The notes under the pieces were generated by a model. That model was given only the letters and a program-made list of their open reading frames with translations. It had not been told where the DNA came from and ran no database searches. Shown piece by piece: positions 1-64,000 of a stretch of 64,000 nucleotides of DNA. The position numbers and the translations under genes are program-made. Source of the stretch: a virus (Duplodnaviria; Heunggongvirae; Uroviricota; Caudoviricetes); IMG/VR virus record IMGVR_UViG_3300033463_000046, one strand, 5' to 3'. Within the stretch, counting starts at the first letter, position 1. Each line of letters starts with the position of its first letter.

Positions 1-1970
<1,970 letters not shown>

Positions 1971-2069
1971 GTTTATCAGCTACTTCATTATTCTTACAAT
2001 ATTCTAAAACAGGCTTTCTAAATGCCTTACGTTTTACAATTACCTAACCATCGTAAATAAATATTGCTC

Positions 2070-2264
2070 TCATATTCTAATATGTGCTCTTTTATCCAAT
2101 AACTTCTTTAACTCTTGTGGAGTAACTTCTATTTGCTTCCACTCTTCATATTCATTTAAATCTCCTAATGTTCCATAGTGCAATAGAAATACCCACCTGG
2201 GTACAGATAAATCTATAAAGCACATACTGGGATAATCCATAATTTCTTGAATCCAAACTTTCAT
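2070..2264 (-). CDS. hypothetical small protein
   Basis: 64-aa ORF in track. Confidence 0.35.
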   Translation of the reverse strand: MKVWIQEIMDYPSMCFIDLSVPRWVFLLHYGTLGDLNEYEEWKQIEVTPQELKKLLDKRAHIRI

Positions 2265-2280
2265 AACTAATATTTTTAAT

Positions 2281-2370
2281 TGGTTGGGATAGTAGGATTC
2301 GAACCCACACTTACGCCTTCAGAGGGCTACGGATTTAGAGTCCGCTGTGCTACCATTACACCATATCCCA
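2281..2370 (-). tRNA. suppressor tRNA, anticodon CTA (reads UAG); type II, about 20-nt variable arm; CCA encoded
   Basis: Reverse complement folds as acceptor tgggata/tatccca, D-stem gtgt/gcac, anticodon stem gcgga/tccgt with loop ctCTAaa, long variable arm, T-arm gtggg-ttcgaat-cctac, discriminator a, then cca. Confidence 0.8.
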
Positions 2371-2419
2371 GTATTCCGGTAGCAGAGCTACCGTAACTAC
2401 AAAAATACCTTCCAACAAA

Positions 2420-2839
2420 TTAATTGCAAGAAGGTAAGATTGAGTTCAACTCAGTAAGTCTATCATTTACAACCTTTTTAAGGTATTTCTTAAACTTATG
2501 AATCCCAGCTCTGACTGATTCTAAATTCTCAGAAAATATACAGTCATTAATTTTCTTTACTTCATCTTCTCCCATAAAGTCTAATGTTGCAATAAATAAA
2601 TCATCCGGTAAAGTATTTATATACTCTTGGAATTTCTCTGATTCTATTTTTGCGGAATTATCTTCTAATACTTCGATTCTAATGTTGATTATTTTCTCTC
2701 CATCACTGGAAACAATTGCTTTTACTTTTTTATTTTCAAGATTAAAATCAGCTCCTACTTTCTTTAAAAGTTCTTCAATTTTTGACATAATAAATTTAAT
2801 TTTCTGTTTATATTTCTCATCTGGATTATTTCTATACAA
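2420..2839 (-). CDS. hypothetical protein
   Basis: 139-aa ORF in track. Confidence 0.45.
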   Translation of the reverse strand: MYRNNPDEKYKQKIKFIMSKIEELLKKVGADFNLENKKVKAIVSSDGEKIINIRIEVLEDNSAKIESEKFQEYINTLPDDLFIATLDFMGEDEVKKINDCIFSENLESVRAGIHKFKKYLKKVVNDRLTELNSILPSCN

Positions 2840-3122
2840 GTAATAATATCTTAATTGTTAATTCCAAATTAATTTAATATTAATTTTTGTTAAATATTAT
2901 TTTTACTCTATTTTGCTAAATTTTATGGAGTTAAGCTATACTGGGTACAGGTACTTATATATTTATCCCCCCCCCTATATTGTTAGTGTCTTTTTATATA
3001 TACGTATTCACTATTGCCAAAAATTTTCTGTGGTAGTAGAAAGGGGGTCCACAACCCCCTTAGTCCCCGGCACATACTTGGAATAAAAACAAAATATATT
3101 TACTTAATCACTTTTTAAGCGT

Positions 3123-3689
3123 ATGAAAGAAATAGTATCAAATTCAGCAATTCTGAGTGAGTTCAAGGAGCAGGCTGAGGCTCTTGGTCGTACCGTCAAC
3201 CTCGATGAGGAGAAGCGTGTGGGTTCTAACGGCTACAATATCGGGCAAACATTCACGCTCGATGGCACAATCAAGATTGCCAAGGTCAGCCGTAACGGCG
3301 AAACCACTGGCGTGTTCCTCGCACTCGGAACTAAGGAAGGCACTGACCTTTCCTTGCAGTCCTTGATGGGACTTTCCTCACTGCGTGGCTACGAGATGGA
3401 GGGCGAGGCTGATGACAGCACTGGCAACCACTATGATGCTGAAGTCGCCGCCGACGTCAAGAAGGACTTCGTAGGTTGGAAGAACCTCAAGACGCGTGAC
3501 CTCTATGAGATGGCTGCTCTGATCGAGTCGGGCGATGTCAACCTCAAGGACAAGAAGGTCACTTACAAGGGTCGCGTCTTCCGTAAGTGGACAGCCCGCA
3601 ATGCTGGCACTGACCTGACCACTGGACAGGCTTACGCCGAGGGCGATGCTCGTGTTTCACGCGTTCAGTTGTGGCACGTCGCTGCGTGA
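3123..3689 (+). CDS. hypothetical protein with strikingly GC3-rich codon usage
   Basis: 188-aa ORF. After about 10 AT-rich codons the codons switch to ctc/ggc/gtc/gac; the neighbours are AT-rich. Confidence 0.6.
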   Translation: MKEIVSNSAILSEFKEQAEALGRTVNLDEEKRVGSNGYNIGQTFTLDGTIKIAKVSRNGETTGVFLALGTKEGTDLSLQSLMGLSSLRGYEMEGEADDSTGNHYDAEVAADVKKDFVGWKNLKTRDLYEMAALIESGDVNLKDKKVTYKGRVFRKWTARNAGTDLTTGQAYAEGDARVSRVQLWHVAA

Positions 3690-3735
3690 GAGTAATGGGG
3701 AGAAATCCCCACTCTCACCCCTTTATTTGTAGGTG
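3690..3735 (+). terminator. intrinsic terminator
   Basis: Hairpin gagagt..gggga-GAAA-tcccc..actctc directly after the TGA, followed by a T-rich run. Confidence 0.5.
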
Positions 3736-3739
3736 TGAT

Positions 3740-4575
3740 GCTACTTTGTGTGAAAGGTAAAGTTGGAGGTATGACACTGATAAGCGATGATAACGGAAAA
3801 TCGTACAAGTTGCTCAACCTATGTGTACCTCCATACTTAAACTTTTCTGGATACTTTCAACTGCTCGAAAAGCCGAGAGGTTTCGAAGTGATTCGAGTAG
3901 TTAGATTGTAATACTATTTGTAGGCTGGGTGTTAAACGTTCGCAAAGAGTCGAATAGGCTCGAGCGTCGGCGCACGACTCCGACCCTACAAAACCCTGTT
4001 CTCCCGATTTCAAACAATCTTTGGGAATAGGGCGACCTTTATAGGTCAAACTCCGCTAAAGGCTCCAGGGCCCAAGTGAGCCAATAGTGGAACAACTCAA
4101 CAAACAACAAACAACAACAACAATTTAAAAATTCAAGTTTAACCCGTAGATGTATTTTGTCAATATTCCCTTAATATCAATCTGCTTTCGAGCAGTTTGT
4201 TGTTGAGAATAAACTCAATTTCTTAAGCAGTAATGCTTAGAGTTGCACTCCAGCGAGTGAATAACTTCCCAAGATCTTGAGGGCACCAGTTTCCCACCAA
4301 CTCCAAAGACTCTTTTAGAGCCTTTCTTGGTGGTTTTAGGTGTAAAAGACAACTTTTCTCGCTACAGAGAGAAGACCTTTTATAATGTGTAAATATAGCA
4401 ATAATCTGTACACATTATTAAGTCAGAGAGGATTTTGCTAAAGACTTTAAAAGCGGTTGAACCTCGCATTTACTCTGCAGAGTATTAAGGTCTCGAAGAA
4501 GTTGGAAGGACTTCAAGATCGGAAATGTAGCGCTAGGGCCGAGGAGAAATCCGAAGCTTCTCGGCTCGTTTTTTA
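3740..4575 (+). ncRNA. candidate large structured non-coding RNA
   Basis: About 840 nt with stops in all six frames and GC above the coding regions. Many local hairpins and a (CAA)n tract; bounded by terminators at 3690-3735 and 4538-4575. Confidence 0.3.
4538..4575 (+). terminator. intrinsic terminator
   Basis: Stem gccgag/ctcggc followed by tcgtttttt. Confidence 0.45.
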
Positions 4576-4612
4576 ACAATAACAAAAGCAAAAATTTTTA
4601 AAAACTCTCAGT

Positions 4613-4897
4613 ATGAAACAGAAAATTCAAGTCACAACTGCGGAGATTCATGCTCCTGCACAGGTTGTCCTGCCTAACACGTATTTCGTATCAAAGGCAG
4701 TTAAGGCACAGTTCGCAATCCAGCGTCTAAAGATTGAAGTTGAAGAACAGAAAAAGTTTGTTGCAGAGAATCATCGAGATGATCTCAAGTGCATCGAGAT
4801 TCCAATCGACTTCATCGACCAGGTTGTAGAAACCTCTGGAGATTTCCTCAATGAGCTCATTGATGCTCTCGAAGGTAAAGAATCTGAAAATGAATAA
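4613..4897 (+). CDS. hypothetical protein
   Basis: 94-aa ORF in track. Confidence 0.5.
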   Translation: MKQKIQVTTAEIHAPAQVVLPNTYFVSKAVKAQFAIQRLKIEVEEQKKFVAENHRDDLKCIEIPIDFIDQVVETSGDFLNELIDALEGKESENE

Positions 4898-4899
4898 CC

Positions 4900-6165
4900 C
4901 TTTAAAATTAATTATTCACCAGTTACCATTATAATGCGTAACTTATCATTCTTAAGTCTCGTAAGAGAAACTGAGAATTGTTTTTCTCTCATTGAGAGAA
5001 CTTATGAATACCTACAATTTTACAACATGCCGAGAAACTCTAGTATCTTGGTAATTTGACCAGTTGCCAGGAGAAATTCATGAGTACAAATTGTCCCCAT
5101 CGCCTAGTAGGCGTTTTAGGCTAAAGAAGTCTTGGTCAACACAAGAGTGTTTGTGTAGACTCTGATGCCTAGGGGAATCGTTGGCAGAGAACTGCAGGTT
5201 GAAGTTGAGAATAGTATTCTTAATGAAGTAGCTAGGGGATGTGTGGTAGCGTACATGTCTTTGACTTAAACAGCTAGGAATTAACTTGTCAACACTCTGA
5301 CAATTATTTCCGAACTTCTCAATATGATAAGTGGTATCCTCATGACCGGCCACATTTAAAATGGTTTTAAGAGGTGTAGTAACTGAGAGAAGTAAATCTC
5401 CGGACTTGTAGAAACCGAAAGGGAGTATGTAAGGAGGACTCTTTGCCCAGAAGAGGATAATAAAACTTGGTTAGTCATTAGGACTGGGCTAAATGCACGG
5501 TTTATGATGCTGAAAGAGCCGTAGAGGCATAATGTTATAGACAAGAACATAGGAATTACCAACTCCGAAAATATTGTTTAGGAACATTACATTGAAAGCT
5601 AAGGTCTGTGGATTGCTGTAAAATGTCAACAATCCTACATCGTGGTTGATGGGAGACACAGAGAAACACAGACCAAATACCATTTTGCGTGCAGCGACCT
5701 TCAATGCGTCAAAGCACTTTCCCAAGACAAAGAGGAGCATAATTGGGAATGGTACTTAAATTGCCGTAAAATAAAGAAACGGAGCTTCGCGAGCGGGGAC
5801 CTACGCGCAACCAATCAATGGTATGCTGGCCATCATGGAAACCGCTCACTTTTCTTTGAAAGTATGTTCAAATAACATATTACTCCGATCCAAGTGATCT
5901 CCCTACTTCGGAGGATCCCGCGATTGCTTGCGTACGAAGGCTTTCTTGGGACGAAATGTGGTTATGGCTTTTCAACTACTGATGTAAGTCTTGTAAAAAG
6001 TGGAACTCCCGCCAAAAAAGAGGGCAGTAAGGACCAACTGGAAACTATCTGAGAACCATTTCGGGGCAGCCTTGAGCTGATACCGTTTGGCAGGTTGATG
6101 AACGTAAGGTTAGCTAGGTCTATTGGGAGGTGATGCTATTCCTCCCGCTTTTGTGAGAAACCAAA
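4900..6165 (+). ncRNA. candidate large structured non-coding RNA
   Basis: About 1.27 kb with no frame open beyond about 90 codons and all three stops in every frame. CTAG/TAGG-rich, GC about 45-50%. Ends with hairpin gggagg/cctccc plus gcttttgtg at 6125-6155. Confidence 0.3.
6125..6155 (+). terminator. intrinsic terminator
   Basis: gggagg-tgatgctatt-cctccc then gcttttgtg. Confidence 0.4.
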
Positions 6166-6177
6166 AACTCGAGATAT

Positions 6178-6546
6178 ATGAAGGTAATTGTAACAAGCTG
6201 GATGTTTCCTAATGAAAATGGTGGAAACGATGATAGACCAAAGAGTATTGAGAGAATTTCTTCCTCAATCGAAGACTTAAAAAGATTTCTTAAGGATTAC
6301 TATCCTGAGAAAGATAAATTTGTCTTCAAGAAAACTCTCTTGCATCTGCAAGTGATGGGAACTCCTGATGAGAAGCTCTTCGCCGATAGTGATGATATCA
6401 CTCGTTATTACAACGGTGACGGATTTAAGTATCTGGAAGAATGTCTGAAGGATGACTCTCTTGGTCAGTGTGTTGCTAAGATCTACCGCGAAGGCTGGGA
6501 ACAGCATGCGACGTACTATCTCTTCCAGGTCAGGAATCTTCATTGA
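6178..6546 (+). CDS. hypothetical protein
   Basis: 122-aa ORF in track. Confidence 0.5.
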   Translation: MKVIVTSWMFPNENGGNDDRPKSIERISSSIEDLKRFLKDYYPEKDKFVFKKTLLHLQVMGTPDEKLFADSDDITRYYNGDGFKYLEECLKDDSLGQCVAKIYREGWEQHATYYLFQVRNLH

Positions 6547-6714
6547 CCTGGGAGATATTTCCGAAAATCCAAAAACTCTCAAACATATGAAGAAACTTCA
6601 AATCTCTCCGAAAGGACAAGGCGTCCCGCGCACCAGCTTTGCTGGTGTCGTGGCATGGTGCTTCTGTTCTTATGCTTTCGTGTTATTATGTGCAGTAATT
6701 TACATTTTTGTAAG

Positions 6715-6960
6715 ATGAGACCTAATCCGAAAGCTATGACCCTCATTAATCAGCTTATGGCTGAATCACATGAGGAGACGAAGAAAGCTGCGTATGCTTT
6801 CTTTAATAAGTGTGATTACGCTGATCTCATCAATGATGGATTGTGCGTAGTGGATATGGATCGTCGCGACTCTTTCTTAGAGTATGCGAAAGCTAAAGGT
6901 ATTACACCTTCTGGTGGTGCGTTTACACAGGACATGAAAGCTCAATACTTTTACGTATGA
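6715..6960 (+). CDS. hypothetical protein
   Basis: In-frame ATG at 6715 within track ORF 6655-6960 (MRPNPKAMTLINQL...). The upstream part overlaps a hairpin. Confidence 0.45.
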   Translation: MRPNPKAMTLINQLMAESHEETKKAAYAFFNKCDYADLINDGLCVVDMDRRDSFLEYAKAKGITPSGGAFTQDMKAQYFYV

Positions 6961-7061
6961 AAATTCTAGTCTTGTCAGCAATAATAACAGTAGCGTGCTT
7001 CTTGTTAGGTGCGCTACTTGGTTCATTTGTGTATAAAACCTTTAGAAGATGGCTAAGTTAA
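6957..7061 (+). CDS. small membrane peptide (34 aa)
   Basis: ATGA overlap with the previous stop; MKILVLSAIITVACFLLGALLGSFVYKTFRRWLS. Confidence 0.3.
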   Translation: MKILVLSAIITVACFLLGALLGSFVYKTFRRWLS

Positions 7062-7217
7062 AACACATGACAAGATCACAAGCAATTACAACTGCAGCTC
7101 GTTATGGTCTGCAGCGTGAAATCGCATATGAGATTGATCATAATAATCGTACTCCTGAGGAGGCACTTGCCGAATGGGATATTCTTTAGTATAAAAAATT
7201 TTAAACCAAAAACTCTC

Positions 7218-7649
7218 ATGGATTATAAGGAATTAACAAGAAAACTAAATGAGTTCCGTGAAAAAGCTCGCAAGGAAAGTAGAACTTTCACAAGTGTGCA
7301 GCTTTACGAGGAATTTGAGAAAATCGGCTTTAATGCTTCTATTGCTAAGCGTGTAGCTGCTCTTATGGAGTTTGAAAAAATCGGTACGGCAAAACTATAT
7401 AGTATGCCAGAAAAACCGATTCATCAGGCTCGGATTGAAACCTTGTATAAGGAAGCCCAAAAGTCTCACAAAAAGTACATTGCCAAGCGTGATCGTGTGA
7501 AGACTGAGGACATGACTGAAAAACAAGCTCTGGATATGCTGATCAAGAAGGGTTACAGAATCAAGAAAGCTGTCAAGTTTGACCTAGAGCGTTTCATGGT
7601 TGAGCAGCCTGAGATGTATCGTAGATATTGTATTTATGAATACATTTGA
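7218..7649 (+). CDS. hypothetical protein
   Basis: Internal ATG (MDYKELTRKLNEF...) of track ORF 7104-7649; the upstream part looks non-coding. Confidence 0.5.
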   Translation: MDYKELTRKLNEFREKARKESRTFTSVQLYEEFEKIGFNASIAKRVAALMEFEKIGTAKLYSMPEKPIHQARIETLYKEAQKSHKKYIAKRDRVKTEDMTEKQALDMLIKKGYRIKKAVKFDLERFMVEQPEMYRRYCIYEYI

Positions 7650-7815
7650 GATGGAAGACTTTCTGAAAACAAAGAGAGGCCTCGAGTATCTGCTCGAGAC
7701 CTCTCCTTCTGATATGCCAGTATTAACTGCTGTTCAGAAGGCTAAGGATGATTATCGTGATGCGGAAAATGACTATTTAATGCGTCAAGCTGAAGATACT
7801 TATTGTCATGGCTGA
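7600..7815 (+). CDS. hypothetical small protein
   Basis: 71-aa ORF. Confidence 0.35.
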   Translation: MSSLRCIVDIVFMNTFEMEDFLKTKRGLEYLLETSPSDMPVLTAVQKAKDDYRDAENDYLMRQAEDTYCHG

Positions 7816-8086
7816 AGTTAAACAGTATAATGCGGAATTAGAGTGGGTCAAGCGTGGTCAGTATCGCGCCTACGACGACATGCACTACATTTGTGAGATC
7901 CACACTGAAGAGGAGATTCCTGAAAAGGATATTCTCTTGCTAGTTGAGAACGGTCGAAGGCTGCCTAAAGATGAATGGGACATCCGTTCTAAGCAGTGCT
8001 TTGATGACATATTTAGGGGATATTATACCATTGAGAAAACTGATTATGGTTATCGATATTATGGTGTAGATCCTTACGATGACTAA
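7808..8086 (+). CDS. hypothetical protein
   Basis: 92-aa ORF; ATGA overlap with the upstream ORF. Confidence 0.5.
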   Translation: MAEVKQYNAELEWVKRGQYRAYDDMHYICEIHTEEEIPEKDILLLVENGRRLPKDEWDIRSKQCFDDIFRGYYTIEKTDYGYRYYGVDPYDD

Positions 8087-8099
8087 AATCTTTTGCGGT

Positions 8100-8225
8100 A
8101 TGGATATAAAGTTTTTAAAGGAACATGCTAATAGAATTGATCTTTCTGAAGCTGAGCTTAAAGAGCCAATGACTGAAGAAGATTATGATTTCGAAAGAGC
8201 TTGCGAAATGATTTTCCATATGTAA
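8100..8225 (+). CDS. hypothetical small protein (41 aa)
   Basis: ATG at 8100 to TAA at 8223. Confidence 0.3.
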   Translation: MDIKFLKEHANRIDLSEAELKEPMTEEDYDFERACEMIFHM

Positions 8226-8700
8226 ACGCGCTTGTATCGGCGCTATATAAGAGTGATCAAAGGGCAGAGATCCTAAGGACGTAAGTCCTAAGGTGACGTA
8301 AGGTCAAGCCCGCATCCGAGGTTGATGGACTAGCACTTCGGCCCTACCTTATCTTTTCATCTTTTGTGAAGGAGGTTCTCGATTTTCGTCTTGTTTGGGT
8401 TAATAAGATAGCTAAAGAGAACGGAGTAACCTCTGACTGATCTATGATCGGATATGTCGTAGGCAGGACAAATTCCGATCATTTTCGGCAACTAAGTTGC
8501 CAAAAATGGGTTGAAATTCCCAGACGTTGACAGCGCAATTACTCATTTATGACCCGAGTTATAGTTGACGTCTAAAATCCTATTCATGTTCTAACCTTCA
8601 CGTGGGAATAGGGTGAAAATTGAGATATTGTGATAATATCTTAATGAGTACATATAGAACATTTGCTAAATTCTATAAAATTGTTTATCATTGCATTAGA
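8226..8700. ncRNA. candidate structured non-coding region
   Basis: No ORF. Direct repeats cctaagg/acgtaag and perfect hairpins (ggcaac-ttag-gttgcc). Confidence 0.2.
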
Positions 8701-8731
8701 TAGTTTGATTAAATAATTTAACGTTAAAAAT

Positions 8732-10036
8732 ATGAAAGACAAGATTAAAGAGTTTAGAGACAAAAATCCTATATTGGATTTTGCAGCAGGCTTTATCCCA
8801 GGTGTGGGAGAAGCACAAGATGCTCATGATTTTGTACATGCTGCTAAAAAGAAAGACTTTGGAGGAATGGCATTAGCTTCTTTAGGTTTTATTATTCCAG
8901 GTGTAACTGGAGGACAATTCTTGAAGATACTTAGACCACTAACAAAAACATAGTGGGGAGCTTGGGCTGCTAAACATTTAGATGAGTTGTCTACTGTTAG
9001 ACCAAGACTTGCTGAAGGTGTTGCAAAAAATGAACCAGAAGCTGTAAAGATACATAAGACATTAGAAAAAATAGCTGATGGCAAAGTATATATTCCAGAA
9101 AAACGTGGCATTGTTAAAGATATTGACCCAGATACTCCTATTTTACCATTTGTAGATTAGAGAGGATATAACCTTACTCCTGAAGCTAGAGTAAATGCAG
9201 CTTTAGATTACGCTATAAGTACTGAAAAAGGGCGTGCTGTTCCTGGAATAATGGGAGGAGCAAAGGGAGTGCAAGGTGTAGAAGAATTAATACCAGGATT
9301 CCCAGCTTTTAAGAAAATAAATAATGTTAAAACTAGAATGGGACAATTCACTGGTGCTGACATTATTACTGCATTGTATTATAGTGGTCATGGTAAGATA
9401 AGATCTAGTAATGCTATATATGATGCTATTATGAAAGCTCCAGTATCTGGAAATGCTAAAGAATACGCCAAAGCTTAGTTAGAAGTTGTAGAAGGAATAC
9501 TATAGAAATACAGTAAAAACACTGATAAAGTTGGAGTGTTTAAAGCTACTAAATTAGCTAAGAAAGGTAGAGATAATGTTTCAGAAACAGAAAGAGCACA
9601 TTCATATGGTCTAATTCCAGATGAATTAGTTAATCCTAAAACTGATCAAGCTGTTAAAGATAGAATACATTTGGAAGAATCTTTAAACAATTTGAGTATA
9701 TGGTTTGGTTCTAAAAATGGTAATGGTGTTGCAGAATTTTATGGTCCTATTCCAATGAATTTATATTCTGGAAGTTATGGAGGAAAGAAATTTGGAGGTA
9801 GTGGTGATCATAAATTATTTGGATTTAATAATTCTATATTAGTAAAGAATTAGGATGATCTTGCAATACATATTGCTAATTCTAAAGATAAAACTATGGG
9901 ATTGGTAACTGATATTTAGGATGGTGCTGGTGTGACAAATGACGTAATATTCTAGCCATATAGGTATAGTTTAATAAGACAAAAGAAAGGTGGTCGGATT
10001 TGCCTAACTACTTCGAAGAAGCGAGGACCGTTTTAA
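8732..10036 (+). CDS. hypothetical protein carrying 8 in-frame TAG codons (amber read-through gene)
   Basis: Track ORFs 8732-8953, 9251-9478 and 9536-9853 are collinear in one frame, separated only by TAG triplets. The frame runs to TAA at 10034-10036 (1302 nt = 434 codons from 8732). The C-terminal 60 codons are less certain. Confidence 0.5.
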
Positions 10037-10110
10037 TCCGCCTGGATAATGAATCTACTTTCTGGTGAAAGTCAGTCAGTTAAGCACTTGGACTGCTGGA
10101 TTAAATACAA

Positions 10111-10692
10111 GTGCATTTTAAAACTCTCATTATGCAAATAGTAATTAAAAACAAAAAGTGTTCAATTGACAAAATCAAGAGAGAATATCCTGATTGCGTC
10201 ATTATTGATGTAACGAGTAAAGCTAAGGATGAGTTCAGAAAGCTTAGTCCTTTTTATCCTCATTGCAGTATTCCTGTTAATCCTATTTCTGAACAATTTT
10301 TATTTGGAGCGTCAGTAGAAGGAATTTGGCAAGGTTTGAAAGTATTTGAAGATGAAGGGCCAAGTCTATCTAGTCTTCATAATTCTTCAATGCGTGGATT
10401 AAAGAGAACAACTCGTGTACATGGTCGTTGCTTGGGACATGCTTATGGCGACATAATTGGCAAGAAATATACTTTACTTGGTTACGTAGAAGCTCGTAAG
10501 AAATTGTATGTTCCAGCCTATAAATGGGTGTTAGAGAATAAATGTGCTGATTTAGTTAATAAGATTCGTATCATAGCTCAACATAAGACAGTGATACTTC
10601 TTGATTATAATACTAATGAAGACATTGAAAATGGTAATAAACCGTTATCTCACGCTGCATTAATTAAAAAATATATTAATAAAGAAATTTAA
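10111..10692 (+). CDS. hypothetical protein
   Basis: 193-aa ORF in track. Confidence 0.55.
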   Translation: MHFKTLIMQIVIKNKKCSIDKIKREYPDCVIIDVTSKAKDEFRKLSPFYPHCSIPVNPISEQFLFGASVEGIWQGLKVFEDEGPSLSSLHNSSMRGLKRTTRVHGRCLGHAYGDIIGKKYTLLGYVEARKKLYVPAYKWVLENKCADLVNKIRIIAQHKTVILLDYNTNEDIENGNKPLSHAALIKKYINKEI

Positions 10693-11330
10693 GGTTGAAA
10701 TTCCTTGGACTACTGCCGGCCAATTCTTGTAGTCCTAAAATGCTCCCGTGGTTCACCTGCACGTTGCTTCAGTAATGAGGCGGTGGGAGTGCATGTGTTG
10801 CGAACACTCTATTGAAATATTATAGAGGACTGTGCGACGAACTGACGAACCAAATTTCCCAGCAATGGGCGGCAGGCATCGTGTCGTTAGGATAAACCAG
10901 TAATGGTATAAAGTGGTGAGACCTCTCACTGCACACCCTTTGCCGACTTGTCGGGAGGATGGCTAAAAGAATGCGCATTTATCGAAGTGATACATGGTGT
11001 AAGGACGGGCAGTCCTGATAGTGTTGATCGCTGGGCTCTGACTAAGCTCGGCTTAATCCGTAAGGAGGATAAGAGATAATTGCAAATGTTTCCCGAAGAC
11101 CGCAAATCTGAGAGAGCATTAAGTATGTAGTTTGTAAGCCTATGGGAGTAGCGTCCCACTCAGCCTGCTAAGCTGAGAGAACAGAAATGGTAGGTTTGTA
11201 GAACGGAGATACAGAGAAGTATGTGATTGCAAGCAGAAAATCATGGTGGGGCTGGTCCTGTAGCTGCTCAAAAGGCAGTATGGATACAAGTGCAGCCACC
11301 TCACCTTACAACTAGTCCTTCTTTAAAATA
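10693..11330. ncRNA. candidate structured non-coding region upstream of a tRNA
   Basis: No ORFs and higher GC. Perfect hairpins ggactac..gtagtcc, ctctat..atagag, gtgaga-cc-tctcac, ccgac-tt-gtcgg. Confidence 0.25.
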
Positions 11331-11333
11331 AAG

Positions 11334-11407
11334 AGTCGTTTAGCTCAATTGGTAGGAGCGCAACACTATTAATGTTGAGGCCGTCAGTTCAAGTCTGACA
11401 ACGAATT
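11334..11407 (+). tRNA. tRNA, Asn-like body with anticodon loop ctATTaa (anticodon ATT, atypical)
   Basis: Acceptor agtcgtt/aacgaat (one G-A mismatch), D-arm gctc-aattggta-gagc, anticodon stem caaca/tgttg, T-arm gtcag-ttcaagt-ctgac. Paralogous to tRNAs at 23372 and 30165. Confidence 0.6.
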
Positions 11408-11409
11408 AG

Positions 11410-12210
11410 GATCGCATAAGAAGAAGTAAAAAAAGCAAAAGCGCTGCACACGCTAGATTTAAAATGGTGGTTATCTCCGCTGCCTACCTTTCAAGCTTCG
11501 GCTGTGAGAGGGGAAGATGCGGGTGAGGAGGGGTCGCAAGCCCTGATTCAAGTATTGTGAATAGCAACAGGTATAAGAGGGGGCACCTTCTGTAACTTCC
11601 GGCAGGAGACCTGGGTTTGAAGCAGCTATGAAGTCTAGTGTAGTTTTCGCAAGTTTTTATGAAAGCTTGTCCCCATGACATCTACCAGCAGAAGTGTTGG
11701 TGTGTAAGTACCTCGTAAACAAGGGATATAATGGTGTCACAAAGAGTCATATACTCAGCTCTTTACTTGCCTAGTTAGCTCAGATACTATAAGAGCGTTT
11801 CCTGGATGGAAAAGGTCGGGGGTGTAAATCCTTCACTAGGCACATTGGATTTTTCTTTAAAGCCATTTAGTTCTTCACACTGTGAAGTATGATAGAACGG
11901 AAGGTAGTTTAAGTGACATTGGGATGTGCATATTTTAGTGTCCGAGTTAAAACACGATTTCTTATATAAATCGTATGAGAGGGGCGGATCCTCTCCCTTC
12001 CACAATTCCGAGTTTAAATAAATTGGAGAGTTCGGAACTCCAAAGAGTTTTTGGTAGCCTTGCCGATCGGTGAGGAAGTGTGTTCGCTTGCAAGAAGAAA
12101 CAGTTTCCATACTGGCTTTAGTTATTGTAAGAAAGCGTTCGCGCGTCCCCTCAGTCAGAAATGGCTGAGGGTTTTATTTGGTAATTTATTTACAATAACA
12201 TAAATTTATT
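11410..12210. ncRNA. candidate structured non-coding region
   Basis: About 800 nt without ORFs; track ORFs on the minus strand are short and stop-ridden. GC-rich hairpins. Confidence 0.25.
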
Positions 12211-12214
12211 TAGT

Positions 12215-12766
12215 ATGGAAGAAAAAACAGTAAAATTCAGAGTCCATGCCCAGGGTGAACTTGAATTAGCGGTATCTTGCCCTATAGGCAAATACTATGT
12301 GAACCTGGAAGACCAAATGTTCTATTTTGAACCTAAGTCCGATGAGAAACCTTATGAGTTTATGTCTTCGATTATCTCTATTGTTGTAGCTATGAAGGGT
12401 AGCAAAGTTGCCCAAATGATATTGCATATGCATGCTCATTTTCTTTCTCTCAAGAAGGAGAATGTTACAAAAGTAGACGATGAGAAATATACTTATGACA
12501 TCTCTGTAGAAGGAGAAATGCAGCCTCTTGTCGATTCTGCTTATGGAACGCTGTATGGTAATGCTGAGTACAAGTGCTGCTACTTCGAGTCAGCTCACAA
12601 AGGTTTCATGCAGCCAATAGAGAAAAAGAAATTCGTAAGTGGTTTGAAGAGTGATCTTGCTGGTGATGATGAAGAAAGAAAAGAAGCAGCTGAGACTGTT
12701 TTAGCTGTCATCAAAGAGTTCACAGAACTACATGATGAGGACATTGTTCACGACGAAGCATCGTAA
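12215..12766 (+). CDS. hypothetical protein
   Basis: 183-aa ORF. Confidence 0.55.
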   Translation: MEEKTVKFRVHAQGELELAVSCPIGKYYVNLEDQMFYFEPKSDEKPYEFMSSIISIVVAMKGSKVAQMILHMHAHFLSLKKENVTKVDDEKYTYDISVEGEMQPLVDSAYGTLYGNAEYKCCYFESAHKGFMQPIEKKKFVSGLKSDLAGDDEERKEAAETVLAVIKEFTELHDEDIVHDEAS

Positions 12767-12852
12767 TCTCTAAGTTTTAAACGTTTAACGAATTTTAACT
12801 TTGGCATCTCTCTGACTTGTAGTAGTTTGGGAGGTGCCTTAATTCTGAAACT

Positions 12853-13101
12853 ATGAAACTATTAGAAGGCTTACAAAATCAGATTTCTCACTATATTAAA
12901 GGCACACAAGTCTTTGATAAAAGTGAGTTACTTAGGGTCATTAAAGAACATAACATTGTTTTTGCTAACAGTGTAATGATTGATCAGGATGAACAGGGTG
13001 AACATCTTATTCTGACATTTGATGACCAAATGGTTTGCTTCGAACTAATCTGGAGACAAGAAGGTCCTAGATTTACTCTAATAGAACTAAGATTAGCTTA
13101 G
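12853..13101 (+). CDS. hypothetical protein; ends with tandem TAG TAG
   Basis: 82-aa ORF. TAG at 13099-13101 is immediately followed by TAG at 13102-13104. Confidence 0.5.
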   Translation: MKLLEGLQNQISHYIKGTQVFDKSELLRVIKEHNIVFANSVMIDQDEQGEHLILTFDDQMVCFELIWRQEGPRFTLIELRLA

Positions 13102-13107
13102 TAGGTC

Positions 13108-13193
13108 GGCGTGATGATGGAATTGGTAGACATGCCAGACTTAAAATCTTGTGGGCAGCAATGCCCGTGCGGGTTCGAGTCCCGCTCGCGCTA
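13108..13193 (+). tRNA. tRNA-Leu (anticodon TAA), type II
   Basis: Acceptor ggcgtga/tcgcgct with 2 GU pairs, 3-bp D-stem, anticodon loop ctTAAaa, variable arm gggcagcaatgccc, T-arm gcggg-ttcgagt-cccgc. Confidence 0.7.
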
Positions 13194-13219
13194 CAGTAAA
13201 ACTCTAATTAATAAGAAAT

Positions 13220-14140
13220 ATGCGAAAATTAAACGAAGTATTCTTCGCCAAGGACGGCGAGTATGGTTTGACTGAAACACAGGCAAGCCACCTTTGTGCT
13301 CTCGCAGCTCAAATCAAAGAACAATATGAAGCAACATTGCAGAATGTGAGCTTTGTAAACACTACGATGTCAATTGTAGGTGAGCAAGGAGAACACATAA
13401 CAGATGCAGGTTACACAGACTTGCAAATCATTGAAGAGGCTATTGCTAAGGTCTCAAGTATGAACGCATTTATCAGCTGGTTTGCTGAGGCACGTAAAGA
13501 GCTTGAAGAGTATCGTACTGCACGTACTCGTTACGATCTTACTGGATGGTGTGAGGAAGTTGGGAAGAAATATCCCGATTCTCCTGAGAACCACATTAAT
13601 GATGTAACAATGTCAACTCTCGAAGATATTGTCAACGAGATGAACATTAAGGACAGACAAACTTATCTTGCACTTGAGGCTAAGAGTGCAGTGTATGGTA
13701 AGTTTATCCATCCTCGCAATCCAATGGAACTTGCTCGTAACAAGATGCATAAGATTGCTAAGGCTCCTTATGCAACTCAAGGTAGTGGACGTGACACGCT
13801 CATTTATCATTATGAGCCATCTGTGAATGTTGAGAGTGTTGATACTCTGTACAACAAACTCCAAGCTGAGTATCGTGAAACAGAGCAGAAACTCAATCAC
13901 ATGAAATCCGACTTGCGTAAGAAGTTGGATGCCAAGAACATTGAGGAGAATAACAAGAAGCAAGAGAAGATCGCAGAATATCGCAAAGCTTATGATGATT
14001 ATCATAATGAGCTGACTCAGTTGACCGCAGAGTACAACAAGTGGTTAACTGAAGAGAATGCGAGAATTGCTCAGTATCGCTTCGTTATTCCTGAGAAACT
14101 TGCAGAGACTGAGAAGTATCTGAAGAATCTTGGGAAATAA
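13220..14140 (+). CDS. hypothetical protein
   Basis: 306-aa ORF. Confidence 0.6.
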   Translation: MRKLNEVFFAKDGEYGLTETQASHLCALAAQIKEQYEATLQNVSFVNTTMSIVGEQGEHITDAGYTDLQIIEEAIAKVSSMNAFISWFAEARKELEEYRTARTRYDLTGWCEEVGKKYPDSPENHINDVTMSTLEDIVNEMNIKDRQTYLALEAKSAVYGKFIHPRNPMELARNKMHKIAKAPYATQGSGRDTLIYHYEPSVNVESVDTLYNKLQAEYRETEQKLNHMKSDLRKKLDAKNIEENNKKQEKIAEYRKAYDDYHNELTQLTAEYNKWLTEENARIAQYRFVIPEKLAETEKYLKNLGK

Positions 14141-14492
14141 ATCCTCTAGGATAGGTTAAGAGACTTGACCTTGCCACTATTGGTTTTACAACCTTTGTGT
14201 GGGTCCAAGGTCTAACTCTTATTTGAGAAATGAAGGACTAGCACCCTACATTGTAAGTATCAGGACATTAAAGAATCTGCCCTTATAAGGCGGACTTATT
14301 CGATCAGAGATCGAATGTTACTTCTAGACAGCACATACGAAATACAACTTTTGGCTTTCGAGCTGCCCCAACGGAATTACTCTAAATCTTTCTTGTTGGG
14401 CTCAGTCTAAGTCTCAGTTGTATGTGCTGGTCTCAGTTCCTGATTCAGACTCAGACTGCACGCTGAGTCTTTCAGTTCTACTATCCTAACTA

Positions 14493-14564
14493 GCAGGTGT
14501 AGCACAATGGTTAGTGCATCAGTTTGCCATACTGGGGACGGGAGTTCGATTCTCCTCACCTGCT
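14493..14564 (+). tRNA. tRNA-Gly (GCC)
   Basis: Acceptor gcaggtg/cacctgc, D gcac-aatggtta-gtgc, anticodon loop ttGCCat, T-arm gggag-ttcgatt-ctcct. Confidence 0.8.
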
Positions 14565-14845
14565 CTAACTTTTATGTGGTATAGTGTAAGGGTAGTCTTA
14601 CATTATCTGGATAATGTTAAAATGGGTATAGTTACATGAGATAAGAGTAGTCCAGAATGCTCCTCTGAAGTTATGTACCTTGAAGATGTAGCACGATATG
14701 AGCGTATGCTCATATTGAGAGAGTTCGAGTCTCTCTACCACAACTAGATAATAGAAGTTAAACATTTAAAATAGTTATAATTATGAAGAAGTATTTACGA
14801 AAACGCTTGTTAGGTTACACCGAGATCTAACAGCTCCAATCGTAT

Positions 14846-14936
14846 ATCGGTAAGTGCGTGGAAACAGGCGGATTACATCGGGCTTTTAACCCGAATAGCA
14901 GGGTTCGACTCCCTGTTGGAGCACAAATCAACTCCT
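14846..14936 (+). tRNA. atypically long (91 nt) tRNA-Lys(TTT)-like gene with about 19 extra nt in the D region
   Basis: Perfect acceptor gctccaa/ttggagc; anticodon arm tcggg-ctTTTaa-cccga; T-arm caggg-ttcgact-ccctg. 36 nt lie between acceptor and anticodon stem where 17 are expected. Confidence 0.45.
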
Positions 14937-15460
14937 GCGAGGAAGATTAACGGCAGATTCTATCACTACTGGAGAAGTCATATTCTAGACTAAAACTTCT
15001 CATAACAGTATATTCAAATGGATGTGGTTAGACCTGATGTCAGTCTAGAATGACTGATGGAAGTTGAACATCTTAGAATTCACTGATCACCACCGCTAAC
15101 TGAGGTGGAGGAAGCAAGTTCGACTCTTGCCCTCGCAACATATTCCGAATAGTTATTCATAGTTGCCTATTGGAGACTGACTGCTCCTTTAGGAATGGGT
15201 GATTCAACGTTCAGAGTTAAACTCCTACTGTACAGTCAGATGGTAGGTGCTCCAGAGTTCGCCTGATGGGTTCAAGGAGCATTTTTAAAGAATCAACAAG
15301 TCCATTTACTTAAGTTGCAGTTGTTAAAATAATGAAGCTAACAAAAACAATGAACGCCTTAGTATAAACTTTTTTGAGATAAACTACTTACTCTTGCTTC
15401 AGAGAAGTGCATCTAAGTTGGGAAGACCATTGGGTTATGGTTCCGTTAGAAGATGCAATT

Positions 15461-15532
15461 GCGGGTATAGCACAACGGTTAGTGTAGGAGATTTCCAATC
15501 TTCTGATGTGGGTTCGATTCCCATTACCCGCT
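15461..15532 (+). tRNA. tRNA-Gly (TCC)
   Basis: Acceptor gcgggta/tacccgc, anticodon loop ttTCCaa, T-arm gtggg-ttcgatt-cccat. Confidence 0.8.
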
Positions 15533-15960
15533 CTATAATTTATGATGTATGATACGTAGAATTACAGAAGTTCGAGAAACTACTATTTATGTCGGAGACA
15601 AGCTGATAGTAGTGAAAGAAGAAGTCCACACAATTAGGATTCTTCCAGACACACCCGAGGATTAGCTGCATCTTCCTCGTTAAAATCGCGATGTAGCCGC
15701 AGAGATCCGGCACTGGTGTTAAGCGTCCGGTCATTCTTCGACCAGAATTTTCTTTTGAAATAAAGAAGCTGGCAGAGCTCAAAAGAGTGAATGCCTCTAG
15801 GATGGTAACCTGGAGGCTTTTTCTTTGAAAGTCTGATTTTGCTCATAATAGGTTGGAAAAGTTGAGAATTATCTATAATATCGCATGATATATCAATAGA
15901 TAATTTCTCAACTATTCCGGATTCATGTTGAGAACTAAATTAATTAAACGTTTAATTATT

Positions 15961-17190
15961 ATGAATGAAATTTAGAAATTTAAGCAAGGAAGAAAAGTAC
16001 TTTCTGCTAAATTCGGTGACAATTTTAAAAGAGTTGGCACAGCAAGTAATGGTTTATCTGGTATATATTTCAATCCTGACGATAATCAATTATGGAAAGG
16101 TGGATTAACTGGATATAGTAGAATAGGAGATACATATAGTTATTATTCAGGATTAGGAGGAGGTGTTATTAAAGCTTCTGACTACATTGAAAAGCCTAAG
16201 ACAGGAGTTACTACAAGAACTTCTAGTAATCCAGGTGAAATAGTAGTTAATGGTAAAAGATACGCCTCGAAAGCTGATTGGGTAAAAGAACAAAGAGCAC
16301 AAAGAGAACAACAACCATAGGAAGTAGTAATAACTGGTAGGGCTGGTAAAAGATCTGCTTCTAAAGTCACACCAAGAGGTCAGGGATATTGGGATAAACA
16401 ATACCAAGATTTCTTAGGTAAGATGACTGACGATTAGAAAGCGTGGTTAGCATAGAGAGGTATTGATTATAATTCTGCTCAACAAATGCAAACTTATTTA
16501 GCTAATCATGGTCAAGATCTTGGTAAATGGGGTGCTGATGGTAAATGGGCAGGTGCTTCCCAAGCAGCTTGGGATAATTTCGTTGCAACAACAATGAAGA
16601 ATAATCCTTTACAAACTCCTGTAAGAGATCCACAACCTACAGTTGAACCAGTAGTTGATGCTGCAGACCCATTCGGATATAAGACATCTAATCATTATGG
16701 TGATGGCTTTGCTTTAAAGAATATGGGATTCAGTAATTATGCTGGATTACAAAAATTTGCTATGGGTGATGATCAATTTGCTAAAGACTTACGTGAAAGA
16801 TTTGGTCAAGATGTAAGTCAGTGGGATCAAGCAGCTGTAGAAGGCGCATTGAATGTAAGTGGTCGTTATCGTGGTGGTAGAAGTGGCGACTTTGGTGATA
16901 TGGCTCGTAGTATGCAAGATTGGGCTGCTAAGAAAAATGCTGCATATGATCAAAAAGAATTAGCTTCTAGAACTGGTGCAAGTGGTACAACATATTCTTC
17001 TCCAGAAATGATGAAGAAATTTGAGAGTATTAAAATATCCCCAGAAGTTAAATATGGTTAGAGTACTAAGTTTGATTTTAGTAATATGAAGTTTAATTCT
17101 GGATTTGGTAATACTGGCACTAATACTCTTGGAGATGCTGGGGCAGGTACTATGAACAATCAAAAACAATTAGCATATGCGGATAAGTAA
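15961..17190 (+). CDS. peptidoglycan-binding-domain protein with in-frame TAG codons (recoded)
   Basis: One frame from ATG 15961 through track ORF 16486-17061 to TAA at 17188. In-frame TAG at codon 5 and four more. Motif MQTYLANHGQDLGKWGADGKWAGASQAAWDNFV resembles PG_binding_1. Confidence 0.5.
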
Positions 17191-18235
17191 ATTACAATAC
17201 GGAAATTCACTTTTGGAGGCAAGTAATCGACAAAGAGGAAAAGTTCAAGCTTGGGGTAATAGAGGTATTCAGCAAGTTGGTATGCAAGCTAAACAAGCTG
17301 AAGAAGAAGTTATTCAATATAAAAAAGCTACTGCTCGTGCTAATAAGAAGACAAAGACTCCTATGTAGTCAAATAACTTGGCTAAACTTCAAGACCAATT
17401 ATGGAGAATTGGAGCATTCAAAGGAGTTAAAGATAGAAGAGGAAATGAATCTACATACTAGACTGCTGTTGATGGTATCAAAGGTAATATGACCAATACT
17501 GCTATTGCTAATGCTCAGAAAATGGGTTTCACTATTAACAATGATGGTAGTCTTAGTAAGACATCTGATACATCATCAAAAGTCACAAGTACTGCTAAAA
17601 CACCAGAATAGTCTTCTAAAAAGACTAGATTTATGACATCTAGTGGTCCAATGATGCCTGCTCAAGTAATGGCACAAGCTTCAGAAGCTATTGCTAATAA
17701 CAAGACACTACAAAATACTGCAGACTTCTTAGGACATAATCCTGCTGCTATGGCTTTAGAAGATTTAGATAGAGCTACTTCAAACCGTTTAGCTGAATCA
17801 TTATTTGGTATAAGACCTTTCAAAGGTAGAACTGTTACTCGTTTACCTAATCTATAGACTGAGGAATTAAAGAAATAGGTTTTATTTGCTAGAAGTAAAG
17901 GTTAGAATAACTTTAATTCTGATATGTATAAAGCTATGTATGGTTATAATTATGCGTCTCGTAATGGAAAAGGTGGACAAGATAGAAGTGGATTTTGGAA
18001 TAGAATGGATACTCCTACGGGACGTCTTGAGCATACATTAGGTGCTTATGGTTTTTATGTAGATAATAATGGTGACACAATAGTTGAGGATACATACGAT
18101 TTTAATGTTGGACAAAAATAGGGAGGAGATGGAAGATATGCTGTAACCCGTAATTTCTTAGGAGAATTCGGAAGCAAATCTACTGATCCTAACGAGGGTA
18201 AAATCAAATATAGGATTAATTTAGGTAAATTATGA
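17177..18235 (+). CDS. peptidoglycan-binding-domain protein with multiple in-frame TAG codons (recoded)
   Basis: Track ORFs 17177-17368, 17633-17857 and 17924-18121 share one frame and are separated only by TAGs; the frame ends at TGA 18233-18235. LQDQLWRIGAFKG...DGIKGNMTNTAIANAQKMGF is PG_binding_1-like. Confidence 0.5.
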
Positions 18236-18528
18236 CGAATGATTTGATTTCTAATCCCAGTACTGAAGCAGATTACTACTGTAATTTAATTATTAAAACT
18301 TCTGATGATATCGCTAAAGATATAGGAGTTTCTTATAGTGAATTATGGATAGGAATTATGCTTCTCGTGATTACTATAATAGGCTATTATATTGTAGTAT
18401 CATGTGGTTCCCTCTATTCTAAATATAAAACACTATTTAAGTGGATGTTTTGGATAGGAATAATCTTTATAGGAGTATTGATATTCATCTTTATGAGTAT
18501 AGTATCGACACTCTACGTAAATCCTTGA
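18232..18528 (+). CDS. membrane protein (holin-like candidate)
   Basis: 98 aa with two hydrophobic segments; ATGA overlap with the upstream gene; adjacent to the amidase. Confidence 0.5.
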   Translation: MTNDLISNPSTEADYYCNLIIKTSDDIAKDIGVSYSELWIGIMLLVITIIGYYIVVSCGSLYSKYKTLFKWMFWIGIIFIGVLIFIFMSIVSTLYVNP

Positions 18529-18548
18529 ATAGCCAAGGATTTAATATC

Positions 18549-18621
18549 GCGGGATAACTGGAGGTGGTTCCCAGACTAGGCTCATAACCTAGAAACGTTG
18601 GTTCGAGTCCGACTCCCGCTA
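18549..18621 (+). tRNA. tRNA with CAT anticodon (Met/fMet/Ile-lysidine class)
   Basis: Acceptor gcgggat/ctcccgc (6 of 7 pairs), D ctgg-aggtggttc-ccag, anticodon arm ctagg-ctCATaa-cctag, T-arm gttgg-ttcgagt-ccgac. Confidence 0.65.
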
Positions 18622-18627
18622 CACATC

Positions 18628-18707
18628 GTGGTCGAGTGAAACTGGATAGTTATAAATCACACTAGTCTCATAAGCTAGGAATAACAGGTTCGACTCCTGT
18701 GACCGCA
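18628..18707 (+). tRNA. tRNA-like with CAT anticodon, 80 nt, extended D region
   Basis: Acceptor gtggtcg/tgaccgc (2 GU), anticodon arm ctagt-ctCATaa-gctag, T-arm cagg-ttcgact-cctg. About 7 extra nt lie 5' of the anticodon stem. Confidence 0.45.
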
Positions 18708-18819
18708 ACACTTATTAAAATTATTGTTAAACAACGGTGCTGTCGTGAGACAGTCGTGTTATCCTTTACGTCGCAAGACGTGCTTTGTCATAGGCTTTGG
18801 GGACAGTGGTCTCCTAAAT

Positions 18820-18892
18820 AGCAGTATAGCTTAGCGGCCTAAAGCGCAGCACTCATAATGCTGAGATCGTAGGTTCGAATCCAACTACTGCT
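18820..18892 (+). tRNA. tRNA with CAT anticodon
   Basis: Acceptor agcagta/tactgct, D gctt-agcggccta-aagc, anticodon arm cagca-ctCATaa-tgctg, T-arm gtagg-ttcgaat-ccaac. Confidence 0.75.
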
Positions 18893-18928
18893 ACGCTTTT
18901 GATTTTTGATAGGTATAGCATAAAAAAA

Positions 18929-18962
18929 GGTAGCCATTCGTGAGAACAGCTACCTTATTTTT
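18929..18962. terminator. bidirectional intrinsic terminator
   Basis: ggtagc-cattcgtgagaaca-gctacc flanked by an A-run upstream and ttattttt downstream. Sits between the convergent tRNA array and the amidase gene. Confidence 0.6.
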
Positions 18963-19556
18963 GTAAGTATTTTAAAATACCTTCAACATGAAGTCTTACA
19001 ATATCTTGAAAACCTCTGTCACTAAGGAGATAATCAACATCTGATTTATTATCTTGGAAGAAGTTTTCAGTAAGAACAGCAGGACAAATAGTATGTTTAA
19101 GAACATATAAATGTGCTTCCTTATCTGGATCTCCATCAGAAAAATCAGTGCGCATTCTTTTATCTTGTGCATTATATTTGGCAGCATTATACAAACAGGT
19201 AGCTAAATCATCTGCTTTTGTTTTACCAGGAGTAGTATAAACTTCCCAGCCTGTTCCAGTGTGCCATTTACCATCTGATGATGCAGCATTAACATGAATA
19301 CTTACATATATGCAATCCCCATATACTTTGCATAAATCATTTACAACCTTACAACGTAGACAAAGTTCCTATGATTGAGTAACATTTAAATCATCATCTT
19401 CAATGTCTATAAATACCTAATAACCATAATCCTATAGGATTGCTTTTACTGCTGCAACAATTTCTCTAGAATAAGCGTATTCTTTAAGTCTTTTGTCTGG
19501 TGAACATTTACCAGGTGTACTTTTTAAATGTGCAGTACCTAAAATAATTGTTTTCA
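18955..19556 (-). CDS. N-acetylmuramoyl-L-alanine amidase (Amidase_3-like endolysin) with 3 in-frame TAG codons
   Basis: Minus-strand ATG at 19556. MKTIILGTAHLKSTPGKCSPDKRLKEYAYSREIVAAVKAIL-x-DYGY-x-VFID...VSIHVNAASSDGKWHTGTGWEVYTTPGKTKADD..., where x marks a TAG. This continues into track ORF 18955-19194 and ends at TAA. Shows the Amidase_3 blocks. Confidence 0.75.
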
Positions 19557-19642
19557 TAGTAAAATAGTTATTTAATTTGTTTAACATAAATCTGAATACT
19601 AAATTAGTCAAAATTGTCTCTAACTAAAAATTATTTATTATT

Positions 19643-19861
19643 ATGATAGGAATTTATGTAATAGGAGTCGTTTTAACATTTATTATATCTATTGCTCTTT
19701 GTCGGTATGATGAAAAAAGATATAATAGCGACATGCAATATGAAATGTGTGCTGCAATCTCTCTATTCTCATGGATAGGATTAATAGGATTAGCAATAGC
19801 ATATAGAAATGAAATAAGAACAGTTCTGAGGACACGTAAGTGTAGCAATGTACCACGTTAA
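19643..19861 (+). CDS. small membrane protein
   Basis: 72 aa with two TM-like segments. Confidence 0.45.
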   Translation: MIGIYVIGVVLTFIISIALCRYDEKRYNSDMQYEMCAAISLFSWIGLIGLAIAYRNEIRTVLRTRKCSNVPR

Positions 19862-19994
19862 GAAGTACGCGTGAGTGGTACTACGCTGGTGGGCCGTCTC
19901 ATTAAACATCGAAATCCAAAATCGCGATACGGATTAGAGTCACTATTGAGATAGGAAAGGTGAAAGACCTTTAAGTAAGAACTGTTCTTTCCTC

Positions 19995-20066
19995 GGGAGT
20001 GTAGCGTAATTGGCTAACGTGCCTCCCTGTCACGGAGGAGTTCGGGGTTCGAGTCCCCCACTTCCG
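19995..20066 (+). tRNA. tRNA-Asp (GTC)
   Basis: Acceptor gggagtg/cacttcc, D gcgt-aattggcta-acgt, anticodon arm cctcc-ctGTCac-ggagg, T-loop ttcgagt. Confidence 0.75.
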
Positions 20067-20183
20067 GCTAAAAAACCAGTCCACGAGTTCCGTTGAAAGC
20101 TCGCATAGCATAGGACTTAATTTATACATCGTTAACGGAGATGTATGATTAGCAGGGTTTTGTGGTTATTCCCTGCAAAGCTT

Positions 20184-20257
20184 GCCCCAATAGCTTTAAT
20201 TGGTAGAGCAGCTGACTTGTAATCAGCAGGTTGTCGGTTCGAGTCCGGCTTGGGGCT
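20184..20257 (+). tRNA. tRNA-Thr (TGT)
   Basis: Acceptor gccccaa/ttggggc, D gctt-taattggta-gagc, anticodon arm gctga-ctTGTaa-tcagc, T-arm gtcgg-ttcgagt-ccggc. Confidence 0.85.
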
Positions 20258-20298
20258 CAATTTATTTATTTATTTATTAACTTAATTAATTATTTATT

Positions 20299-20688
20299 AT
20301 GGCTAATTTATTTATTTTAAAAACAGTTCATGACAATGGTGAGTACAACGTTTGCTTAGGAGAATCTTATAGCAAAATTCATTTAACTGGTATTAAAGAT
20401 ATATCAGATAATTGTGCTACACATGAGATTATTCGAGAGTGTGCAGAATATATTAATGAAACTGACCATCCTTTCGATACTTTAGATTTTGTTGTTTCTG
20501 GAGATGGTAATGTTTATGATTTGTCCAGAAATCCTTGGGGATTTGAAACTGGTGTTAAATGTTATTACATAACTTTAGGTGGAAATACTGTTGATAAAAT
20601 TGTCCCTAAAGAGTATGAGAAAGAAGAACTTGATGAAGTTTGGAAGGAACTCATTGATGATCCTGATTTAAATTGGGATTGGGATTAG
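20299..20688 (+). CDS. hypothetical protein
   Basis: 129-aa ORF. Confidence 0.55.
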   Translation: MANLFILKTVHDNGEYNVCLGESYSKIHLTGIKDISDNCATHEIIRECAEYINETDHPFDTLDFVVSGDGNVYDLSRNPWGFETGVKCYYITLGGNTVDKIVPKEYEKEELDEVWKELIDDPDLNWDWD

Positions 20689-20714
20689 TAATTTGTGGAT
20701 TAATTCCACAAACA

Positions 20715-20798
20715 GGGCACGCGCCGAAGTTGGAGAGTCGGGCTTGACTGTAAATCAAGTGCCTTACGGCTGAGTAGGTTCGAATCCTACCGGGCCCA
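20715..20798 (+). tRNA. tRNA-Tyr (GTA), type II
   Basis: Acceptor gggcacg/cgggccc (one mismatch), 3-bp D-stem, anticodon arm cttga-ctGTAaa-tcaag, long variable arm, T-arm gtagg-ttcgaat-cctac. Confidence 0.7.
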
Positions 20799-20827
20799 CA
20801 AAAAATACTTATCAAAAACTCTTAATT

Positions 20828-21088
20828 ATGAAAAGATTCTATTTCAAAAAGCTTAAGGGAAAAGTAAATCCCAATCCACGTAGGTTTACTCTAGACATTT
20901 ATGAGAGGTATCTTACTGAAGAAGACAAAGTTCATGTAATTCATTGCGTGAATAGAGTAGATTTCAATAAGACTTTAAACTTCTTAAAGATGCACATATT
21001 CTTAAACATTAGTACTGATGATAAAGAGTTGTTAATCTATATGCCAAAGAGTTATATCTTAATGGTGGAGAGTGTCTCAGATGTCTGA
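20828..21088 (+). CDS. hypothetical protein
   Basis: 86-aa ORF ending in hairpin gtctcag-atg-tctgagac. Confidence 0.5.
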   Translation: MKRFYFKKLKGKVNPNPRRFTLDIYERYLTEEDKVHVIHCVNRVDFNKTLNFLKMHIFLNISTDDKELLIYMPKSYILMVESVSDV

Positions 21089-21096
21089 GACATTTC

Positions 21097-21171
21097 GGAC
21101 GCTTAGTTCAGCTGGTTCAGAATACTAGTCCTACAAACTAGAGATCGATGGTTCGAATCCATCAGTGTCCA
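21097..21171 (+). tRNA. tRNA, anticodon loop ccTACaa (Val-TAC by standard numbering; C33 atypical)
   Basis: Acceptor ggacgct/agtgtcc, D gttc-agctggttca-gaat, anticodon stem ctagt/actag, T-arm gatgg-ttcgaat-ccatc. Confidence 0.65.
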
Positions 21172-21187
21172 CTTAAACTCTCTCATT

Positions 21188-21469
21188 ATGAAAATATTCA
21201 TTTTAAAAGTTAAAAGAGAAATACTTAGAATGCAGTTAAAGTATCTTTACTTTAGGTTGCTAATAGCAAGAATATCTATTTATGGTTTTATACCAGGATG
21301 TATGAAATGCAACGTTAATCCAATAATGTTTGTGTTACTCTTACTAATGATTCCGGTATTTATTCTTGGAAGTATTCTCAAACCAGTTGCAATTCCTTGT
21401 TATGGTACAATCATAGCTATACTATTGCCGATTGTAGTTATGCAAGAAATATCCTCACATAAGAAATAG
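21188..21469 (+). CDS. small membrane protein
   Basis: 93-aa hydrophobic ORF. Confidence 0.45.
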   Translation: MKIFILKVKREILRMQLKYLYFRLLIARISIYGFIPGCMKCNVNPIMFVLLLLMIPVFILGSILKPVAIPCYGTIIAILLPIVVMQEISSHKK

Positions 21470-21663
21470 GGGTACTATTCTCAGGTACAATACTAGTTAG
21501 GTTCTTAGAGGACTGGCCAGGGCTTGTGTACGGCTTACTAGAGCAGTATGTGCACAAATAAATCCAACAGCTAACTTGGTTTACAATTATTAGAGACTTA
21601 CTTAGAGAGGCTGTTGATCTAAGAAGTCTCAGGTTTTAGATGACTCAGTATTAACTAATACTA

Positions 21664-21900
21664 TTGCTTATGATAGTTATTTATTTGAGTGGTAATCTTT
21701 TAGCCTTATATATGGCTTATAGGATAATACGCCATGAATGTGAATCTGACTTTCATACAAGAGTAGGAATGATTATTGGGATGGCATTCTTTTCTTGGAT
21801 AGCAGTATCTTTAATGCTTACACATTTAAAACTGCATTATAAGTGGGAAATGCAAAGAATGTTAGAAACAGCAATTAAAGAAAAAATTTTACTTCTATAG
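21664..21900 (+). CDS. small membrane protein
   Basis: 78-aa ORF with two TM-like segments. Confidence 0.45.
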   Translation: MLMIVIYLSGNLLALYMAYRIIRHECESDFHTRVGMIIGMAFFSWIAVSLMLTHLKLHYKWEMQRMLETAIKEKILLL

Positions 21901-21906
21901 TAAAGA

Positions 21907-21979
21907 CGGGGCGTGGCGCAGTAGATAGCGCGCGGCATTTGGGATGCTGAGGTCGCAGGTTTGAGCCCTGTCGCCCCGA
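21907..21979 (+). tRNA. tRNA-Pro (TGG)
   Basis: Acceptor cggggcg/cgccccg, D gcgc-agtagata-gcgc, anticodon arm cggca-ttTGGga-tgctg, T-loop tttgagc. Confidence 0.8.
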
Positions 21980-21996
21980 CAATATAAGCTTCTCAT

Positions 21997-22842
21997 TTGA
22001 GGAGCTTTTATTATTTTAGATTTATAGTTATGAAGATGAACACTCTTCTGGCAAAAGTTGATCATGCGTCAGCTTCTGCCGCAGCTATGGTCAAGGACTA
22101 TGCTGCGTTCTTCAAAACCAAGCAAGGAGCATTCCGTGGTGAGAAGAACACGTATTCCGCTGTTAACGGATACGACGAGCGCCCTGAGCGCAACACACAG
22201 ACTCGCGTACAGACAACTGTACAAGAGAAATTAGACTGGTTCGAAGAAAGATACATTCCGTATCTGAAAGAACTATTTAGCATCGAGTCTACTAATTCTG
22301 GAGATGCTTATAAGGTTGAGTTAGTTGTTGATGGAATCTCATTCGGTAAGCTGAGTGCTATCGAGTTGATGAGACTTCGAAACATCTTAACCAGTCGTGA
22401 ACTCAATACTATGTATGAGAACATTCCTGTTCGTAGTGATGCAAAGATCTATGAGAAATGTGATGATGCACAGTATGAAGGTCGAGAGATCTTCCAAACT
22501 CCTGTTCTTAAGTCAGACGAGAGAACAACTGAGAAGGAAGAAATTATCCTGAAGGATCCAAACATCGATCCTCAGCATATGCCTGCTAACTATCGTGCAC
22601 AGGTAACAGTCAAGAACAAGACTGTCAAGGTTGCTGAGACAACACATCAGGAGTTCACTGGTGAATGGACACAACGTAAACGTGCAGAACTCTTACGTCG
22701 TAAGAGTGCTATTCTTAATGCTATCACAGTTGCTTTGAAAGAAGTAAATGAGGTAGAGGCTAAGGAAGCAAATCTGAACGTTGATGCTCTTATTTCTTAC
22801 ATCCACTACGGTGGTCCAGGTAAGAACGTAAAGGTACAGTAA
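21997..22842 (+). CDS. hypothetical protein
   Basis: 281-aa ORF; the start could be the internal MKMNTLL. Confidence 0.55.
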   Translation: MRSFYYFRFIVMKMNTLLAKVDHASASAAAMVKDYAAFFKTKQGAFRGEKNTYSAVNGYDERPERNTQTRVQTTVQEKLDWFEERYIPYLKELFSIESTNSGDAYKVELVVDGISFGKLSAIELMRLRNILTSRELNTMYENIPVRSDAKIYEKCDDAQYEGREIFQTPVLKSDERTTEKEEIILKDPNIDPQHMPANYRAQVTVKNKTVKVAETTHQEFTGEWTQRKRAELLRRKSAILNAITVALKEVNEVEAKEANLNVDALISYIHYGGPGKNVKVQ

Positions 22843-23371
22843 CGAATCGACATATAGCTTTAGCTTTAAACACAACCTTCGGGTCTCAGCTTTATTTGGA
22901 TACTAGATATTTAGATTTAGCATTGTGTCGAAAAGCTTCAGCCTTGAGATTCTTATGTGGAAACCCAACATCTATTTTTTAAACCGTAAATTCGGGGGTT
23001 CGAATCCCCCATTCCCCTCACTTGTCCACGGGTCCGTCTAGTAATAGACAATGGGACATTGTAGTATCACACCGCCTCTGATACTACACGCAACCTAGTA
23101 GTGTGTGTTCTTTCTCATGCTTTGAGATATAAAGTACTAGGAAAGCTTGGAAGGAGAAGAGACGTAGCAGGTTAACTGGGAATGCAGTGCGTATAATGGC
23201 AAAGAGTGAAGGCATTCTAATCCTGAAGATAAGTCCATTAATATCCTGCCTCCTTCCTAAATGGGGAATTAGTTAAGTGGATTAAAACATACGGGAAATT
23301 TAGCTTAAAGATGTTGAACGGTAGAAGCAAACTGTCAGGCTCTCATTGCTAGGATATTTGATTGAGAGTCT

Positions 23372-23444
23372 GGGGGGTCTAGCTCAGTTGGTAGAGCGCA
23401 ACACAGTTAATGTTGAAGTCGGAGGTTCGATTCCTCCGACCTCC
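23372..23444 (+). tRNA. tRNA-Asn-like (GTT) with A33 instead of U33
   Basis: Acceptor gggggtc/gacctcc, D gctc-agttggta-gagc, anticodon arm caaca-caGTTaa-tgttg, T-arm ggagg-ttcgatt-cctcc. Confidence 0.65.
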
Positions 23445-23689
23445 GCTATTATTCCAGTCCGAACTCAGAGCGGACTTTAAAATCTACTGAGCGCACAATG
23501 AGCAAGTGGCGGACAGCTTACTTCGTTGAAGACTGGCGGTTCGGTCGGAGGCTCTTCGGAGTATCAGGGAGAGAAGTGGAATACCTCTCCCTTTCGATTG
23601 ATGTAATTTAGTATTTGATAAAGGAAGCCAAAACTATAAGTATTAACAATACGTTTATAAATTCTGAATTAAAGTTAAGGCTTCCATTT

Positions 23690-23810
23690 GAAGGGGTGGT
23701 GGAATGGTAGACACGTATGTAAGTTGGTGCATATCCTAGTTATTCGTTTGAATCCGTTCTATATTCTAGTTGTTAGAGCGTTGGTTGAGAGTTCGAGTCT
23801 CTCCCCCTTC
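23690..23810 (+). tRNA. atypical 121-nt tRNA-like locus: type II 5' half and canonical T-arm/acceptor separated by extra sequence
   Basis: 5' gaagggg-tg-gtg-gaatggtaga-cac is a Leu/Ser-like start. 3' gagag-ttcgagt-ctctc plus ccccttc is perfectly complementary to gaagggg. The middle about 60 nt does not fold as a standard anticodon or variable arm. Confidence 0.35.
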
Positions 23811-23816
23811 ACAAAT

Positions 23817-23891
23817 TGGACCGGTAGCGCAGGTGGTCAGTTCGCGCCAGACTGAAAATCTGGAGATCGTGGTTCAACTCCACGTCGGTCC
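23817..23891 (+). tRNA. tRNA-Phe (GAA)
   Basis: Acceptor ggaccgg/tcggtcc, anticodon arm ccaga-ctGAAaa-tctgg, T-arm cgtgg-ttcaact-ccacg. The D-loop is slightly long. Confidence 0.7.
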
Positions 23892-23894
23892 GCA

Positions 23895-24596
23895 ATGATT
23901 GACAAAATTGTTAAATATGTACAGGGTAAATTACCTGTAACTGTTACTGAATCAGTATCTACCAATAGTAAATACATTAAGTATTCTGATGGTGGAAAAC
24001 AAGTAAGAGTATCTGATCATTTCGGTAACATTAAGGACAATGTAGATGTAACAATCATTGTTCCTGAGAACCCAGGACAATTTATAGTTGTAATGGGATT
24101 TAAGACTTTTATTTATAGTTCTTTTCAAAAGGTTGCAGAGTTCATTGTTACATATTTAATACTTGAAGATAATGTTCTTGGTAAAGAATCAACTAAGATT
24201 AAAAATCAATCTCAAGTTATCTATGATATGCAGGTAAAGATTGATAATTTAACTTCTGAAAATGTCAAACTTAAAAAGTTAAATGATCAATTACAGGCAT
24301 TAAATAAGAACTTAGCGAGCAACAATAAAGAATTAGAGCTTAGAAAGAAAGTTGAGCGTCAAGCTGCTGAAATTCAAATCTTGAATGAAAAGCAGGCTGA
24401 ATCCAAAAAGTTAATTAAGCAGAAAGATGATGCTATTAAAGAAGCTGCTGATTTACTTGAGGATCTCTCAACAAATCCAGAGTTACGAGAAATGTTATAT
24501 GATCGTAATTCAGGTAAGAAGTATTACATAGATAACTTTTCGGAAGAGATGCAAGATGTTGTTAAAGAATTAATTGCAAATTATTATAGCAAATGA
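23895..24596 (+). CDS. coiled-coil protein, hypothetical
   Basis: 233 aa; the C-terminal half is rich in heptad-like K/E/L. Confidence 0.55.
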   Translation: MIDKIVKYVQGKLPVTVTESVSTNSKYIKYSDGGKQVRVSDHFGNIKDNVDVTIIVPENPGQFIVVMGFKTFIYSSFQKVAEFIVTYLILEDNVLGKESTKIKNQSQVIYDMQVKIDNLTSENVKLKKLNDQLQALNKNLASNNKELELRKKVERQAAEIQILNEKQAESKKLIKQKDDAIKEAADLLEDLSTNPELREMLYDRNSGKKYYIDNFSEEMQDVVKELIANYYSK

Positions 24597-24811
24597 CAGT
24601 CAATGCGGTTAATGTAATACTTGAAAAGGCCTGGGAGATGAAGTCTCAGGCCTTAATATTTACAGACAAATTGTTTGCTATTTGGCCAAAAGACTATGAT
24701 TGGAAGGTATATGACAATTTGAAAATATTATGTATATTTGACAAAACCTCTAAAGCAGAATCATATTTGGATACAGATAGTATCAGAAAAATTGTAATAA
24801 AAGATGAGTAA
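24593..24811 (+). CDS. hypothetical small protein
   Basis: 72 aa; ATGA overlap with the upstream gene. Confidence 0.45.
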   Translation: MTVNAVNVILEKAWEMKSQALIFTDKLFAIWPKDYDWKVYDNLKILCIFDKTSKAESYLDTDSIRKIVIKDE

Positions 24812-26012
24812 CATTCATTGGTTAAAAACCAACAACACTTTTCGAAAGGTTGAAGGAGATTTCAGTACCATTGACTCAGTTCCAGTAGGTATTTATAATA
24901 TTGGATTGAGTATGACAGGTTGGTATCTGGAAAAGTACGCAGACAAATTCACTTTCGATTACAAAATGTACGGATTACAGACAGAGTTCTGTAAGCACGT
25001 ACTGAAGACTTATCACAACACTATTGGTAACTTTGGTATTATGTTAACTGGTACTAAAGGAACTGGTAAAACTGTAACAGCTAAAACTTTAGCAAATGAT
25101 TTTAATCTTCCAGTAATTATTGTCAAGGATATGGGAGATTCTAATCAAAGCATGATTGAGTTCCTGAGTGGATTCAATTTTGATTGTGTTTTATTCCTTG
25201 ACGAGTTTGAGAAGAATTTCTCTGATAAAGATTCTACTATCTTACAAATAATGGATGGTGTCTACAACATTGGTTATCGCAAGATATTCTTGTTAACAAC
25301 TAATGAGATGACAGTAAATGAGAATCTTATTGGTAGACCATCTCGTATTCGTTATGTAAAGAGATTCGGAAACTTGGACATCAAGACTGTTGAAGATTAT
25401 CTTAATGATGAACTTCAAGTTCCAGAGGCTCGTCAAGAGCTTATTGATTTCATTGATACCTTAACTATATCTACTATAGATATTCTTAAGACTATTGTCA
25501 ATGAGGTTAATATCCATGGAATGGCTGGTCTTCTTAAGGCTAAGGAATTCTTTAATGTTAGCACTCTTGAGTTTAACTATTCATGTGTTCGTGGATATGT
25601 TGAGGAAGGAGAAATGATGAATGAGCCTGACAAATATAACATGAAGAATTTCTTAAAGGATGTTGAGAAGTATGAGAATCCTATTTGGGAACCTGGTTTC
25701 TATCGTAGTACTCCGAAGGAACAGTGGACACAATCTCAACAGAAGGAATTTGATGAATGGCAAGAGAATCGTAGAAAGACCTTCAATGGTGTTCAACGTA
25801 TGAATTGTCATGCTAACTGTCGTTTTAACCATCTTAAGGTTGGAGGAGAATTTGATGGAGAAGAAATTGTGATTATTGATATTAAGAAGAATGTTGTTGT
25901 AACTCGTTATGATGACTACTTCTATTGGTATTACATTTCTAATCCTGCTAAGAAACCTTCATTATATGGTGGAGGATCAAGTGAAGACTTTGTAAGATTC
26001 TTAGACTATTAA
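24804..26012 (+). CDS. AAA+ family ATPase
   Basis: Walker A GIMLTGTKGTGKT and Walker B VLFLDEFEK. Confidence 0.7.
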   Translation: MSNIHWLKTNNTFRKVEGDFSTIDSVPVGIYNIGLSMTGWYLEKYADKFTFDYKMYGLQTEFCKHVLKTYHNTIGNFGIMLTGTKGTGKTVTAKTLANDFNLPVIIVKDMGDSNQSMIEFLSGFNFDCVLFLDEFEKNFSDKDSTILQIMDGVYNIGYRKIFLLTTNEMTVNENLIGRPSRIRYVKRFGNLDIKTVEDYLNDELQVPEARQELIDFIDTLTISTIDILKTIVNEVNIHGMAGLLKAKEFFNVSTLEFNYSCVRGYVEEGEMMNEPDKYNMKNFLKDVEKYENPIWEPGFYRSTPKEQWTQSQQKEFDEWQENRRKTFNGVQRMNCHANCRFNHLKVGGEFDGEEIVIIDIKKNVVVTRYDDYFYWYYISNPAKKPSLYGGGSSEDFVRFLDY

Positions 26013-26019
26013 AAATATA

Positions 26020-26490
26020 GAAGAGGGGATGTAGGCTTGAAAGCAGCCATCATCTAAGGAGTTCCGAGTGGAGAGCGTGGGTAAATACCCTTGAACCTGT
26101 AAGACTAGTATGCAGGGAAGATCGCTAAGTGCACCAGGAAGTAGTAGTGTGAGATGTCCTGGGAAACCACACGGATTTGAAGCGCGGATTTCAGCGAGTA
26201 ACCTTCCTCAAGTCTTTGGCAGCATAGCTGCCAAAGCAAGGCTGAAATGCTGAGGGTTCCGAGGTGGCTCAATGTATTATCTATGTTGTCGGAGATTGTT
26301 TATGTGTTAGGCCCGAAAGTACAGGCGGAACCTGGGCTTAAAAGAAAACACTACGTGATAGTGTATGGGAGTATACTCTGAAAGAAGCGGTATATGCTCG
26401 TCAGTTACTGCGAATCACCTCTGTCTGACACTCAATGCACATAAGCGCCGTTGGAGGATTAGGCGTAAAAGCACACCCTCTTCTTTTTAA
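26020..26490 (+). ncRNA. candidate structured ncRNA (about 470 nt) closed by a 9-bp terminal helix
   Basis: 5' gaagaggg (about 26024) pairs with 3' ccctcttc (about 26480) then ttttt. Internal perfect hairpins include ctttggcagc-atag-ctgccaaag. No ORF; GC-rich relative to the flanks. Confidence 0.35.
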
Positions 26491-26495
26491 TTATT

Positions 26496-26873
26496 ATGAA
26501 TTACCGTGATTTTCATCCAGGTGATATAGCTCTTGTATACGGTAGTCCTAAACGAATTGAACGTGTAGATAGAACACACGTTGCTACAAGAGCTGATAAT
26601 GATAATTTAGAACTGTGGGCATATTCTGAAGATCTACGACCTATAATCCACTCTGATAAGCTTTGGCTATTAGATTTGGGTTTTGCATACAAGGACGATT
26701 ATTATATCTATGATGTTAACGACAGGTACGTTGTTTATTGGAAACCAATTAACTGCATTGTAGAAGATCGTGAGGATACACATCCATATCGCAAAAGGTG
26801 TAGAACATTAGGAGATGTCCAACAGTTCTTTTATCAAATTGCTAATTTTGAATTACCATTACATGATAGCTGA
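26496..26873 (+). CDS. hypothetical protein
   Basis: 125-aa ORF. Confidence 0.5.
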   Translation: MNYRDFHPGDIALVYGSPKRIERVDRTHVATRADNDNLELWAYSEDLRPIIHSDKLWLLDLGFAYKDDYYIYDVNDRYVVYWKPINCIVEDREDTHPYRKRCRTLGDVQQFFYQIANFELPLHDS

Positions 26874-27159
26874 TCTTCTTACGATTCCAGAAGAAGTATA
26901 TCAATTTTCTGGAAAGAATAAACCGTGTGAAATAACAGATATTGATCTTCTTGATTATCTTTATGAAGTGCAATCTATGGAATTGCGTCCCAGAATATAT
27001 AGAGGTGATTATGGAGAAAGATTATGGTGTGTAGAAATCTATGACTGGTCTAAGAAGTTTGATAATCATATTAAAACTTTAGTAGGATATGTAACTAGGA
27101 AAGATGCTGTACACTATGCATTGTTATGGTATTTTGAAAGCTCTGTTAAAGAAAGTTAA
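26815..27159 (+). CDS. hypothetical protein
   Basis: 114-aa ORF, frame-shifted overlap with the previous ORF. Confidence 0.45.
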   Translation: MSNSSFIKLLILNYHYMIADLLTIPEEVYQFSGKNKPCEITDIDLLDYLYEVQSMELRPRIYRGDYGERLWCVEIYDWSKKFDNHIKTLVGYVTRKDAVHYALLWYFESSVKES

Positions 27160-27417
27160 AAATCTTGTCTTTTATATACTTAGCTGAGTAGTATAGACTT
27201 ACAACTTGGCAAGGTAGCGAAAAAGGGTTTATAGTAGCGTCCACAAACCAGAAACCCTGAGCCTCGTAAGTACAATTCAGTACGGAAGAGAGCAACAGTC
27301 CATTGGGTAATTCCATAGGAGTGCTGTTAGGTGGACATTTTTAAGACCAATTGATGGTAATTAACAATATAGTAAAGCTCGTAGAACTCTCGTCTGTGAA
27401 GATATAGAGTTCTTATT

Positions 27418-27491
27418 GGGGTCATAGCTCAGTTGACTAGAGCACCTCGTTTGCACCGAGGAGGTCGTGGGTTTGAGTCCCACTGGCTCCA
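27418..27491 (+). tRNA. tRNA-Ala (TGC)
   Basis: Acceptor ggggtca/tggctcc including G3-U70, D gctc-agttgacta-gagc, anticodon arm cctcg-ttTGCac-cgagg, T-loop tttgagt. Confidence 0.8.
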
Positions 27492-27511
27492 CATATCGTT
27501 AATCTATAGAT

Positions 27512-28600
27512 ATGACATTACAAGAAGAGAACGAAAAACTTAGAGAAAAACTAAGTGAGTATGAAGATTTACTGCTAAAAATGATGGAAGGACCGTATTC
27601 AAGTGGTACGATCATTTCAAAAACTGCTCTTAGTATGTATAGAGTAGCAACAGATGCAGGCACAGAAGTAATTATTACTGCACATCCTGAGATTAAAAGG
27701 AGTGACCTCAAAGAAGGGTGCAGAGTAATTATTAACACTAAGATGATTACAAATGTTCTTCCTGTAGAATTAGAAAAGACACCAGAAGAAGTTAAATTTG
27801 ATTTTATTGATTGGAGTCAAATTGCTGGTGTTAGGTCGCAGGTTGAACGAATTAAAGAAGCTGTCAATGCTCCATTACTATTCGGAAAGTATTACAAAGA
27901 ATATGGATTATCTCCATGTAAAGGTATTCTTTTGTATGGACCTCCGGGTTGTGGTAAAACTCTTATTGCAAGAGCAATTGCTACTAACTTCTTAAGAGGT
28001 AAGAACATTACTAAAGATTCTTTCATTTATATGAAAGGAGGAGAAATGTTAAGTCCATATGTAGGTGTTGCTGAAAATAATATTAAATCAGTGTTTACAA
28101 GGGCGAGACGTAATTTTGAGAAGAGTGGTAATAAGTCTGTTATCTTTATTGATGAAGCTGAAGCATTATTACCTGCAAGAGGTTCACGCAGAAGTTCAGA
28201 TGTAGAGACAACAATTGTTCCAACTTTCCTTTCTGAGATGGATGGATTTGAAGACAGCAGTACCTTTGTTATACTAGCAACTAATTACCCAGGACAAATT
28301 GATCCAGCTGTAATAAGACCAGGTAGAATTGATCTCCGAATAGAGATTGGTAGGCCTAATGTCGAGGATGCAGAAGAAATATTTGATCTTTATTTAAATA
28401 AAACCAAATGTGGAACTAACAAGTTAGCTCAGATGGCTGCTAAAAGACTATTTAAGTCTGATGTGGCTAAGAATGTATCAGGAGCACTTATTAAGAATGT
28501 TGTGGATAGAGCCACATTATCAGCAGTTAAACGTGCTGTAAATGGTGACAATAGTGGAGTAAACGAGAAAGACATAATCGTAGCAATAGAAGAGTTATGA
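27512..28600 (+). CDS. AAA ATPase (classical AAA domain, CDC48/FtsH-like)
   Basis: GILLYGPPGCGKTLIARAIA, Walker B VIFIDEAEAL, second region ATNYPGQIDPAVIRPGRIDLRIEIGRPN. Confidence 0.8.
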   Translation: MTLQEENEKLREKLSEYEDLLLKMMEGPYSSGTIISKTALSMYRVATDAGTEVIITAHPEIKRSDLKEGCRVIINTKMITNVLPVELEKTPEEVKFDFIDWSQIAGVRSQVERIKEAVNAPLLFGKYYKEYGLSPCKGILLYGPPGCGKTLIARAIATNFLRGKNITKDSFIYMKGGEMLSPYVGVAENNIKSVFTRARRNFEKSGNKSVIFIDEAEALLPARGSRRSSDVETTIVPTFLSEMDGFEDSSTFVILATNYPGQIDPAVIRPGRIDLRIEIGRPNVEDAEEIFDLYLNKTKCGTNKLAQMAAKRLFKSDVAKNVSGALIKNVVDRATLSAVKRAVNGDNSGVNEKDIIVAIEEL

Positions 28601-28863
28601 AGCAAGACAAATTAAAAGCAGCTACACTTCAGCAAACTAGAGAGGAAGATCTTAAATCCGAGTTTGAAGCAATTAAAAACAAGGATGTTGAGAAAGCAAC
28701 AACTAAGATTGTTAATATTAAAATCAGAGTAGGATGTGGCTGTGGAGGTTCTTATGACAGATATCATGTAGAAGTTCCAATTGATTCTGAAATTGAAGAC
28801 GGAGACTACTTTGATGGCTTTGAAGATTGGATGGATAATATTGAGGATGGATGGGTTTATTAG
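28597..28863 (+). CDS. hypothetical protein with CxC-rich segment
   Basis: 88 aa; ATGA overlap with the upstream gene. Confidence 0.45.
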   Translation: MKQDKLKAATLQQTREEDLKSEFEAIKNKDVEKATTKIVNIKIRVGCGCGGSYDRYHVEVPIDSEIEDGDYFDGFEDWMDNIEDGWVY

Positions 28864-29225
28864 AGTATTTAATATTGGTGGCATTATGTGCTGCTAGTAT
28901 TAGTTACACTATCAGCTACACCTCAATATTTCTTGGTTTTAGAGAATGGATTTCAAAGTTCCATCATAAGTTAGAAGAACTTATCCATTGTCCTTATTGT
29001 TTGAGTCATTACATAATACTTACAATAATGTTTACTACTAAGGATATTAGTAGTAAATTAGTACCAATAACAGATTTTATTATATATAATTTCTTATTTA
29101 CTTGGTTTTGTATTGTATGTATTACTAGTCTTTTACACTGCATAATGCTTATAGCATATCGTCCTATTATGCAATATATGGCTGATAGGAAAATTGCTAA
29201 AATCAAATTTAAAAAGGGGAAATAA
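28851..29225 (+). CDS. membrane protein
   Basis: 124 aa with multiple TM segments. Confidence 0.5.
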   Translation: MGLLEYLILVALCAASISYTISYTSIFLGFREWISKFHHKLEELIHCPYCLSHYIILTIMFTTKDISSKLVPITDFIIYNFLFTWFCIVCITSLLHCIMLIAYRPIMQYMADRKIAKIKFKKGK

Positions 29226-29238
29226 TTTTCCCCTAAAT

Positions 29239-29312
29239 GCGCCGGTAGTTCAGTAGGTTAGAATGGTGGTCTCCAAAACCATTGGTCGTGGGTTCGAATC
29301 CTTCCCGGCGTG
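29239..29312 (+). tRNA. tRNA-Trp (CCA)
   Basis: Acceptor gcgccgg/ccggcgt, D gttc-agtaggtta-gaat, anticodon arm gtggt-ctCCAaa-accat, T-arm gtggg-ttcgaat-ccttc. Confidence 0.75.
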
Positions 29313-29351
29313 CTACGCTTCTGCCTAAGAAGCGCGTACGAGAGTTTTTGA

Positions 29352-29385
29352 TAGTGCTTGCTCGTGAGAGTAGGCACTAGTTTTT
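29352..29385 (+). terminator. intrinsic terminator
   Basis: tagtgc-ttgctcgtgagagtag-gcacta followed by gttttt. A second hairpin cgcttc/gaagcg lies upstream at 29316-29337. Confidence 0.5.
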
Positions 29386-29405
29386 GAAAAAATTAATAAC
29401 AAGAT

Positions 29406-29699
29406 ATGGATAGTAGCCGTTTGAGAGGATTCTTAAAAGTACATGTATTTAAAGGATCTTTTTCTTTAAGAAAAGTTTCCGATGATGGAAATTTAAAAGT
29501 GTTTAGATCAGGTAGTATAATAGCAGCATGTTCCAGCGATACAGAAGTATCTAGAAAAGCTGTATTAGACTACGCTTTATCTGTAAGAGATAGTTTGTAC
29601 GCTCCTTATTTATTCCAAGGATTATCTGAGGAAGAGACATTGAAGATGATTGAGAGAAGAATCTTTAATATTAAGGAGGGCGGTGCATACTTTCTTTAA
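29406..29699 (+). CDS. hypothetical protein
   Basis: 97-aa ORF. Confidence 0.5.
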   Translation: MDSSRLRGFLKVHVFKGSFSLRKVSDDGNLKVFRSGSIIAACSSDTEVSRKAVLDYALSVRDSLYAPYLFQGLSEEETLKMIERRIFNIKEGGAYFL

Positions 29700-29837
29700 A
29701 AATCTATTCCGAACCAGTTGGCATTACGACGGTGGACCACAAGGAGAAGGACGTACGCTTCAGGCTTGTTGAATGCTGGTGTAAAGAGCCTCCAGTACTT
29801 ATGTATAATGCAACTTACTGTACAGGGTTCGGAATTT

Positions 29838-29912
29838 GGGGAGAAAGCTTAAGTGGTATACAGCAGAGGCCTGTTAAGCCTAAGATAGTGGGTTCGAATC
29901 CCTCTCTCCCCG
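29838..29912 (+). tRNA. tRNA-Asn (GTT)
   Basis: Acceptor ggggaga/tctcccc, anticodon arm gaggc-ctGTTaa-gcct, T-arm gtggg-ttcgaat-ccctc, 3-bp D-stem. Confidence 0.7.
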
Positions 29913-30164
29913 CTTTCTCCGTCCAAGTGGTGGGACGTATAAATAACACCATTCGTTCAGGCACCAACTGGGTACCACAGACTGCCGCACTAACGACATG
30001 AGTGCTGAAATGTTAACCACGTTCTAAAGAAGCATAAGATGTGGGTATGTGACTAGAGCAGAAACTCTAGCAGAACTGTTTGAAGAGGCACACGAATCGA
30101 CAGCGAATAGGACATGTGCTACCGTTACGATGAGAATAAGTTGACGGATGTTAGTGTCCTTTAT

Positions 30165-30236
30165 GGCTCTTTAGCTCAGTGGTAGAGCATCGCGCTGTTA
30201 ACGCGACGGTCGTCAGTTCGATCCTGACAGGGGCCT
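30165..30236 (+). tRNA. tRNA-Asn (GTT)
   Basis: Acceptor ggctctt/aggggcc with GU pairs, D gctc-agtggta-gagc, anticodon arm tcgcg-ctGTTaa-cgcga, T-arm gtcag-ttcgatc-ctgac. Confidence 0.8.
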
Positions 30237-30251
30237 CAACATTTATTAATT

Positions 30252-30491
30252 ATGAAGCAAATGACTGTACTTGCAAGAAAAATGACTGACTTGGAGAAGA
30301 GCAGACTTCGTAAATTTAAGAAGAATCATAAAGGTGCTAAAGCTTATTATTCTACAGACTATTCGTTAGGTGTAGGATATGATATTATAGCATCTACGCT
30401 CGATCTAACTCAAGAAAGAAATCGTCTCCTTATAGACGAAAGTAACAGTAAGTTTATTACTGATGAAGAAAACGAATTAAAGAATTTTTAA
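30252..30491 (+). CDS. hypothetical small protein
   Basis: 79-aa ORF. Confidence 0.45.
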   Translation: MKQMTVLARKMTDLEKSRLRKFKKNHKGAKAYYSTDYSLGVGYDIIASTLDLTQERNRLLIDESNSKFITDEENELKNF

Positions 30492-31013
30492 ATGGAACAA
30501 ATTTATTATGGTGTAGCTGTATTTGTATACAGCCTATTTATTGTCCGATTTATCCTTAGTTGGGTAGGTGGTGACTTTGATTTGGATATGGATGCCGATG
30601 GAGATATTGATTTAGGAGATGTAGTATCTTTTAAAGGTGCTACTCACTTTTTAATGGGATTTTCCGGTTGGTTGTCTGTGAAAAGTTTTACAACTCACAA
30701 TGTTATGTGGTATGATTATCTTATTGCATTTGCATTGGGAGTTATTTTCGTGATAATACTTTACTTCGTATACAAATTCATGATGTCTCTAGAAAAGAAG
30801 CCGCAAGTGCTTACAGGTAAACAATTGATTGGCAAGACTGCTAAGGTCTATTTAAGAACGGGTTATGATAGTATAGATGATACGTGCAAATATGTCATTA
30901 CCGTTGACAATAATGTCGGGACTATGGAGTATCCTGCTAAATCCAAATCTGTGTACAATGTAGGTGACAGTGTGACTATTTCTGATTTTGCAAACGCTTA
31001 TTACATTATTTAA
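30492..31013 (+). CDS. NfeD-like membrane protein (partner of SPFH/flotillin)
   Basis: 173 aa with N-terminal TM helices plus a C-terminal beta-rich soluble domain. Sits immediately upstream of the flotillin gene. Confidence 0.5.
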   Translation: MEQIYYGVAVFVYSLFIVRFILSWVGGDFDLDMDADGDIDLGDVVSFKGATHFLMGFSGWLSVKSFTTHNVMWYDYLIAFALGVIFVIILYFVYKFMMSLEKKPQVLTGKQLIGKTAKVYLRTGYDSIDDTCKYVITVDNNVGTMEYPAKSKSVYNVGDSVTISDFANAYYII

Positions 31014-31016
31014 AAA

Positions 31017-32990
31017 ATGACATTGACAACAATGATTATCGCGGCAGTTATTGTACTGCTTGTGATTTTAACAATTATCGGACTCTTGTCTCGTTATCGC
31101 AAGTGTCCAAGTGACCAACTCTTAGTTGTGTTTGGTAAAGTGGGTGGAAAATCTGCTGCCAAGATATATCCTGGAGGTGGTGTGTTTGTATGGCCTGTCA
31201 TTCAGGACTACAAAGTTATGTCGATGAAACCATTTCAGATTAACTCGGAAGTAGTTGGTCCTGATAGTGGTATGATTCAGACTCATGTGAAGGTAGCTTT
31301 AACTACTGCAATCTCTCAAGATCCCACTATTCAGCAAAATGCTGCTGCTCGTTTCTTAAGTGCTGACAAACAAGAAATTCAGAAACAGATTCAAACCATT
31401 CTTGAAGGTGAAGTAAGATTAATTATTGCTTCATTGTCAATTGAGGAGATTAACTCCAATCGAGATGCCTTTAAGACTAAGGTTAAAGATAGTCTTGGTA
31501 CTGAACTTGCTAAGGTTGGTTATGATATAACTAATATTAACATTCAGGAAATCACTGATGAACAAGACTACATTAAAAATCTATCTAAGAAGAAGGAAAC
31601 GGAGGCAAGAGCTAATGCTGAGGCTGATATTGCTGACAAGGAAAAAGATGGAGCTATTAGAAAAGCTAAGATTAGACAAGAGCAGGAAATCCAAGTAGCA
31701 ACTGCTGATAAGGAAAGAGAGACTACAGTTTCTCAAACTAAGCAGGAGCAGGCTGTAAGAGTAGCAGAAATTGAGAAAGAACAGGAAACTCAGATTGCCG
31801 AAACTCAGAAGGCAAAGGAAGTACAGCTTTCCGAAATTGAGAAGGAGAAGCAGACTGGTATCGCTAACCAGAAGGCTCTTCAGACTGCTGCTGTAGCAAA
31901 TGCTGATGCAGATGCTGAATCTAAGAAAGCAGAGGCTGATGCTCGTAAGGTTGCAGCTGTTGCTGAACAGAAGGCAAAGGCTGAATCTTCTAAGGCAGAA
32001 TCTGAAGCAACTCAGCGTAAAGCTGTAGCCGCTGCTCAGGCAGATGCTGAAGCTACTGAGAACGAGAAGGAAGCTTTAAAGCAGACTCGTATTGCTGAAG
32101 CTAATCAGAAGAAGGAAGCTGATATTGCTAAGGCAACTCAGGAGAAGGAAGCAAAGAAAGCTGAGTATGAGTCACAGAAGCAGATTCGTAAGGCTAAGGC
32201 TGACCAGGATGCAGGTGTAGCTGAGCAGAATGCAAAGATTCTTGTTGCTGAGGCTCGTGCGAAGGCTGGTCAGGCAGAAGCTGATGCTGACAAGACTGTC
32301 CAGGTTGCTAAGATTGAAGCTGATATGAAGGCTGCTAAGACTAAGCAAGAACGTCAGTTAGAGGTTAACGAGGCTGAAGCCAAGGCAGTTGAAGCTAAGT
32401 TAAATGCTGAGCAGGTTGTTCCAGCCGAGCAGTCTAAGAAGAAGACTATCATCGAAGCAGAAGCTATTAAAGAGAAGGCAATTCTCGAAGCTGAAGCAGA
32501 GAAACAGCGTATTCTTAAGAAGGCTGAAGCCGATTCTGAGGAAATCAAACTGAAGAAGTTAGCAGAAGCTGAGGGTACAAAGCAGATTAAGCTGGCTGAA
32601 GCTGAGGGTCAGAAGGCTCTGTGGTTTGCAGAGGCAGAGGCTCTTCAGAAGAAGGAAATGGCTCCTGCACTTGCTCTGGAGAAGATGGTACAGTCATTCG
32701 GTGGTAACCCAGATCTTCTTGTTCAATACAAGATGGTTGACCAGTATAAGGGTATTGCTGAAGCTTCTGAGAAGATGCTTGAGCATATTCAGCTTGGTAA
32801 TGTCACTGTTTATGGTGACGCTACAACTGGTGCGAAGTTTGCTAAGAGCTTTATTGAGATGTTCACTCCTGGTCTTGACATCGTTCAGAATGGTTTCAAA
32901 GACAAGTTTAAGGAAGTGTTCGGTCTTGATAAGAAGTCTGAAGAACTTCCCGAAGAGAAAACTGACGAAAACTTCGAGGAGGTTAAGTAA
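31017..32990 (+). CDS. flotillin-like SPFH/band-7 protein with long E/A/K coiled-coil
   Basis: 657 aa. N-terminal TM IIAAVIVLLVILTIIGLL, SPFH block LLVVFGKVGG...GPDSGMIQTHVKVALT, then about 300 aa of EA-rich heptad repeats. Confidence 0.75.
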   Translation: MTLTTMIIAAVIVLLVILTIIGLLSRYRKCPSDQLLVVFGKVGGKSAAKIYPGGGVFVWPVIQDYKVMSMKPFQINSEVVGPDSGMIQTHVKVALTTAISQDPTIQQNAAARFLSADKQEIQKQIQTILEGEVRLIIASLSIEEINSNRDAFKTKVKDSLGTELAKVGYDITNINIQEITDEQDYIKNLSKKKETEARANAEADIADKEKDGAIRKAKIRQEQEIQVATADKERETTVSQTKQEQAVRVAEIEKEQETQIAETQKAKEVQLSEIEKEKQTGIANQKALQTAAVANADADAESKKAEADARKVAAVAEQKAKAESSKAESEATQRKAVAAAQADAEATENEKEALKQTRIAEANQKKEADIAKATQEKEAKKAEYESQKQIRKAKADQDAGVAEQNAKILVAEARAKAGQAEADADKTVQVAKIEADMKAAKTKQERQLEVNEAEAKAVEAKLNAEQVVPAEQSKKKTIIEAEAIKEKAILEAEAEKQRILKKAEADSEEIKLKKLAEAEGTKQIKLAEAEGQKALWFAEAEALQKKEMAPALALEKMVQSFGGNPDLLVQYKMVDQYKGIAEASEKMLEHIQLGNVTVYGDATTGAKFAKSFIEMFTPGLDIVQNGFKDKFKEVFGLDKKSEELPEEKTDENFEEVK

Positions 32991-33140
32991 TGAGTTTATA
33001 CAAGTAAAGTATTATCCCTCTCTGAAAAGGGAGGGAACATGGGTCAATTAGTTCAACGGCTAGAATGAAGGTTTGTGGCACCTAAGACGTAGGTTCGACT
33101 CCTACATTGACCCCAATTAATTTTTAAAACGTTTTAAATT

Positions 33141-33338
33141 ATGGGATGGTTAAGCAAGAAAAAGAAATCTGAAGAAGATGAGAAGAAAGAATCTCTCATC
33201 AAGGAAGGAAAAGAACTCGGTCTCAATCTTGAGAAGAGTATGAGTGTTTATGAAATGGAACATCGAATCTCTGAGGAGAAGGAGAAGCAGAAGCCAACTC
33301 CTAAACCTCAGCCATCACCAAGACGAGGTGAGCACTAA
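33141..33338 (+). CDS. hypothetical small K/E-rich protein
   Basis: 65-aa ORF; the 3' end overlaps the next ORF in another frame. Confidence 0.3.
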   Translation: MGWLSKKKKSEEDEKKESLIKEGKELGLNLEKSMSVYEMEHRISEEKEKQKPTPKPQPSPRRGEH

Positions 33339-34293
33339 GATTGAGAAAATCCGATTTGCTATTATGCATAACCCTACGCTTATTCCTGCATTATTGAGGG
33401 ATACGTCGGTGAATAAAGGGTTAATCTACAGGGAATTGCGTAAAGCTCTTCCTTGTAGAATCGGAATAGAATTCGAAATGGGAGCAAGTTTTCTTACAGG
33501 TTTTCAATCCAAGTACAGTCAACCAAAAGCAACTGATAAAGAGATGCAAGAGCATTATGGAGTATTAGAAATAAGATCCGACAGTTCTTCCGTCACTTTA
33601 AATCAAGCCTTAACCAGAAGGGACAGAGTTCGCAGACAGCTTAATGATCCATTTATGGACGAGCCTGCTGACGATGCTGATCCTGATAGGTTGATTGAAA
33701 CTAGAGTATCTATTAAAGATTATTCTCAACTTGTTGGACTTTACAAATTTATGCAAGATTTACCTGAATTTTGTACTCTACACGAAGGAGGAGGAATTCA
33801 TATTCATATTGATATGTCTATGTTTCCGTATGAGAATACCAATAAAGAGAATGAAATTCATAAATGGATTACTCATAGATTGAATGAAGTAGGAAGCTTG
33901 TTCCCTGTTTATAAAGGAAAATATAATCGTAAGTTGGTAGGGATACGAGCAAAATCTACATGGGTGAATATTAGTAGACTACATACGCTTGAATTTCGTA
34001 CCCCGCCACTTACTTTTGACTACTACACACTTATGAGTTGGATAGTTGGAATTGTAAAGTTCCGTAATAAGCTGATTCATGAGTGTAGACTAAGGTCTAA
34101 GCTTTCTGCTAAGAATACAGTGGAAACTATAAATCAACTTATGATAGACCTTAATGAGATGCAGTGTAATCCACCAACCACCAATGTCATGGATGGTTAT
34201 GTTGCTGTAGCCAACAATAACAGAAGTGACGGAACTTATTGGACTTTCACTCAAGCTGACTCTGGCACCGTATGGACAGCTGAATCTCGTTAA
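33244..34293 (+). CDS. hypothetical protein
   Basis: 349-aa ORF in track. Confidence 0.55.
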   Translation: MFMKWNIESLRRRRSRSQLLNLSHHQDEVSTKIEKIRFAIMHNPTLIPALLRDTSVNKGLIYRELRKALPCRIGIEFEMGASFLTGFQSKYSQPKATDKEMQEHYGVLEIRSDSSSVTLNQALTRRDRVRRQLNDPFMDEPADDADPDRLIETRVSIKDYSQLVGLYKFMQDLPEFCTLHEGGGIHIHIDMSMFPYENTNKENEIHKWITHRLNEVGSLFPVYKGKYNRKLVGIRAKSTWVNISRLHTLEFRTPPLTFDYYTLMSWIVGIVKFRNKLIHECRLRSKLSAKNTVETINQLMIDLNEMQCNPPTTNVMDGYVAVANNNRSDGTYWTFTQADSGTVWTAESR

Positions 34294-34560
34294 GAAATGC
34301 TTTAGAAAGGACATTGCCGTCTTTTTAAAGTATTTTAACTTTGACATTAGGCAAGATGTCAGTAGTTTATCGTAGCACAGCTGAGGAATTGCAAACCTTG
34401 GTAATACTGCTATATCGTGCGGGTCTAGGCACACCACACATACCTAAGTGGTTAAATAAATGGGAAAAGCCTGGCTGGAGCTTTGTATGTTGTAGTCAGG
34501 TGCAATGGAGGAGTGGGAGAGTGGTTTATTCCAGCTGTCTTGAAAATTTATAATCTAATT

Positions 34561-35007
34561 ATGAATCCTTGGTCATCTAATTACAAATCGCATCAAGGGA
34601 ATGTAGGATTAGGTAGAGCTATAGCATACTATACAGCTCAATGTGTACCTGTCTTACTCCCACTAAATGATACTTAGAAGTATGATTTAGCAGTCGATAA
34701 AGATGGTAAGTTACAAAGAGTATCTGTAAAGACAACTCAAGGAAAGAATAAAACAGGAACTTATTATACTGTTCAATTAAAGAATAGTGGAGGAGCCTCT
34801 GGAAAGTCTGTTATAAGACATTTCGATAATAGTTCTTGTGATATTTTATTCATTGTAACTGTAGAAGGAACTATGTATGAAATACCTTCCTCTTTAATAA
34901 ATGTTAGTGCTCAACTAACTTTAACTGAAGATTGGGATGATTATATAGTCACATTAGATTGGGGTACGAGTGCTCCTGAGGAAACTCAGGAAGTAGAAGC
35001 AGGCTAA
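34561..35007 (+). CDS. PD-(D/E)XK-type nuclease-like protein with one in-frame TAG (recoded)
   Basis: MNPWSSNYKSHQGNVGLGRAIAYYTAQCVPVLLPLNDT-TAG-KYDLAVDKDGKLQRVSVKTTQGK... The frame reads through TAG at 34675-34677 to TAA at 35005. The G-x-G...YDL...VxVK pattern is typical of Hjc/Mrr-like nucleases. Confidence 0.5.
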
Positions 35008-35377
35008 TTCGGTGAAGGTTATAGCCCTATAAATATAAATAACGCCGAGCTAAATTAAGAGAACTATCGAGATTGGTAGGGATAGTACTGAAGTAGGGTA
35101 CCGATAAGCATGGGTCACAAAACCCTGAATATGTCGCAATCTATCCTATAGTTCTCTTATAAATGTGTACAGACTATACACCTGCAACCTAAACACTTTA
35201 TGTGCATGGTTAAGACATAGTCGGTCTGTTCGTAAGAACAGAGGAAAACAGCCGACCGCTAACACCGGTCCGTCGGTTCGAATCCGGCCTCCTCCGCTAT
35301 CCGAGGTTGAGGTACATACTCGATTTGTACTGTAATTGGAGGTGGTTCCTTAATAGTTTAAGGGTGTAGGATTGATT

Positions 35378-35495
35378 GGTGATATAAGACGGTATGTTGG
35401 TTAACCGAACCCTGTAGGAGGGCATAGTAGGATGTAAGCACCGTTACTTACTTAATAATACTACTATTACGAAGGTTCAATTCCTTCTATCACCA
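35378..35495 (+). tRNA. atypical 118-nt tRNA-like locus (perfect acceptor halves ggtgata/tatcacc, canonical T-arm)
   Basis: T-arm gaagg-ttcaatt-ccttc. The intervening about 85 nt contains hairpin gtaag-caccgtta-cttac but no standard D or anticodon arms. Confidence 0.3.
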
Positions 35496-35500
35496 CCTTC

Positions 35501-35588
35501 GGAGAGTTGGGTGAGTGGTTTAAACCACCGACCTGCTAAGTCGGTGTCCGCTAACAACGGGCCACTAGTTCGAATCTAGTACTCTCCG
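35501..35588 (+). tRNA. tRNA-Ser (GCT), type II
   Basis: Acceptor ggagagt/actctcc, D ggtg-agtggtttaaa-ccac, anticodon arm ccgac-ctGCTaa-gtcgg, variable hairpin ccg-ctaacaa-cgg, T-arm actag-ttcgaat-ctagt. Confidence 0.8.
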
Positions 35589-35605
35589 CAATAAATTTTT
35601 AATCT

Positions 35606-35776
35606 ATGGTACTAACAACTTATTTAGTAGGAGTTATTGTTGCCCTTTACCTTATAGGAAAACTCTTATATGAAAGAGATGAAAGTGAAGGTGGTGTAGT
35701 ATGTTATACATTTGCCATTTTCTCATGGGTGACAGTATTAATATTAGTGATTGCCAAAAAGTTTGATAGATTATGA
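35606..35776 (+). CDS. small membrane protein (56 aa)
   Basis: MVLTTYLVGVIVALYLIGKLLYERDESEGGVVCYTFAIFSWVTVLILVIAKKFDRL. Confidence 0.3.
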   Translation: MVLTTYLVGVIVALYLIGKLLYERDESEGGVVCYTFAIFSWVTVLILVIAKKFDRL

Positions 35777-35865
35777 GCTGGCAGGAAATAATCTTCTATT
35801 GTGCTATAATAGCTGGACAAATAGCTATTATTTGGATATTATTTAACGAAAGAAATTTTTAAAAT

Positions 35866-36102
35866 ATGGAGGTAAATAATCGAATTGTAGAAATTCTTAA
35901 AGACAAATTGATGGTTGATGAAATCAGCTCTGATGATAATTTAATAATTGATCTGAAAGCAGATAGTCTTGACATAATCGAGTTAGTCATGGAATTAGAA
36001 CATGAATTTGATATTGTTATCTTAGACGAAGAAGTAGATCCTAACTTTGATAGTGTAGGTCATTTAATAGATTTCATACAAACCAAAGTAAATAACAAAT
36101 AA
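35866..36102 (+). CDS. acpP: acyl carrier protein
   Basis: 78 aa, acidic, with motif DLKADSLDIIELVMELEHEFDIVILDEE containing the phosphopantetheine-attachment DSL. Confidence 0.75.
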   Translation: MEVNNRIVEILKDKLMVDEISSDDNLIIDLKADSLDIIELVMELEHEFDIVILDEEVDPNFDSVGHLIDFIQTKVNNK

Positions 36103-36209
36103 TGGAAAATATAATTAATATTAACGAACCTTGTATTCAAGATCTTATAATCCAGAAAGGAGAATAGGATTTATGTCTTACGACAAAAGATGGTCAAATT
36201 GAGTATAAA

Positions 36210-38168
36210 TTGTTTTTAGGTGACAAAGATTCGGTGATGTTAACTCTCAACTTTGGAGATGTCTCCAGTATAGGTTGGGGTGGTACAGATAACTGGGGTA
36301 AAGATAAGCTTCCTCTATACTTAGAAAGTAATAAAGGTGCTGAGAATTATGACAGTGTATTTGTTGATAATATCACTATTCAGGAGTATGCCGGAGAAGG
36401 AAATTGGTGTAAATGCGAACTTATAAATAAAGGTAAAACGGTTCATTACGTGGCTGTAAACGAAAATCGATTGGATAAGGAACGCGTAGCATATTTCTGG
36501 CATACTACTACTGACTCTGTAGTTAATAATGGATTTAATAAAGGAAAACCAGTTGCAAAGAAATGGTGTGTGACTGTTATTCAAAATCCAGGAAAAGCAC
36601 AAGAATAGCCAAAAGAAGAAGAAAAGAAAGTTGATCTCGGAAAATATCTTTATTCAGTAGGATTATTATCGGATTTACATATTTGTAAAGCTAATAATAA
36701 TGATTCGTTAAACTGGTGGGATGAAGATGACTTTAAGAGAGCAATGAATTTATATGTAAATGATAAAAATATTAAGTTTATTGCATCTTGTGGTGATATT
36801 TCCGAAGCACAAACTAATGATAATATTAAACACCCAGAATCAACAGCAGAAACTGATTATGCTGAGTTTACAGAAATGTATGATGTACCTTATTGGCAAG
36901 TAGCAGGATTAAGATTCTTTAGTCCATTAGGTAATCATGATTTCTATGGAATGTTTGAAGGTAGACAAGGAGACACAATAACTAAAAAGAAAAACTCAGA
37001 AACTATAAACGGTTACAATGCTGGAGTAAAAGAACGTATAGGTAATTGGATTACAGGACAACAAATAAATGGAATTGTTCCAGGTAGAGGAAGAATTCAA
37101 TTTGAACTTGAGAATGGTAAGAGTACTGCAAATGGTCAAGCAGATATGAGATTCTTCTCATATAACGATTATGTAGACTTGTACGCAAAAGAAAATGGTT
37201 ATACAGGTTCAATATGGGATTCTTCTAAAGGTGGAATATCTGACAAAGCAATCGAAACTGCAAAGAAATATGTCAATAGTAATTGGAATAAAGTAAAAGA
37301 CAATTTAACTATGTGGAATGATGGCGGAGGTCACGGTCGTAATGGTTATTCTAAATTAAACTATTGGATGAAAAAAGACAATGATATTTACATATTCTTA
37401 TCAGTAGATTATGGCGATGATATATGGGGCATTAAAAGTGGTTGGCATGATAGAATGATTCATGCAAGAACTATTATTAATCTTAATGAAGATGATCCAT
37501 ATGTCAAGAGAATGAAAGAGTATGTTGGAGATACTGGTTATTCAAAAGCTGATGAAGCTTATAACTATCAGTATTATAGTCCTAACACTCTTATATGGTT
37601 GAAGGAACTTCTTGAGAATAATAAGGATAAGAAGATTTACATCTTCACTCATCACTTTATGCCTAATCGTGTTGGTAATGGTGTTGGACTTGCTAAAGAT
37701 GGAAATTGGTATTACTCTGTAATCAATCCTGATGGAGTAAAAGAGAATGGTTATAATAAGGGATCTAATGCATTAACTGGTATTGAGTTCTGGTTTATTG
37801 ATAAGCTTATGAATCAATATAATAATGTGATATGGTTCAGTGGTCATTCTCATATAAGTTTTGCATCTGGTGCTAACTTTGATAATCATGATTACTCTAT
37901 AGTAAATCCATCTGAGAAAAGTGAATATGTATATACTAAGAGTAATACAATTCCAACTAAAGAATCAGCATGGTGTGTAGCACTTCCATCACTTTCTAAA
38001 CCAAGAGGTATTGATAATGGTCAATCAGTAAGACATTATGAAGATGCTGAAATGGGTATTATGGAAGTATATGAGAAAGGTGTTAAGATAAAAGGATATA
38101 AAATCCGAGAAAATAACAAAGATGTCAACGAGTTACTTGTTGAAAAAGAAATTCAATTAATCAATTAA
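36210..38168 (+). CDS. calcineurin-like metallophosphoesterase with N-terminal extension; one in-frame TAG (recoded)
   Basis: Track ORFs 36210-36608 and 36744-38168 are in the same frame (534 nt apart), joined through TAG 36606-36608. The connecting segment encodes GLLSDLHI (motif I). Downstream: GNHDF and GHSH motifs. Confidence 0.6.
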
Positions 38169-38273
38169 CAATTATGAAACGTTTGTGAACACGTAACAAG
38201 GGTCCGGACAATCAAGTTAATATTTTGACTATTCGTAGATAATTTATTAACTAATTTTTAAAATGATTGTATT

Positions 38274-38546
38274 ATGAGACCAAATGTATTTAAATTTCAA
38301 AGTGATATTAAGATCTTAGTTGCTAAACAGAAAGGGACTGGAGATTGCGGAGTATGGATGCATCCAATGTACTGTGCTTATTATTTAATAAAGCATAATG
38401 TTCAAGAAATTGATAAGTTCATTGAAGATGATATTAAGAAATCCTATAAAGCATTACCAGATGAATATTCTAAGAAAGCTTTTCGCAAGAAAGTCGAAGA
38501 CTACTATATTCAATACGGAGAAGAGACTGTACGTGCTGATAGATAA
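38274..38546 (+). CDS. hypothetical protein
   Basis: 90-aa ORF. Confidence 0.45.
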   Translation: MRPNVFKFQSDIKILVAKQKGTGDCGVWMHPMYCAYYLIKHNVQEIDKFIEDDIKKSYKALPDEYSKKAFRKKVEDYYIQYGEETVRADR

Positions 38547-38802
38547 AGAACTTGATTCAATCTATGGATGTGTTCAAGGAGGACACGTAGTAGCTGAATG
38601 GCTTTTAAAGCATCCTCAGCAAGATTGGAACAATAGTTACCTTATCTATGTGTCAGCAGATGTAATAATGTGGAAAGAGAAATTAGATATTCTCGAAATA
38701 GATTATACAGAGTTTCGTGAACCTGACCTTAATAATAAGGTAACAGCATTAGCAATTCTGAATAATGACAGACTCTTTAAGAAACTAAGATTGATAAAAT
38801 AA
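38398..38802 (+). CDS. hypothetical protein (start uncertain, overlaps previous ORF)
   Basis: 134-aa ORF in another frame; the plausible start is near 38540. Confidence 0.4.
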   Translation: MFKKLISSLKMILRNPIKHYQMNILRKLFARKSKTTIFNTEKRLYVLIDKELDSIYGCVQGGHVVAEWLLKHPQQDWNNSYLIYVSADVIMWKEKLDILEIDYTEFREPDLNNKVTALAILNNDRLFKKLRLIK

Positions 38803-38943
38803 TATCTTCCGAGGTAGTGGCGAGGAGCAGCTAGTTGACAACAAGACGTAGCTGTGCGAACAAAGCGTAGGGGCTGAATACAACCGAGAAGTTGTACGAG
38901 AGCTGTGTAGGAAGATACCCTCTATCTGCAGGTAGAGGGACTT

Positions 38944-39015
38944 GATCGTATAGCTCAATGATAGAGCAGCGGTCCTCAAAACCGAAGGTTTAGGGTTTGA
39001 ATCCCTATACGATCA
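38944..39015 (+). tRNA. tRNA with anticodon loop ccTCAaa (anticodon UCA, reads UGA/UGG); candidate opal suppressor or Trp-UCA
   Basis: Acceptor gatcgta/tacgatc, D gctc-aatgata-gagc, anticodon stem cggt/accg (4 bp), T-arm taggg-tttgaat-cccta. Position 33 is C. Confidence 0.6.
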
Positions 39016-39094
39016 CTCCCCACTGTGAAGTGGCATCTCCTTTCATTAAAAACAAATGTCACTAAATTTCTCGGGACTCAGAGGAGTCCCACTT

Positions 39095-39168
39095 GGGTAC
39101 ATAGCTCAGTAGGTTAGAGCACTGCCCTGATAAGGCAGAGGTCACAGGTTCAAGTCCTGTTGTACCCA
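39095..39168 (+). tRNA. tRNA-Ile (GAT)
   Basis: Acceptor gggtaca/tgtaccc, D gctc-agtaggtta-gagc, anticodon arm ctgcc-ctGATaa-ggcag, T-arm acagg-ttcaagt-cctgt. Confidence 0.85.
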
Positions 39169-39169
39169 C

Positions 39170-39319
39170 ATGACGAAACAAGAAGCAGTTAAAGAAATAC
39201 GTTCTAAGACAGGAGTACCACTAACGTGGTGCAAAGAAGCTTACGATAAATGTAAAGGTGATATACAATTGTCTGTAGAATGGATACATAAGCACTATGG
39301 TAATCATTGGGCTATGTAA
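39170..39319 (+). CDS. hypothetical small protein (49 aa)
   Basis: MTKQEAVKEIRSKTGVPLTWCKEAYDKCKGDIQLSVEWIHKHYGNHWAM. Confidence 0.3.
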   Translation: MTKQEAVKEIRSKTGVPLTWCKEAYDKCKGDIQLSVEWIHKHYGNHWAM

Positions 39320-39458
39320 GACTTCCAAGAGAGTACAAGGCTAAAACCGGGATTGGACACTTACCCTACGTGTAGGGGGAGGACAGTATAGCCAATAAAG
39401 TAAGGATGAAACCGCCTGAAGCCGTGGAAGACGTATGATTCATATATTACTCTCATTA

Positions 39459-39532
39459 GGGCCCTTAGCTCAGTTGGTCAGAGCAGCAGACTCATAATCT
39501 GAAGGTCGGGGGATCATAACCCTCAGGGCCCA
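39459..39532 (+). tRNA. tRNA-like with CAT anticodon and non-canonical T-loop (atcataa)
   Basis: Acceptor gggccct/agggccc perfect, D gctc-agttggtca-gagc, anticodon arm gcaga-ctCATaa-tctga, T-stem ggggg/ccctc but loop ATCATAA. Confidence 0.5.
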
Positions 39533-39550
39533 CCCTAAACTTATAAATAT

Positions 39551-40672
39551 ATGAGTGAAAAGAAATGGTCAGTAAAGTATCGAGATCATAGCTTCCGCGG
39601 TAAACGCGGAAAGAAGGGAGGTTCACAATTCCCACGTCATGCTATGAAACTATTTGAGGGAACTCATTTAGGAATGAAGAAAAAGTATTATTCAAAGAGT
39701 CACATGGGTGCTGGTTGGCATTACGGTGGTGCTGGTCTTAACTCTAAGTATATTATAGGACTCTTGAATAAATTTGTAGGTAAACCCTACGAAGATTTCA
39801 AACAGATATTCGATAACAAACTTAGACAAATTAAAAAGAAGTATGACATTCATTGGTGTAAGTTAGAAGATTATTTACACGATGAACCAAAGACCTGTTA
39901 TTGGAAACAAGAGTTTTATCTTGATGATAATGGTTTGATTCAGCGTTGTAAATTAATTTCTCGTCACAGTATGTGGCTTAAACTCACCAAGAAACAACAA
40001 AAGTTTAATGAGAGAGTTAAAATACCTAATCTAGGAGTATGTAGAGATGATGTTCATTATCCAGTAAAGAAAAGTTACTGGGGCAATTATGAAGATGAAT
40101 CATCTACATTTGGAATGCATAAGCATAAAAAGAAAGGTCCGATTCTTCTCGGAGAATTTTGGGTAATAGTTAATAAAAAAGTATTAAAATTACCAGTATA
40201 TACATATAATGATGGTTATATGGTTGAGTATTATAATTATCAAGATACTCATTATGATTATCGTTTGAGAAAGTATATAACAACTCCATTTGAAGATTAT
40301 GTTCCTTATTATGCCAAGTATGATGAATCTATTCGTAAGAAGCGTGCTCAAGTAGTTAATGATTGGATACCTATTAAAACTAACATTAGTAATAAAATGA
40401 AGGGACAAGACTGTTGGGTTATTGCTGATAATCCAGAAGTTATTGATGCTAAAAGGAATATCCATAATTTAGAAGTACAACTTAGGAAACAGCAAGGTTC
40501 TGAGAATATCGAAGCATTGATTAAAAAATTAGAAGAAGAGCGAAAGAAAATAGAATCTCTTCCGGCAAAGAAACATATCAATTTAGGTTATGGTAAATTT
40601 TATCTCTTTGTAAAGAAAGCTGATTATGAAAGAAAAATTGAAAGATTGGTGGCGAAAAATCAACCATGCTAA
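39551..40672 (+). CDS. hypothetical protein
   Basis: 373-aa ORF. Confidence 0.6.
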   Translation: MSEKKWSVKYRDHSFRGKRGKKGGSQFPRHAMKLFEGTHLGMKKKYYSKSHMGAGWHYGGAGLNSKYIIGLLNKFVGKPYEDFKQIFDNKLRQIKKKYDIHWCKLEDYLHDEPKTCYWKQEFYLDDNGLIQRCKLISRHSMWLKLTKKQQKFNERVKIPNLGVCRDDVHYPVKKSYWGNYEDESSTFGMHKHKKKGPILLGEFWVIVNKKVLKLPVYTYNDGYMVEYYNYQDTHYDYRLRKYITTPFEDYVPYYAKYDESIRKKRAQVVNDWIPIKTNISNKMKGQDCWVIADNPEVIDAKRNIHNLEVQLRKQQGSENIEALIKKLEEERKKIESLPAKKHINLGYGKFYLFVKKADYERKIERLVAKNQPC

Positions 40673-40887
40673 ATATCAACACTACTTTGAAGAGTGGTAT
40701 TCAAATCTAACGGAGGGCCAACTTAGTTGGCTCTCTGCTCATTTTTAGTAATGCTGGTCAACGAGTGAAAGCTGTAGAGCAGGGCAACTAGTATTAGTCC
40801 CATGAAATAACCTCGATGGTTATGAAGCTGGTGAGTGTAACTAAGTAAGGTATAGGAAAGCTATACACGATGGAAGGCATTACTAAC

Positions 40888-40958
40888 GTGCTCATAGCTC
40901 AATGGTAGAGCCTCGGACTTTTAATCCGGTGATCTGGGTTCGATTCCCAGTGGGCACA
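40888..40958 (+). tRNA. tRNA-Lys (TTT)
   Basis: Acceptor gtgctca/tgggcac, D gctc-aatggta-gagc, anticodon arm tcgga-ctTTTaa-tccgg, T-arm ctggg-ttcgatt-cccag. Confidence 0.85.
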
Positions 40959-41153
40959 CAATGGGCAAATCAAACCCCTCACTTATATATCAACGTATAG
41001 CGTAAACACGTAAGAATATATAAACATAGAGTCCCTGATTATTTGTCCTTGGAGATATAAACATTGAACCTGGTTTGACCGCGCGGAGTTGTAGGGGTCG
41101 CTCCCCGAAAAAACATCCAGTTTGCCCAGTCAATATGTTTTATCTCCTAAAAA

Positions 41154-41225
41154 GCCCCTATGGCAGAAGGGTTTATGCACCAGACTCTTAATCTGGCTAT
41201 CAAGGTTCGAGTCCTTGTGGGGGTA
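41154..41225 (+). tRNA. tRNA-Lys (CTT)
   Basis: Acceptor gccccta/tgggggt (2 GU), anticodon arm ccaga-ctCTTaa-tctgg, T-arm caagg-ttcgagt-ccttg. Confidence 0.7.
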
Positions 41226-41245
41226 CAATAAAAAATTTTAAAGAT

Positions 41246-41464
41246 ATGATTAGTTATGAAGGTCATGGATGTTCAGCTGTTGTTGCTGTTTTAATATTAG
41301 TAGCAGCTGCACTATTCTTACAGGCATGGTTAGTCCAATTATTATGGAATTGGTTAGTTCCTATGTTTTGGACAAGTGCACCTATCTTAACTTACTGGCA
41401 ATCATTTGGTTGCTGTGTATTGTTGGGAATTATAGGTAGCAAATTTAGATCCTCTAGTAAATAA
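41246..41464 (+). CDS. small membrane protein
   Basis: 72 aa with two TM segments. Confidence 0.45.
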   Translation: MISYEGHGCSAVVAVLILVAAALFLQAWLVQLLWNWLVPMFWTSAPILTYWQSFGCCVLLGIIGSKFRSSSK

Positions 41465-41482
41465 TTAAACTGTCGGAAAATA

Positions 41483-42550
41483 ATGATGTACAGAGTAATT
41501 ACAATTGTTTACACTAGGCGAAAACTGTCAGCATTAGAAATAGCTGAACAGAAGAAGTACCTATTTATTTGTGACTATGAAGTAAAGATTGGAGATATGT
41601 TAGATTCTCCTGTCTACGCTACTCCATGTCAGGTTGTGGATGTTACTTGGAAGAGTTCTAAACCAATGAACCCTCGAGGGCAATATCTAAAAACTCTCAT
41701 TGTAGAAAGAATTAACGGTAAATCAGTAAATGATGAACCAGAAGTTATTAATCCATCTAAAAGTAAAGAAATGAAGGACAATTCAATGTTCAGTGGAATT
41801 ATGTCTAAGTATTCTGGACAATTCATTCCACAAAAGGAAGACAAAGTGCGTATGTCACTTAATGGTCTATTGTGTGTTCCTCAGGATGGAGAGTATGTTG
41901 GTGTAAATGGAGAAGAGCTTGTATCTTTCCCACCAGAAATGACTCTTCAGATTCCTGTGTATTCTATTATTAAAGCTAACTCAGCTGTAGTTCCTGGAGA
42001 CATTATCAAGAATGGTAACAACTATTCTAAGGTAATTGGAATTAATCCTGATGGAAGCTTAAAGATCTTGTCGTTTACCGGTTTCACTCACAATAAGAAG
42101 CCTGTTACAGACTTCATTATGGGTGCTGCTACTACTCGTGTGCTTATCAATATGTTTAACTTCGATGAGAAGTCTGGATTCAATCCTATCTTCTTTGCTA
42201 TGGCAAGTGGAGAATCTATCGATGTTAACTCATTGATGATGCTTTCTATGACTCCTCAGGGTAAGAACCTCTTCAGCAATGCTGGTGGTGGTTTCAATCC
42301 TGCTATGTTATGGATGCTTGATAAGAACCGTCAAGAGAATGGTGGTGGAATGGACATGATGTCAATGTTTATGATGTCCTCTATGATGGGCGGACAGAAT
42401 CCATTTGGTAACATGTTTGGAGCAGCTCCTCAACCAGCTCCTCAGCCAGCAACTAAACCAGCTGAGCCATCTGCAGATGAAGCCTTGAATATTATTCTCA
42501 AGGATCCTGATGCTTTAGCTAAATTAAAGGACGCATTAAAAGCTGAGTAA
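41483..42550 (+). CDS. hypothetical protein with Met/Gly-rich low-complexity C-terminus
   Basis: 355-aa ORF. Confidence 0.6.
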   Translation: MMYRVITIVYTRRKLSALEIAEQKKYLFICDYEVKIGDMLDSPVYATPCQVVDVTWKSSKPMNPRGQYLKTLIVERINGKSVNDEPEVINPSKSKEMKDNSMFSGIMSKYSGQFIPQKEDKVRMSLNGLLCVPQDGEYVGVNGEELVSFPPEMTLQIPVYSIIKANSAVVPGDIIKNGNNYSKVIGINPDGSLKILSFTGFTHNKKPVTDFIMGAATTRVLINMFNFDEKSGFNPIFFAMASGESIDVNSLMMLSMTPQGKNLFSNAGGGFNPAMLWMLDKNRQENGGGMDMMSMFMMSSMMGGQNPFGNMFGAAPQPAPQPATKPAEPSADEALNIILKDPDALAKLKDALKAE

Positions 42551-42551
42551 T

Positions 42552-43367
42552 ATGGGTGGTGGTAGTTACGATCCGATAGCGTCTCGTAGTAGATCTACGA
42601 CGTATTATCAAAATAGGTCTCGAGAAGAAGTATTCTCTCAGCGTCATATGGATCCTTTAATGAATCCGAAGGGTGTAGCATATCGTGAAGCCCGTGACTC
42701 TGAAGAACATCCAGAATCGTTCCCAATTATTATTGCTCTCGATGAGACTGGTAGTATGGGACGTATTCCCGAAATTATTATCAAGAAGATTCTTCCTGAC
42801 ATTATGGAATCCATAATGAATGCAGGAGTTAAGGATCCTCAAGTAATGTTTATGGGAATTGGAGACTGTGCTAACTATGAAGAGGCTCCTCTTCAAGTTG
42901 GTCAGTTTGAAAGTTCCGACGAACTTATAGAAAAGTGGCTTACTAAAGTCTACTTGGAACATAAGGGAGGCGGAAACGGTTTCGAGTCCTATCCTCTAGC
43001 ATGGTATTTTGCTGCTCACCATATCGTTACAGATTCGTGGGAAAAGAGACAGCAGAAAGGTGTTCTTATCACTATTGGTGATGAGAGTTATCAGCAACGT
43101 CTCTTAGCAGAACAGATTACACGCTATATTGGCGACACCCCCGAAGTCGATATAGTTGCGTCTGAACTGCTTGAACGTGTTCGTGAACAGTGGAATGTAT
43201 TCCATATCCATTGTAATGGTGGCAGCTACCGTGCTTCTGAAACTAAATGGGAGAAACTCCTCGGTCCAAATCTCGTTGTCTCCGTAGATAATGATGGTAT
43301 GGATATTAAGGATATTATCCCTCGTATTGTAGTTGGTTGTTATCGTAAACCAGAAGATGATGCGTAA
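42552..43367 (+). CDS. von Willebrand factor A (vWA) domain protein
   Basis: MIDAS-like IIIALDETGSMG (D-x-S-x-S) followed by a Rossmann-like fold pattern. Confidence 0.65.
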   Translation: MGGGSYDPIASRSRSTTYYQNRSREEVFSQRHMDPLMNPKGVAYREARDSEEHPESFPIIIALDETGSMGRIPEIIIKKILPDIMESIMNAGVKDPQVMFMGIGDCANYEEAPLQVGQFESSDELIEKWLTKVYLEHKGGGNGFESYPLAWYFAAHHIVTDSWEKRQQKGVLITIGDESYQQRLLAEQITRYIGDTPEVDIVASELLERVREQWNVFHIHCNGGSYRASETKWEKLLGPNLVVSVDNDGMDIKDIIPRIVVGCYRKPEDDA

Positions 43368-44487
43368 AACTCAAATAGTACTGGGAGCCCTTTTCGGAGA
43401 CGAAGGAAAGGGTTCCACAGTACAGTTTCTTTGTAAAGAACAATTAAGAAAAGGAATTACACCTTTAGTTATAAGGTTTAGTGGAGGACCACAAGCAGGA
43501 CATCGTGTAATGTATAATGGTATTGATCACGTATGTTCTCTTTTAGGTTCAGGTGTTCTATTGGGCTGTCCTACATATCTTGATAAAGATGTTATGATTG
43601 ATCCAATTTCTCTAATGAAAGAAGTGCAATCTCTTCAACAATTCGGAATAAACCCAGACATATACGTTCATCCATATTGCCGAGTTATTTTCCCTGATGA
43701 TATTATAAAGAATCAGAGTAATAAAAAGACAATACAGGATGGTACTTGTGGTTGTGGCATATTTGAATGTTTTGATAGAAATCGTAAAAATCCAGATATA
43801 CTTAGATGTATTGCTAGTGCAACTGTAGCTCCTGAGGATTATGTAGATCTTTATGGAGTTAAACACAATAGAGAGCAGTTTATTGAAGCGTGTAAATGGA
43901 TGGATAACTATTGTCATATTCGTATGCTAGAAGAATTGGCAGAGATGCATAGTTCTCTAATATTTGAAGGAAGTCAAGGATTATTACTTGATATGGAAGG
44001 TGGTTTTATGCCTAATTGTACTCCTAGTATGGTTGGCTTAAATGGAGTAAGAGAAGAATTTCTTGAAAATGCTGAAGTTTTCTTAGTAATGAGAAGTTAT
44101 CTTACTCGACATGGTAATGGTTATGATCCTGTTGGTGAATCATTTGTACGAAAGTATTTTACAAACTTAGAAGAACCTACAAATTTGAATGATGGTCCAC
44201 AAGGACAATTCAAACTTGGTGTCCTTGATTTAGATCTAGTAATTCGCTCTTTTGACCGAAATCGTTTGGACAATTATAAAAGAATGTATAATATTGAATA
44301 CAACGCAGTGATAACACACATGGATTGTAGTCCATATCCGACTATTATTCCTGCATTCTTCAATTATAGTAAAATTGATTATATTGATATTGATAAAGCA
44401 ATGCAATATTGTTTTAGGCACATATCTCTTAAAAATACTTACTTAGGACTAGGTCCTGAGTCTGAAATCGTCCTCTTCAATAGATAA
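43357..44487 (+). CDS. adenylosuccinate synthetase family protein (PurA/PurZ-like)
   Basis: LGALFGDEGKGSTVQF (PurA P-loop GDEGKGK-like), FSGGPQAGHRV (GG-N-AGH block), FEGSQGLLLDMEGG (FEGAQG block). Starts at ATG 43357, overlapping the vWA stop. Confidence 0.65.
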   Translation: MMRKTQIVLGALFGDEGKGSTVQFLCKEQLRKGITPLVIRFSGGPQAGHRVMYNGIDHVCSLLGSGVLLGCPTYLDKDVMIDPISLMKEVQSLQQFGINPDIYVHPYCRVIFPDDIIKNQSNKKTIQDGTCGCGIFECFDRNRKNPDILRCIASATVAPEDYVDLYGVKHNREQFIEACKWMDNYCHIRMLEELAEMHSSLIFEGSQGLLLDMEGGFMPNCTPSMVGLNGVREEFLENAEVFLVMRSYLTRHGNGYDPVGESFVRKYFTNLEEPTNLNDGPQGQFKLGVLDLDLVIRSFDRNRLDNYKRMYNIEYNAVITHMDCSPYPTIIPAFFNYSKIDYIDIDKAMQYCFRHISLKNTYLGLGPESEIVLFNR

Positions 44488-44518
44488 TTTAATTTTTGAA
44501 CTTGAAATTCAAATTGTT

Positions 44519-44626
44519 ATGAAAAGAGTAAAGCATTTGATTGGAAGAATAGGCCGCGCTTATCTTAATGGTATGGTTGAAATGTATCGTCCAGCCTTAG
44601 AGCATAACGTTCCTATTATTTTCTAA
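44519..44626 (+). CDS. hypothetical small protein (35 aa)
   Basis: MKRVKHLIGRIGRAYLNGMVEMYRPALEHNVPIIF. Confidence 0.25.
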   Translation: MKRVKHLIGRIGRAYLNGMVEMYRPALEHNVPIIF

Positions 44627-44658
44627 TCTCGCAATGCGGAGTGACGATCCGCATTACT

Positions 44659-44732
44659 GCTCCCATAGACGAATTGGTCAAGTCGTCACACTCTCAATGT
44701 GGAGATTCCGAGTTCGATCCTCGGTGGGAGTA
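44659..44732 (+). tRNA. tRNA-Glu (CTC), probable
   Basis: Acceptor gctccca/tgggagt, 3-bp D-stem with long loop, anticodon arm tcaca-ctCTCaa-tgtgg, T-arm ccgag-ttcgatc-ctcgg. Confidence 0.6.
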
Positions 44733-44826
44733 CAAAGTCCGAAGAAATTCGGCCAACCAGTCGGGATCCCCAGAGGTGGTAGTTATCTGTGCACGGAAGG
44801 ACGCCATCGTGTTGGCTGGTTGAGAT

Positions 44827-44899
44827 GCCCCTTTAGTTCAGTGAATAGAACGCTTCGCTACGAACGAAGAGGTCAGCGGTTTGAATCCGTTAAGGGGTA
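44827..44899 (+). tRNA. tRNA-Arg (ACG)
   Basis: Acceptor gcccctt/aaggggt, D gttc-agtgaata-gaac, anticodon arm cttcg-ctACGaa-cgaag, T-arm agcgg-tttgaat-ccgtt. Confidence 0.85.
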
Positions 44900-45013
44900 C
44901 AATGAGGAGTACTTACCTCAGCACTCTTGGCGATAGCCCTTGAAAGCCATTTACACTGCAATGTATTTCGGCAAGTATCGTGATGTTATCAAAAGAGATG
45001 TAGTTGCAGCTAC

Positions 45014-45117
45014 ATAGGTGTAGTTCATGGGAATAGAACGTTGCTCAGCAGCAGACGGTAAGAAGTTATCGTGGTGTGGTGACGAGAAAGAACCAGGTTC
45101 GAGTCCTGGCACCTAGC
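45014..45117 (+). tRNA. atypical ~103-nt tRNA-like locus
   Basis: 5' ataggtg-ta-gttc-atgggaata-gaac (canonical acceptor plus D-arm). 3' ccagg-ttcgagt-cctgg plus cacctag. The middle region does not form a standard anticodon arm. Confidence 0.3.
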
Positions 45118-45341
45118 AATTTGTTTACAAAATTAAGAATGTGAGAATAATGCACTCACATGAAATCCTACAAGCATTAGTAGGGAGTCTTTATGCGTAC
45201 AAGACTATAACAAAGACACACGTTTTTGAGACAACGTAATAAACTCACGTTTAGAGTAACGTAATAAGCTCCAACTTTGTGGTAAGTTGTAAATACAAGC
45301 CAAGAGCCTTCTCAAATGGAGGCTCACTTTTATTGACTCTT

Positions 45342-46508
45342 ATGCATAAGATATTATATTTACTAATCGCAGCACTAATGCTCGTCGGATGTTCACATGA
45401 GACAGGTATAGATAATACCGAATATGTGACAAATAAGTATAACACCGCATTTGTGCAAACATTTGGACAACCTGCTCCTAATCAGACTTGGGGATTCTCA
45501 GAGTCCGCAAATACTAGGACAACTCAGCCAGAAAGTAATATGTGGGAGAGCTGGGGATACGTTGTTCCAAGTGCTATTACTGCAGATGAAATTACAGAGG
45601 TAAAGAAGGTATTTGATAAGAAGGGTGAAGCTTCTTATGAGTCATTAGTAGATTGGGATTGCTTCTTTGTTCAGCATGTTTATGGTAATCATGGTAATAT
45701 GGATTATTTATGTTCATATTTACCTGGAGGAAAAGAAGAGACGATTTATCCAGACTGGAACAATTGGCAACCTACAGTCGTTACTAATTACGACGACCAT
45801 ATCTTTAACTTTAATGCAACAAGTGGAAGTATTCAACTAATGGTTGAAAGTTCTACTCAGAGATTTGGTTTCCATTCATCTCAAGATAGTCAAATGCACT
45901 ATTGGTTTAGGATGGAAGAGATTAATGGTGCTTATTATGTAGGTATTGATTACGAAGCAACTGGACAATGGGATAATCAAAAAGAGGCTCGTGACTTTAT
46001 CTACAATGACTGGGTAATCAAGATTGTTCCAGGAAAAGGAAGTACTCCTCCAGTTAACAATGTAAGAATTATGGTGGAAGACTTATCTGCTTCTAGTGGA
46101 ACTGACTTTGATTTTAATGACGCAGTATTTGATGTAAACATTGTTAATGGTAATGCTGAATGTATTTTACAGGCTGCAGGAGGTATTCTACCATTAAAGA
46201 TTGAGGGATATGAAGTACATCAATTATTTGGTCAACCTGAACAAGAAGAGTACCCAATGATTAATACTGGTGCTGGACCTACACATGCTCCTGTTCCATT
46301 TACACTTACAGGTAAATCTAATCCTAAGGACATCCATATATATGTAAATAAGAATGGTAATTGGATTGAAATATCTGCAAATAAGGGACAACCTGCTTCC
46401 AAGATTGCAACTTGGCAAAATAAAGCGTGGTGTACTGAAAGGCAACCAATTTCTGAGAGATATCCTGGATTCCCATTATGGGTAAGTAATCCAGACATCG
46501 TTTGGTGA
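45342..46508 (+). CDS. lipoprotein, hypothetical
   Basis: MHKILYLLIAALMLVGCSHE, a signal peptide with lipobox LVGC. The track ORF starts 21 codons upstream (45279). Confidence 0.6.
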   Translation: MHKILYLLIAALMLVGCSHETGIDNTEYVTNKYNTAFVQTFGQPAPNQTWGFSESANTRTTQPESNMWESWGYVVPSAITADEITEVKKVFDKKGEASYESLVDWDCFFVQHVYGNHGNMDYLCSYLPGGKEETIYPDWNNWQPTVVTNYDDHIFNFNATSGSIQLMVESSTQRFGFHSSQDSQMHYWFRMEEINGAYYVGIDYEATGQWDNQKEARDFIYNDWVIKIVPGKGSTPPVNNVRIMVEDLSASSGTDFDFNDAVFDVNIVNGNAECILQAAGGILPLKIEGYEVHQLFGQPEQEEYPMINTGAGPTHAPVPFTLTGKSNPKDIHIYVNKNGNWIEISANKGQPASKIATWQNKAWCTERQPISERYPGFPLWVSNPDIVW

Positions 46509-46523
46509 GTAATCACCAAACCT

Positions 46524-46597
46524 GGCCCTGTGGTCTAATAGGTAAGGACGTCACTCTTTCAAGGTGGAAATGCCGGGTTCGATTCCCGCCGGGGCTG
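46524..46597 (+). tRNA. tRNA-Glu (TTC)
   Basis: Acceptor ggccctg/cggggct (2 GU), D gtct-aataggtaa-ggac, anticodon arm tcact-ctTTCaa-ggtgg, T-loop ttcgatt. Confidence 0.7.
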
Positions 46598-46617
46598 CTA
46601 ACTTAAAATTATAGATT

Positions 46618-47199
46618 ATGTTAAAGGTTGGAGATTATGTAACGCTCAAAAAAGGACTTGTTCTAGGCAAGAAATATGGAACTGTGACTTTTGGTCTTAG
46701 ACATTCTCAATATAATGGAATGTTATTAAAGATAGTTAAGATCAGTTCTACAGGAACCGCATATTGTACTCATTCTGGTTATGCATGTGAATGTGGAACT
46801 ATACATGAAAGTATGCTAAATACTGCTAAGTTTAAAGAAGGTGATAAAGTTCATATTTGGAACCTTCGTTTAACTAGTAAGAGTTATACTGTAGGAATGA
46901 TACAATATGCTGATCAAGAAGCTACTGTTGAAAAAGTAAAGATGGGTGAGGATGGATTTGCATATCTTTTGGATATTGACGAACATCTAAACCTATGGCC
47001 AGAACAAGCACTTAGTAATGAAGACAGTTTACTAGAAGACTTAAAAGATTCTCTAGACAATGAAAATCGATTACAAAAACAAGAGACTCTTATCCGCAAC
47101 GGAGAAGGAATCAAAGGAAGTCGAGTACTTGGTAGGCTCGGCAAAACTTCAATTCGAAGCAGACCTCTTAGAAACCCGCAGAGGGTTAGAGGAAAGTAA
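46618..47199 (+). CDS. hypothetical protein
   Basis: 193-aa ORF; the C-terminal third overlaps the next ORF in another frame. Confidence 0.5.
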   Translation: MLKVGDYVTLKKGLVLGKKYGTVTFGLRHSQYNGMLLKIVKISSTGTAYCTHSGYACECGTIHESMLNTAKFKEGDKVHIWNLRLTSKSYTVGMIQYADQEATVEKVKMGEDGFAYLLDIDEHLNLWPEQALSNEDSLLEDLKDSLDNENRLQKQETLIRNGEGIKGSRVLGRLGKTSIRSRPLRNPQRVRGK

Positions 47200-47338
47200 G
47201 GCTAAGGTTGAAGATCTTAAAACAGAACATCCTTTGGATGTAAAAGCTATTATTGAAGCCGAAATTGATGTGGAAGCATATCAAGACGGAATTAGTCGCC
47301 TAACTAAGTTAGGAAAAGAATTAGGTTTTATTGAGTAA
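47060..47338 (+). CDS. hypothetical protein
   Basis: 92-aa ORF. Confidence 0.4.
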   Translation: MKIDYKNKRLLSATEKESKEVEYLVGSAKLQFEADLLETRRGLEESKAKVEDLKTEHPLDVKAIIEAEIDVEAYQDGISRLTKLGKELGFIE

Positions 47339-47727
47339 TGGAACAAGATCCAAAGAGAGCGGCGCAAGAAATGTTCGTAAAGTTCATGGAGACGACGCTT
47401 AAACATTCTAGGATTTGTGTGCCACAGCCTCTTCCTTTAGTAGAAGAGAAGGCCACAAAACGTCTGGACACAGACGACCTTATATCCTGGAAGGTTATTT
47501 TGAAAGAGTGGGAGAAGGTATCACCAGAGGGTAAGAAAGAGATTTCTTTACTTTTAACTCTCAACTCCTATGATTTAATCGAGTGTATTAATCTCAGAGA
47601 AAAGCTTGCCGATGAAGCTAGGGACACTGGAGACTATGTTCATCAGCATCCAGAATTCGGAAAGTCTGATGAGCAGATCGATAGTGAAAGCATCGTTGAC
47701 GATTTTAAAAGCATGCTAGGCATGTAA
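47338..47727 (+). CDS. hypothetical protein
   Basis: 129-aa ORF. Confidence 0.5.
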   Translation: MEQDPKRAAQEMFVKFMETTLKHSRICVPQPLPLVEEKATKRLDTDDLISWKVILKEWEKVSPEGKKEISLLLTLNSYDLIECINLREKLADEARDTGDYVHQHPEFGKSDEQIDSESIVDDFKSMLGM

Positions 47728-47977
47728 TTCTGCAGAGCGTCATTACTGTTTTCGACGTTAAATTTAAGCAGTAGGTGATTCTCGGCCTCTTAAGTACAAT
47801 GATTGTATGATAGTTAACAGCCCTCGCAAAGGGCGAGAAGTTAGTCATTCAAAGCTAAACCTTAGTCCGAATAAGGGAGCCTTTCTAGCATCAAATGTTA
47901 GAAACTGCAAGCAAGGATGCATTATTAATAGCCTCATGAACTATTAATATTAGGAATGCCCATTTAGTTGGGCATTT

Positions 47978-48058
47978 GCCCCTTTGGCGTAATTGGTAGC
48001 CGCGCTAGACTTAGGATCTAGTCCTTCTTGGGTAGGAGTTCGAGTCTCCTAGGGGGCA
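47978..48058 (+). tRNA. tRNA-Leu (TAG), type II
   Basis: Acceptor gcccctt/agggggc, 3-bp D-stem, anticodon arm ctaga-ctTAGga-tctag, variable arm, T-arm aggag-ttcgagt-ctcct. Confidence 0.75.
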
Positions 48059-48077
48059 CTACTAATTTTTTAAATCT

Positions 48078-48203
48078 ATGGTAATTAATTGTCCAAAATG
48101 TAAAGAACCGACAGAATTCAGAATATCAGACGCACAAGACTCTGAAGGAGAAGTATTTAAGTGTCTGTATTGTGGTTATAAATTTAGATATGCAGAAAGA
48201 TGA
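48078..48203 (+). CDS. small zinc-ribbon protein (41 aa)
   Basis: CPKC...CLYC pairs. Confidence 0.35.
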   Translation: MVINCPKCKEPTEFRISDAQDSEGEVFKCLYCGYKFRYAER

Positions 48204-48430
48204 GTAAAGGTAGAGGAACCCTTGTGGTTCGACAAAAGGCTGCGTTAGCCAGGTTGGAGGAAGCCTACGAAAAGTTTAAGGCTGCCAAAGAAGACAAGAA
48301 ACCTTGGGATTCAACGCGAAATGGTAGAGTAATTCGCCATCAGGGACGTAAGTATGCTGATGAATGTGCGCGTATGGCCAATGAGATTAAGATTCTCAAG
48401 GCTAAACTCTCTAAGCAATTCAAGACATGA
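48200..48430 (+). CDS. hypothetical protein
   Basis: 76-aa ORF; ATGA overlap with the upstream ORF. Confidence 0.45.
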   Translation: MSKGRGTLVVRQKAALARLEEAYEKFKAAKEDKKPWDSTRNGRVIRHQGRKYADECARMANEIKILKAKLSKQFKT

Positions 48431-48582
48431 TTGCTTCTGAAACTCCATTTAAGGAGTTTGAATACGATGATAATGGCGAGTTAGTATGTTCCAAATGTGG
48501 ATCAAGGGACATATCTTTAATTCCAAAAATGTACACAACTTATTATATGTGCAATGGATGCGGAAACGAAGAAAGGATATGA
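48427..48582 (+). CDS. small zinc-ribbon protein (51 aa)
   Basis: CSKCGS...CNGCG. Confidence 0.35.
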   Translation: MIASETPFKEFEYDDNGELVCSKCGSRDISLIPKMYTTYYMCNGCGNEERI

Positions 48583-48787
48583 AGCTAATTTGCAAAGAAT
48601 TAAACAAAGGCAAACAGCTAATTTGGAGATTCTAAAAATCTTGAATATGATTGTTAATCGGTTTCCAGACTTGAGATTTACTCAAATTTTAACAAATCTT
48701 AACTTAGATAAAGACTTGTTTTATGAAGAAAGTGTGGATACATTAGAACATATCAAGAAACAACTTGAAGGGAAGATCTCGTTATGA
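48554..48787 (+). CDS. hypothetical protein
   Basis: 77-aa ORF overlapping the previous one in another frame. Confidence 0.4.
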   Translation: MDAETKKGYEANLQRIKQRQTANLEILKILNMIVNRFPDLRFTQILTNLNLDKDLFYEESVDTLEHIKKQLEGKISL

Positions 48788-49369
48788 GGTCTTCCTATTA
48801 AATGGGGCTGACAGGATTAGACGGATAATGAAGGTAATAAGAACATGCAAAGGCTGTATGGAAAGACATACAAATCAATTAAATGGCAAGAACAATGTTT
48901 CTTTCGCCATCACAAGCTACAGAGTAGCTGCGTGAGGCGTGGGGTCGTGATTAACCCTATCATCCAATAATCACAAAGTCTACGATTCTCAGTGTCTCCG
49001 ACTATAAACACAGCAACTGAGTGGTGGCAGGTGCGACTTCGGTCAATCCCCCAGTCATTGCCTAAGACTTTAAAAAAGGCACTGGTGAAGAAAACACTCC
49101 AAATTGAAAAGCATGTACAATTCTTATAGAATAGTTGTTGCGGACGGCGGTTCGATTCCGCCCAGTTCCACTCCTGTGATCTGACGGAGCATGCGGTCAC
49201 TAAAAGGCATGCGTCAATTCTCACTTAGACTCAAGAAGTGATAGGTTGTACAACTGAAGGGAATGAATTTTTTGCAGGTAAGGAAACCGCCATCTCAAGT
49301 TTTCTAATCTATAAATCATAAAACTAGAGAAAAGGGTAAGTAGGTGTACGGGACACCTACGTAAATATA

Positions 49370-49443
49370 CTCCGATTGGTGTGAGTTGGTTTAGCCACCG
49401 GTCTGCAAAACCGGGCACGTCAGTTCGAATCTGACATCGGAGT
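49370..49443 (+). tRNA. tRNA-Cys (GCA)
   Basis: Acceptor ctccgat/atcggag, anticodon arm ccggt-ctGCAaa-accgg, T-arm gtcag-ttcgaat-ctgac. The D region is 2 nt long. Confidence 0.7.
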
Positions 49444-49464
49444 CAATAGCTAATTATTAGCACT

Positions 49465-49794
49465 ATGAAATTTAAAGATAACTTAAACTGTGTTCACTGC
49501 GAGCTCAACAATTGGGACTATGATAAAGATGGCCTCATGTATCCGATCGCCTATGAGCTTGCTTTTAAATTCTATGGAACAGATGTAACTGCTTGTATTA
49601 CAGCTGAGGAGTTACAAAATGATGCTGAAGGCGCTTTTGCTTCTGTAGAAACTGATGGCGAATTGTTAACCTCTTTTGAAGAAGTCTTTGAAGACAATGA
49701 TTACTTCAGAGACAAAGTCAGAGAAGTATGTAAAGAATGCTGGGATGATAACCTTAACAGCAATGACTACGATTATCAAGGATTAAAGTTATGA
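49465..49794 (+). CDS. hypothetical protein
   Basis: 109-aa ORF. Confidence 0.5.
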   Translation: MKFKDNLNCVHCELNNWDYDKDGLMYPIAYELAFKFYGTDVTACITAEELQNDAEGAFASVETDGELLTSFEEVFEDNDYFRDKVREVCKECWDDNLNSNDYDYQGLKL

Positions 49795-49931
49795 AGTACG
49801 TAGTTGAGTACGAGTATGGTCCAATGGACGACAAGCAGTTAAACGAATACTGCGAAGAGAATCAGTGTGAACTGGTTACAATTGTAAGAGATCAATTTGA
49901 TGTGTATGCTCATTATTTTAGATTAATCTAA
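49791..49931 (+). CDS. hypothetical small protein (46 aa)
   Basis: ATGA overlap with the upstream ORF. Confidence 0.3.
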   Translation: MKYVVEYEYGPMDDKQLNEYCEENQCELVTIVRDQFDVYAHYFRLI

Positions 49932-49954
49932 TACAAATTAAATTTTTTAATGAA

Positions 49955-50614
49955 ATGAAGAAATTTTTAGGTTTCTTAATGTTAATGTGTATGAGCCTAA
50001 TCATGGCATCATGCAATGGTTGTAGTCAACCACAAGATCAGCCAAGTGTCGATTCTACTTTGATTGATACTATTAGTATTAAAAATGTTATTGATGTAGA
50101 TCACGCAATTGCTACAGATAGACAAGCAATGTATATGAACTATAAAGATGATTATCGTTGGTTTGAAACGGAAATTCTTCTTCCAGAGTTTATAGATTCT
50201 GATAGTGCAACAAGTAACCCAGAAATGGTTGTAAATATTTTACAAAGCATTGTTGAGAAGGGTAATGGTGCTGATGTGTGGGTACACAAATTCCAACACT
50301 TTAATGATGGAACAATTGTACACGACTCTATTCAAGGTTTTTGGATTGAAAATTATGCACTAAATGATGAAGTAATTAAACTTAATTATACAGAAGCTTG
50401 GGATAGAATGATGGCTGTTAATTATCCTAAACCACATTCAAAACATGTTACTTTAAGAAATCCTATTGGTCCTGTTGCAGTTAATACACAATGGATCTTT
50501 GGTAATATTCATGAACAAATCTGGATTGATGCTGTAACAGGTAATGCTAGAAATTCTAATCCAGCATTCCCAGAAGAGAAAGGATTTAAGATGCCACTGG
50601 GAGAGTGGCCCTAA
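49955..50614 (+). CDS. lipoprotein, hypothetical
   Basis: MKKFLGFLMLMCMSLIMASCNG, a signal peptide with a lipobox. Confidence 0.6.
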   Translation: MKKFLGFLMLMCMSLIMASCNGCSQPQDQPSVDSTLIDTISIKNVIDVDHAIATDRQAMYMNYKDDYRWFETEILLPEFIDSDSATSNPEMVVNILQSIVEKGNGADVWVHKFQHFNDGTIVHDSIQGFWIENYALNDEVIKLNYTEAWDRMMAVNYPKPHSKHVTLRNPIGPVAVNTQWIFGNIHEQIWIDAVTGNARNSNPAFPEEKGFKMPLGEWP

Positions 50615-50708
50615 TTTTACCATAATTAAATAATTTAGAAAGGTTAATGTTTTAGGAGCCGGGTTCGCTCAGACCGGACTTTAACCTTGCCCCTATAAGG
50701 GGGCTAAA

Positions 50709-50780
50709 CTGGCCCTTTGTGTAATGGTTAGCACACGGGACTTTGACTCCCGTAGTACAGGTTCGAATCCTGTAGGGCCA
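50709..50780 (+). tRNA. tRNA-Gln (TTG)
   Basis: Acceptor tggccct/agggcca (U1-A72), D gtgt-aatggtta-gcac, anticodon arm cggga-ctTTGac-tcccg, T-arm acagg-ttcgaat-cctgt. Confidence 0.85.
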
Positions 50781-50827
50781 ACGTTCTGTTTGAACATAGG
50801 TTTTAAGTTTTTAGTTATTTATTTGCG

Positions 50828-50852
50828 GGGAGACAGCGGTCTCCCAATTTTT
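50828..50852 (+). terminator. intrinsic terminator
   Basis: gggagac-agcg-gtctccc followed by aattttt. Confidence 0.5.
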
Positions 50853-50926
50853 GGGCTTTGTGGTGTAAATGGCTAACACACTTCTCTTGCAAGGAAGAGT
50901 TTAGGGTTCGAATCCCTCATCGTCCA
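50853..50926 (+). tRNA. tRNA-like (anticodon loop ctTGCaa, Ala-like); acceptor pairing unresolved
   Basis: D gtgt-aaatggcta-acac, anticodon arm cttct-ctTGCaa-ggaag, T-arm taggg-ttcgaat-ccctc. No good complement to the 3' acceptor atcgtcc was found. Confidence 0.35.
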
Positions 50927-50928
50927 CT

Positions 50929-51072
50929 ATGAAAAAGCGATACCAATACTGGAGTAAAGAAGGTCTAGTATGGACTGATTGGTTTAATTGGGATTCTGAC
51001 TATATGCCAGAATTACAAATGAATGACCACAGAATCTTTTGTAGACTAAAAAACGAATATAAAGATGATTAA
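50929..51072 (+). CDS. hypothetical small protein (47 aa)
   Basis: MKKRYQYWSKEGLVWTDWFNWDSDYMPELQMNDHRIFCRLKNEYKDD. Confidence 0.3.
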   Translation: MKKRYQYWSKEGLVWTDWFNWDSDYMPELQMNDHRIFCRLKNEYKDD

Positions 51073-51412
51073 CATGATAAGTGTTAAGGAGGGAAAAATT
51101 ATAGACTTTGGAGATTACTTAGTAATAGCAGTCAAAGAAGAAGAGAGGAGAGCTTGTACTGGATGTTATTTCTCCAAAACAAACTGTTCTAAGATAATGA
51201 ATTGTCCTTCTAATAAATTAATCTTTAAAAAGATACAATACACTATGAAGGTTAAGTGTATAAAAGAATTACAGACCAAACACACAACATTTAAAGTGAA
51301 TGAAGAATATAATGCTCAAAAGGTTAATGAGCATTGGTATTGTGTTGATGCTGTAGGAATAAAAAACATAGACTTTAACGAACATTTTAAGCTAGAGGAG
51401 GGTGGCCTCTAG
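51065..51412 (+). CDS. hypothetical protein
   Basis: 115-aa ORF. Confidence 0.5.
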   Translation: MINMISVKEGKIIDFGDYLVIAVKEEERRACTGCYFSKTNCSKIMNCPSNKLIFKKIQYTMKVKCIKELQTKHTTFKVNEEYNAQKVNEHWYCVDAVGIKNIDFNEHFKLEEGGL

Positions 51413-51807
51413 TCAGCCGTAGCTCAGCTACGGTGAATGCTCCGAAGCTAGCAACTATCAAACTAGTTAGGAGCCATAATAAGATTGGTGGGTGTTTTAT
51501 TATGTTACACTAACCCACGAACCTCTTTTATATTGGGATAAATAATTGAGGTTTTCAGGATAGCATATCCCCATTAGCTATATGGTGAACAAGAAACGTA
51601 CAAATGGTTAGTCCTTATTCCGGATTTATTCGGAAGTACTTGTTCTCTGCCGACATAAGACTGTTATACGTAAACACGAGCGTGAACATATAGTTAATGT
51701 TTTTTAGCTCAAAGTAAAAAATTTTTACATCTATCCATTTGGACTATTTATAAATATTTAATATAATTGTATTAGATAAAACAAGTTTAATTCTAATACT
51801 AAATTAT

Positions 51808-52347
51808 ATGATAAGTGAAATAAAAATATGTCCGATTCATGGAGAAACAGAATTTCATTATTATGAAAAGCAAGGAAGATCAGGACAATGGAAATGTTTA
51901 AAATGTGAAGCAGAAAATGCTGTATTAAAAAAGCAAAAATACAAGTATAAAGCTGTTTTGCAAAAAGGTGGAAAATGTGAAATATGTGGATATGATAAAA
52001 ATGTAGGAGCATTAGAATTCCATCATATTGATCCATCTACTAAAAGTTTTACTATTTCTGATACTCAACACTCTTGGGAAGATACCTTAAAAGAGTTAGA
52101 TAAGTGTATACTAATATGTGCTAATTGCCATAGAGAAATACATAATCCATTGGCCACTTTCGAAAATATAGAAAGAATTTTAGAAGAACATAATAAAAAG
52201 ATTTCTAAACCAAAAGAATTTCCATACACCCTAGAGGAGCTTTTACAAAAAAGGTCTGAATGCAATAATTGGGAGGAAGTTGCTAAATTTTATGGAGTAA
52301 GTTTAGCTACAATTAAGAGACATAAAAAAATACTTGAAGAAAAATAA
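51808..52347 (+). CDS. HNH endonuclease with N-terminal zinc ribbon
   Basis: CPIHGETEF...CLKCEAEN; core EFHHIDPSTKSF...CANCHREIH. Extremely AT-rich. Confidence 0.75.
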   Translation: MISEIKICPIHGETEFHYYEKQGRSGQWKCLKCEAENAVLKKQKYKYKAVLQKGGKCEICGYDKNVGALEFHHIDPSTKSFTISDTQHSWEDTLKELDKCILICANCHREIHNPLATFENIERILEEHNKKISKPKEFPYTLEELLQKRSECNNWEEVAKFYGVSLATIKRHKKILEEK

Positions 52348-52421
52348 GCATCCTTAGCTCAACTGCATAGAGCATAGCACTTCTAATGCTACGGTTCCGG
52401 GTTGGAGCCCCGGAGGATGTA
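52348..52421 (+). tRNA. tRNA-Arg (TCT) with unusual T-loop ttggagc
   Basis: Acceptor gcatcct/aggatgt, D gctc-aactgcata-gagc, anticodon arm tagca-ctTCTaa-tgcta, T-stem ccggg/cccgg. Confidence 0.7.
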
Positions 52422-52445
52422 CAATCACTTTAACATTTATTAATT

Positions 52446-52679
52446 ATGGCAAAAGTTAAAACACATTGGACAAAGACGTCTCCTTGGGGACATTATGGTA
52501 TGACTCATGACAGATTGTCAGCGAGAACAAACAGAACTACACAAGTAATTCGTCAGGCTCGGGCACTTGGCGTATGTGGTAAACATGCTGGTTCCAAGCC
52601 ATTAGGTAGACTTCTTAAAGGTATTCGTACTGTAGAGATGGCTGTCAGAGCTATGAAAGTAGCAGCAAATAAGTCCTGA
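52446..52679 (+). CDS. hypothetical basic protein, GC-richer than its neighbours
   Basis: 77-aa ORF between two tRNAs. Confidence 0.4.
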   Translation: MAKVKTHWTKTSPWGHYGMTHDRLSARTNRTTQVIRQARALGVCGKHAGSKPLGRLLKGIRTVEMAVRAMKVAANKS

Positions 52680-52782
52680 TAAAACCGTAAATTCGTGATC
52701 ACACGGTATTAAACAGGCAGGCGTTTCACGTGCGCTTGAACTCCTGGGATCCAGGTTTGTTCGTAGGGGAGTGAAACCCTAT

Positions 52783-52854
52783 ACTCTGATAGCTCAATGG
52801 ATAGAGCATCAGTTTCCTAAACTGAGTATCTACGTTCGATTCGTAGTCGGAGTA
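52783..52854 (+). tRNA. tRNA-Arg (CCT)
   Basis: Acceptor actctga/tcggagt, D gctc-aatggata-gagc, anticodon arm tcagt-ttCCTaa-actga, T-arm ctacg-ttcgatt-cgtag. Confidence 0.8.
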
Positions 52855-52886
52855 CCACATTCTTGATTGTTTTTTCATTTATTTTT

Positions 52887-52922
52887 CCCTCTCTTGTCTG
52901 TGAAGACAGGGGAGGGTTTTTT
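52887..52922 (+). terminator. strong intrinsic terminator
   Basis: ccctctc..gtctg-tgaa-gacag..ggaggg followed by tttttt. Confidence 0.65.
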
Positions 52923-52927
52923 GTGTT

Positions 52928-53467
52928 ATGGAATCAATAACTATTGATGGAAAACTTTACAAACTAGTTCCTGTTGATAATCCTTTCGAGCAACTCGATA
53001 GGGGTTATGAGTTTTCAACACTTGCTGCAAAAGAGAAGGCAGACCTCTATAAAAGCAAGTACAATGATTACAAAAATATTCCGACAAATGAACTAGTAAG
53101 CCGTATTATTAAGATTGACCAAATGTCTGAGTTAGATTACTGTTTGTATGCAGTTGATACTTGGACAAATTGGGAAGAACTTTATAAAGCGGTAAAAACC
53201 CAGATTCATTGTCCTTACAAGTCTTTAACACAATTTAGACAAATGGGACTAGACTTAGTAAAAGAATCATTTGAGAGAAAAGAATCTATCGCTACTGGCT
53301 ACTTTGAAGTTAAGTATTATGATGGGTATGAGGATAATGACCATGAATGGTGCTATCCTGAAATTTCTCTTAATGTTGTCTTTTATGGAGCGACACATCA
53401 ATTAGATAATAAGGATAGAGATTATTTAGTTCCTGGAGATGATCAAACTTACAACAACGCAGGCTAG
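52928..53467 (+). CDS. hypothetical protein
   Basis: 179-aa ORF. Confidence 0.55.
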   Translation: MESITIDGKLYKLVPVDNPFEQLDRGYEFSTLAAKEKADLYKSKYNDYKNIPTNELVSRIIKIDQMSELDYCLYAVDTWTNWEELYKAVKTQIHCPYKSLTQFRQMGLDLVKESFERKESIATGYFEVKYYDGYEDNDHEWCYPEISLNVVFYGATHQLDNKDRDYLVPGDDQTYNNAG

Positions 53468-53867
53468 AGCTGTTGCCTCTAAAATCAGAGAGAGACTTAT
53501 AGATCATGATTCGCAAGTGAGAAAAGATCTAAGAGAAGAATACATGAACTCTGATGATTACAAAAACATGCTCAAAGAAGCACACGAAGTTGCTATCACT
53601 ATGCGTCAAGCTAGTCTAAAACTCGGAATAACTATGGGAGTAGGTATATCTGGAAGATATAGTACTCATTATATTTATGAGGAGGAGGACGTTAAAAAAG
53701 TGGAAGAAAATATTGTAAGTCCACTTGTTGACAAATATGTTGAAGAGCATCGTAATTTTAAAGGTATCCCATCTGAGGATAAATTAGTTACTGACTTGAT
53801 TTTTGAGTCATTAACAAGTGAAGGAATTGAAGACTTAATGAACAAATTTATAGAACAATATCTATGA
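53439..53867 (+). CDS. hypothetical protein
   Basis: 142-aa ORF. Confidence 0.5.
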   Translation: MIKLTTTQARAVASKIRERLIDHDSQVRKDLREEYMNSDDYKNMLKEAHEVAITMRQASLKLGITMGVGISGRYSTHYIYEEEDVKKVEENIVSPLVDKYVEEHRNFKGIPSEDKLVTDLIFESLTSEGIEDLMNKFIEQYL

Positions 53868-54367
53868 AAGAGAAAATCGTAACCGTAGTTAGTGAATTTA
53901 CAGACTTTAAGGGTTTGGTTCACAAGTTTGTAGTAGCTGCTGTAAGCATGCCAGTAGATGCCGAAATCGATATTTACGAGGACGACAAAATTGTTGGCTG
54001 GACAAGTGCTGAGAAGGCAGTTAAGTTAGGAGTAGCTGTATGTAATCCAACAGATGAGTACAGTGAAGAAAAGGGTAAGATGATTGCTATTAACAAAGCT
54101 CGTAACAGTGTTGACTATGCTTTGTATGCAACACTTCCTGGCATGATTAACACCGCTGTAGTCAATGCTCTTATCAAGCAAGAGGTAGAGTTCATCAAGA
54201 ACAATCCTGCTAGAGTTATTCCTGGCTACATTGATGAGAAAGAGAAGTTTGAGAAGCGTCAAGCTTTCACTGCTGCTCTAGATGCCCTTACTGAGGAGGA
54301 ACGCTCAGTATATGAGGCAATGAAAGAACATAAGTTCCCAAAGGTTGAGGCCCTACTCAACGCTTAA
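53864..54367 (+). CDS. hypothetical protein
   Basis: 167-aa ORF; ATGA overlap with the upstream ORF. Confidence 0.55.
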   Translation: MKEKIVTVVSEFTDFKGLVHKFVVAAVSMPVDAEIDIYEDDKIVGWTSAEKAVKLGVAVCNPTDEYSEEKGKMIAINKARNSVDYALYATLPGMINTAVVNALIKQEVEFIKNNPARVIPGYIDEKEKFEKRQAFTAALDALTEEERSVYEAMKEHKFPKVEALLNA

Positions 54368-54506
54368 TGCTTTTTAGTTGTTTTAGGTTGGCACCTCAAG
54401 AACGAAGGATAGTAGTTCTTGGCTGAAAAACAACTTGGAGTGCCCGACGAAAGACGGGAATTAACATAGTTTAACTTGGAATCTCTGACTATGCAGAGTA
54501 AATTAG

Positions 54507-54839
54507 ATGGTTGAGTACATCAAATTGCCCAATGGTCGATGTGACTTGAAGTTTCACCAGCAAATGAAGAATTTCAAAGGAATCTTCAAATTGAATCATG
54601 GTAAGAAACATTTTGAGCTTCACATCGACAAGAACAATCAGGTCTATGACGTATTACAATGTATTGTTAAGACCTGGAAGGCTATCGAGAAAGGCAAACG
54701 TAAGTTTACAGTACCTGATGTGATAGTCAAGAAGCGTGCAGTAGAGTTATTCAGTCTTGTTAAGGGACGACCGATAAAGTCAGCCGTTGAGAAGATTAAA
54801 ACCATTTTAGATCGTGCTTCAGTTGAGGGTAATCTCTAA
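54507..54839 (+). CDS. hypothetical protein
   Basis: 110-aa ORF. Confidence 0.5.
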   Translation: MVEYIKLPNGRCDLKFHQQMKNFKGIFKLNHGKKHFELHIDKNNQVYDVLQCIVKTWKAIEKGKRKFTVPDVIVKKRAVELFSLVKGRPIKSAVEKIKTILDRASVEGNL

Positions 54840-54987
54840 ACCCTATGGCTATTATCCGGAATTCTCGATAAGATGAAAATGGAGGTTGGCTAACCTAATA
54901 ATAGTACAGGCCGTAAGGTGACAATAGGAGGGAATAATGTATTGGAAGCATGGACATTTGAACCTCCTATTTTTAACTAAATTTATT

Positions 54988-55416
54988 ATGGCAGAAATAT
55001 CTTGCTACACAGATGGCGCTTATAGCCCACTTCGAGACAAAGGCGGAATCGGAATAGTATTTGTAAAAAATGGTAATGTGATTCACAAATTTAGTAAGAT
55101 GTTTGAAAAAACAACTAACAATAAATGTGAAATCATGGCTGTAATTTATGCTTTACATGCTATTAGCAAACCCATTGACAAATTAACTATTTATTCGGAT
55201 TCCCAGTACGTAATTGGATGCGCTACTCTAGGATGGAAGCGAAAAAAGAATCCAGAATATTGGGCTCTATATGATAGGACTTTAGAAAAGGCTAAAGGCT
55301 TTTGTCCGAATATCGAGTTTAAGTGGGTTCGTGGTCATACATCTAACAAAGATTTCGATTCTCAGATGAATGATTTAGCCGATAAATTAGCAGTAGAAGC
55401 CAGTAACGAAATTTAA
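54988..55416 (+). CDS. rnhA: ribonuclease H (RNase HI)
   Basis: MAEISCYTDGAY...GIGIVF...CEIMAVIYAL...IYSDSQYV...VRGHTSNKDFDSQMNDLADKLA: DEDD catalytic residues in RNase H order. The internal ATG was chosen over the track start 54937. Confidence 0.75.
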   Translation: MAEISCYTDGAYSPLRDKGGIGIVFVKNGNVIHKFSKMFEKTTNNKCEIMAVIYALHAISKPIDKLTIYSDSQYVIGCATLGWKRKKNPEYWALYDRTLEKAKGFCPNIEFKWVRGHTSNKDFDSQMNDLADKLAVEASNEI

Positions 55417-55418
55417 TT

Positions 55419-55532
55419 ATGAAAGCAAAAAACAGAATGAAGTATCTCATTGGTAAACAGAACTGGTGGGATAAATTACCTAAAGATGTTCAAGCCGCAA
55501 CTACCCGTCCAGGATCAGTTAAGACAGCATGA
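55419..55532 (+). CDS. hypothetical small protein (37 aa)
   Basis: Short ORF. Confidence 0.25.
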   Translation: MKAKNRMKYLIGKQNWWDKLPKDVQAATTRPGSVKTA

Positions 55533-55681
55533 TTTGGTTCTTAGTCCTATTAGTAATTATACTATTGGCTGGAAAAGTTTTCTTCGATGTGAAGTTTGAC
55601 TTTAAGAAACAGTATGGTGTTATCTGGTATTCTTATAAGGGTAAGAGAGACGGGCTCGTATTATGGGGATCTAAGTACTAA
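55529..55681 (+). CDS. small membrane protein (50 aa)
   Basis: MIWFLVLLVIILLAGKVFF... Confidence 0.3.
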   Translation: MIWFLVLLVIILLAGKVFFDVKFDFKKQYGVIWYSYKGKRDGLVLWGSKY

Positions 55682-55683
55682 CT

Positions 55684-56148
55684 ATGACTACCATTAGGAA
55701 GTTAGTAAATGATTTGAACACTCTTTGTGACAGATTAGATGAAGATTATAATATTAACTATGGTGGTTGTTGTTTTGTTGCGTACATTCTAATGAAGAAT
55801 TTTGAATCTATTGGTATAAATCCTATTCTAGTAATAGAAAGTGATTGTAATGAAATCGATGGAGGAGAATTTCTTGATAAAGTACATGATAGAAATACAG
55901 AGTGTAGTGGCTTAGGTTTTAACACTTGCTATCATTACTTCGTATCAATTCCGAAAATTGGTTATGTAAATGCTGGAGATTATTGTAGAGATAGTCTTAA
56001 CAAATTTAGAGGTTTATCTTCTAAAGATGTTCAATGGATTTACAAAACTGGTGATTGGAATAGTTGTTATGAAACAAAAAACAACGCTATGGTTGGTAGA
56101 AGAATTAAACAAGTCTTCCGAAAATATGAGGACTTATTTAAAGGATGA
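55684..56148 (+). CDS. hypothetical protein
   Basis: 154-aa ORF. Confidence 0.55.
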   Translation: MTTIRKLVNDLNTLCDRLDEDYNINYGGCCFVAYILMKNFESIGINPILVIESDCNEIDGGEFLDKVHDRNTECSGLGFNTCYHYFVSIPKIGYVNAGDYCRDSLNKFRGLSSKDVQWIYKTGDWNSCYETKNNAMVGRRIKQVFRKYEDLFKG

Positions 56149-56383
56149 TGAGGTAGTCGGTGTAAATGATAAATTTATATATCATATTGAAACATATGTA
56201 ACTTGGAAAGGTGGAGTTGCTCTTTTTGATGAGAAATGGTATTCGACTGATAAACCATTAAAGTTTAAGAAGAAAGACAATGTCTTAAAAAGGAAAAAGT
56301 ATAAGTTATTCAGAATAGTTACACTTGATTACGCACCTCAGAGCTATTTAGAAAGAAATGGGTATTATGAAGATAAATGGTAA
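56126..56383 (+). CDS. hypothetical protein
   Basis: Internal ATG (MRTYLKDDEVVGVNDKF...) of track ORF 55970-56383. Confidence 0.4.
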   Translation: MRTYLKDDEVVGVNDKFIYHIETYVTWKGGVALFDEKWYSTDKPLKFKKKDNVLKRKKYKLFRIVTLDYAPQSYLERNGYYEDKW

Positions 56384-56690
56384 AACTTATTTAATAATAT
56401 CTGCCATTCTGATAGCTTCATTCTTACTGGGTTACGTCTTAGGGTGCAATAAAAAACCTAAAGAAATCGTTGTACCTTCCACTCCTGTGACGATAATCAA
56501 AGATTCTATAATCAGAGAAGAAATCGTTAAGGAGAATGAAGTTATCAAATGGAAGATAAAAGACGCCAAAAAACAGTATGATAAAGAGGTATCTATTATT
56601 CTGTCTAATACTGATAGTGCCAATCTTATCTATTTCTCAGACTACGTCCGACAGTATCAAAATCAGCACGGAGCAATTAAGAGTGACTAA
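56358..56690 (+). CDS. membrane-anchored hypothetical protein
   Basis: 110 aa with an N-terminal TM segment. Confidence 0.5.
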   Translation: MGIMKINGKTYLIISAILIASFLLGYVLGCNKKPKEIVVPSTPVTIIKDSIIREEIVKENEVIKWKIKDAKKQYDKEVSIILSNTDSANLIYFSDYVRQYQNQHGAIKSD

Positions 56691-56937
56691 CTTGATATTT
56701 GCAGAGCATAGCAAATTATCTAAGGAAAATACTCTTCTTAAATCTCAAATTGTTAATCTTGAAAAGGTTGATAGTATTTGGGTACATACTGATTCTGTTC
56801 GTAGAGAACAAATAACTCAGTATGCTACTGTTGTAAAACAGCAAGAGAATCAAATTAAAAAGGTTAAAAAATGGTCTAGAATCAAAGATTACGTAATTGG
56901 TGGACTAACTATTCTTAGTGTATGCCTGTTATTGTAA
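56578..56937 (+). CDS. hypothetical membrane protein
   Basis: 119 aa; overlaps the previous ORF in another frame. Confidence 0.4.
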   Translation: MIKRYLLFCLILIVPILSISQTTSDSIKISTEQLRVTNLIFAEHSKLSKENTLLKSQIVNLEKVDSIWVHTDSVRREQITQYATVVKQQENQIKKVKKWSRIKDYVIGGLTILSVCLLL

Positions 56938-57091
56938 ATTTTAAAGACAAAGATGGTTTTAGATATAAACATCCTGAACGTAGTTGTAAACGTTGCACAA
57001 AGTATCCATGTCTGCCAAAAATGAGTTTACTCAATGGGGATTTTGCTGCATATGGTTGTACTATGTTTGAGGATAATAATACCTTTGAAGT

Positions 57092-57409
57092 ATGACCGAA
57101 GTTACTTATCATGTTAAGTTTCTTGCGGAAAGTATGGATTGTATGAATTATCATTCATATGTTTTTGAGAATCTTGATTATACTGATTGGGATAACCATT
57201 ATATAATGTGTGTAAGATTTCCAAATTGGGATCAAGCACCATTTAATATTGGTGATGTTGGTTTTCTTAATGTAAGGTATGTAGAAGCAGGAATTGATAA
57301 ATGGTTTGATGGAAAAGACTTCAATTTTTATCGCTATACTAATGTAATATTTATGAAATTTATATTAGAAAAACCAATGGTGATAACGAATGAAGTTATT
57401 TTAGATTAA
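57092..57409 (+). CDS. hypothetical protein
   Basis: 105-aa ORF. Confidence 0.5.
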   Translation: MTEVTYHVKFLAESMDCMNYHSYVFENLDYTDWDNHYIMCVRFPNWDQAPFNIGDVGFLNVRYVEAGIDKWFDGKDFNFYRYTNVIFMKFILEKPMVITNEVILD

Positions 57410-57453
57410 AAATTTAAAGATAATAATTATGACGTAAAAAGAGAAAGTAATTT

Positions 57454-58323
57454 ATGGCTAATATTTTAGGCGAAAAATTAAAGGAGAAGTTAGCTGAAAA
57501 AGCAAACGACATTACTACTTATGTATGGAAAGGACCAAAGGTTAATGGAGTTCAAGAAGAAGTAAAGCTTATTGACGCAAGTTTTGAGCAACTTCAGAAA
57601 TATTATGAGCATTGTGAACAAATGCTTTATAATACTGATTCTAAGAATCCAGGTCGTGTAACCTTACAGAAGATCGTTGATGACCAAATACAAAGATGTC
57701 GTGCAGAACTTCTTATCAGATGGCTTCGTTCCGAGAAGCATTATACTAATACTAGTTGTTTAGAAGATTTAAAGAATATTATTCATAACAATCGTGAGGT
57801 ATTCACAAATGAATCCATAAAGGTTATTCCTATTAGCGAAGTTATGAGTGGTCTTCCAATTGAATTCGAGAGAATTCCAATTAGTCTAGTTATGGATGCT
57901 TGTCTTGATTCGCTTGGTCAATTCGATAATTCTCATTTAACTCTTAGTTTCATTGTTAAGATGGGCTTATGGTTTACTAACCAAGAGATGCAAAAGGATT
58001 TATATCGTAAAGACCCTGTGACTGGCAAGGCAATGAACCGTCTGGAGATCGTTAGCAAGGAACTTCGTTTGAATCCTTCTATAGTTCTTAAGGTTAGTGA
58101 CACTGGACTTACTTATGCTGAGTTCCGTTCTATGTGTCGTCTTAAGAGAGATAAGTATGCTAATCTAACTAGCGATCAATTAAGACTACTATCTAACAAA
58201 GTATTATACCGATTCCAAGATCAGTGTGCTAAACAGGCACAGCAATGGCTGGATAAGGAAGAGGAAATTAAGAAGGTCGCTGAGTCTAAAGGCTGGGATG
58301 TTACCCGTGCCGTAGATGCGTGA
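57454..58323 (+). CDS. hypothetical protein
   Basis: 289-aa ORF. Confidence 0.6.
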   Translation: MANILGEKLKEKLAEKANDITTYVWKGPKVNGVQEEVKLIDASFEQLQKYYEHCEQMLYNTDSKNPGRVTLQKIVDDQIQRCRAELLIRWLRSEKHYTNTSCLEDLKNIIHNNREVFTNESIKVIPISEVMSGLPIEFERIPISLVMDACLDSLGQFDNSHLTLSFIVKMGLWFTNQEMQKDLYRKDPVTGKAMNRLEIVSKELRLNPSIVLKVSDTGLTYAEFRSMCRLKRDKYANLTSDQLRLLSNKVLYRFQDQCAKQAQQWLDKEEEIKKVAESKGWDVTRAVDA

Positions 58324-59590
58324 TCTATTCGAGCCTATTTCTCGGGATGAGAGGCAGGCAGAATCAGTTCGAAAGTGGTTAAAAGCTAAAGGCAGAGGAA
58401 CTCTCGAGTGTTGTACAGGATATGGTAAAACTCGTTGTGCTTTTATTATTATAAAGAAAGTACTATCTCGCTATCCTAATTTAAAGATATGGGTGGTAGT
58501 TCCTACAGAGCTTTTAAAGAAGCAGTGGGAAAAATTGATAGAAGAAAATCAATTACAATTCAGCGTTGAAGTATATATTATAAACTCCGCTGCAAAAAAT
58601 GGAGGACAATGTGATTTTCTTATTATTGATGAAATACATACAGCAGGGGCAAACCTGCTGATTCAAGTATTTGAAACGATCAAATACAAATTAATCCTCG
58701 GCCTTACTGCTACTTTCGAAAGATTAGACGAACGACATAAACTTATTGCTAAATATTGTCCTATAGTTGATACTGTAACACTTCAAGAAGCACAATTGAA
58801 TGGTTGGGTATCTAACTATAAAGAGTATCTGGTATTGATTGATGTAGAAGATATTAATGTTTACCAAGACTATAACAAGCAATTCACAGAGCATTTTGAA
58901 TTCTTTAACTATGATTTCAATTTAGCAATGAGTATGTTAGGTCCGCAAGGTTTTAAGAAAAAGATTGAATATAGGGATGAGTTGTGTAAGGATAATCCTG
59001 ATATGAAGTCTGAAATACTTAAAGCTATTACGTACCACGCAAATGGTTTTATTAGAGCCATACAAAATCGTAAAAAGTTCGTCTATGAACATCCAGAAAA
59101 AATCCGATTAACACAAGAGATTATTAACCATCGTCCCAATAGTAAGATTGTAACCTTTTCAGCAAATACTAAGATGGCTGAAGCTATTGGTGTAGGGTAT
59201 ATCTATACAGGCAAAGAAGGTAAAAAGAAGAATCGTATAACTCTTCAGGAGTTTTCTGCTATGCCTAGCGGAGTTCTTAATACCTGTAAACTTGCTGAAG
59301 CTGGTATGGATATACCTGGATTGTCAGTCGGAATAATGTTAGGAGTTAATTCTAGCGAGACAAAAGCACAACAAACAAGAGGACGTATCATAAGAAAAGA
59401 AGGTGATAAGGAAGCTGAATATTTTACCCTTGTAATTAATGATACAATAGAAAGTAAATGGTGGCAGAACTCTCATAAAAACGATACTAACATTATTAAA
59501 ATTGATTCTGAGAATCTAATTAAAGTTCTCAATGGAGAACCATATGAAACTTACACAAAGAAATTAAAGAATTACACTTATCGATTTTAA
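58316..59590 (+). CDS. superfamily-2 DNA/RNA helicase (DEAH-like)
   Basis: Motif I CCTGYGKT, motif II FLIIDEIHTAG, motif III LTATFER. Confidence 0.7.
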   Translation: MRDLFEPISRDERQAESVRKWLKAKGRGTLECCTGYGKTRCAFIIIKKVLSRYPNLKIWVVVPTELLKKQWEKLIEENQLQFSVEVYIINSAAKNGGQCDFLIIDEIHTAGANLLIQVFETIKYKLILGLTATFERLDERHKLIAKYCPIVDTVTLQEAQLNGWVSNYKEYLVLIDVEDINVYQDYNKQFTEHFEFFNYDFNLAMSMLGPQGFKKKIEYRDELCKDNPDMKSEILKAITYHANGFIRAIQNRKKFVYEHPEKIRLTQEIINHRPNSKIVTFSANTKMAEAIGVGYIYTGKEGKKKNRITLQEFSAMPSGVLNTCKLAEAGMDIPGLSVGIMLGVNSSETKAQQTRGRIIRKEGDKEAEYFTLVINDTIESKWWQNSHKNDTNIIKIDSENLIKVLNGEPYETYTKKLKNYTYRF

Positions 59591-59593
59591 ATT

Positions 59594-59821
59594 ATGGAGA
59601 CTTATTATACTAAAAAGGAATATAATGAGATGAAATCCATACTCAATCGTAAGCTCAAAGCTGCTGAAAAGAAACTTACTGCTGCTGAGAAGGAAAATGA
59701 ACTTCTTAAGACACAGGTTAAAGGTTTAGAGCAGAAAATCCATGACCTTGAGTATCCTCTTGAGGTAACAGTGGACTTAGAAGAGCCTACAGAGGAGGAG
59801 ACCCACGTAACCGAAGAATAA
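59594..59821 (+). CDS. small coiled-coil protein
   Basis: 75-aa ORF. Confidence 0.45.
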   Translation: METYYTKKEYNEMKSILNRKLKAAEKKLTAAEKENELLKTQVKGLEQKIHDLEYPLEVTVDLEEPTEEETHVTEE

Positions 59822-59886
59822 GTTCGTAACTGACGCAAACTTTTCGGTGTATAGAGATTAGTTAATAATCATTTAAATCTATACAC

Positions 59887-60492
59887 GTGAGGAATTTAGA
59901 AATTGAACAGCAACTCATATTCTGTGAGAAATATAGTATTAATCCCAGTGAGTTGTTACTACTGGAAATTATTCTGCTAGCTCAAGAGGACGATGATCCT
60001 GAGCTAGTCCAATTATATTTTAAATCTCGTATGTGTGCTCGTGGTAGCACAATAGATCTTTTACAAGGTTTGCAAGATGCAGGCGTAATACTTAAGACAT
60101 ATAAAATCCCTGAGAAGGGACAAAAGTTTGACATATTCTCAGTACCTATCAATAAGAATTTAGTGAAAGATTTTCACAAAAGTTCTTTTGAAATGGGAGA
60201 AGAACTGTTTGAGAATTATCCACTCTCTACAGTTGTCAATGGTCTTGAGTATAAATTACGAAGAATTAGTAAGAAGTTTGATTCTCTTGAAGATGCTTAT
60301 AGAGCATATGGTAAAGCTATTAGGTGGAAACCTGAAGCCCATGAGAGAGTACTCGAACTTATAAAGCAGGGCAAGGAGAATGGTTATCAATTTACTAATC
60401 TGGGAGACTTTATAGTTGACCACGATTGGTTAAATATGGAAGCCATTTCTAAAGATGGTGTCATGTCTAACTCTAATATGACCATGCTATGA
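59887..60492 (+). CDS. hypothetical protein (replication module)
   Basis: 201-aa ORF immediately upstream of the DnaB-like helicase. Confidence 0.5.
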   Translation: MRNLEIEQQLIFCEKYSINPSELLLLEIILLAQEDDDPELVQLYFKSRMCARGSTIDLLQGLQDAGVILKTYKIPEKGQKFDIFSVPINKNLVKDFHKSSFEMGEELFENYPLSTVVNGLEYKLRRISKKFDSLEDAYRAYGKAIRWKPEAHERVLELIKQGKENGYQFTNLGDFIVDHDWLNMEAISKDGVMSNSNMTML

Positions 60493-61577
60493 CAATAGCG
60501 GAGAAACTCCGCAATGAAATAGATAGAGGTAGATTAGGATTAAATCATGGCATATCTATGGGTCTTCCTAAACTTGAAAGTGTTATTGATGGAGTAACTA
60601 AGGAAACTTATACTCTAATCATTAGTAATTCAGGTGCAGGTAAGACTTCTTTTGCCTTGTATGCGTATGTTTATAAACCTATCATGGAACATCTAGATGA
60701 TGATGACTTTAAAGTTCTCTATTTCTCAATGGAAATGAATGAAGTTAGTTTGTATATCAAGCTACTTTCTATTTATATCTTTGAAACATATGGAATAGAG
60801 TTATCTTATAAAGAAATTTTATCTAGAAAACGTGAATATATATTATCTGATGAACACTACCACTTAATATTGGAGTGTATGCCTTGGATAGAGAAAGTTA
60901 GTCAGAAACTTGAGATATATGATAAATCTTTAAATGCTAAGAGAGCTTATGCAATTCTTAAGACTCGTCTTGAAGCATTAGGAGAGTTTGAGGAAACTGA
61001 GACTCGAATGGTATATCATCCCAAGAATCCTAATTTAATCTATGCAGTAGTCTTTGATCATATTGGTCTAATTAAACCTACTTCTGGTAATCTTAAAGCG
61101 GAAATTGATACTTTATCAGCGTATCTCGTAACTTTAAGAGAGAAGTGCCTTATTTCTCCTGTAGTGATACAGCAAGCTAATAGGGAGCAAGGTAACATAG
61201 AAAGATTTAAACAAGGTAAGAGTGCATTTACTATTAATGATGCAAAAGATTCAGGTAATACTGTACAGGATTGTAATGTGATGATTGCATTATATAATCC
61301 TTTCAGAGATGGTTTAAAGACATATAAAAAGTATAACATTGAAATCCTACAATCTAATTTCCGAAGTATTATGGTACTGAAAAATAGATATGGTGATTGT
61401 GACGTTGAGATTGGTTGTAACTTCTTCGGAGCAATTAATATGTTTCATGAGCTTCCAAAGCCAGATGAAATATATGATTATCAACGTTATACAGATGCTA
61501 ATTACCTATTAGAAAAAGAAGATGAAGTTAAGCAAGTAGATGAAACATCGATTAGTAACTTTGATTTTATTTTATAA
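60489..61577 (+). CDS. DnaB-family replicative helicase (RecA-like C-terminal domain)
   Basis: Walker A LIISNSGAGKTSF, Walker B VVFDHIGLI, VVIQQANRE (DnaB VxxSQLNR-like). Confidence 0.7.
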   Translation: MTIAEKLRNEIDRGRLGLNHGISMGLPKLESVIDGVTKETYTLIISNSGAGKTSFALYAYVYKPIMEHLDDDDFKVLYFSMEMNEVSLYIKLLSIYIFETYGIELSYKEILSRKREYILSDEHYHLILECMPWIEKVSQKLEIYDKSLNAKRAYAILKTRLEALGEFEETETRMVYHPKNPNLIYAVVFDHIGLIKPTSGNLKAEIDTLSAYLVTLREKCLISPVVIQQANREQGNIERFKQGKSAFTINDAKDSGNTVQDCNVMIALYNPFRDGLKTYKKYNIEILQSNFRSIMVLKNRYGDCDVEIGCNFFGAINMFHELPKPDEIYDYQRYTDANYLLEKEDEVKQVDETSISNFDFIL

Positions 61578-61578
61578 T

Positions 61579-62277
61579 ATGGCTGCAGAAACAATTGCAC
61601 TTGTAGGAGAATCTGGTACTGGTAAAAGTACCGCTTTAAGAAATCTCAATCCTGAAGAAACATTTATTATATCAACTACTGGTAAACCACTTCCATTCCG
61701 TGCTTGGAAGAAGAAGTATACACCACTTAAGAAAGATGAGGAAGGTAACTGGTCTGGTAACTATTATGTAAGTTCTAAATGGGATGCTATCATTAAGATA
61801 CTTACTATTGTTAACAAGAAGATGCCTCATATTAAGCAAGTAGTAATAGATGATTTCCAATATGTATTATCTTATGAATTTGTAGATAGAGCGACTGAAG
61901 TTGGTTATACCAAATTCTCAGAATTAGCTCAACATGCTATGGAGATATTAAGATATTCAGAGCAAATGAGAGATGATTGTAAAATGATTTTCTTAACTCA
62001 CTCTGAGAATGTTGGAGACGCTATGAATCCTAAATATGTCATTAAGACTGTAGGAAAGCTTCTTGCTGAGAAGGTAACTCTAGAAGGCCTATTTACTTAT
62101 ATCTTCTTTACTAAGGTGACAGAAGGTGATGATGGTAAGATGCAATATAAACTATTAACTAATAGTGATGGTACTTGTATTGCTAAAACATCATTCGGTA
62201 TGTTTGAAGATATGGAGATTGATAATGATTTAGCTGAGATTATTAAAGTTATTGATGCTTATAATGAAGGTGAATAA
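61579..62277 (+). CDS. P-loop NTPase (Sak4-like or AAA-like ATPase)
   Basis: MAAETIALVGESGTGKST Walker A; hhhDD Walker B VVIDDF. Confidence 0.55.
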   Translation: MAAETIALVGESGTGKSTALRNLNPEETFIISTTGKPLPFRAWKKKYTPLKKDEEGNWSGNYYVSSKWDAIIKILTIVNKKMPHIKQVVIDDFQYVLSYEFVDRATEVGYTKFSELAQHAMEILRYSEQMRDDCKMIFLTHSENVGDAMNPKYVIKTVGKLLAEKVTLEGLFTYIFFTKVTEGDDGKMQYKLLTNSDGTCIAKTSFGMFEDMEIDNDLAEIIKVIDAYNEGE

Positions 62278-62846
62278 TGAAATTGGATATTTTAATGCAC
62301 TATGATGTCGATGAGACAACAGGCGAGATAAAGTTTATTGGTAAGGAAGAAATTACAGTTGACTCTGCTGGTAGCAGCAAGTCATCTACTACCAAGAAGA
62401 GCACTTCTAAAGTAGATGAGAATCCAGAGCCTCTGATTACGCTTGAGGCTAACAAGTTAGTTCTAACTAAGGGAGCAGTTGAAGCACTCGATCCGTGTGA
62501 AGACTGTCGTATAGACATCAAGTATAAGAAGAAGGACAAGAAGCTCGTACCAGTGATTGGTACTGATGCTGCTTTTGGAACTAAAGCAGGTAATAAGTTA
62601 ACAAAGACTAACACAGTTAGTTATCGTGGTGCAGCTAATGATAAGTTAGCAGCTTATGGTACAGTATTTAAACTTGTACCAACTGAAGAAGATGGTATCT
62701 TCTATATGGTTGGAGATAAGACACCACATGAGCCTGAAGCTCCAAAAGAATTAGTAGATATAGAGTCTGAACTAGAGGTTCCTAGTTTAGAAGACTTAGA
62801 AAACGCAGATGATAAAGAATTAGGAAGTTTTGATTTTAATCTTTAA
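62277..62846 (+). CDS. hypothetical protein
   Basis: 189-aa ORF. Confidence 0.5.
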   Translation: MKLDILMHYDVDETTGEIKFIGKEEITVDSAGSSKSSTTKKSTSKVDENPEPLITLEANKLVLTKGAVEALDPCEDCRIDIKYKKKDKKLVPVIGTDAAFGTKAGNKLTKTNTVSYRGAANDKLAAYGTVFKLVPTEEDGIFYMVGDKTPHEPEAPKELVDIESELEVPSLEDLENADDKELGSFDFNL

Positions 62847-62851
62847 TCATT

Positions 62852-63544
62852 ATGGCATTTAATTTTGGTATTGACGACAAACCAGCTGTAAGAAGCACTA
62901 GACAGCAATTAAAGCCCTGGAACATTTACGATGTAAAGTTTACAGGTTGTGAGATTCGTGAGTTCAATGGTAAGAAGGATCCTTCTGCCCACTATAAGGT
63001 ACTCGCTATTAACTTCGAGAATGAGGATGGAGTATTCTCTGTAACAAACTTCTTCCCGAAGGAGGGTGACGATGAGCGTCATTCTTATGATGGTAAGAAC
63101 GGTGGAAAGGTAGAGATGCCTTCTAACTTCGAGACACTTATGGCAATTGTTAAGCAGACCGCTATGGTTCTTAATCCCAAGGGATTTGAGGCTATGCAGG
63201 CTGCAAGTTCTAAGTTCAAGAGCTTTGATGATGTAGCTGCTGCTCTTATCAAGATTACCGATAAGGTAAAGGGTACAGAGACAAAACTTAAGTTGATTGG
63301 TCGCAATCGTGACGGTAAGGTTGTAGCTGAGATTCCTCGTATCCTTGGTATCAACAAGGAAGGAGAAGCTTTCGTAGCTGACAATTATATTGGCAGTAAG
63401 TTATTCTTTTCTGATTATGAGGAGGGTAAGAGAGCTGAGTATCTTGGTAGCAAACCTACCGATATGAGCAAAAAGGATGATCTTGGAGAAATCGCAGATG
63501 AACAAGAAAAGAATGACGATGAATTCGATTTAGCCAATCTTTAA
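62852..63544 (+). CDS. putative single-stranded DNA-binding protein (acidic C-terminal tail)
   Basis: 230 aa ending ...EQEKNDDEFDLANL. Sits in the replication gene block. The fold is not verifiable from sequence alone. Confidence 0.35.
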   Translation: MAFNFGIDDKPAVRSTRQQLKPWNIYDVKFTGCEIREFNGKKDPSAHYKVLAINFENEDGVFSVTNFFPKEGDDERHSYDGKNGGKVEMPSNFETLMAIVKQTAMVLNPKGFEAMQAASSKFKSFDDVAAALIKITDKVKGTETKLKLIGRNRDGKVVAEIPRILGINKEGEAFVADNYIGSKLFFSDYEEGKRAEYLGSKPTDMSKKDDLGEIADEQEKNDDEFDLANL

Positions 63545-63563
63545 TAAATAATACTCCCTAGTA

Positions 63564-64000
63564 ATGCTTGACTTTACTATTGAGCCTAAGATTACTAGGG
63601 AGTTCCTATTATCGAAGGCTAATCAAGAAACTTATATGTCTTACTACCTAGGTATACCAGTAAAGAAAGGATTGTTTACTAATCCATTGAGAAGTGATAA
63701 TCACGTTACTTGCTCATTTTTTACTGGAAAATCTGGAACATTATATTTTAAGGATTTTGCCACTGGAGAATGTTTATCATTTGAAAGTGTAGTGATGAAG
63801 AAATTTGGTTGCAAATATTATGAAGCATTAAAAGTAATCGCAAGAGATTTTGGATATATCAAAGGAGAAAGTAAGCCTAAAGTAATACCTATTCAGCCAA
63901 AATTTGATGAAGAACGTCAGACTATTATTCAAGCTGAGGTAAAAGAATATACTCCCGCAGAACTTAAATGGTGGGAAAGCTTTGGTATAACGAAATCTAT
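63564..64000 (+). CDS. hypothetical protein, 3' end off window (possible primase-like Cys-rich N-terminus)
   Basis: The ORF from ATG 63564 is open to the window end. Contains HVTCSFFTGKSGTLYF...GECLSF. Confidence 0.4.
   Translation, partial: MLDFTIEPKITREFLLSKANQETYMSYYLGIPVKKGLFTNPLRSDNHVTCSFFTGKSGTLYFKDFATGECLSFESVVMKKFGCKYYEALKVIARDFGYIKGESKPKVIPIQPKFDEERQTIIQAEVKEYTPAELKWWESFGITKS

What the first reader, a model, noticed from the sequence alone, without database searches (positions are those of the whole stretch)
43357..44487. Phage-encoded adenylosuccinate-synthetase homolog: PurA or PurZ (2-aminoadenine pathway)?
The protein carries PurA-family blocks (GDEGKG P-loop, GG..AGH, FEGSQG). 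Phage PurA homologs are frequently PurZ, the first enzyme of dZTP (2-aminoadenine) genome synthesis. PurZ is usually accompanied by MazZ and DatZ, which are not visible in this window. The gene is translationally coupled to a vWA-domain gene.
Basis: partly seen in the sequence, partly recalled or inferred. Interest (0 to 1): 0.6.

Follow-up and report, generated by a model that had tools for sequence, protein, structure and literature searches.

The report
Third PurA-like clade, paired with vWA
The gene is neither the normal adenine-pathway enzyme PurA nor the 2-aminoadenine enzyme PurZ; it belongs to a third, unstudied branch of that enzyme family that almost always sits behind a vWA-domain gene, in a three-gene cassette shared by large phages and many bacteria.

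Summary
ORF 43357-44487 (+, 376 aa) is a PurA-superfamily protein (Pfam PF00709, 9.4e-29). It overlaps by 11 nt the stop of a gene whose product models as a vWA/MIDAS domain.

The PurZ reading is refuted.
- All 49 family members checked keep the PurA catalytic Asp. PurZ always has Ser there.
- The PurZ model scores 41.5 bits against a cutoff of 300.
- The family forms its own clade (100/100 bootstrap).
- No relative of phiVC8 DatZ, p24, p26 or DpoZ is in the window.

It is not an orthodox PurA either.
- PurA equivalog models score about 89 bits against a cutoff of about 400.
- The aspartate-binding loop TTGRxRR is replaced by N..QGxF[KR].
- Asn38, Thr129 and Val273 become invariant Gln, Cys and His.

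The gene is the last of a conserved cassette: partner protein, then MIDAS-vWA, then PurA-like.
- The pair is adjacent in 34 of 36 and 73 of 80 viral loci, and in 79 of 80 bacterial loci.
- The first gene is either a Met-rich protein (as here) or a ~116-aa helical protein, never both.

No Pfam model (vWA and partner proteins), no PADLOC model and no paper found covers it. My best guess is a GTP-dependent purine-nucleotide ligase that uses an amine other than aspartate, with the vWA protein as an obligatory partner. RefSeq records label relatives as PurZ-type, which is misleading.

The parts
43357..44487 (+). PurA-like enzyme (376 aa), a member of a third PurA-superfamily clade. It keeps the P-loop GDEGKG with Asp15, His49, Gln207, Thr222 and Asp323, which correspond to E. 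coli Asp13, His41, Gln224, Thr239 and Asp333. The aspartate loop is remodelled to EEPTNLNDGPQGQFK.
   Evidence: Pfam PF00709 at 9.4e-29. AF2 pLDDT 92.5. Foldseek best hits are PurA structures, 4m9d at 1e-18 with TM 0.71. Residue map over 49 members. NCBIfam scores are below the cutoffs of both PurA and PurZ models.
42552..43367 (+). vWA/MIDAS-domain partner protein (271 aa). It has a conserved N-terminal peptide M-G-x-[GST]-x-[YWF]-[SDN] and the MIDAS motif DxTGS...GDE. Its stop overlaps the PurA-like start by 11 nt.
   Evidence: phrog_2971, unknown function, 4e-46. AF2 pLDDT 93. Foldseek matches to integrin beta I, vWF A3 and NorD vWA. Invariant residues. N-terminal motif in 138 of 150 cluster representatives. 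Homologues lie directly upstream of the PurA-like gene in Vibrio phage Va1, Rhizobium phage TM30 and Mycobacterium phage Pleione (BLASTP 9e-60, 6e-55, 2e-40).
41483..42550 (+). Met-rich partner protein (355 aa), the first gene of the cassette. Its stop TAA lies 1 nt before the vWA ATG. The C-terminal half is Met/Gly/Asn/Phe-rich (e.g. MDMMSMFMMSSMMGGQNPFGNMFG).
   Evidence: Present directly upstream of vWA in 27 of 36 IMG/VR loci. A profile links it to TM30 gp016 (6.8e-7) and to an unannotated ORF of Va1 (1e-3). Alignment A5. No Pfam, PHROG or PADLOC hit.
41154..41226 (+). tRNA-Lys(CTT), the upstream boundary of the three-gene block. It is context, not part of the cassette.
   Evidence: ARAGORN.
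44659..44733 (+). tRNA-Glu(CTC), the downstream boundary of the three-gene block. It is context, not part of the cassette.
   Evidence: ARAGORN.

Best explanation
The ORF encodes the enzymatic subunit of a conserved, so far uncharacterised three-gene cassette: partner protein, MIDAS-vWA protein, PurA-like enzyme. It belongs to a third clade of the adenylosuccinate-synthetase superfamily, distinct from PurA and from PurZ/PurZ0.

Shown here: clade separation, obligate gene pairing in phages and in bacteria, retention of the phosphotransfer residues, and loss of the aspartate site.

Inferred mechanism: the enzyme still binds GTP (guanine-specifying Asp kept). It still phosphorylates the 6-oxo group of a purine nucleotide that lacks a 2-amino group, such as IMP or dIMP (Asp13, Lys16, His41, Gln224 and Thr239 equivalents are invariant). 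It then displaces the phosphate with an amine that is not L-aspartate, because the carboxylate-binding Thr/Arg loop has been replaced by an invariant N..QG.F[KR] loop and Val273 by His.

The vWA protein is translationally coupled and almost never separated from the enzyme. I infer that it is an obligatory partner that presents, positions or gates the second substrate through its MIDAS site or its conserved N-terminal peptide. The variable first gene (Met-rich or small helical protein) would be an adaptor or regulator.

The cassette occurs as a self-contained unit with unrelated flanks in bacteria, twice next to known defence genes, and also in large lytic phages. Its biological role is therefore most likely in phage-host or phage-phage conflict, or in nucleotide-pool manipulation, and not in housekeeping AMP synthesis or Z-DNA synthesis.
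For: Classification:
- PF00709 at 100.8 bits.
- NCBIfam PurA equivalogs score 82-89 bits against cutoffs of 395-402. The PurZ model scores 41.5 against 300. The control sequences, E. coli PurA and phiVC8 PurZ, pass their own models.
- In an NJ tree the family and PurZ each form a split with 100/100 bootstrap.
- The fold is closest to true PurA.

Residues, over 49 diverse members:
- Asp13 49/49, and Lys16, His41, Gln224 and Thr239 invariant.
- Asp333 kept in 46/49.
- Asn38 to Gln in 48/49, Thr129 to Cys in 43/49, Val273 to His in 49/49, Thr301 to Gln in 49/49 in that alignment (the alignment puts the invariant Asn276 at Thr301), and Arg303 deleted.
- Only one basic residue is left of the four in RRRR.
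- The literature states that R303 contacts aspartate and the IMP 2'-OH, and that the Thr-rich loop tip contacts aspartate and is conserved between PurA and PurZ (PMC8342488).

Pairing:
- A vWA homologue lies directly upstream in Va1, TM30 and Pleione.
- 34 of 36 IMG/VR loci found through vWA carry the PurA-like gene.
- 73 of 80 IMG/VR loci found through the PurA-like gene carry vWA.
- 79 of 80 bacterial genome loci carry both.
- In 61 full-length bacterial loci, only three gene clusters are shared by at least 55 loci.
- The first gene is Met-rich or small-helical and never both: 22 against 45 with 0 both, and 27 against 10.

Context:
- Flanks are heterogeneous.
- CBASS E1-E2 and a SAVED-2TM effector lie next to the cassette in Ca. 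Electrothrix laxa, and a BrxD-like gene lies nearby in Desulfamplus.
- In two viral loci a LAGLIDADG-type ORF interrupts the PurA-like gene after about residue 15, at the P-loop.
Against: - No biochemical data exist, and no substrate is identified.
- The retained Asp13, His41 and Lys16 would also be kept by a protein that only hydrolyses GTP.
- The mapping of the aspartate loop depends on where the alignment gap is placed.
- The equivalent of Arg143, which binds the IMP phosphate from the other subunit, is uncertain.
- The defence-island association rests on 2 of 3 loci scanned with PADLOC. The cassette proteins themselves hit no PADLOC model.
- About 5 of 78 informative viral loci have the enzyme without an adjacent vWA gene.
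- I could not inspect model coordinates or model the complex.
Confidence: 0.4

Rival explanations
1. PurZ: the enzyme condenses dGMP with aspartate as the first step of dZTP synthesis, and the phage has a 2-aminoadenine genome.
For: It is phage-encoded and in the PurA family. It matches PHROG 1211, which is annotated '2-aminooxy adenylosuccinate synthetase'. RefSeq records of relatives carry that name. At 376 aa its length is close to that of PurZ.
Against: - Asp, not Ser, sits at the Asp13 position in 49/49 members. Ser is found in 100% of 147 phage PurZ (PMC12884076). The S14D change in PurZ abolishes substrate selectivity (bioRxiv 10.1101/2025.10.22.683976).
- The PurZ model scores 41.5 bits against a cutoff of 300.
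- The family is a separate clade at 100/100.
- The aspartate loop that PurZ conserves is lost.
- The guanine-specifying Asp is kept. phiVC8 PurZ, which uses ATP, has Asn at that column.
- The window has no relative of phiVC8 DatZ, p24, p26 or DpoZ.
- The phage records that match phiVC8 PurZ and DatZ are dominated by other genera than the 202 Mycobacterium and 10 Rhizobium records carrying this clade. Neither genus is among the organism names listed for the PurZ or DatZ hits.
Confidence: 0.02
2. Orthodox PurA carried as an auxiliary metabolic gene: the enzyme makes adenylosuccinate from IMP, aspartate and GTP to boost AMP and dATP supply during infection. On this view the vWA neighbour is unrelated or merely regulatory.
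For: The catalytic Asp13, Lys16, His41 and Gln224 equivalents and the guanine-specifying Asp333 equivalent are retained. True PurA structures are the best fold matches. Large phages do carry nucleotide-metabolism genes.
Against: - PurA equivalog HMMs score less than a quarter of their cutoffs.
- Thr300, Thr301, Arg303 and Arg305 of the aspartate loop are lost, and Val273 becomes His in every member.
- Asn38 and Thr129 are replaced.
- The gene is locked to a vWA gene and a third gene across phages and bacteria.
- In bacteria the cassette sits on ordinary chromosomes of free-living Flavobacteriia and others. These are expected to have their own purA (inference, not tested), so it would be a redundant paralogue.
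Confidence: 0.1
3. A GTPase chaperone, not a ligase. The PurA-like protein has lost ligase function and acts as a SIMIBI-class GTPase. Together with the MIDAS-vWA adaptor it would insert a metal or cofactor, or assemble a complex, by analogy with the NTPase-vWA pairs NorQ/NorD, CoxD/CoxE and ChlI/ChlD. The Met-rich partner could carry Cu(I) or bind hydrophobic clients.
For: - vWA/MIDAS proteins typically work with an NTPase partner. NorD vWA is among the fold matches.
- A MoxR-vWA chaperone pair is described in jumbo phages (PMC7824862).
- Distant fold matches of the enzyme are SRP/FtsY and GPN GTPases.
- The partner is strikingly Met-rich.
- The residues kept for phosphotransfer would also be kept by a GTPase.
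Against: - Gln224 and Thr239, which serve the IMP site in PurA (Thr239 binds the IMP phosphate), are invariant. Ser/Thr128 is also kept, and the pocket substitutions are themselves invariant (Gln46, His252, Gln282). That pattern suggests a changed substrate, not a lost one.
- In most loci the partner is a small helical protein that is not Met-rich.
- No client protein is conserved nearby.
Confidence: 0.15
4. The enzyme conjugates a purine nucleotide to the partner protein. After Met removal, the conserved N-terminal glycine of the vWA protein provides the alpha-amine that attacks the 6-phosphoryl-purine, taking the place of aspartate. The result would be a vWA protein tagged at its N-terminus with an N6-linked AMP.
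For: - The N-terminus M-G-x-[GST]-x-[YWF]-[SDN] is present in 138 of 150 50%-identity cluster representatives.
- Gly2 is invariant in the diverse alignment A4.
- Residues 1-7 are unstructured in the model.
- The carboxylate-binding residues of the aspartate site are lost while the chemistry-bearing residues stay.
- The two genes are translationally coupled.
Against: This is purely inferential. A few members appear to start M-[AIS]-K-G..., so the Gly would not be N-terminal there. A conserved N-terminal peptide could equally be a docking motif. No fusion proteins or modelled complex support it.
Confidence: 0.1

Closest known systems
Adenylosuccinate synthetase PurA (E. coli PurA; TIGR00184 / NF002223; PDB 1cg0, 4m9d)
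   Same: Same fold (Foldseek E=1e-18, TM 0.71). It shares the P-loop GDEGKG with the catalytic Asp, the AGH histidine, the FEGxQG glutamine, the Thr239 equivalent and the guanine-specifying Asp. It probably shares GTP-driven phosphorylation of a purine 6-oxo group.
   Different: About 24% identity, and about 55 residues shorter. HMM scores are 82-89 bits against cutoffs near 400. The aspartate loop TTGRxRR is replaced by N..QGxF[KR]. Asn38 becomes Gln, Thr129 Cys and Val273 His. The gene is always paired with a vWA gene and a third gene, which PurA never is.
PurZ / PurZ0 (succino-amino-deoxyadenylate synthase of Z-genome phages; NF038379; PDB 6fm1, 7odx, 7vf6)
   Same: Phage-borne PurA-superfamily enzyme of similar length. 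Both are lumped into PHROG 1211.
   Different: PurZ has Ser at the Asp13 position (P-loop GSTGKG or GSEAKG), keeps the Thr-rich aspartate loop, and travels with DatZ, MazZ, DutZ or DpoZ in phages of about 40-80 kb. This clade has Asp, lacks that loop, travels with vWA, and sits in phages of 150 kb or more and in bacterial chromosomes. Identity to phiVC8 PurZ is 18%, and it is a separate clade at 100/100.
NTPase-vWA two-component chaperones (MoxR-vWA pairs such as NorQ/NorD, CoxD/CoxE, ChlI/ChlD; the MoxR-vWA pair of jumbo phages)
   Same: A MIDAS-bearing vWA protein encoded next to, and presumably working with, a P-loop NTPase.
   Different: The NTPase here is a PurA-type SIMIBI enzyme, not an AAA+ MoxR ATPase. 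No client protein is known. The enzyme keeps a nucleotide-acceptor pocket.
TerY-P defence triad (vWA TerY + PP2C phosphatase + Ser/Thr kinase)
   Same: A stand-alone vWA protein in a small mobile cassette. In Mycobacterium phage Pleione a Ser/Thr kinase gene (Pfam Pkinase) lies directly upstream of the vWA gene.
   Different: No PADLOC hit for the vWA protein. There is no phosphatase, and no kinase in the window or in most loci. The constant partner is the PurA-like enzyme.

Membership tests
PurZ (NF038379, succino-amino-deoxyadenylate synthase) | [quoted passage not shown] | tested here: not met
   The window has GDEGKG. Asp is present in 49/49 family members. The PurZ references have GSTGKG or GSEAKG. 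Ser is found in 100% of 147 phage PurZ (PMC12884076).
PurZ (NF038379, succino-amino-deoxyadenylate synthase) | Scores above the curated model cutoff | tested here: not met
   41.5 bits against a cutoff of 300. The phiVC8 PurZ control scores 397.
PurZ (NF038379, succino-amino-deoxyadenylate synthase) | Falls inside the PurZ/PurZ0 clade | tested here: not met
   In the NJ tree the PurZ split and the family split each have 100/100 bootstrap. Only one PurA outgroup was available.
PurZ (NF038379, succino-amino-deoxyadenylate synthase) | Accompanied by DatZ, MazZ, DutZ or DpoZ in the genome | tested here: inconclusive
   The 64-kb window has no relative of phiVC8 DatZ, p24, p26 or DpoZ. Neither Mycobacterium nor Rhizobium is among the organism names listed for the 94 phage records with a DatZ relative. 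The rest of this phage's genome was not available.
PurA (TIGR00184 / NF002223 equivalog) | Scores above the curated model cutoff | tested here: not met
   81.9 and 88.9 bits against cutoffs of 395.55 and 402. The E. coli PurA control scores 697 and 688.
PurA (TIGR00184 / NF002223 equivalog) | Catalytic and GTP residues Asp13, Lys16, His41, Gln224, Asp333 | tested here: met
   Asp13, Lys16, His41 and Gln224 are invariant in 49/49, and Asp333 is kept in 46/49.
PurA (TIGR00184 / NF002223 equivalog) | L-aspartate loop Thr300-Thr301-Gly-Arg303-x-Arg305, and Val273 | tested here: not met
   The loop is replaced by E-x-T-N-x5-Q-G-x-F-[KR]. Arg303 is deleted, Arg305 becomes Phe in 46/49, and Val273 becomes His in 49/49.
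PurA (TIGR00184 / NF002223 equivalog) | IMP 5'-phosphate ligands Asn38, Thr129, Thr239 and Arg143' | tested here: inconclusive
   Thr239 is invariant. Asn38 becomes Gln in 48/49 and Thr129 becomes Cys in 43/49. The Arg143 equivalent is uncertain: an Arg lies about 2-4 positions away in the alignment.
Adenylosuccinate-synthetase superfamily (Pfam PF00709) | Domain match above the gathering score, and the PurA fold | tested here: met
   100.8 bits against 27. The AF2 model has pLDDT 92.5, and its 42 Foldseek matches at E<=0.001 are all PurA or PurZ structures.
vWA / MIDAS domain (partner protein 42552-43367) | Rossmann-like vWA fold with the MIDAS motif DxSxS...T...D | tested here: met
   Foldseek matches to integrin beta I, vWF A3 and NorD vWA. 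DxTGS and GDE are invariant, and the Thr-loop position reads GGGN. There is no Pfam or NCBIfam sequence hit.
Known anti-phage defence systems (PADLOC-DB v2) | Any cassette protein matches a defence-system model | tested here: not met
   No hits for the phage or bacterial versions of the three proteins. Only neighbouring genes hit: CBASS E1-E2, SAVED-2TM and BrxD-like.

The most novel reading that the evidence does not exclude
The cassette is a protein-nucleotide conjugation system. The PurA-like enzyme uses GTP to activate IMP or dIMP. Instead of aspartate, it attaches the purine through C6 to the invariant N-terminal glycine of its vWA partner, giving an N6-linked 'purinylated' protein. The tagged MIDAS protein would then act in phage-host conflict. 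This would be a new kind of post-translational modification, made by a repurposed purine-biosynthesis enzyme.
Probability: 0.1. Interest if true: 0.9.

Novelty: new variant of a known kind. Interest (0 to 1): 0.62.

Why it matters
There is a practical consequence and a biological one.

Practical: hundreds of phage genes fall in this clade, including those of about 200 cluster-C (Bxz1-like) mycobacteriophages, Rhizobium Kleczkowskaviridae and Vibrio Va1-like phages. RefSeq records for several of them (Pleione, TM30, Y65, Cane17 and others) label the gene '2-aminooxy adenylosuccinate synthetase', the PHROG 1211 name. That label wrongly implies 2-aminoadenine genomes. The Asp/Ser test at the P-loop and the vWA neighbour separate the two kinds cleanly.

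Biological: a purine-biosynthesis enzyme has been recruited into a tight three-gene cassette with a MIDAS-vWA protein. The cassette is spread across large phages and several bacterial phyla: at least 352 viral stretches encode a relative of the enzyme, 419 stretches in bacterial species genomes encode a relative of the vWA partner, and the vWA family has about 1,100-1,550 clusters at 50% identity. The enzyme's chemistry-bearing residues are intact, but its aspartate site has been rebuilt. That predicts a new nucleotide-amine product, either a small molecule or a protein adduct. It also gives a well-defined target for biochemistry in culturable systems, namely M. smegmatis phages, Vibrio phages and Flavobacteriia.

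Tried and rejected
- **Literature.** Eight full-text searches found no description of the pair. They covered PurA-like with phage, adenylosuccinate with vWA, von Willebrand, jumbo phage, Bxz1 and anti-phage, and PurA with vWA. The NAR 2026 PurZ survey leaves the non-PurA, non-PurZ phage homologues undiscussed.
- **Family libraries.** Pfam, NCBIfam, PHROGs and PADLOC gave nothing informative for the vWA, Met-rich and small helical proteins.
- **Are the two alternative first genes related?** hhalign of the Met-rich family against the small helical family gave probability 0.8%, so this was rejected.
- **Fusions as a Rosetta stone.** The top 120 PurA-like hits and the top 150 vWA representatives are all single-domain length. 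None was found.
- **MoxR-type partner.** The two AAA ATPase genes of the window (24804-26012 and 27512-28600) lie more than 13 kb upstream and are not conserved with the cassette, so they were not pursued.
- **Identifying the phage.** Megablast of 24 kb against GenBank phages gave only tRNA matches and one 71% fragment.
- **TAG read-through frames.** They had no PHROG hit and no IMG/VR relative by pattern search, so recoding rests on statistics only.
- **Sigma-70 promoter scan around the cassette.** The result was no better than shuffled sequence.
- **Not possible with these tools.** I could not obtain model coordinates or model the complex.
Full report
**1. The observation**

The + strand frame 43333..44487 contains an ATG at 43357. 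That start gives a 376-aa protein beginning MMRKTQIVLGALFGDEGKGS, and homologues begin at the same point.

Pfam PF00709 (adenylosuccinate synthetase) matches at 9.4e-29 but covers only model positions 1-273 of 416. The upstream ORF 42552..43367 ends in TAA at 43365-43367, so it overlaps the PurA-like start by 11 nt. That upstream protein has no Pfam or NCBIfam hit. Its AlphaFold model (pLDDT 93) matches integrin beta I-domains, vWF A3 and NorD vWA. It has an invariant MIDAS motif, DxTGS...GDE. The observation, including the 'vWA' call, is confirmed.

**2. The setting**

The window is phage-like.
- Nearly all ORFs are on one strand, and GC content is about 37%.
- It has 34 tRNA genes and a tmRNA gene (35 ARAGORN calls) interspersed with ORFs.
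- It encodes DnaB-like, DEAD-box and AAA_24 replication proteins, two AAA ATPases and an SPFH protein.
- No close relative exists among GenBank phages.
- Metagenomic relatives at 80-90% identity lie on contigs of about 190 kb with the same local gene order.

**3. It is not PurZ**

- The position of E. coli PurA Asp13 is Asp in 49 of 49 diverse family members. PurZ and PurZ0 references have Ser, as GSTGKG or GSEAKG. A 2026 survey found Ser in 100% of 147 phage PurZ and Asp in 99% of the PurA clade (PMC12884076). Changing Ser14 to Asp in PurZ abolishes substrate selectivity (bioRxiv 10.1101/2025.10.22.683976).
- The curated PurZ model NF038379 scores 41.5 bits against a cutoff of 300, while phiVC8 PurZ scores 397.
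- In a neighbour-joining tree the family and the PurZ group each form a split with 100/100 bootstrap. The tree used 27 family members, five PurZ/PurZ0 sequences and E. coli PurA.
- tblastn with phiVC8 DatZ, its small neighbours p24 and p26, and DpoZ finds nothing in the window (all E>0.9).
- Across GenBank phages, the records that match the window protein are Mycobacterium 202, Rhizobium 10 and Vibrio 6. These are mainly different genera from those matching phiVC8 PurZ (Arthrobacter 105, Vibrio 38, Microbacterium 18, Acinetobacter 10) or DatZ.

**4. It is not an orthodox PurA either**

PurA equivalog models score 82-89 bits against cutoffs of 395-402. The fold is clearly PurA-like: the 42 Foldseek matches at E<=0.001 are all PurA or PurZ structures, with true PurA first at E=1e-18 and TM 0.71. 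The substrate sites, however, are rebuilt in a conserved way.
- Asn38 becomes Gln (48/49).
- Thr129 becomes Cys (43/49).
- Val273 becomes His (49/49).
- The Thr-Thr-Gly-Arg-x-Arg aspartate loop is replaced by E-x-T-N-x5-Q-G-x-F-[KR]. The Asn, Gln and Gly are invariant or nearly so, Phe is present in 46/49, and only one of four basic residues remains.

In PurA, Arg303 contacts aspartate and the IMP 2'-OH. The Thr-rich loop tip contacts aspartate and is strictly conserved even between PurA and PurZ (PMC8342488).

By contrast, the phosphotransfer and purine-activation residues are invariant: Asp13, Lys16, His41, Gln224 and Thr239. The guanine-specifying Asp333 is kept in 46/49. This pattern is what one expects of an active enzyme that has changed its second substrate, and perhaps details of its nucleotide acceptor. 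It is not the pattern of a decaying copy.

**5. The gene pair and the cassette**

In Vibrio phage Va1, Rhizobium phage RHph_TM30 and Mycobacterium phage Pleione, the gene just upstream of the PurA-like gene is a homologue of the window vWA protein (BLASTP 9e-60, 6e-55, 2e-40).

| Search | Loci | Result |
|---|---|---|
| IMG/VR, starting from vWA | 36 | 34 carry the PurA-like gene downstream, nearly always adjacent |
| IMG/VR, starting from the enzyme | 80 | 73 carry vWA upstream, 2 are truncated, about 5 lack it |
| 185,579 species genomes, starting from vWA | 419 stretches, best 80 kept | 79 of 80 carry the PurA-like gene directly behind vWA |

The bacterial carriers include Flavobacteriia (Winogradskyella, Formosa, Mesonia, Maribacter, Chryseobacterium), cable bacteria, Methylococcales, an Acidimicrobiales MAG and a Leptospiraceae MAG.

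I clustered the neighbours of 61 full-length bacterial loci. Only three gene families are shared by at least 55 loci: the enzyme, the vWA protein, and a helical protein of about 116 aa directly upstream.

In the window the first position is taken instead by a 355-aa Met-rich protein (41483-42550). Its stop lies 1 nt before the vWA start. Profiles link this protein to TM30 gp016 and to an unannotated ORF in Va1 (alignment A5). The two kinds of first gene are mutually exclusive: 27 against 10 loci, and 22 against 45 with none carrying both. They are not detectably related (hhalign probability 0.8%).

The vWA family comprises 1,103-1,550 clusters at 50% identity in a 1.84-billion-protein library, and the best 150 listed are 185-378 aa long. 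Its N-terminus follows M-G-x-[GST]-x-[YWF]-[SDN] in 138 of 150 representatives.

**6. Context of the cassette**

Bacterial flanks are unrelated from taxon to taxon. They include TonB receptors, GGDEF, TPR and SUKH immunity proteins, so the cassette behaves as a self-contained, horizontally moving unit. In Ca. Electrothrix laxa it lies next to a CBASS E1-E2 gene and a SAVED-2TM effector. In Desulfamplus a BrxD-like gene is 4 kb away. None of the three cassette proteins matches any PADLOC model. In Pleione a Ser/Thr kinase gene lies just upstream. Eight literature searches found no description of the pair.

**7. Mechanism**

Shown: separate clade, obligate pairing, retained catalytic residues, and a rebuilt aspartate site.

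Inferred: a GTP-dependent enzyme phosphorylates the 6-oxo group of a purine nucleotide that lacks a 2-amino group, then couples it to an amine other than aspartate. The vWA protein would be the obligatory partner that supplies or positions that second substrate. The role would lie in conflict or nucleotide-pool manipulation.

I give this 0.4. The rivals are:
- a pure GTPase-vWA chaperone, 0.15;
- an orthodox PurA auxiliary gene, 0.10;
- conjugation of the purine to the N-terminal glycine of the vWA protein, 0.10, which is the most novel reading;
- PurZ, 0.02.

**8. Verdict**

The finding is real. Its favoured interpretation is wrong, in an instructive way. The gene marks an uncharacterised, widespread cassette built around a repurposed purine-biosynthesis enzyme. 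RefSeq records for several relatives currently carry the PurZ-type product name, as does the PHROG 1211 annotation. I rate it a new variant of a known kind, with interest 0.62.

Noticed in passing
window 8717-10036, 15904-17190, 17156-18235, 36096-38168 (+); tRNAs at 2281-2370 (-) and 38944-39016 (+): There are long + strand frames free of TAA and TGA but carrying several in-frame TAG codons: 439 codons with 7 TAG, 428 with 5, 359 with 8, and 690 with 2. At least the first falls where standard-code ORF calling finds no ORF of 110 aa or more. From the window's trinucleotide frequencies, the chance of 439 codons without TAA or TGA is about 3e-11. A suppressor-type tRNA with anticodon CTA, and another with TCA, are encoded in the window. 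This suggests amber (TAG) recoding of some genes. The three cassette genes contain no in-frame stops.
   Followed up: partly
L022:6792-8134 and L029 (IMG/VR relatives): The PurA-like gene is interrupted after about residue 15, at the P-loop, by roughly 1.3 kb. The insert carries a 191-aa ORF with two LAGLIDADG-like motifs (GFIFADG, GYFDGDG). It is probably an intron or another homing-endonuclease insertion.
   Followed up: partly
L043:6001-6826 and L012:2593-4447 (IMG/VR relatives): Two degenerate cassettes were seen. In L043 the vWA gene is frameshifted and the PurA-like gene is absent. In L012 vWA is intact, HNH-like ORFs follow it, and there is no PurA-like gene.
   Followed up: partly
window 1-64000, e.g. 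11333-52857; tmRNA 48804-49171: 34 tRNA genes and a tmRNA gene are spread among short ORFs over about 50 kb, nearly all on the + strand. The cassette is bounded by tRNA-Lys (41154-41226) and tRNA-Glu (44659-44733). Bxz1-like mycobacteriophages, which also carry the cassette, are likewise tRNA- and tmRNA-rich (PMC9476963 abstract).
   Followed up: no
L003:3553-4683 (Mycobacterium phage Pleione gp265); L002:4655-4972 (Rhizobium phage TM30 gp017): Some lineages have extra genes inserted in or next to the cassette. Pleione has a Ser/Thr protein kinase (Pfam Pkinase, 8.7e-9) directly upstream of vWA. TM30 has a HIRAN-domain protein between the Met-rich and vWA genes.
   Followed up: partly
L001:4252-4965 (Vibrio phage Va1, MK387337.2 positions 15946-16659): An unannotated 237-aa Met-rich ORF lies directly upstream of the vWA gene Va1_038. 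It is the homologue of TM30 gp016 and a probable homologue of window 41483-42550. It is missing from the GenBank annotation.
   Followed up: yes
window 10111-10692 (+): A 193-aa protein matches DUF6939 strongly (9.7e-62) and matches the DarT1-associated NADAR antitoxin family weakly (3.5e-4). It may be an ADP-ribose-processing or counter-defence gene.
   Followed up: no
window 24804-26012, 27512-28600, 31017-32990 (+): Two AAA-family ATPases (PF00004) and a 657-aa SPFH/Band 7 protein lie close together upstream of the cassette. Their function here is unknown.
   Followed up: no
L060:649-5880 (Ca. Electrothrix laxa chromosome): Type II CBASS components (an E1-E2 Cap2-like gene and a SAVED-2TM effector) lie immediately upstream of the bacterial version of the cassette.
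   Followed up: partly
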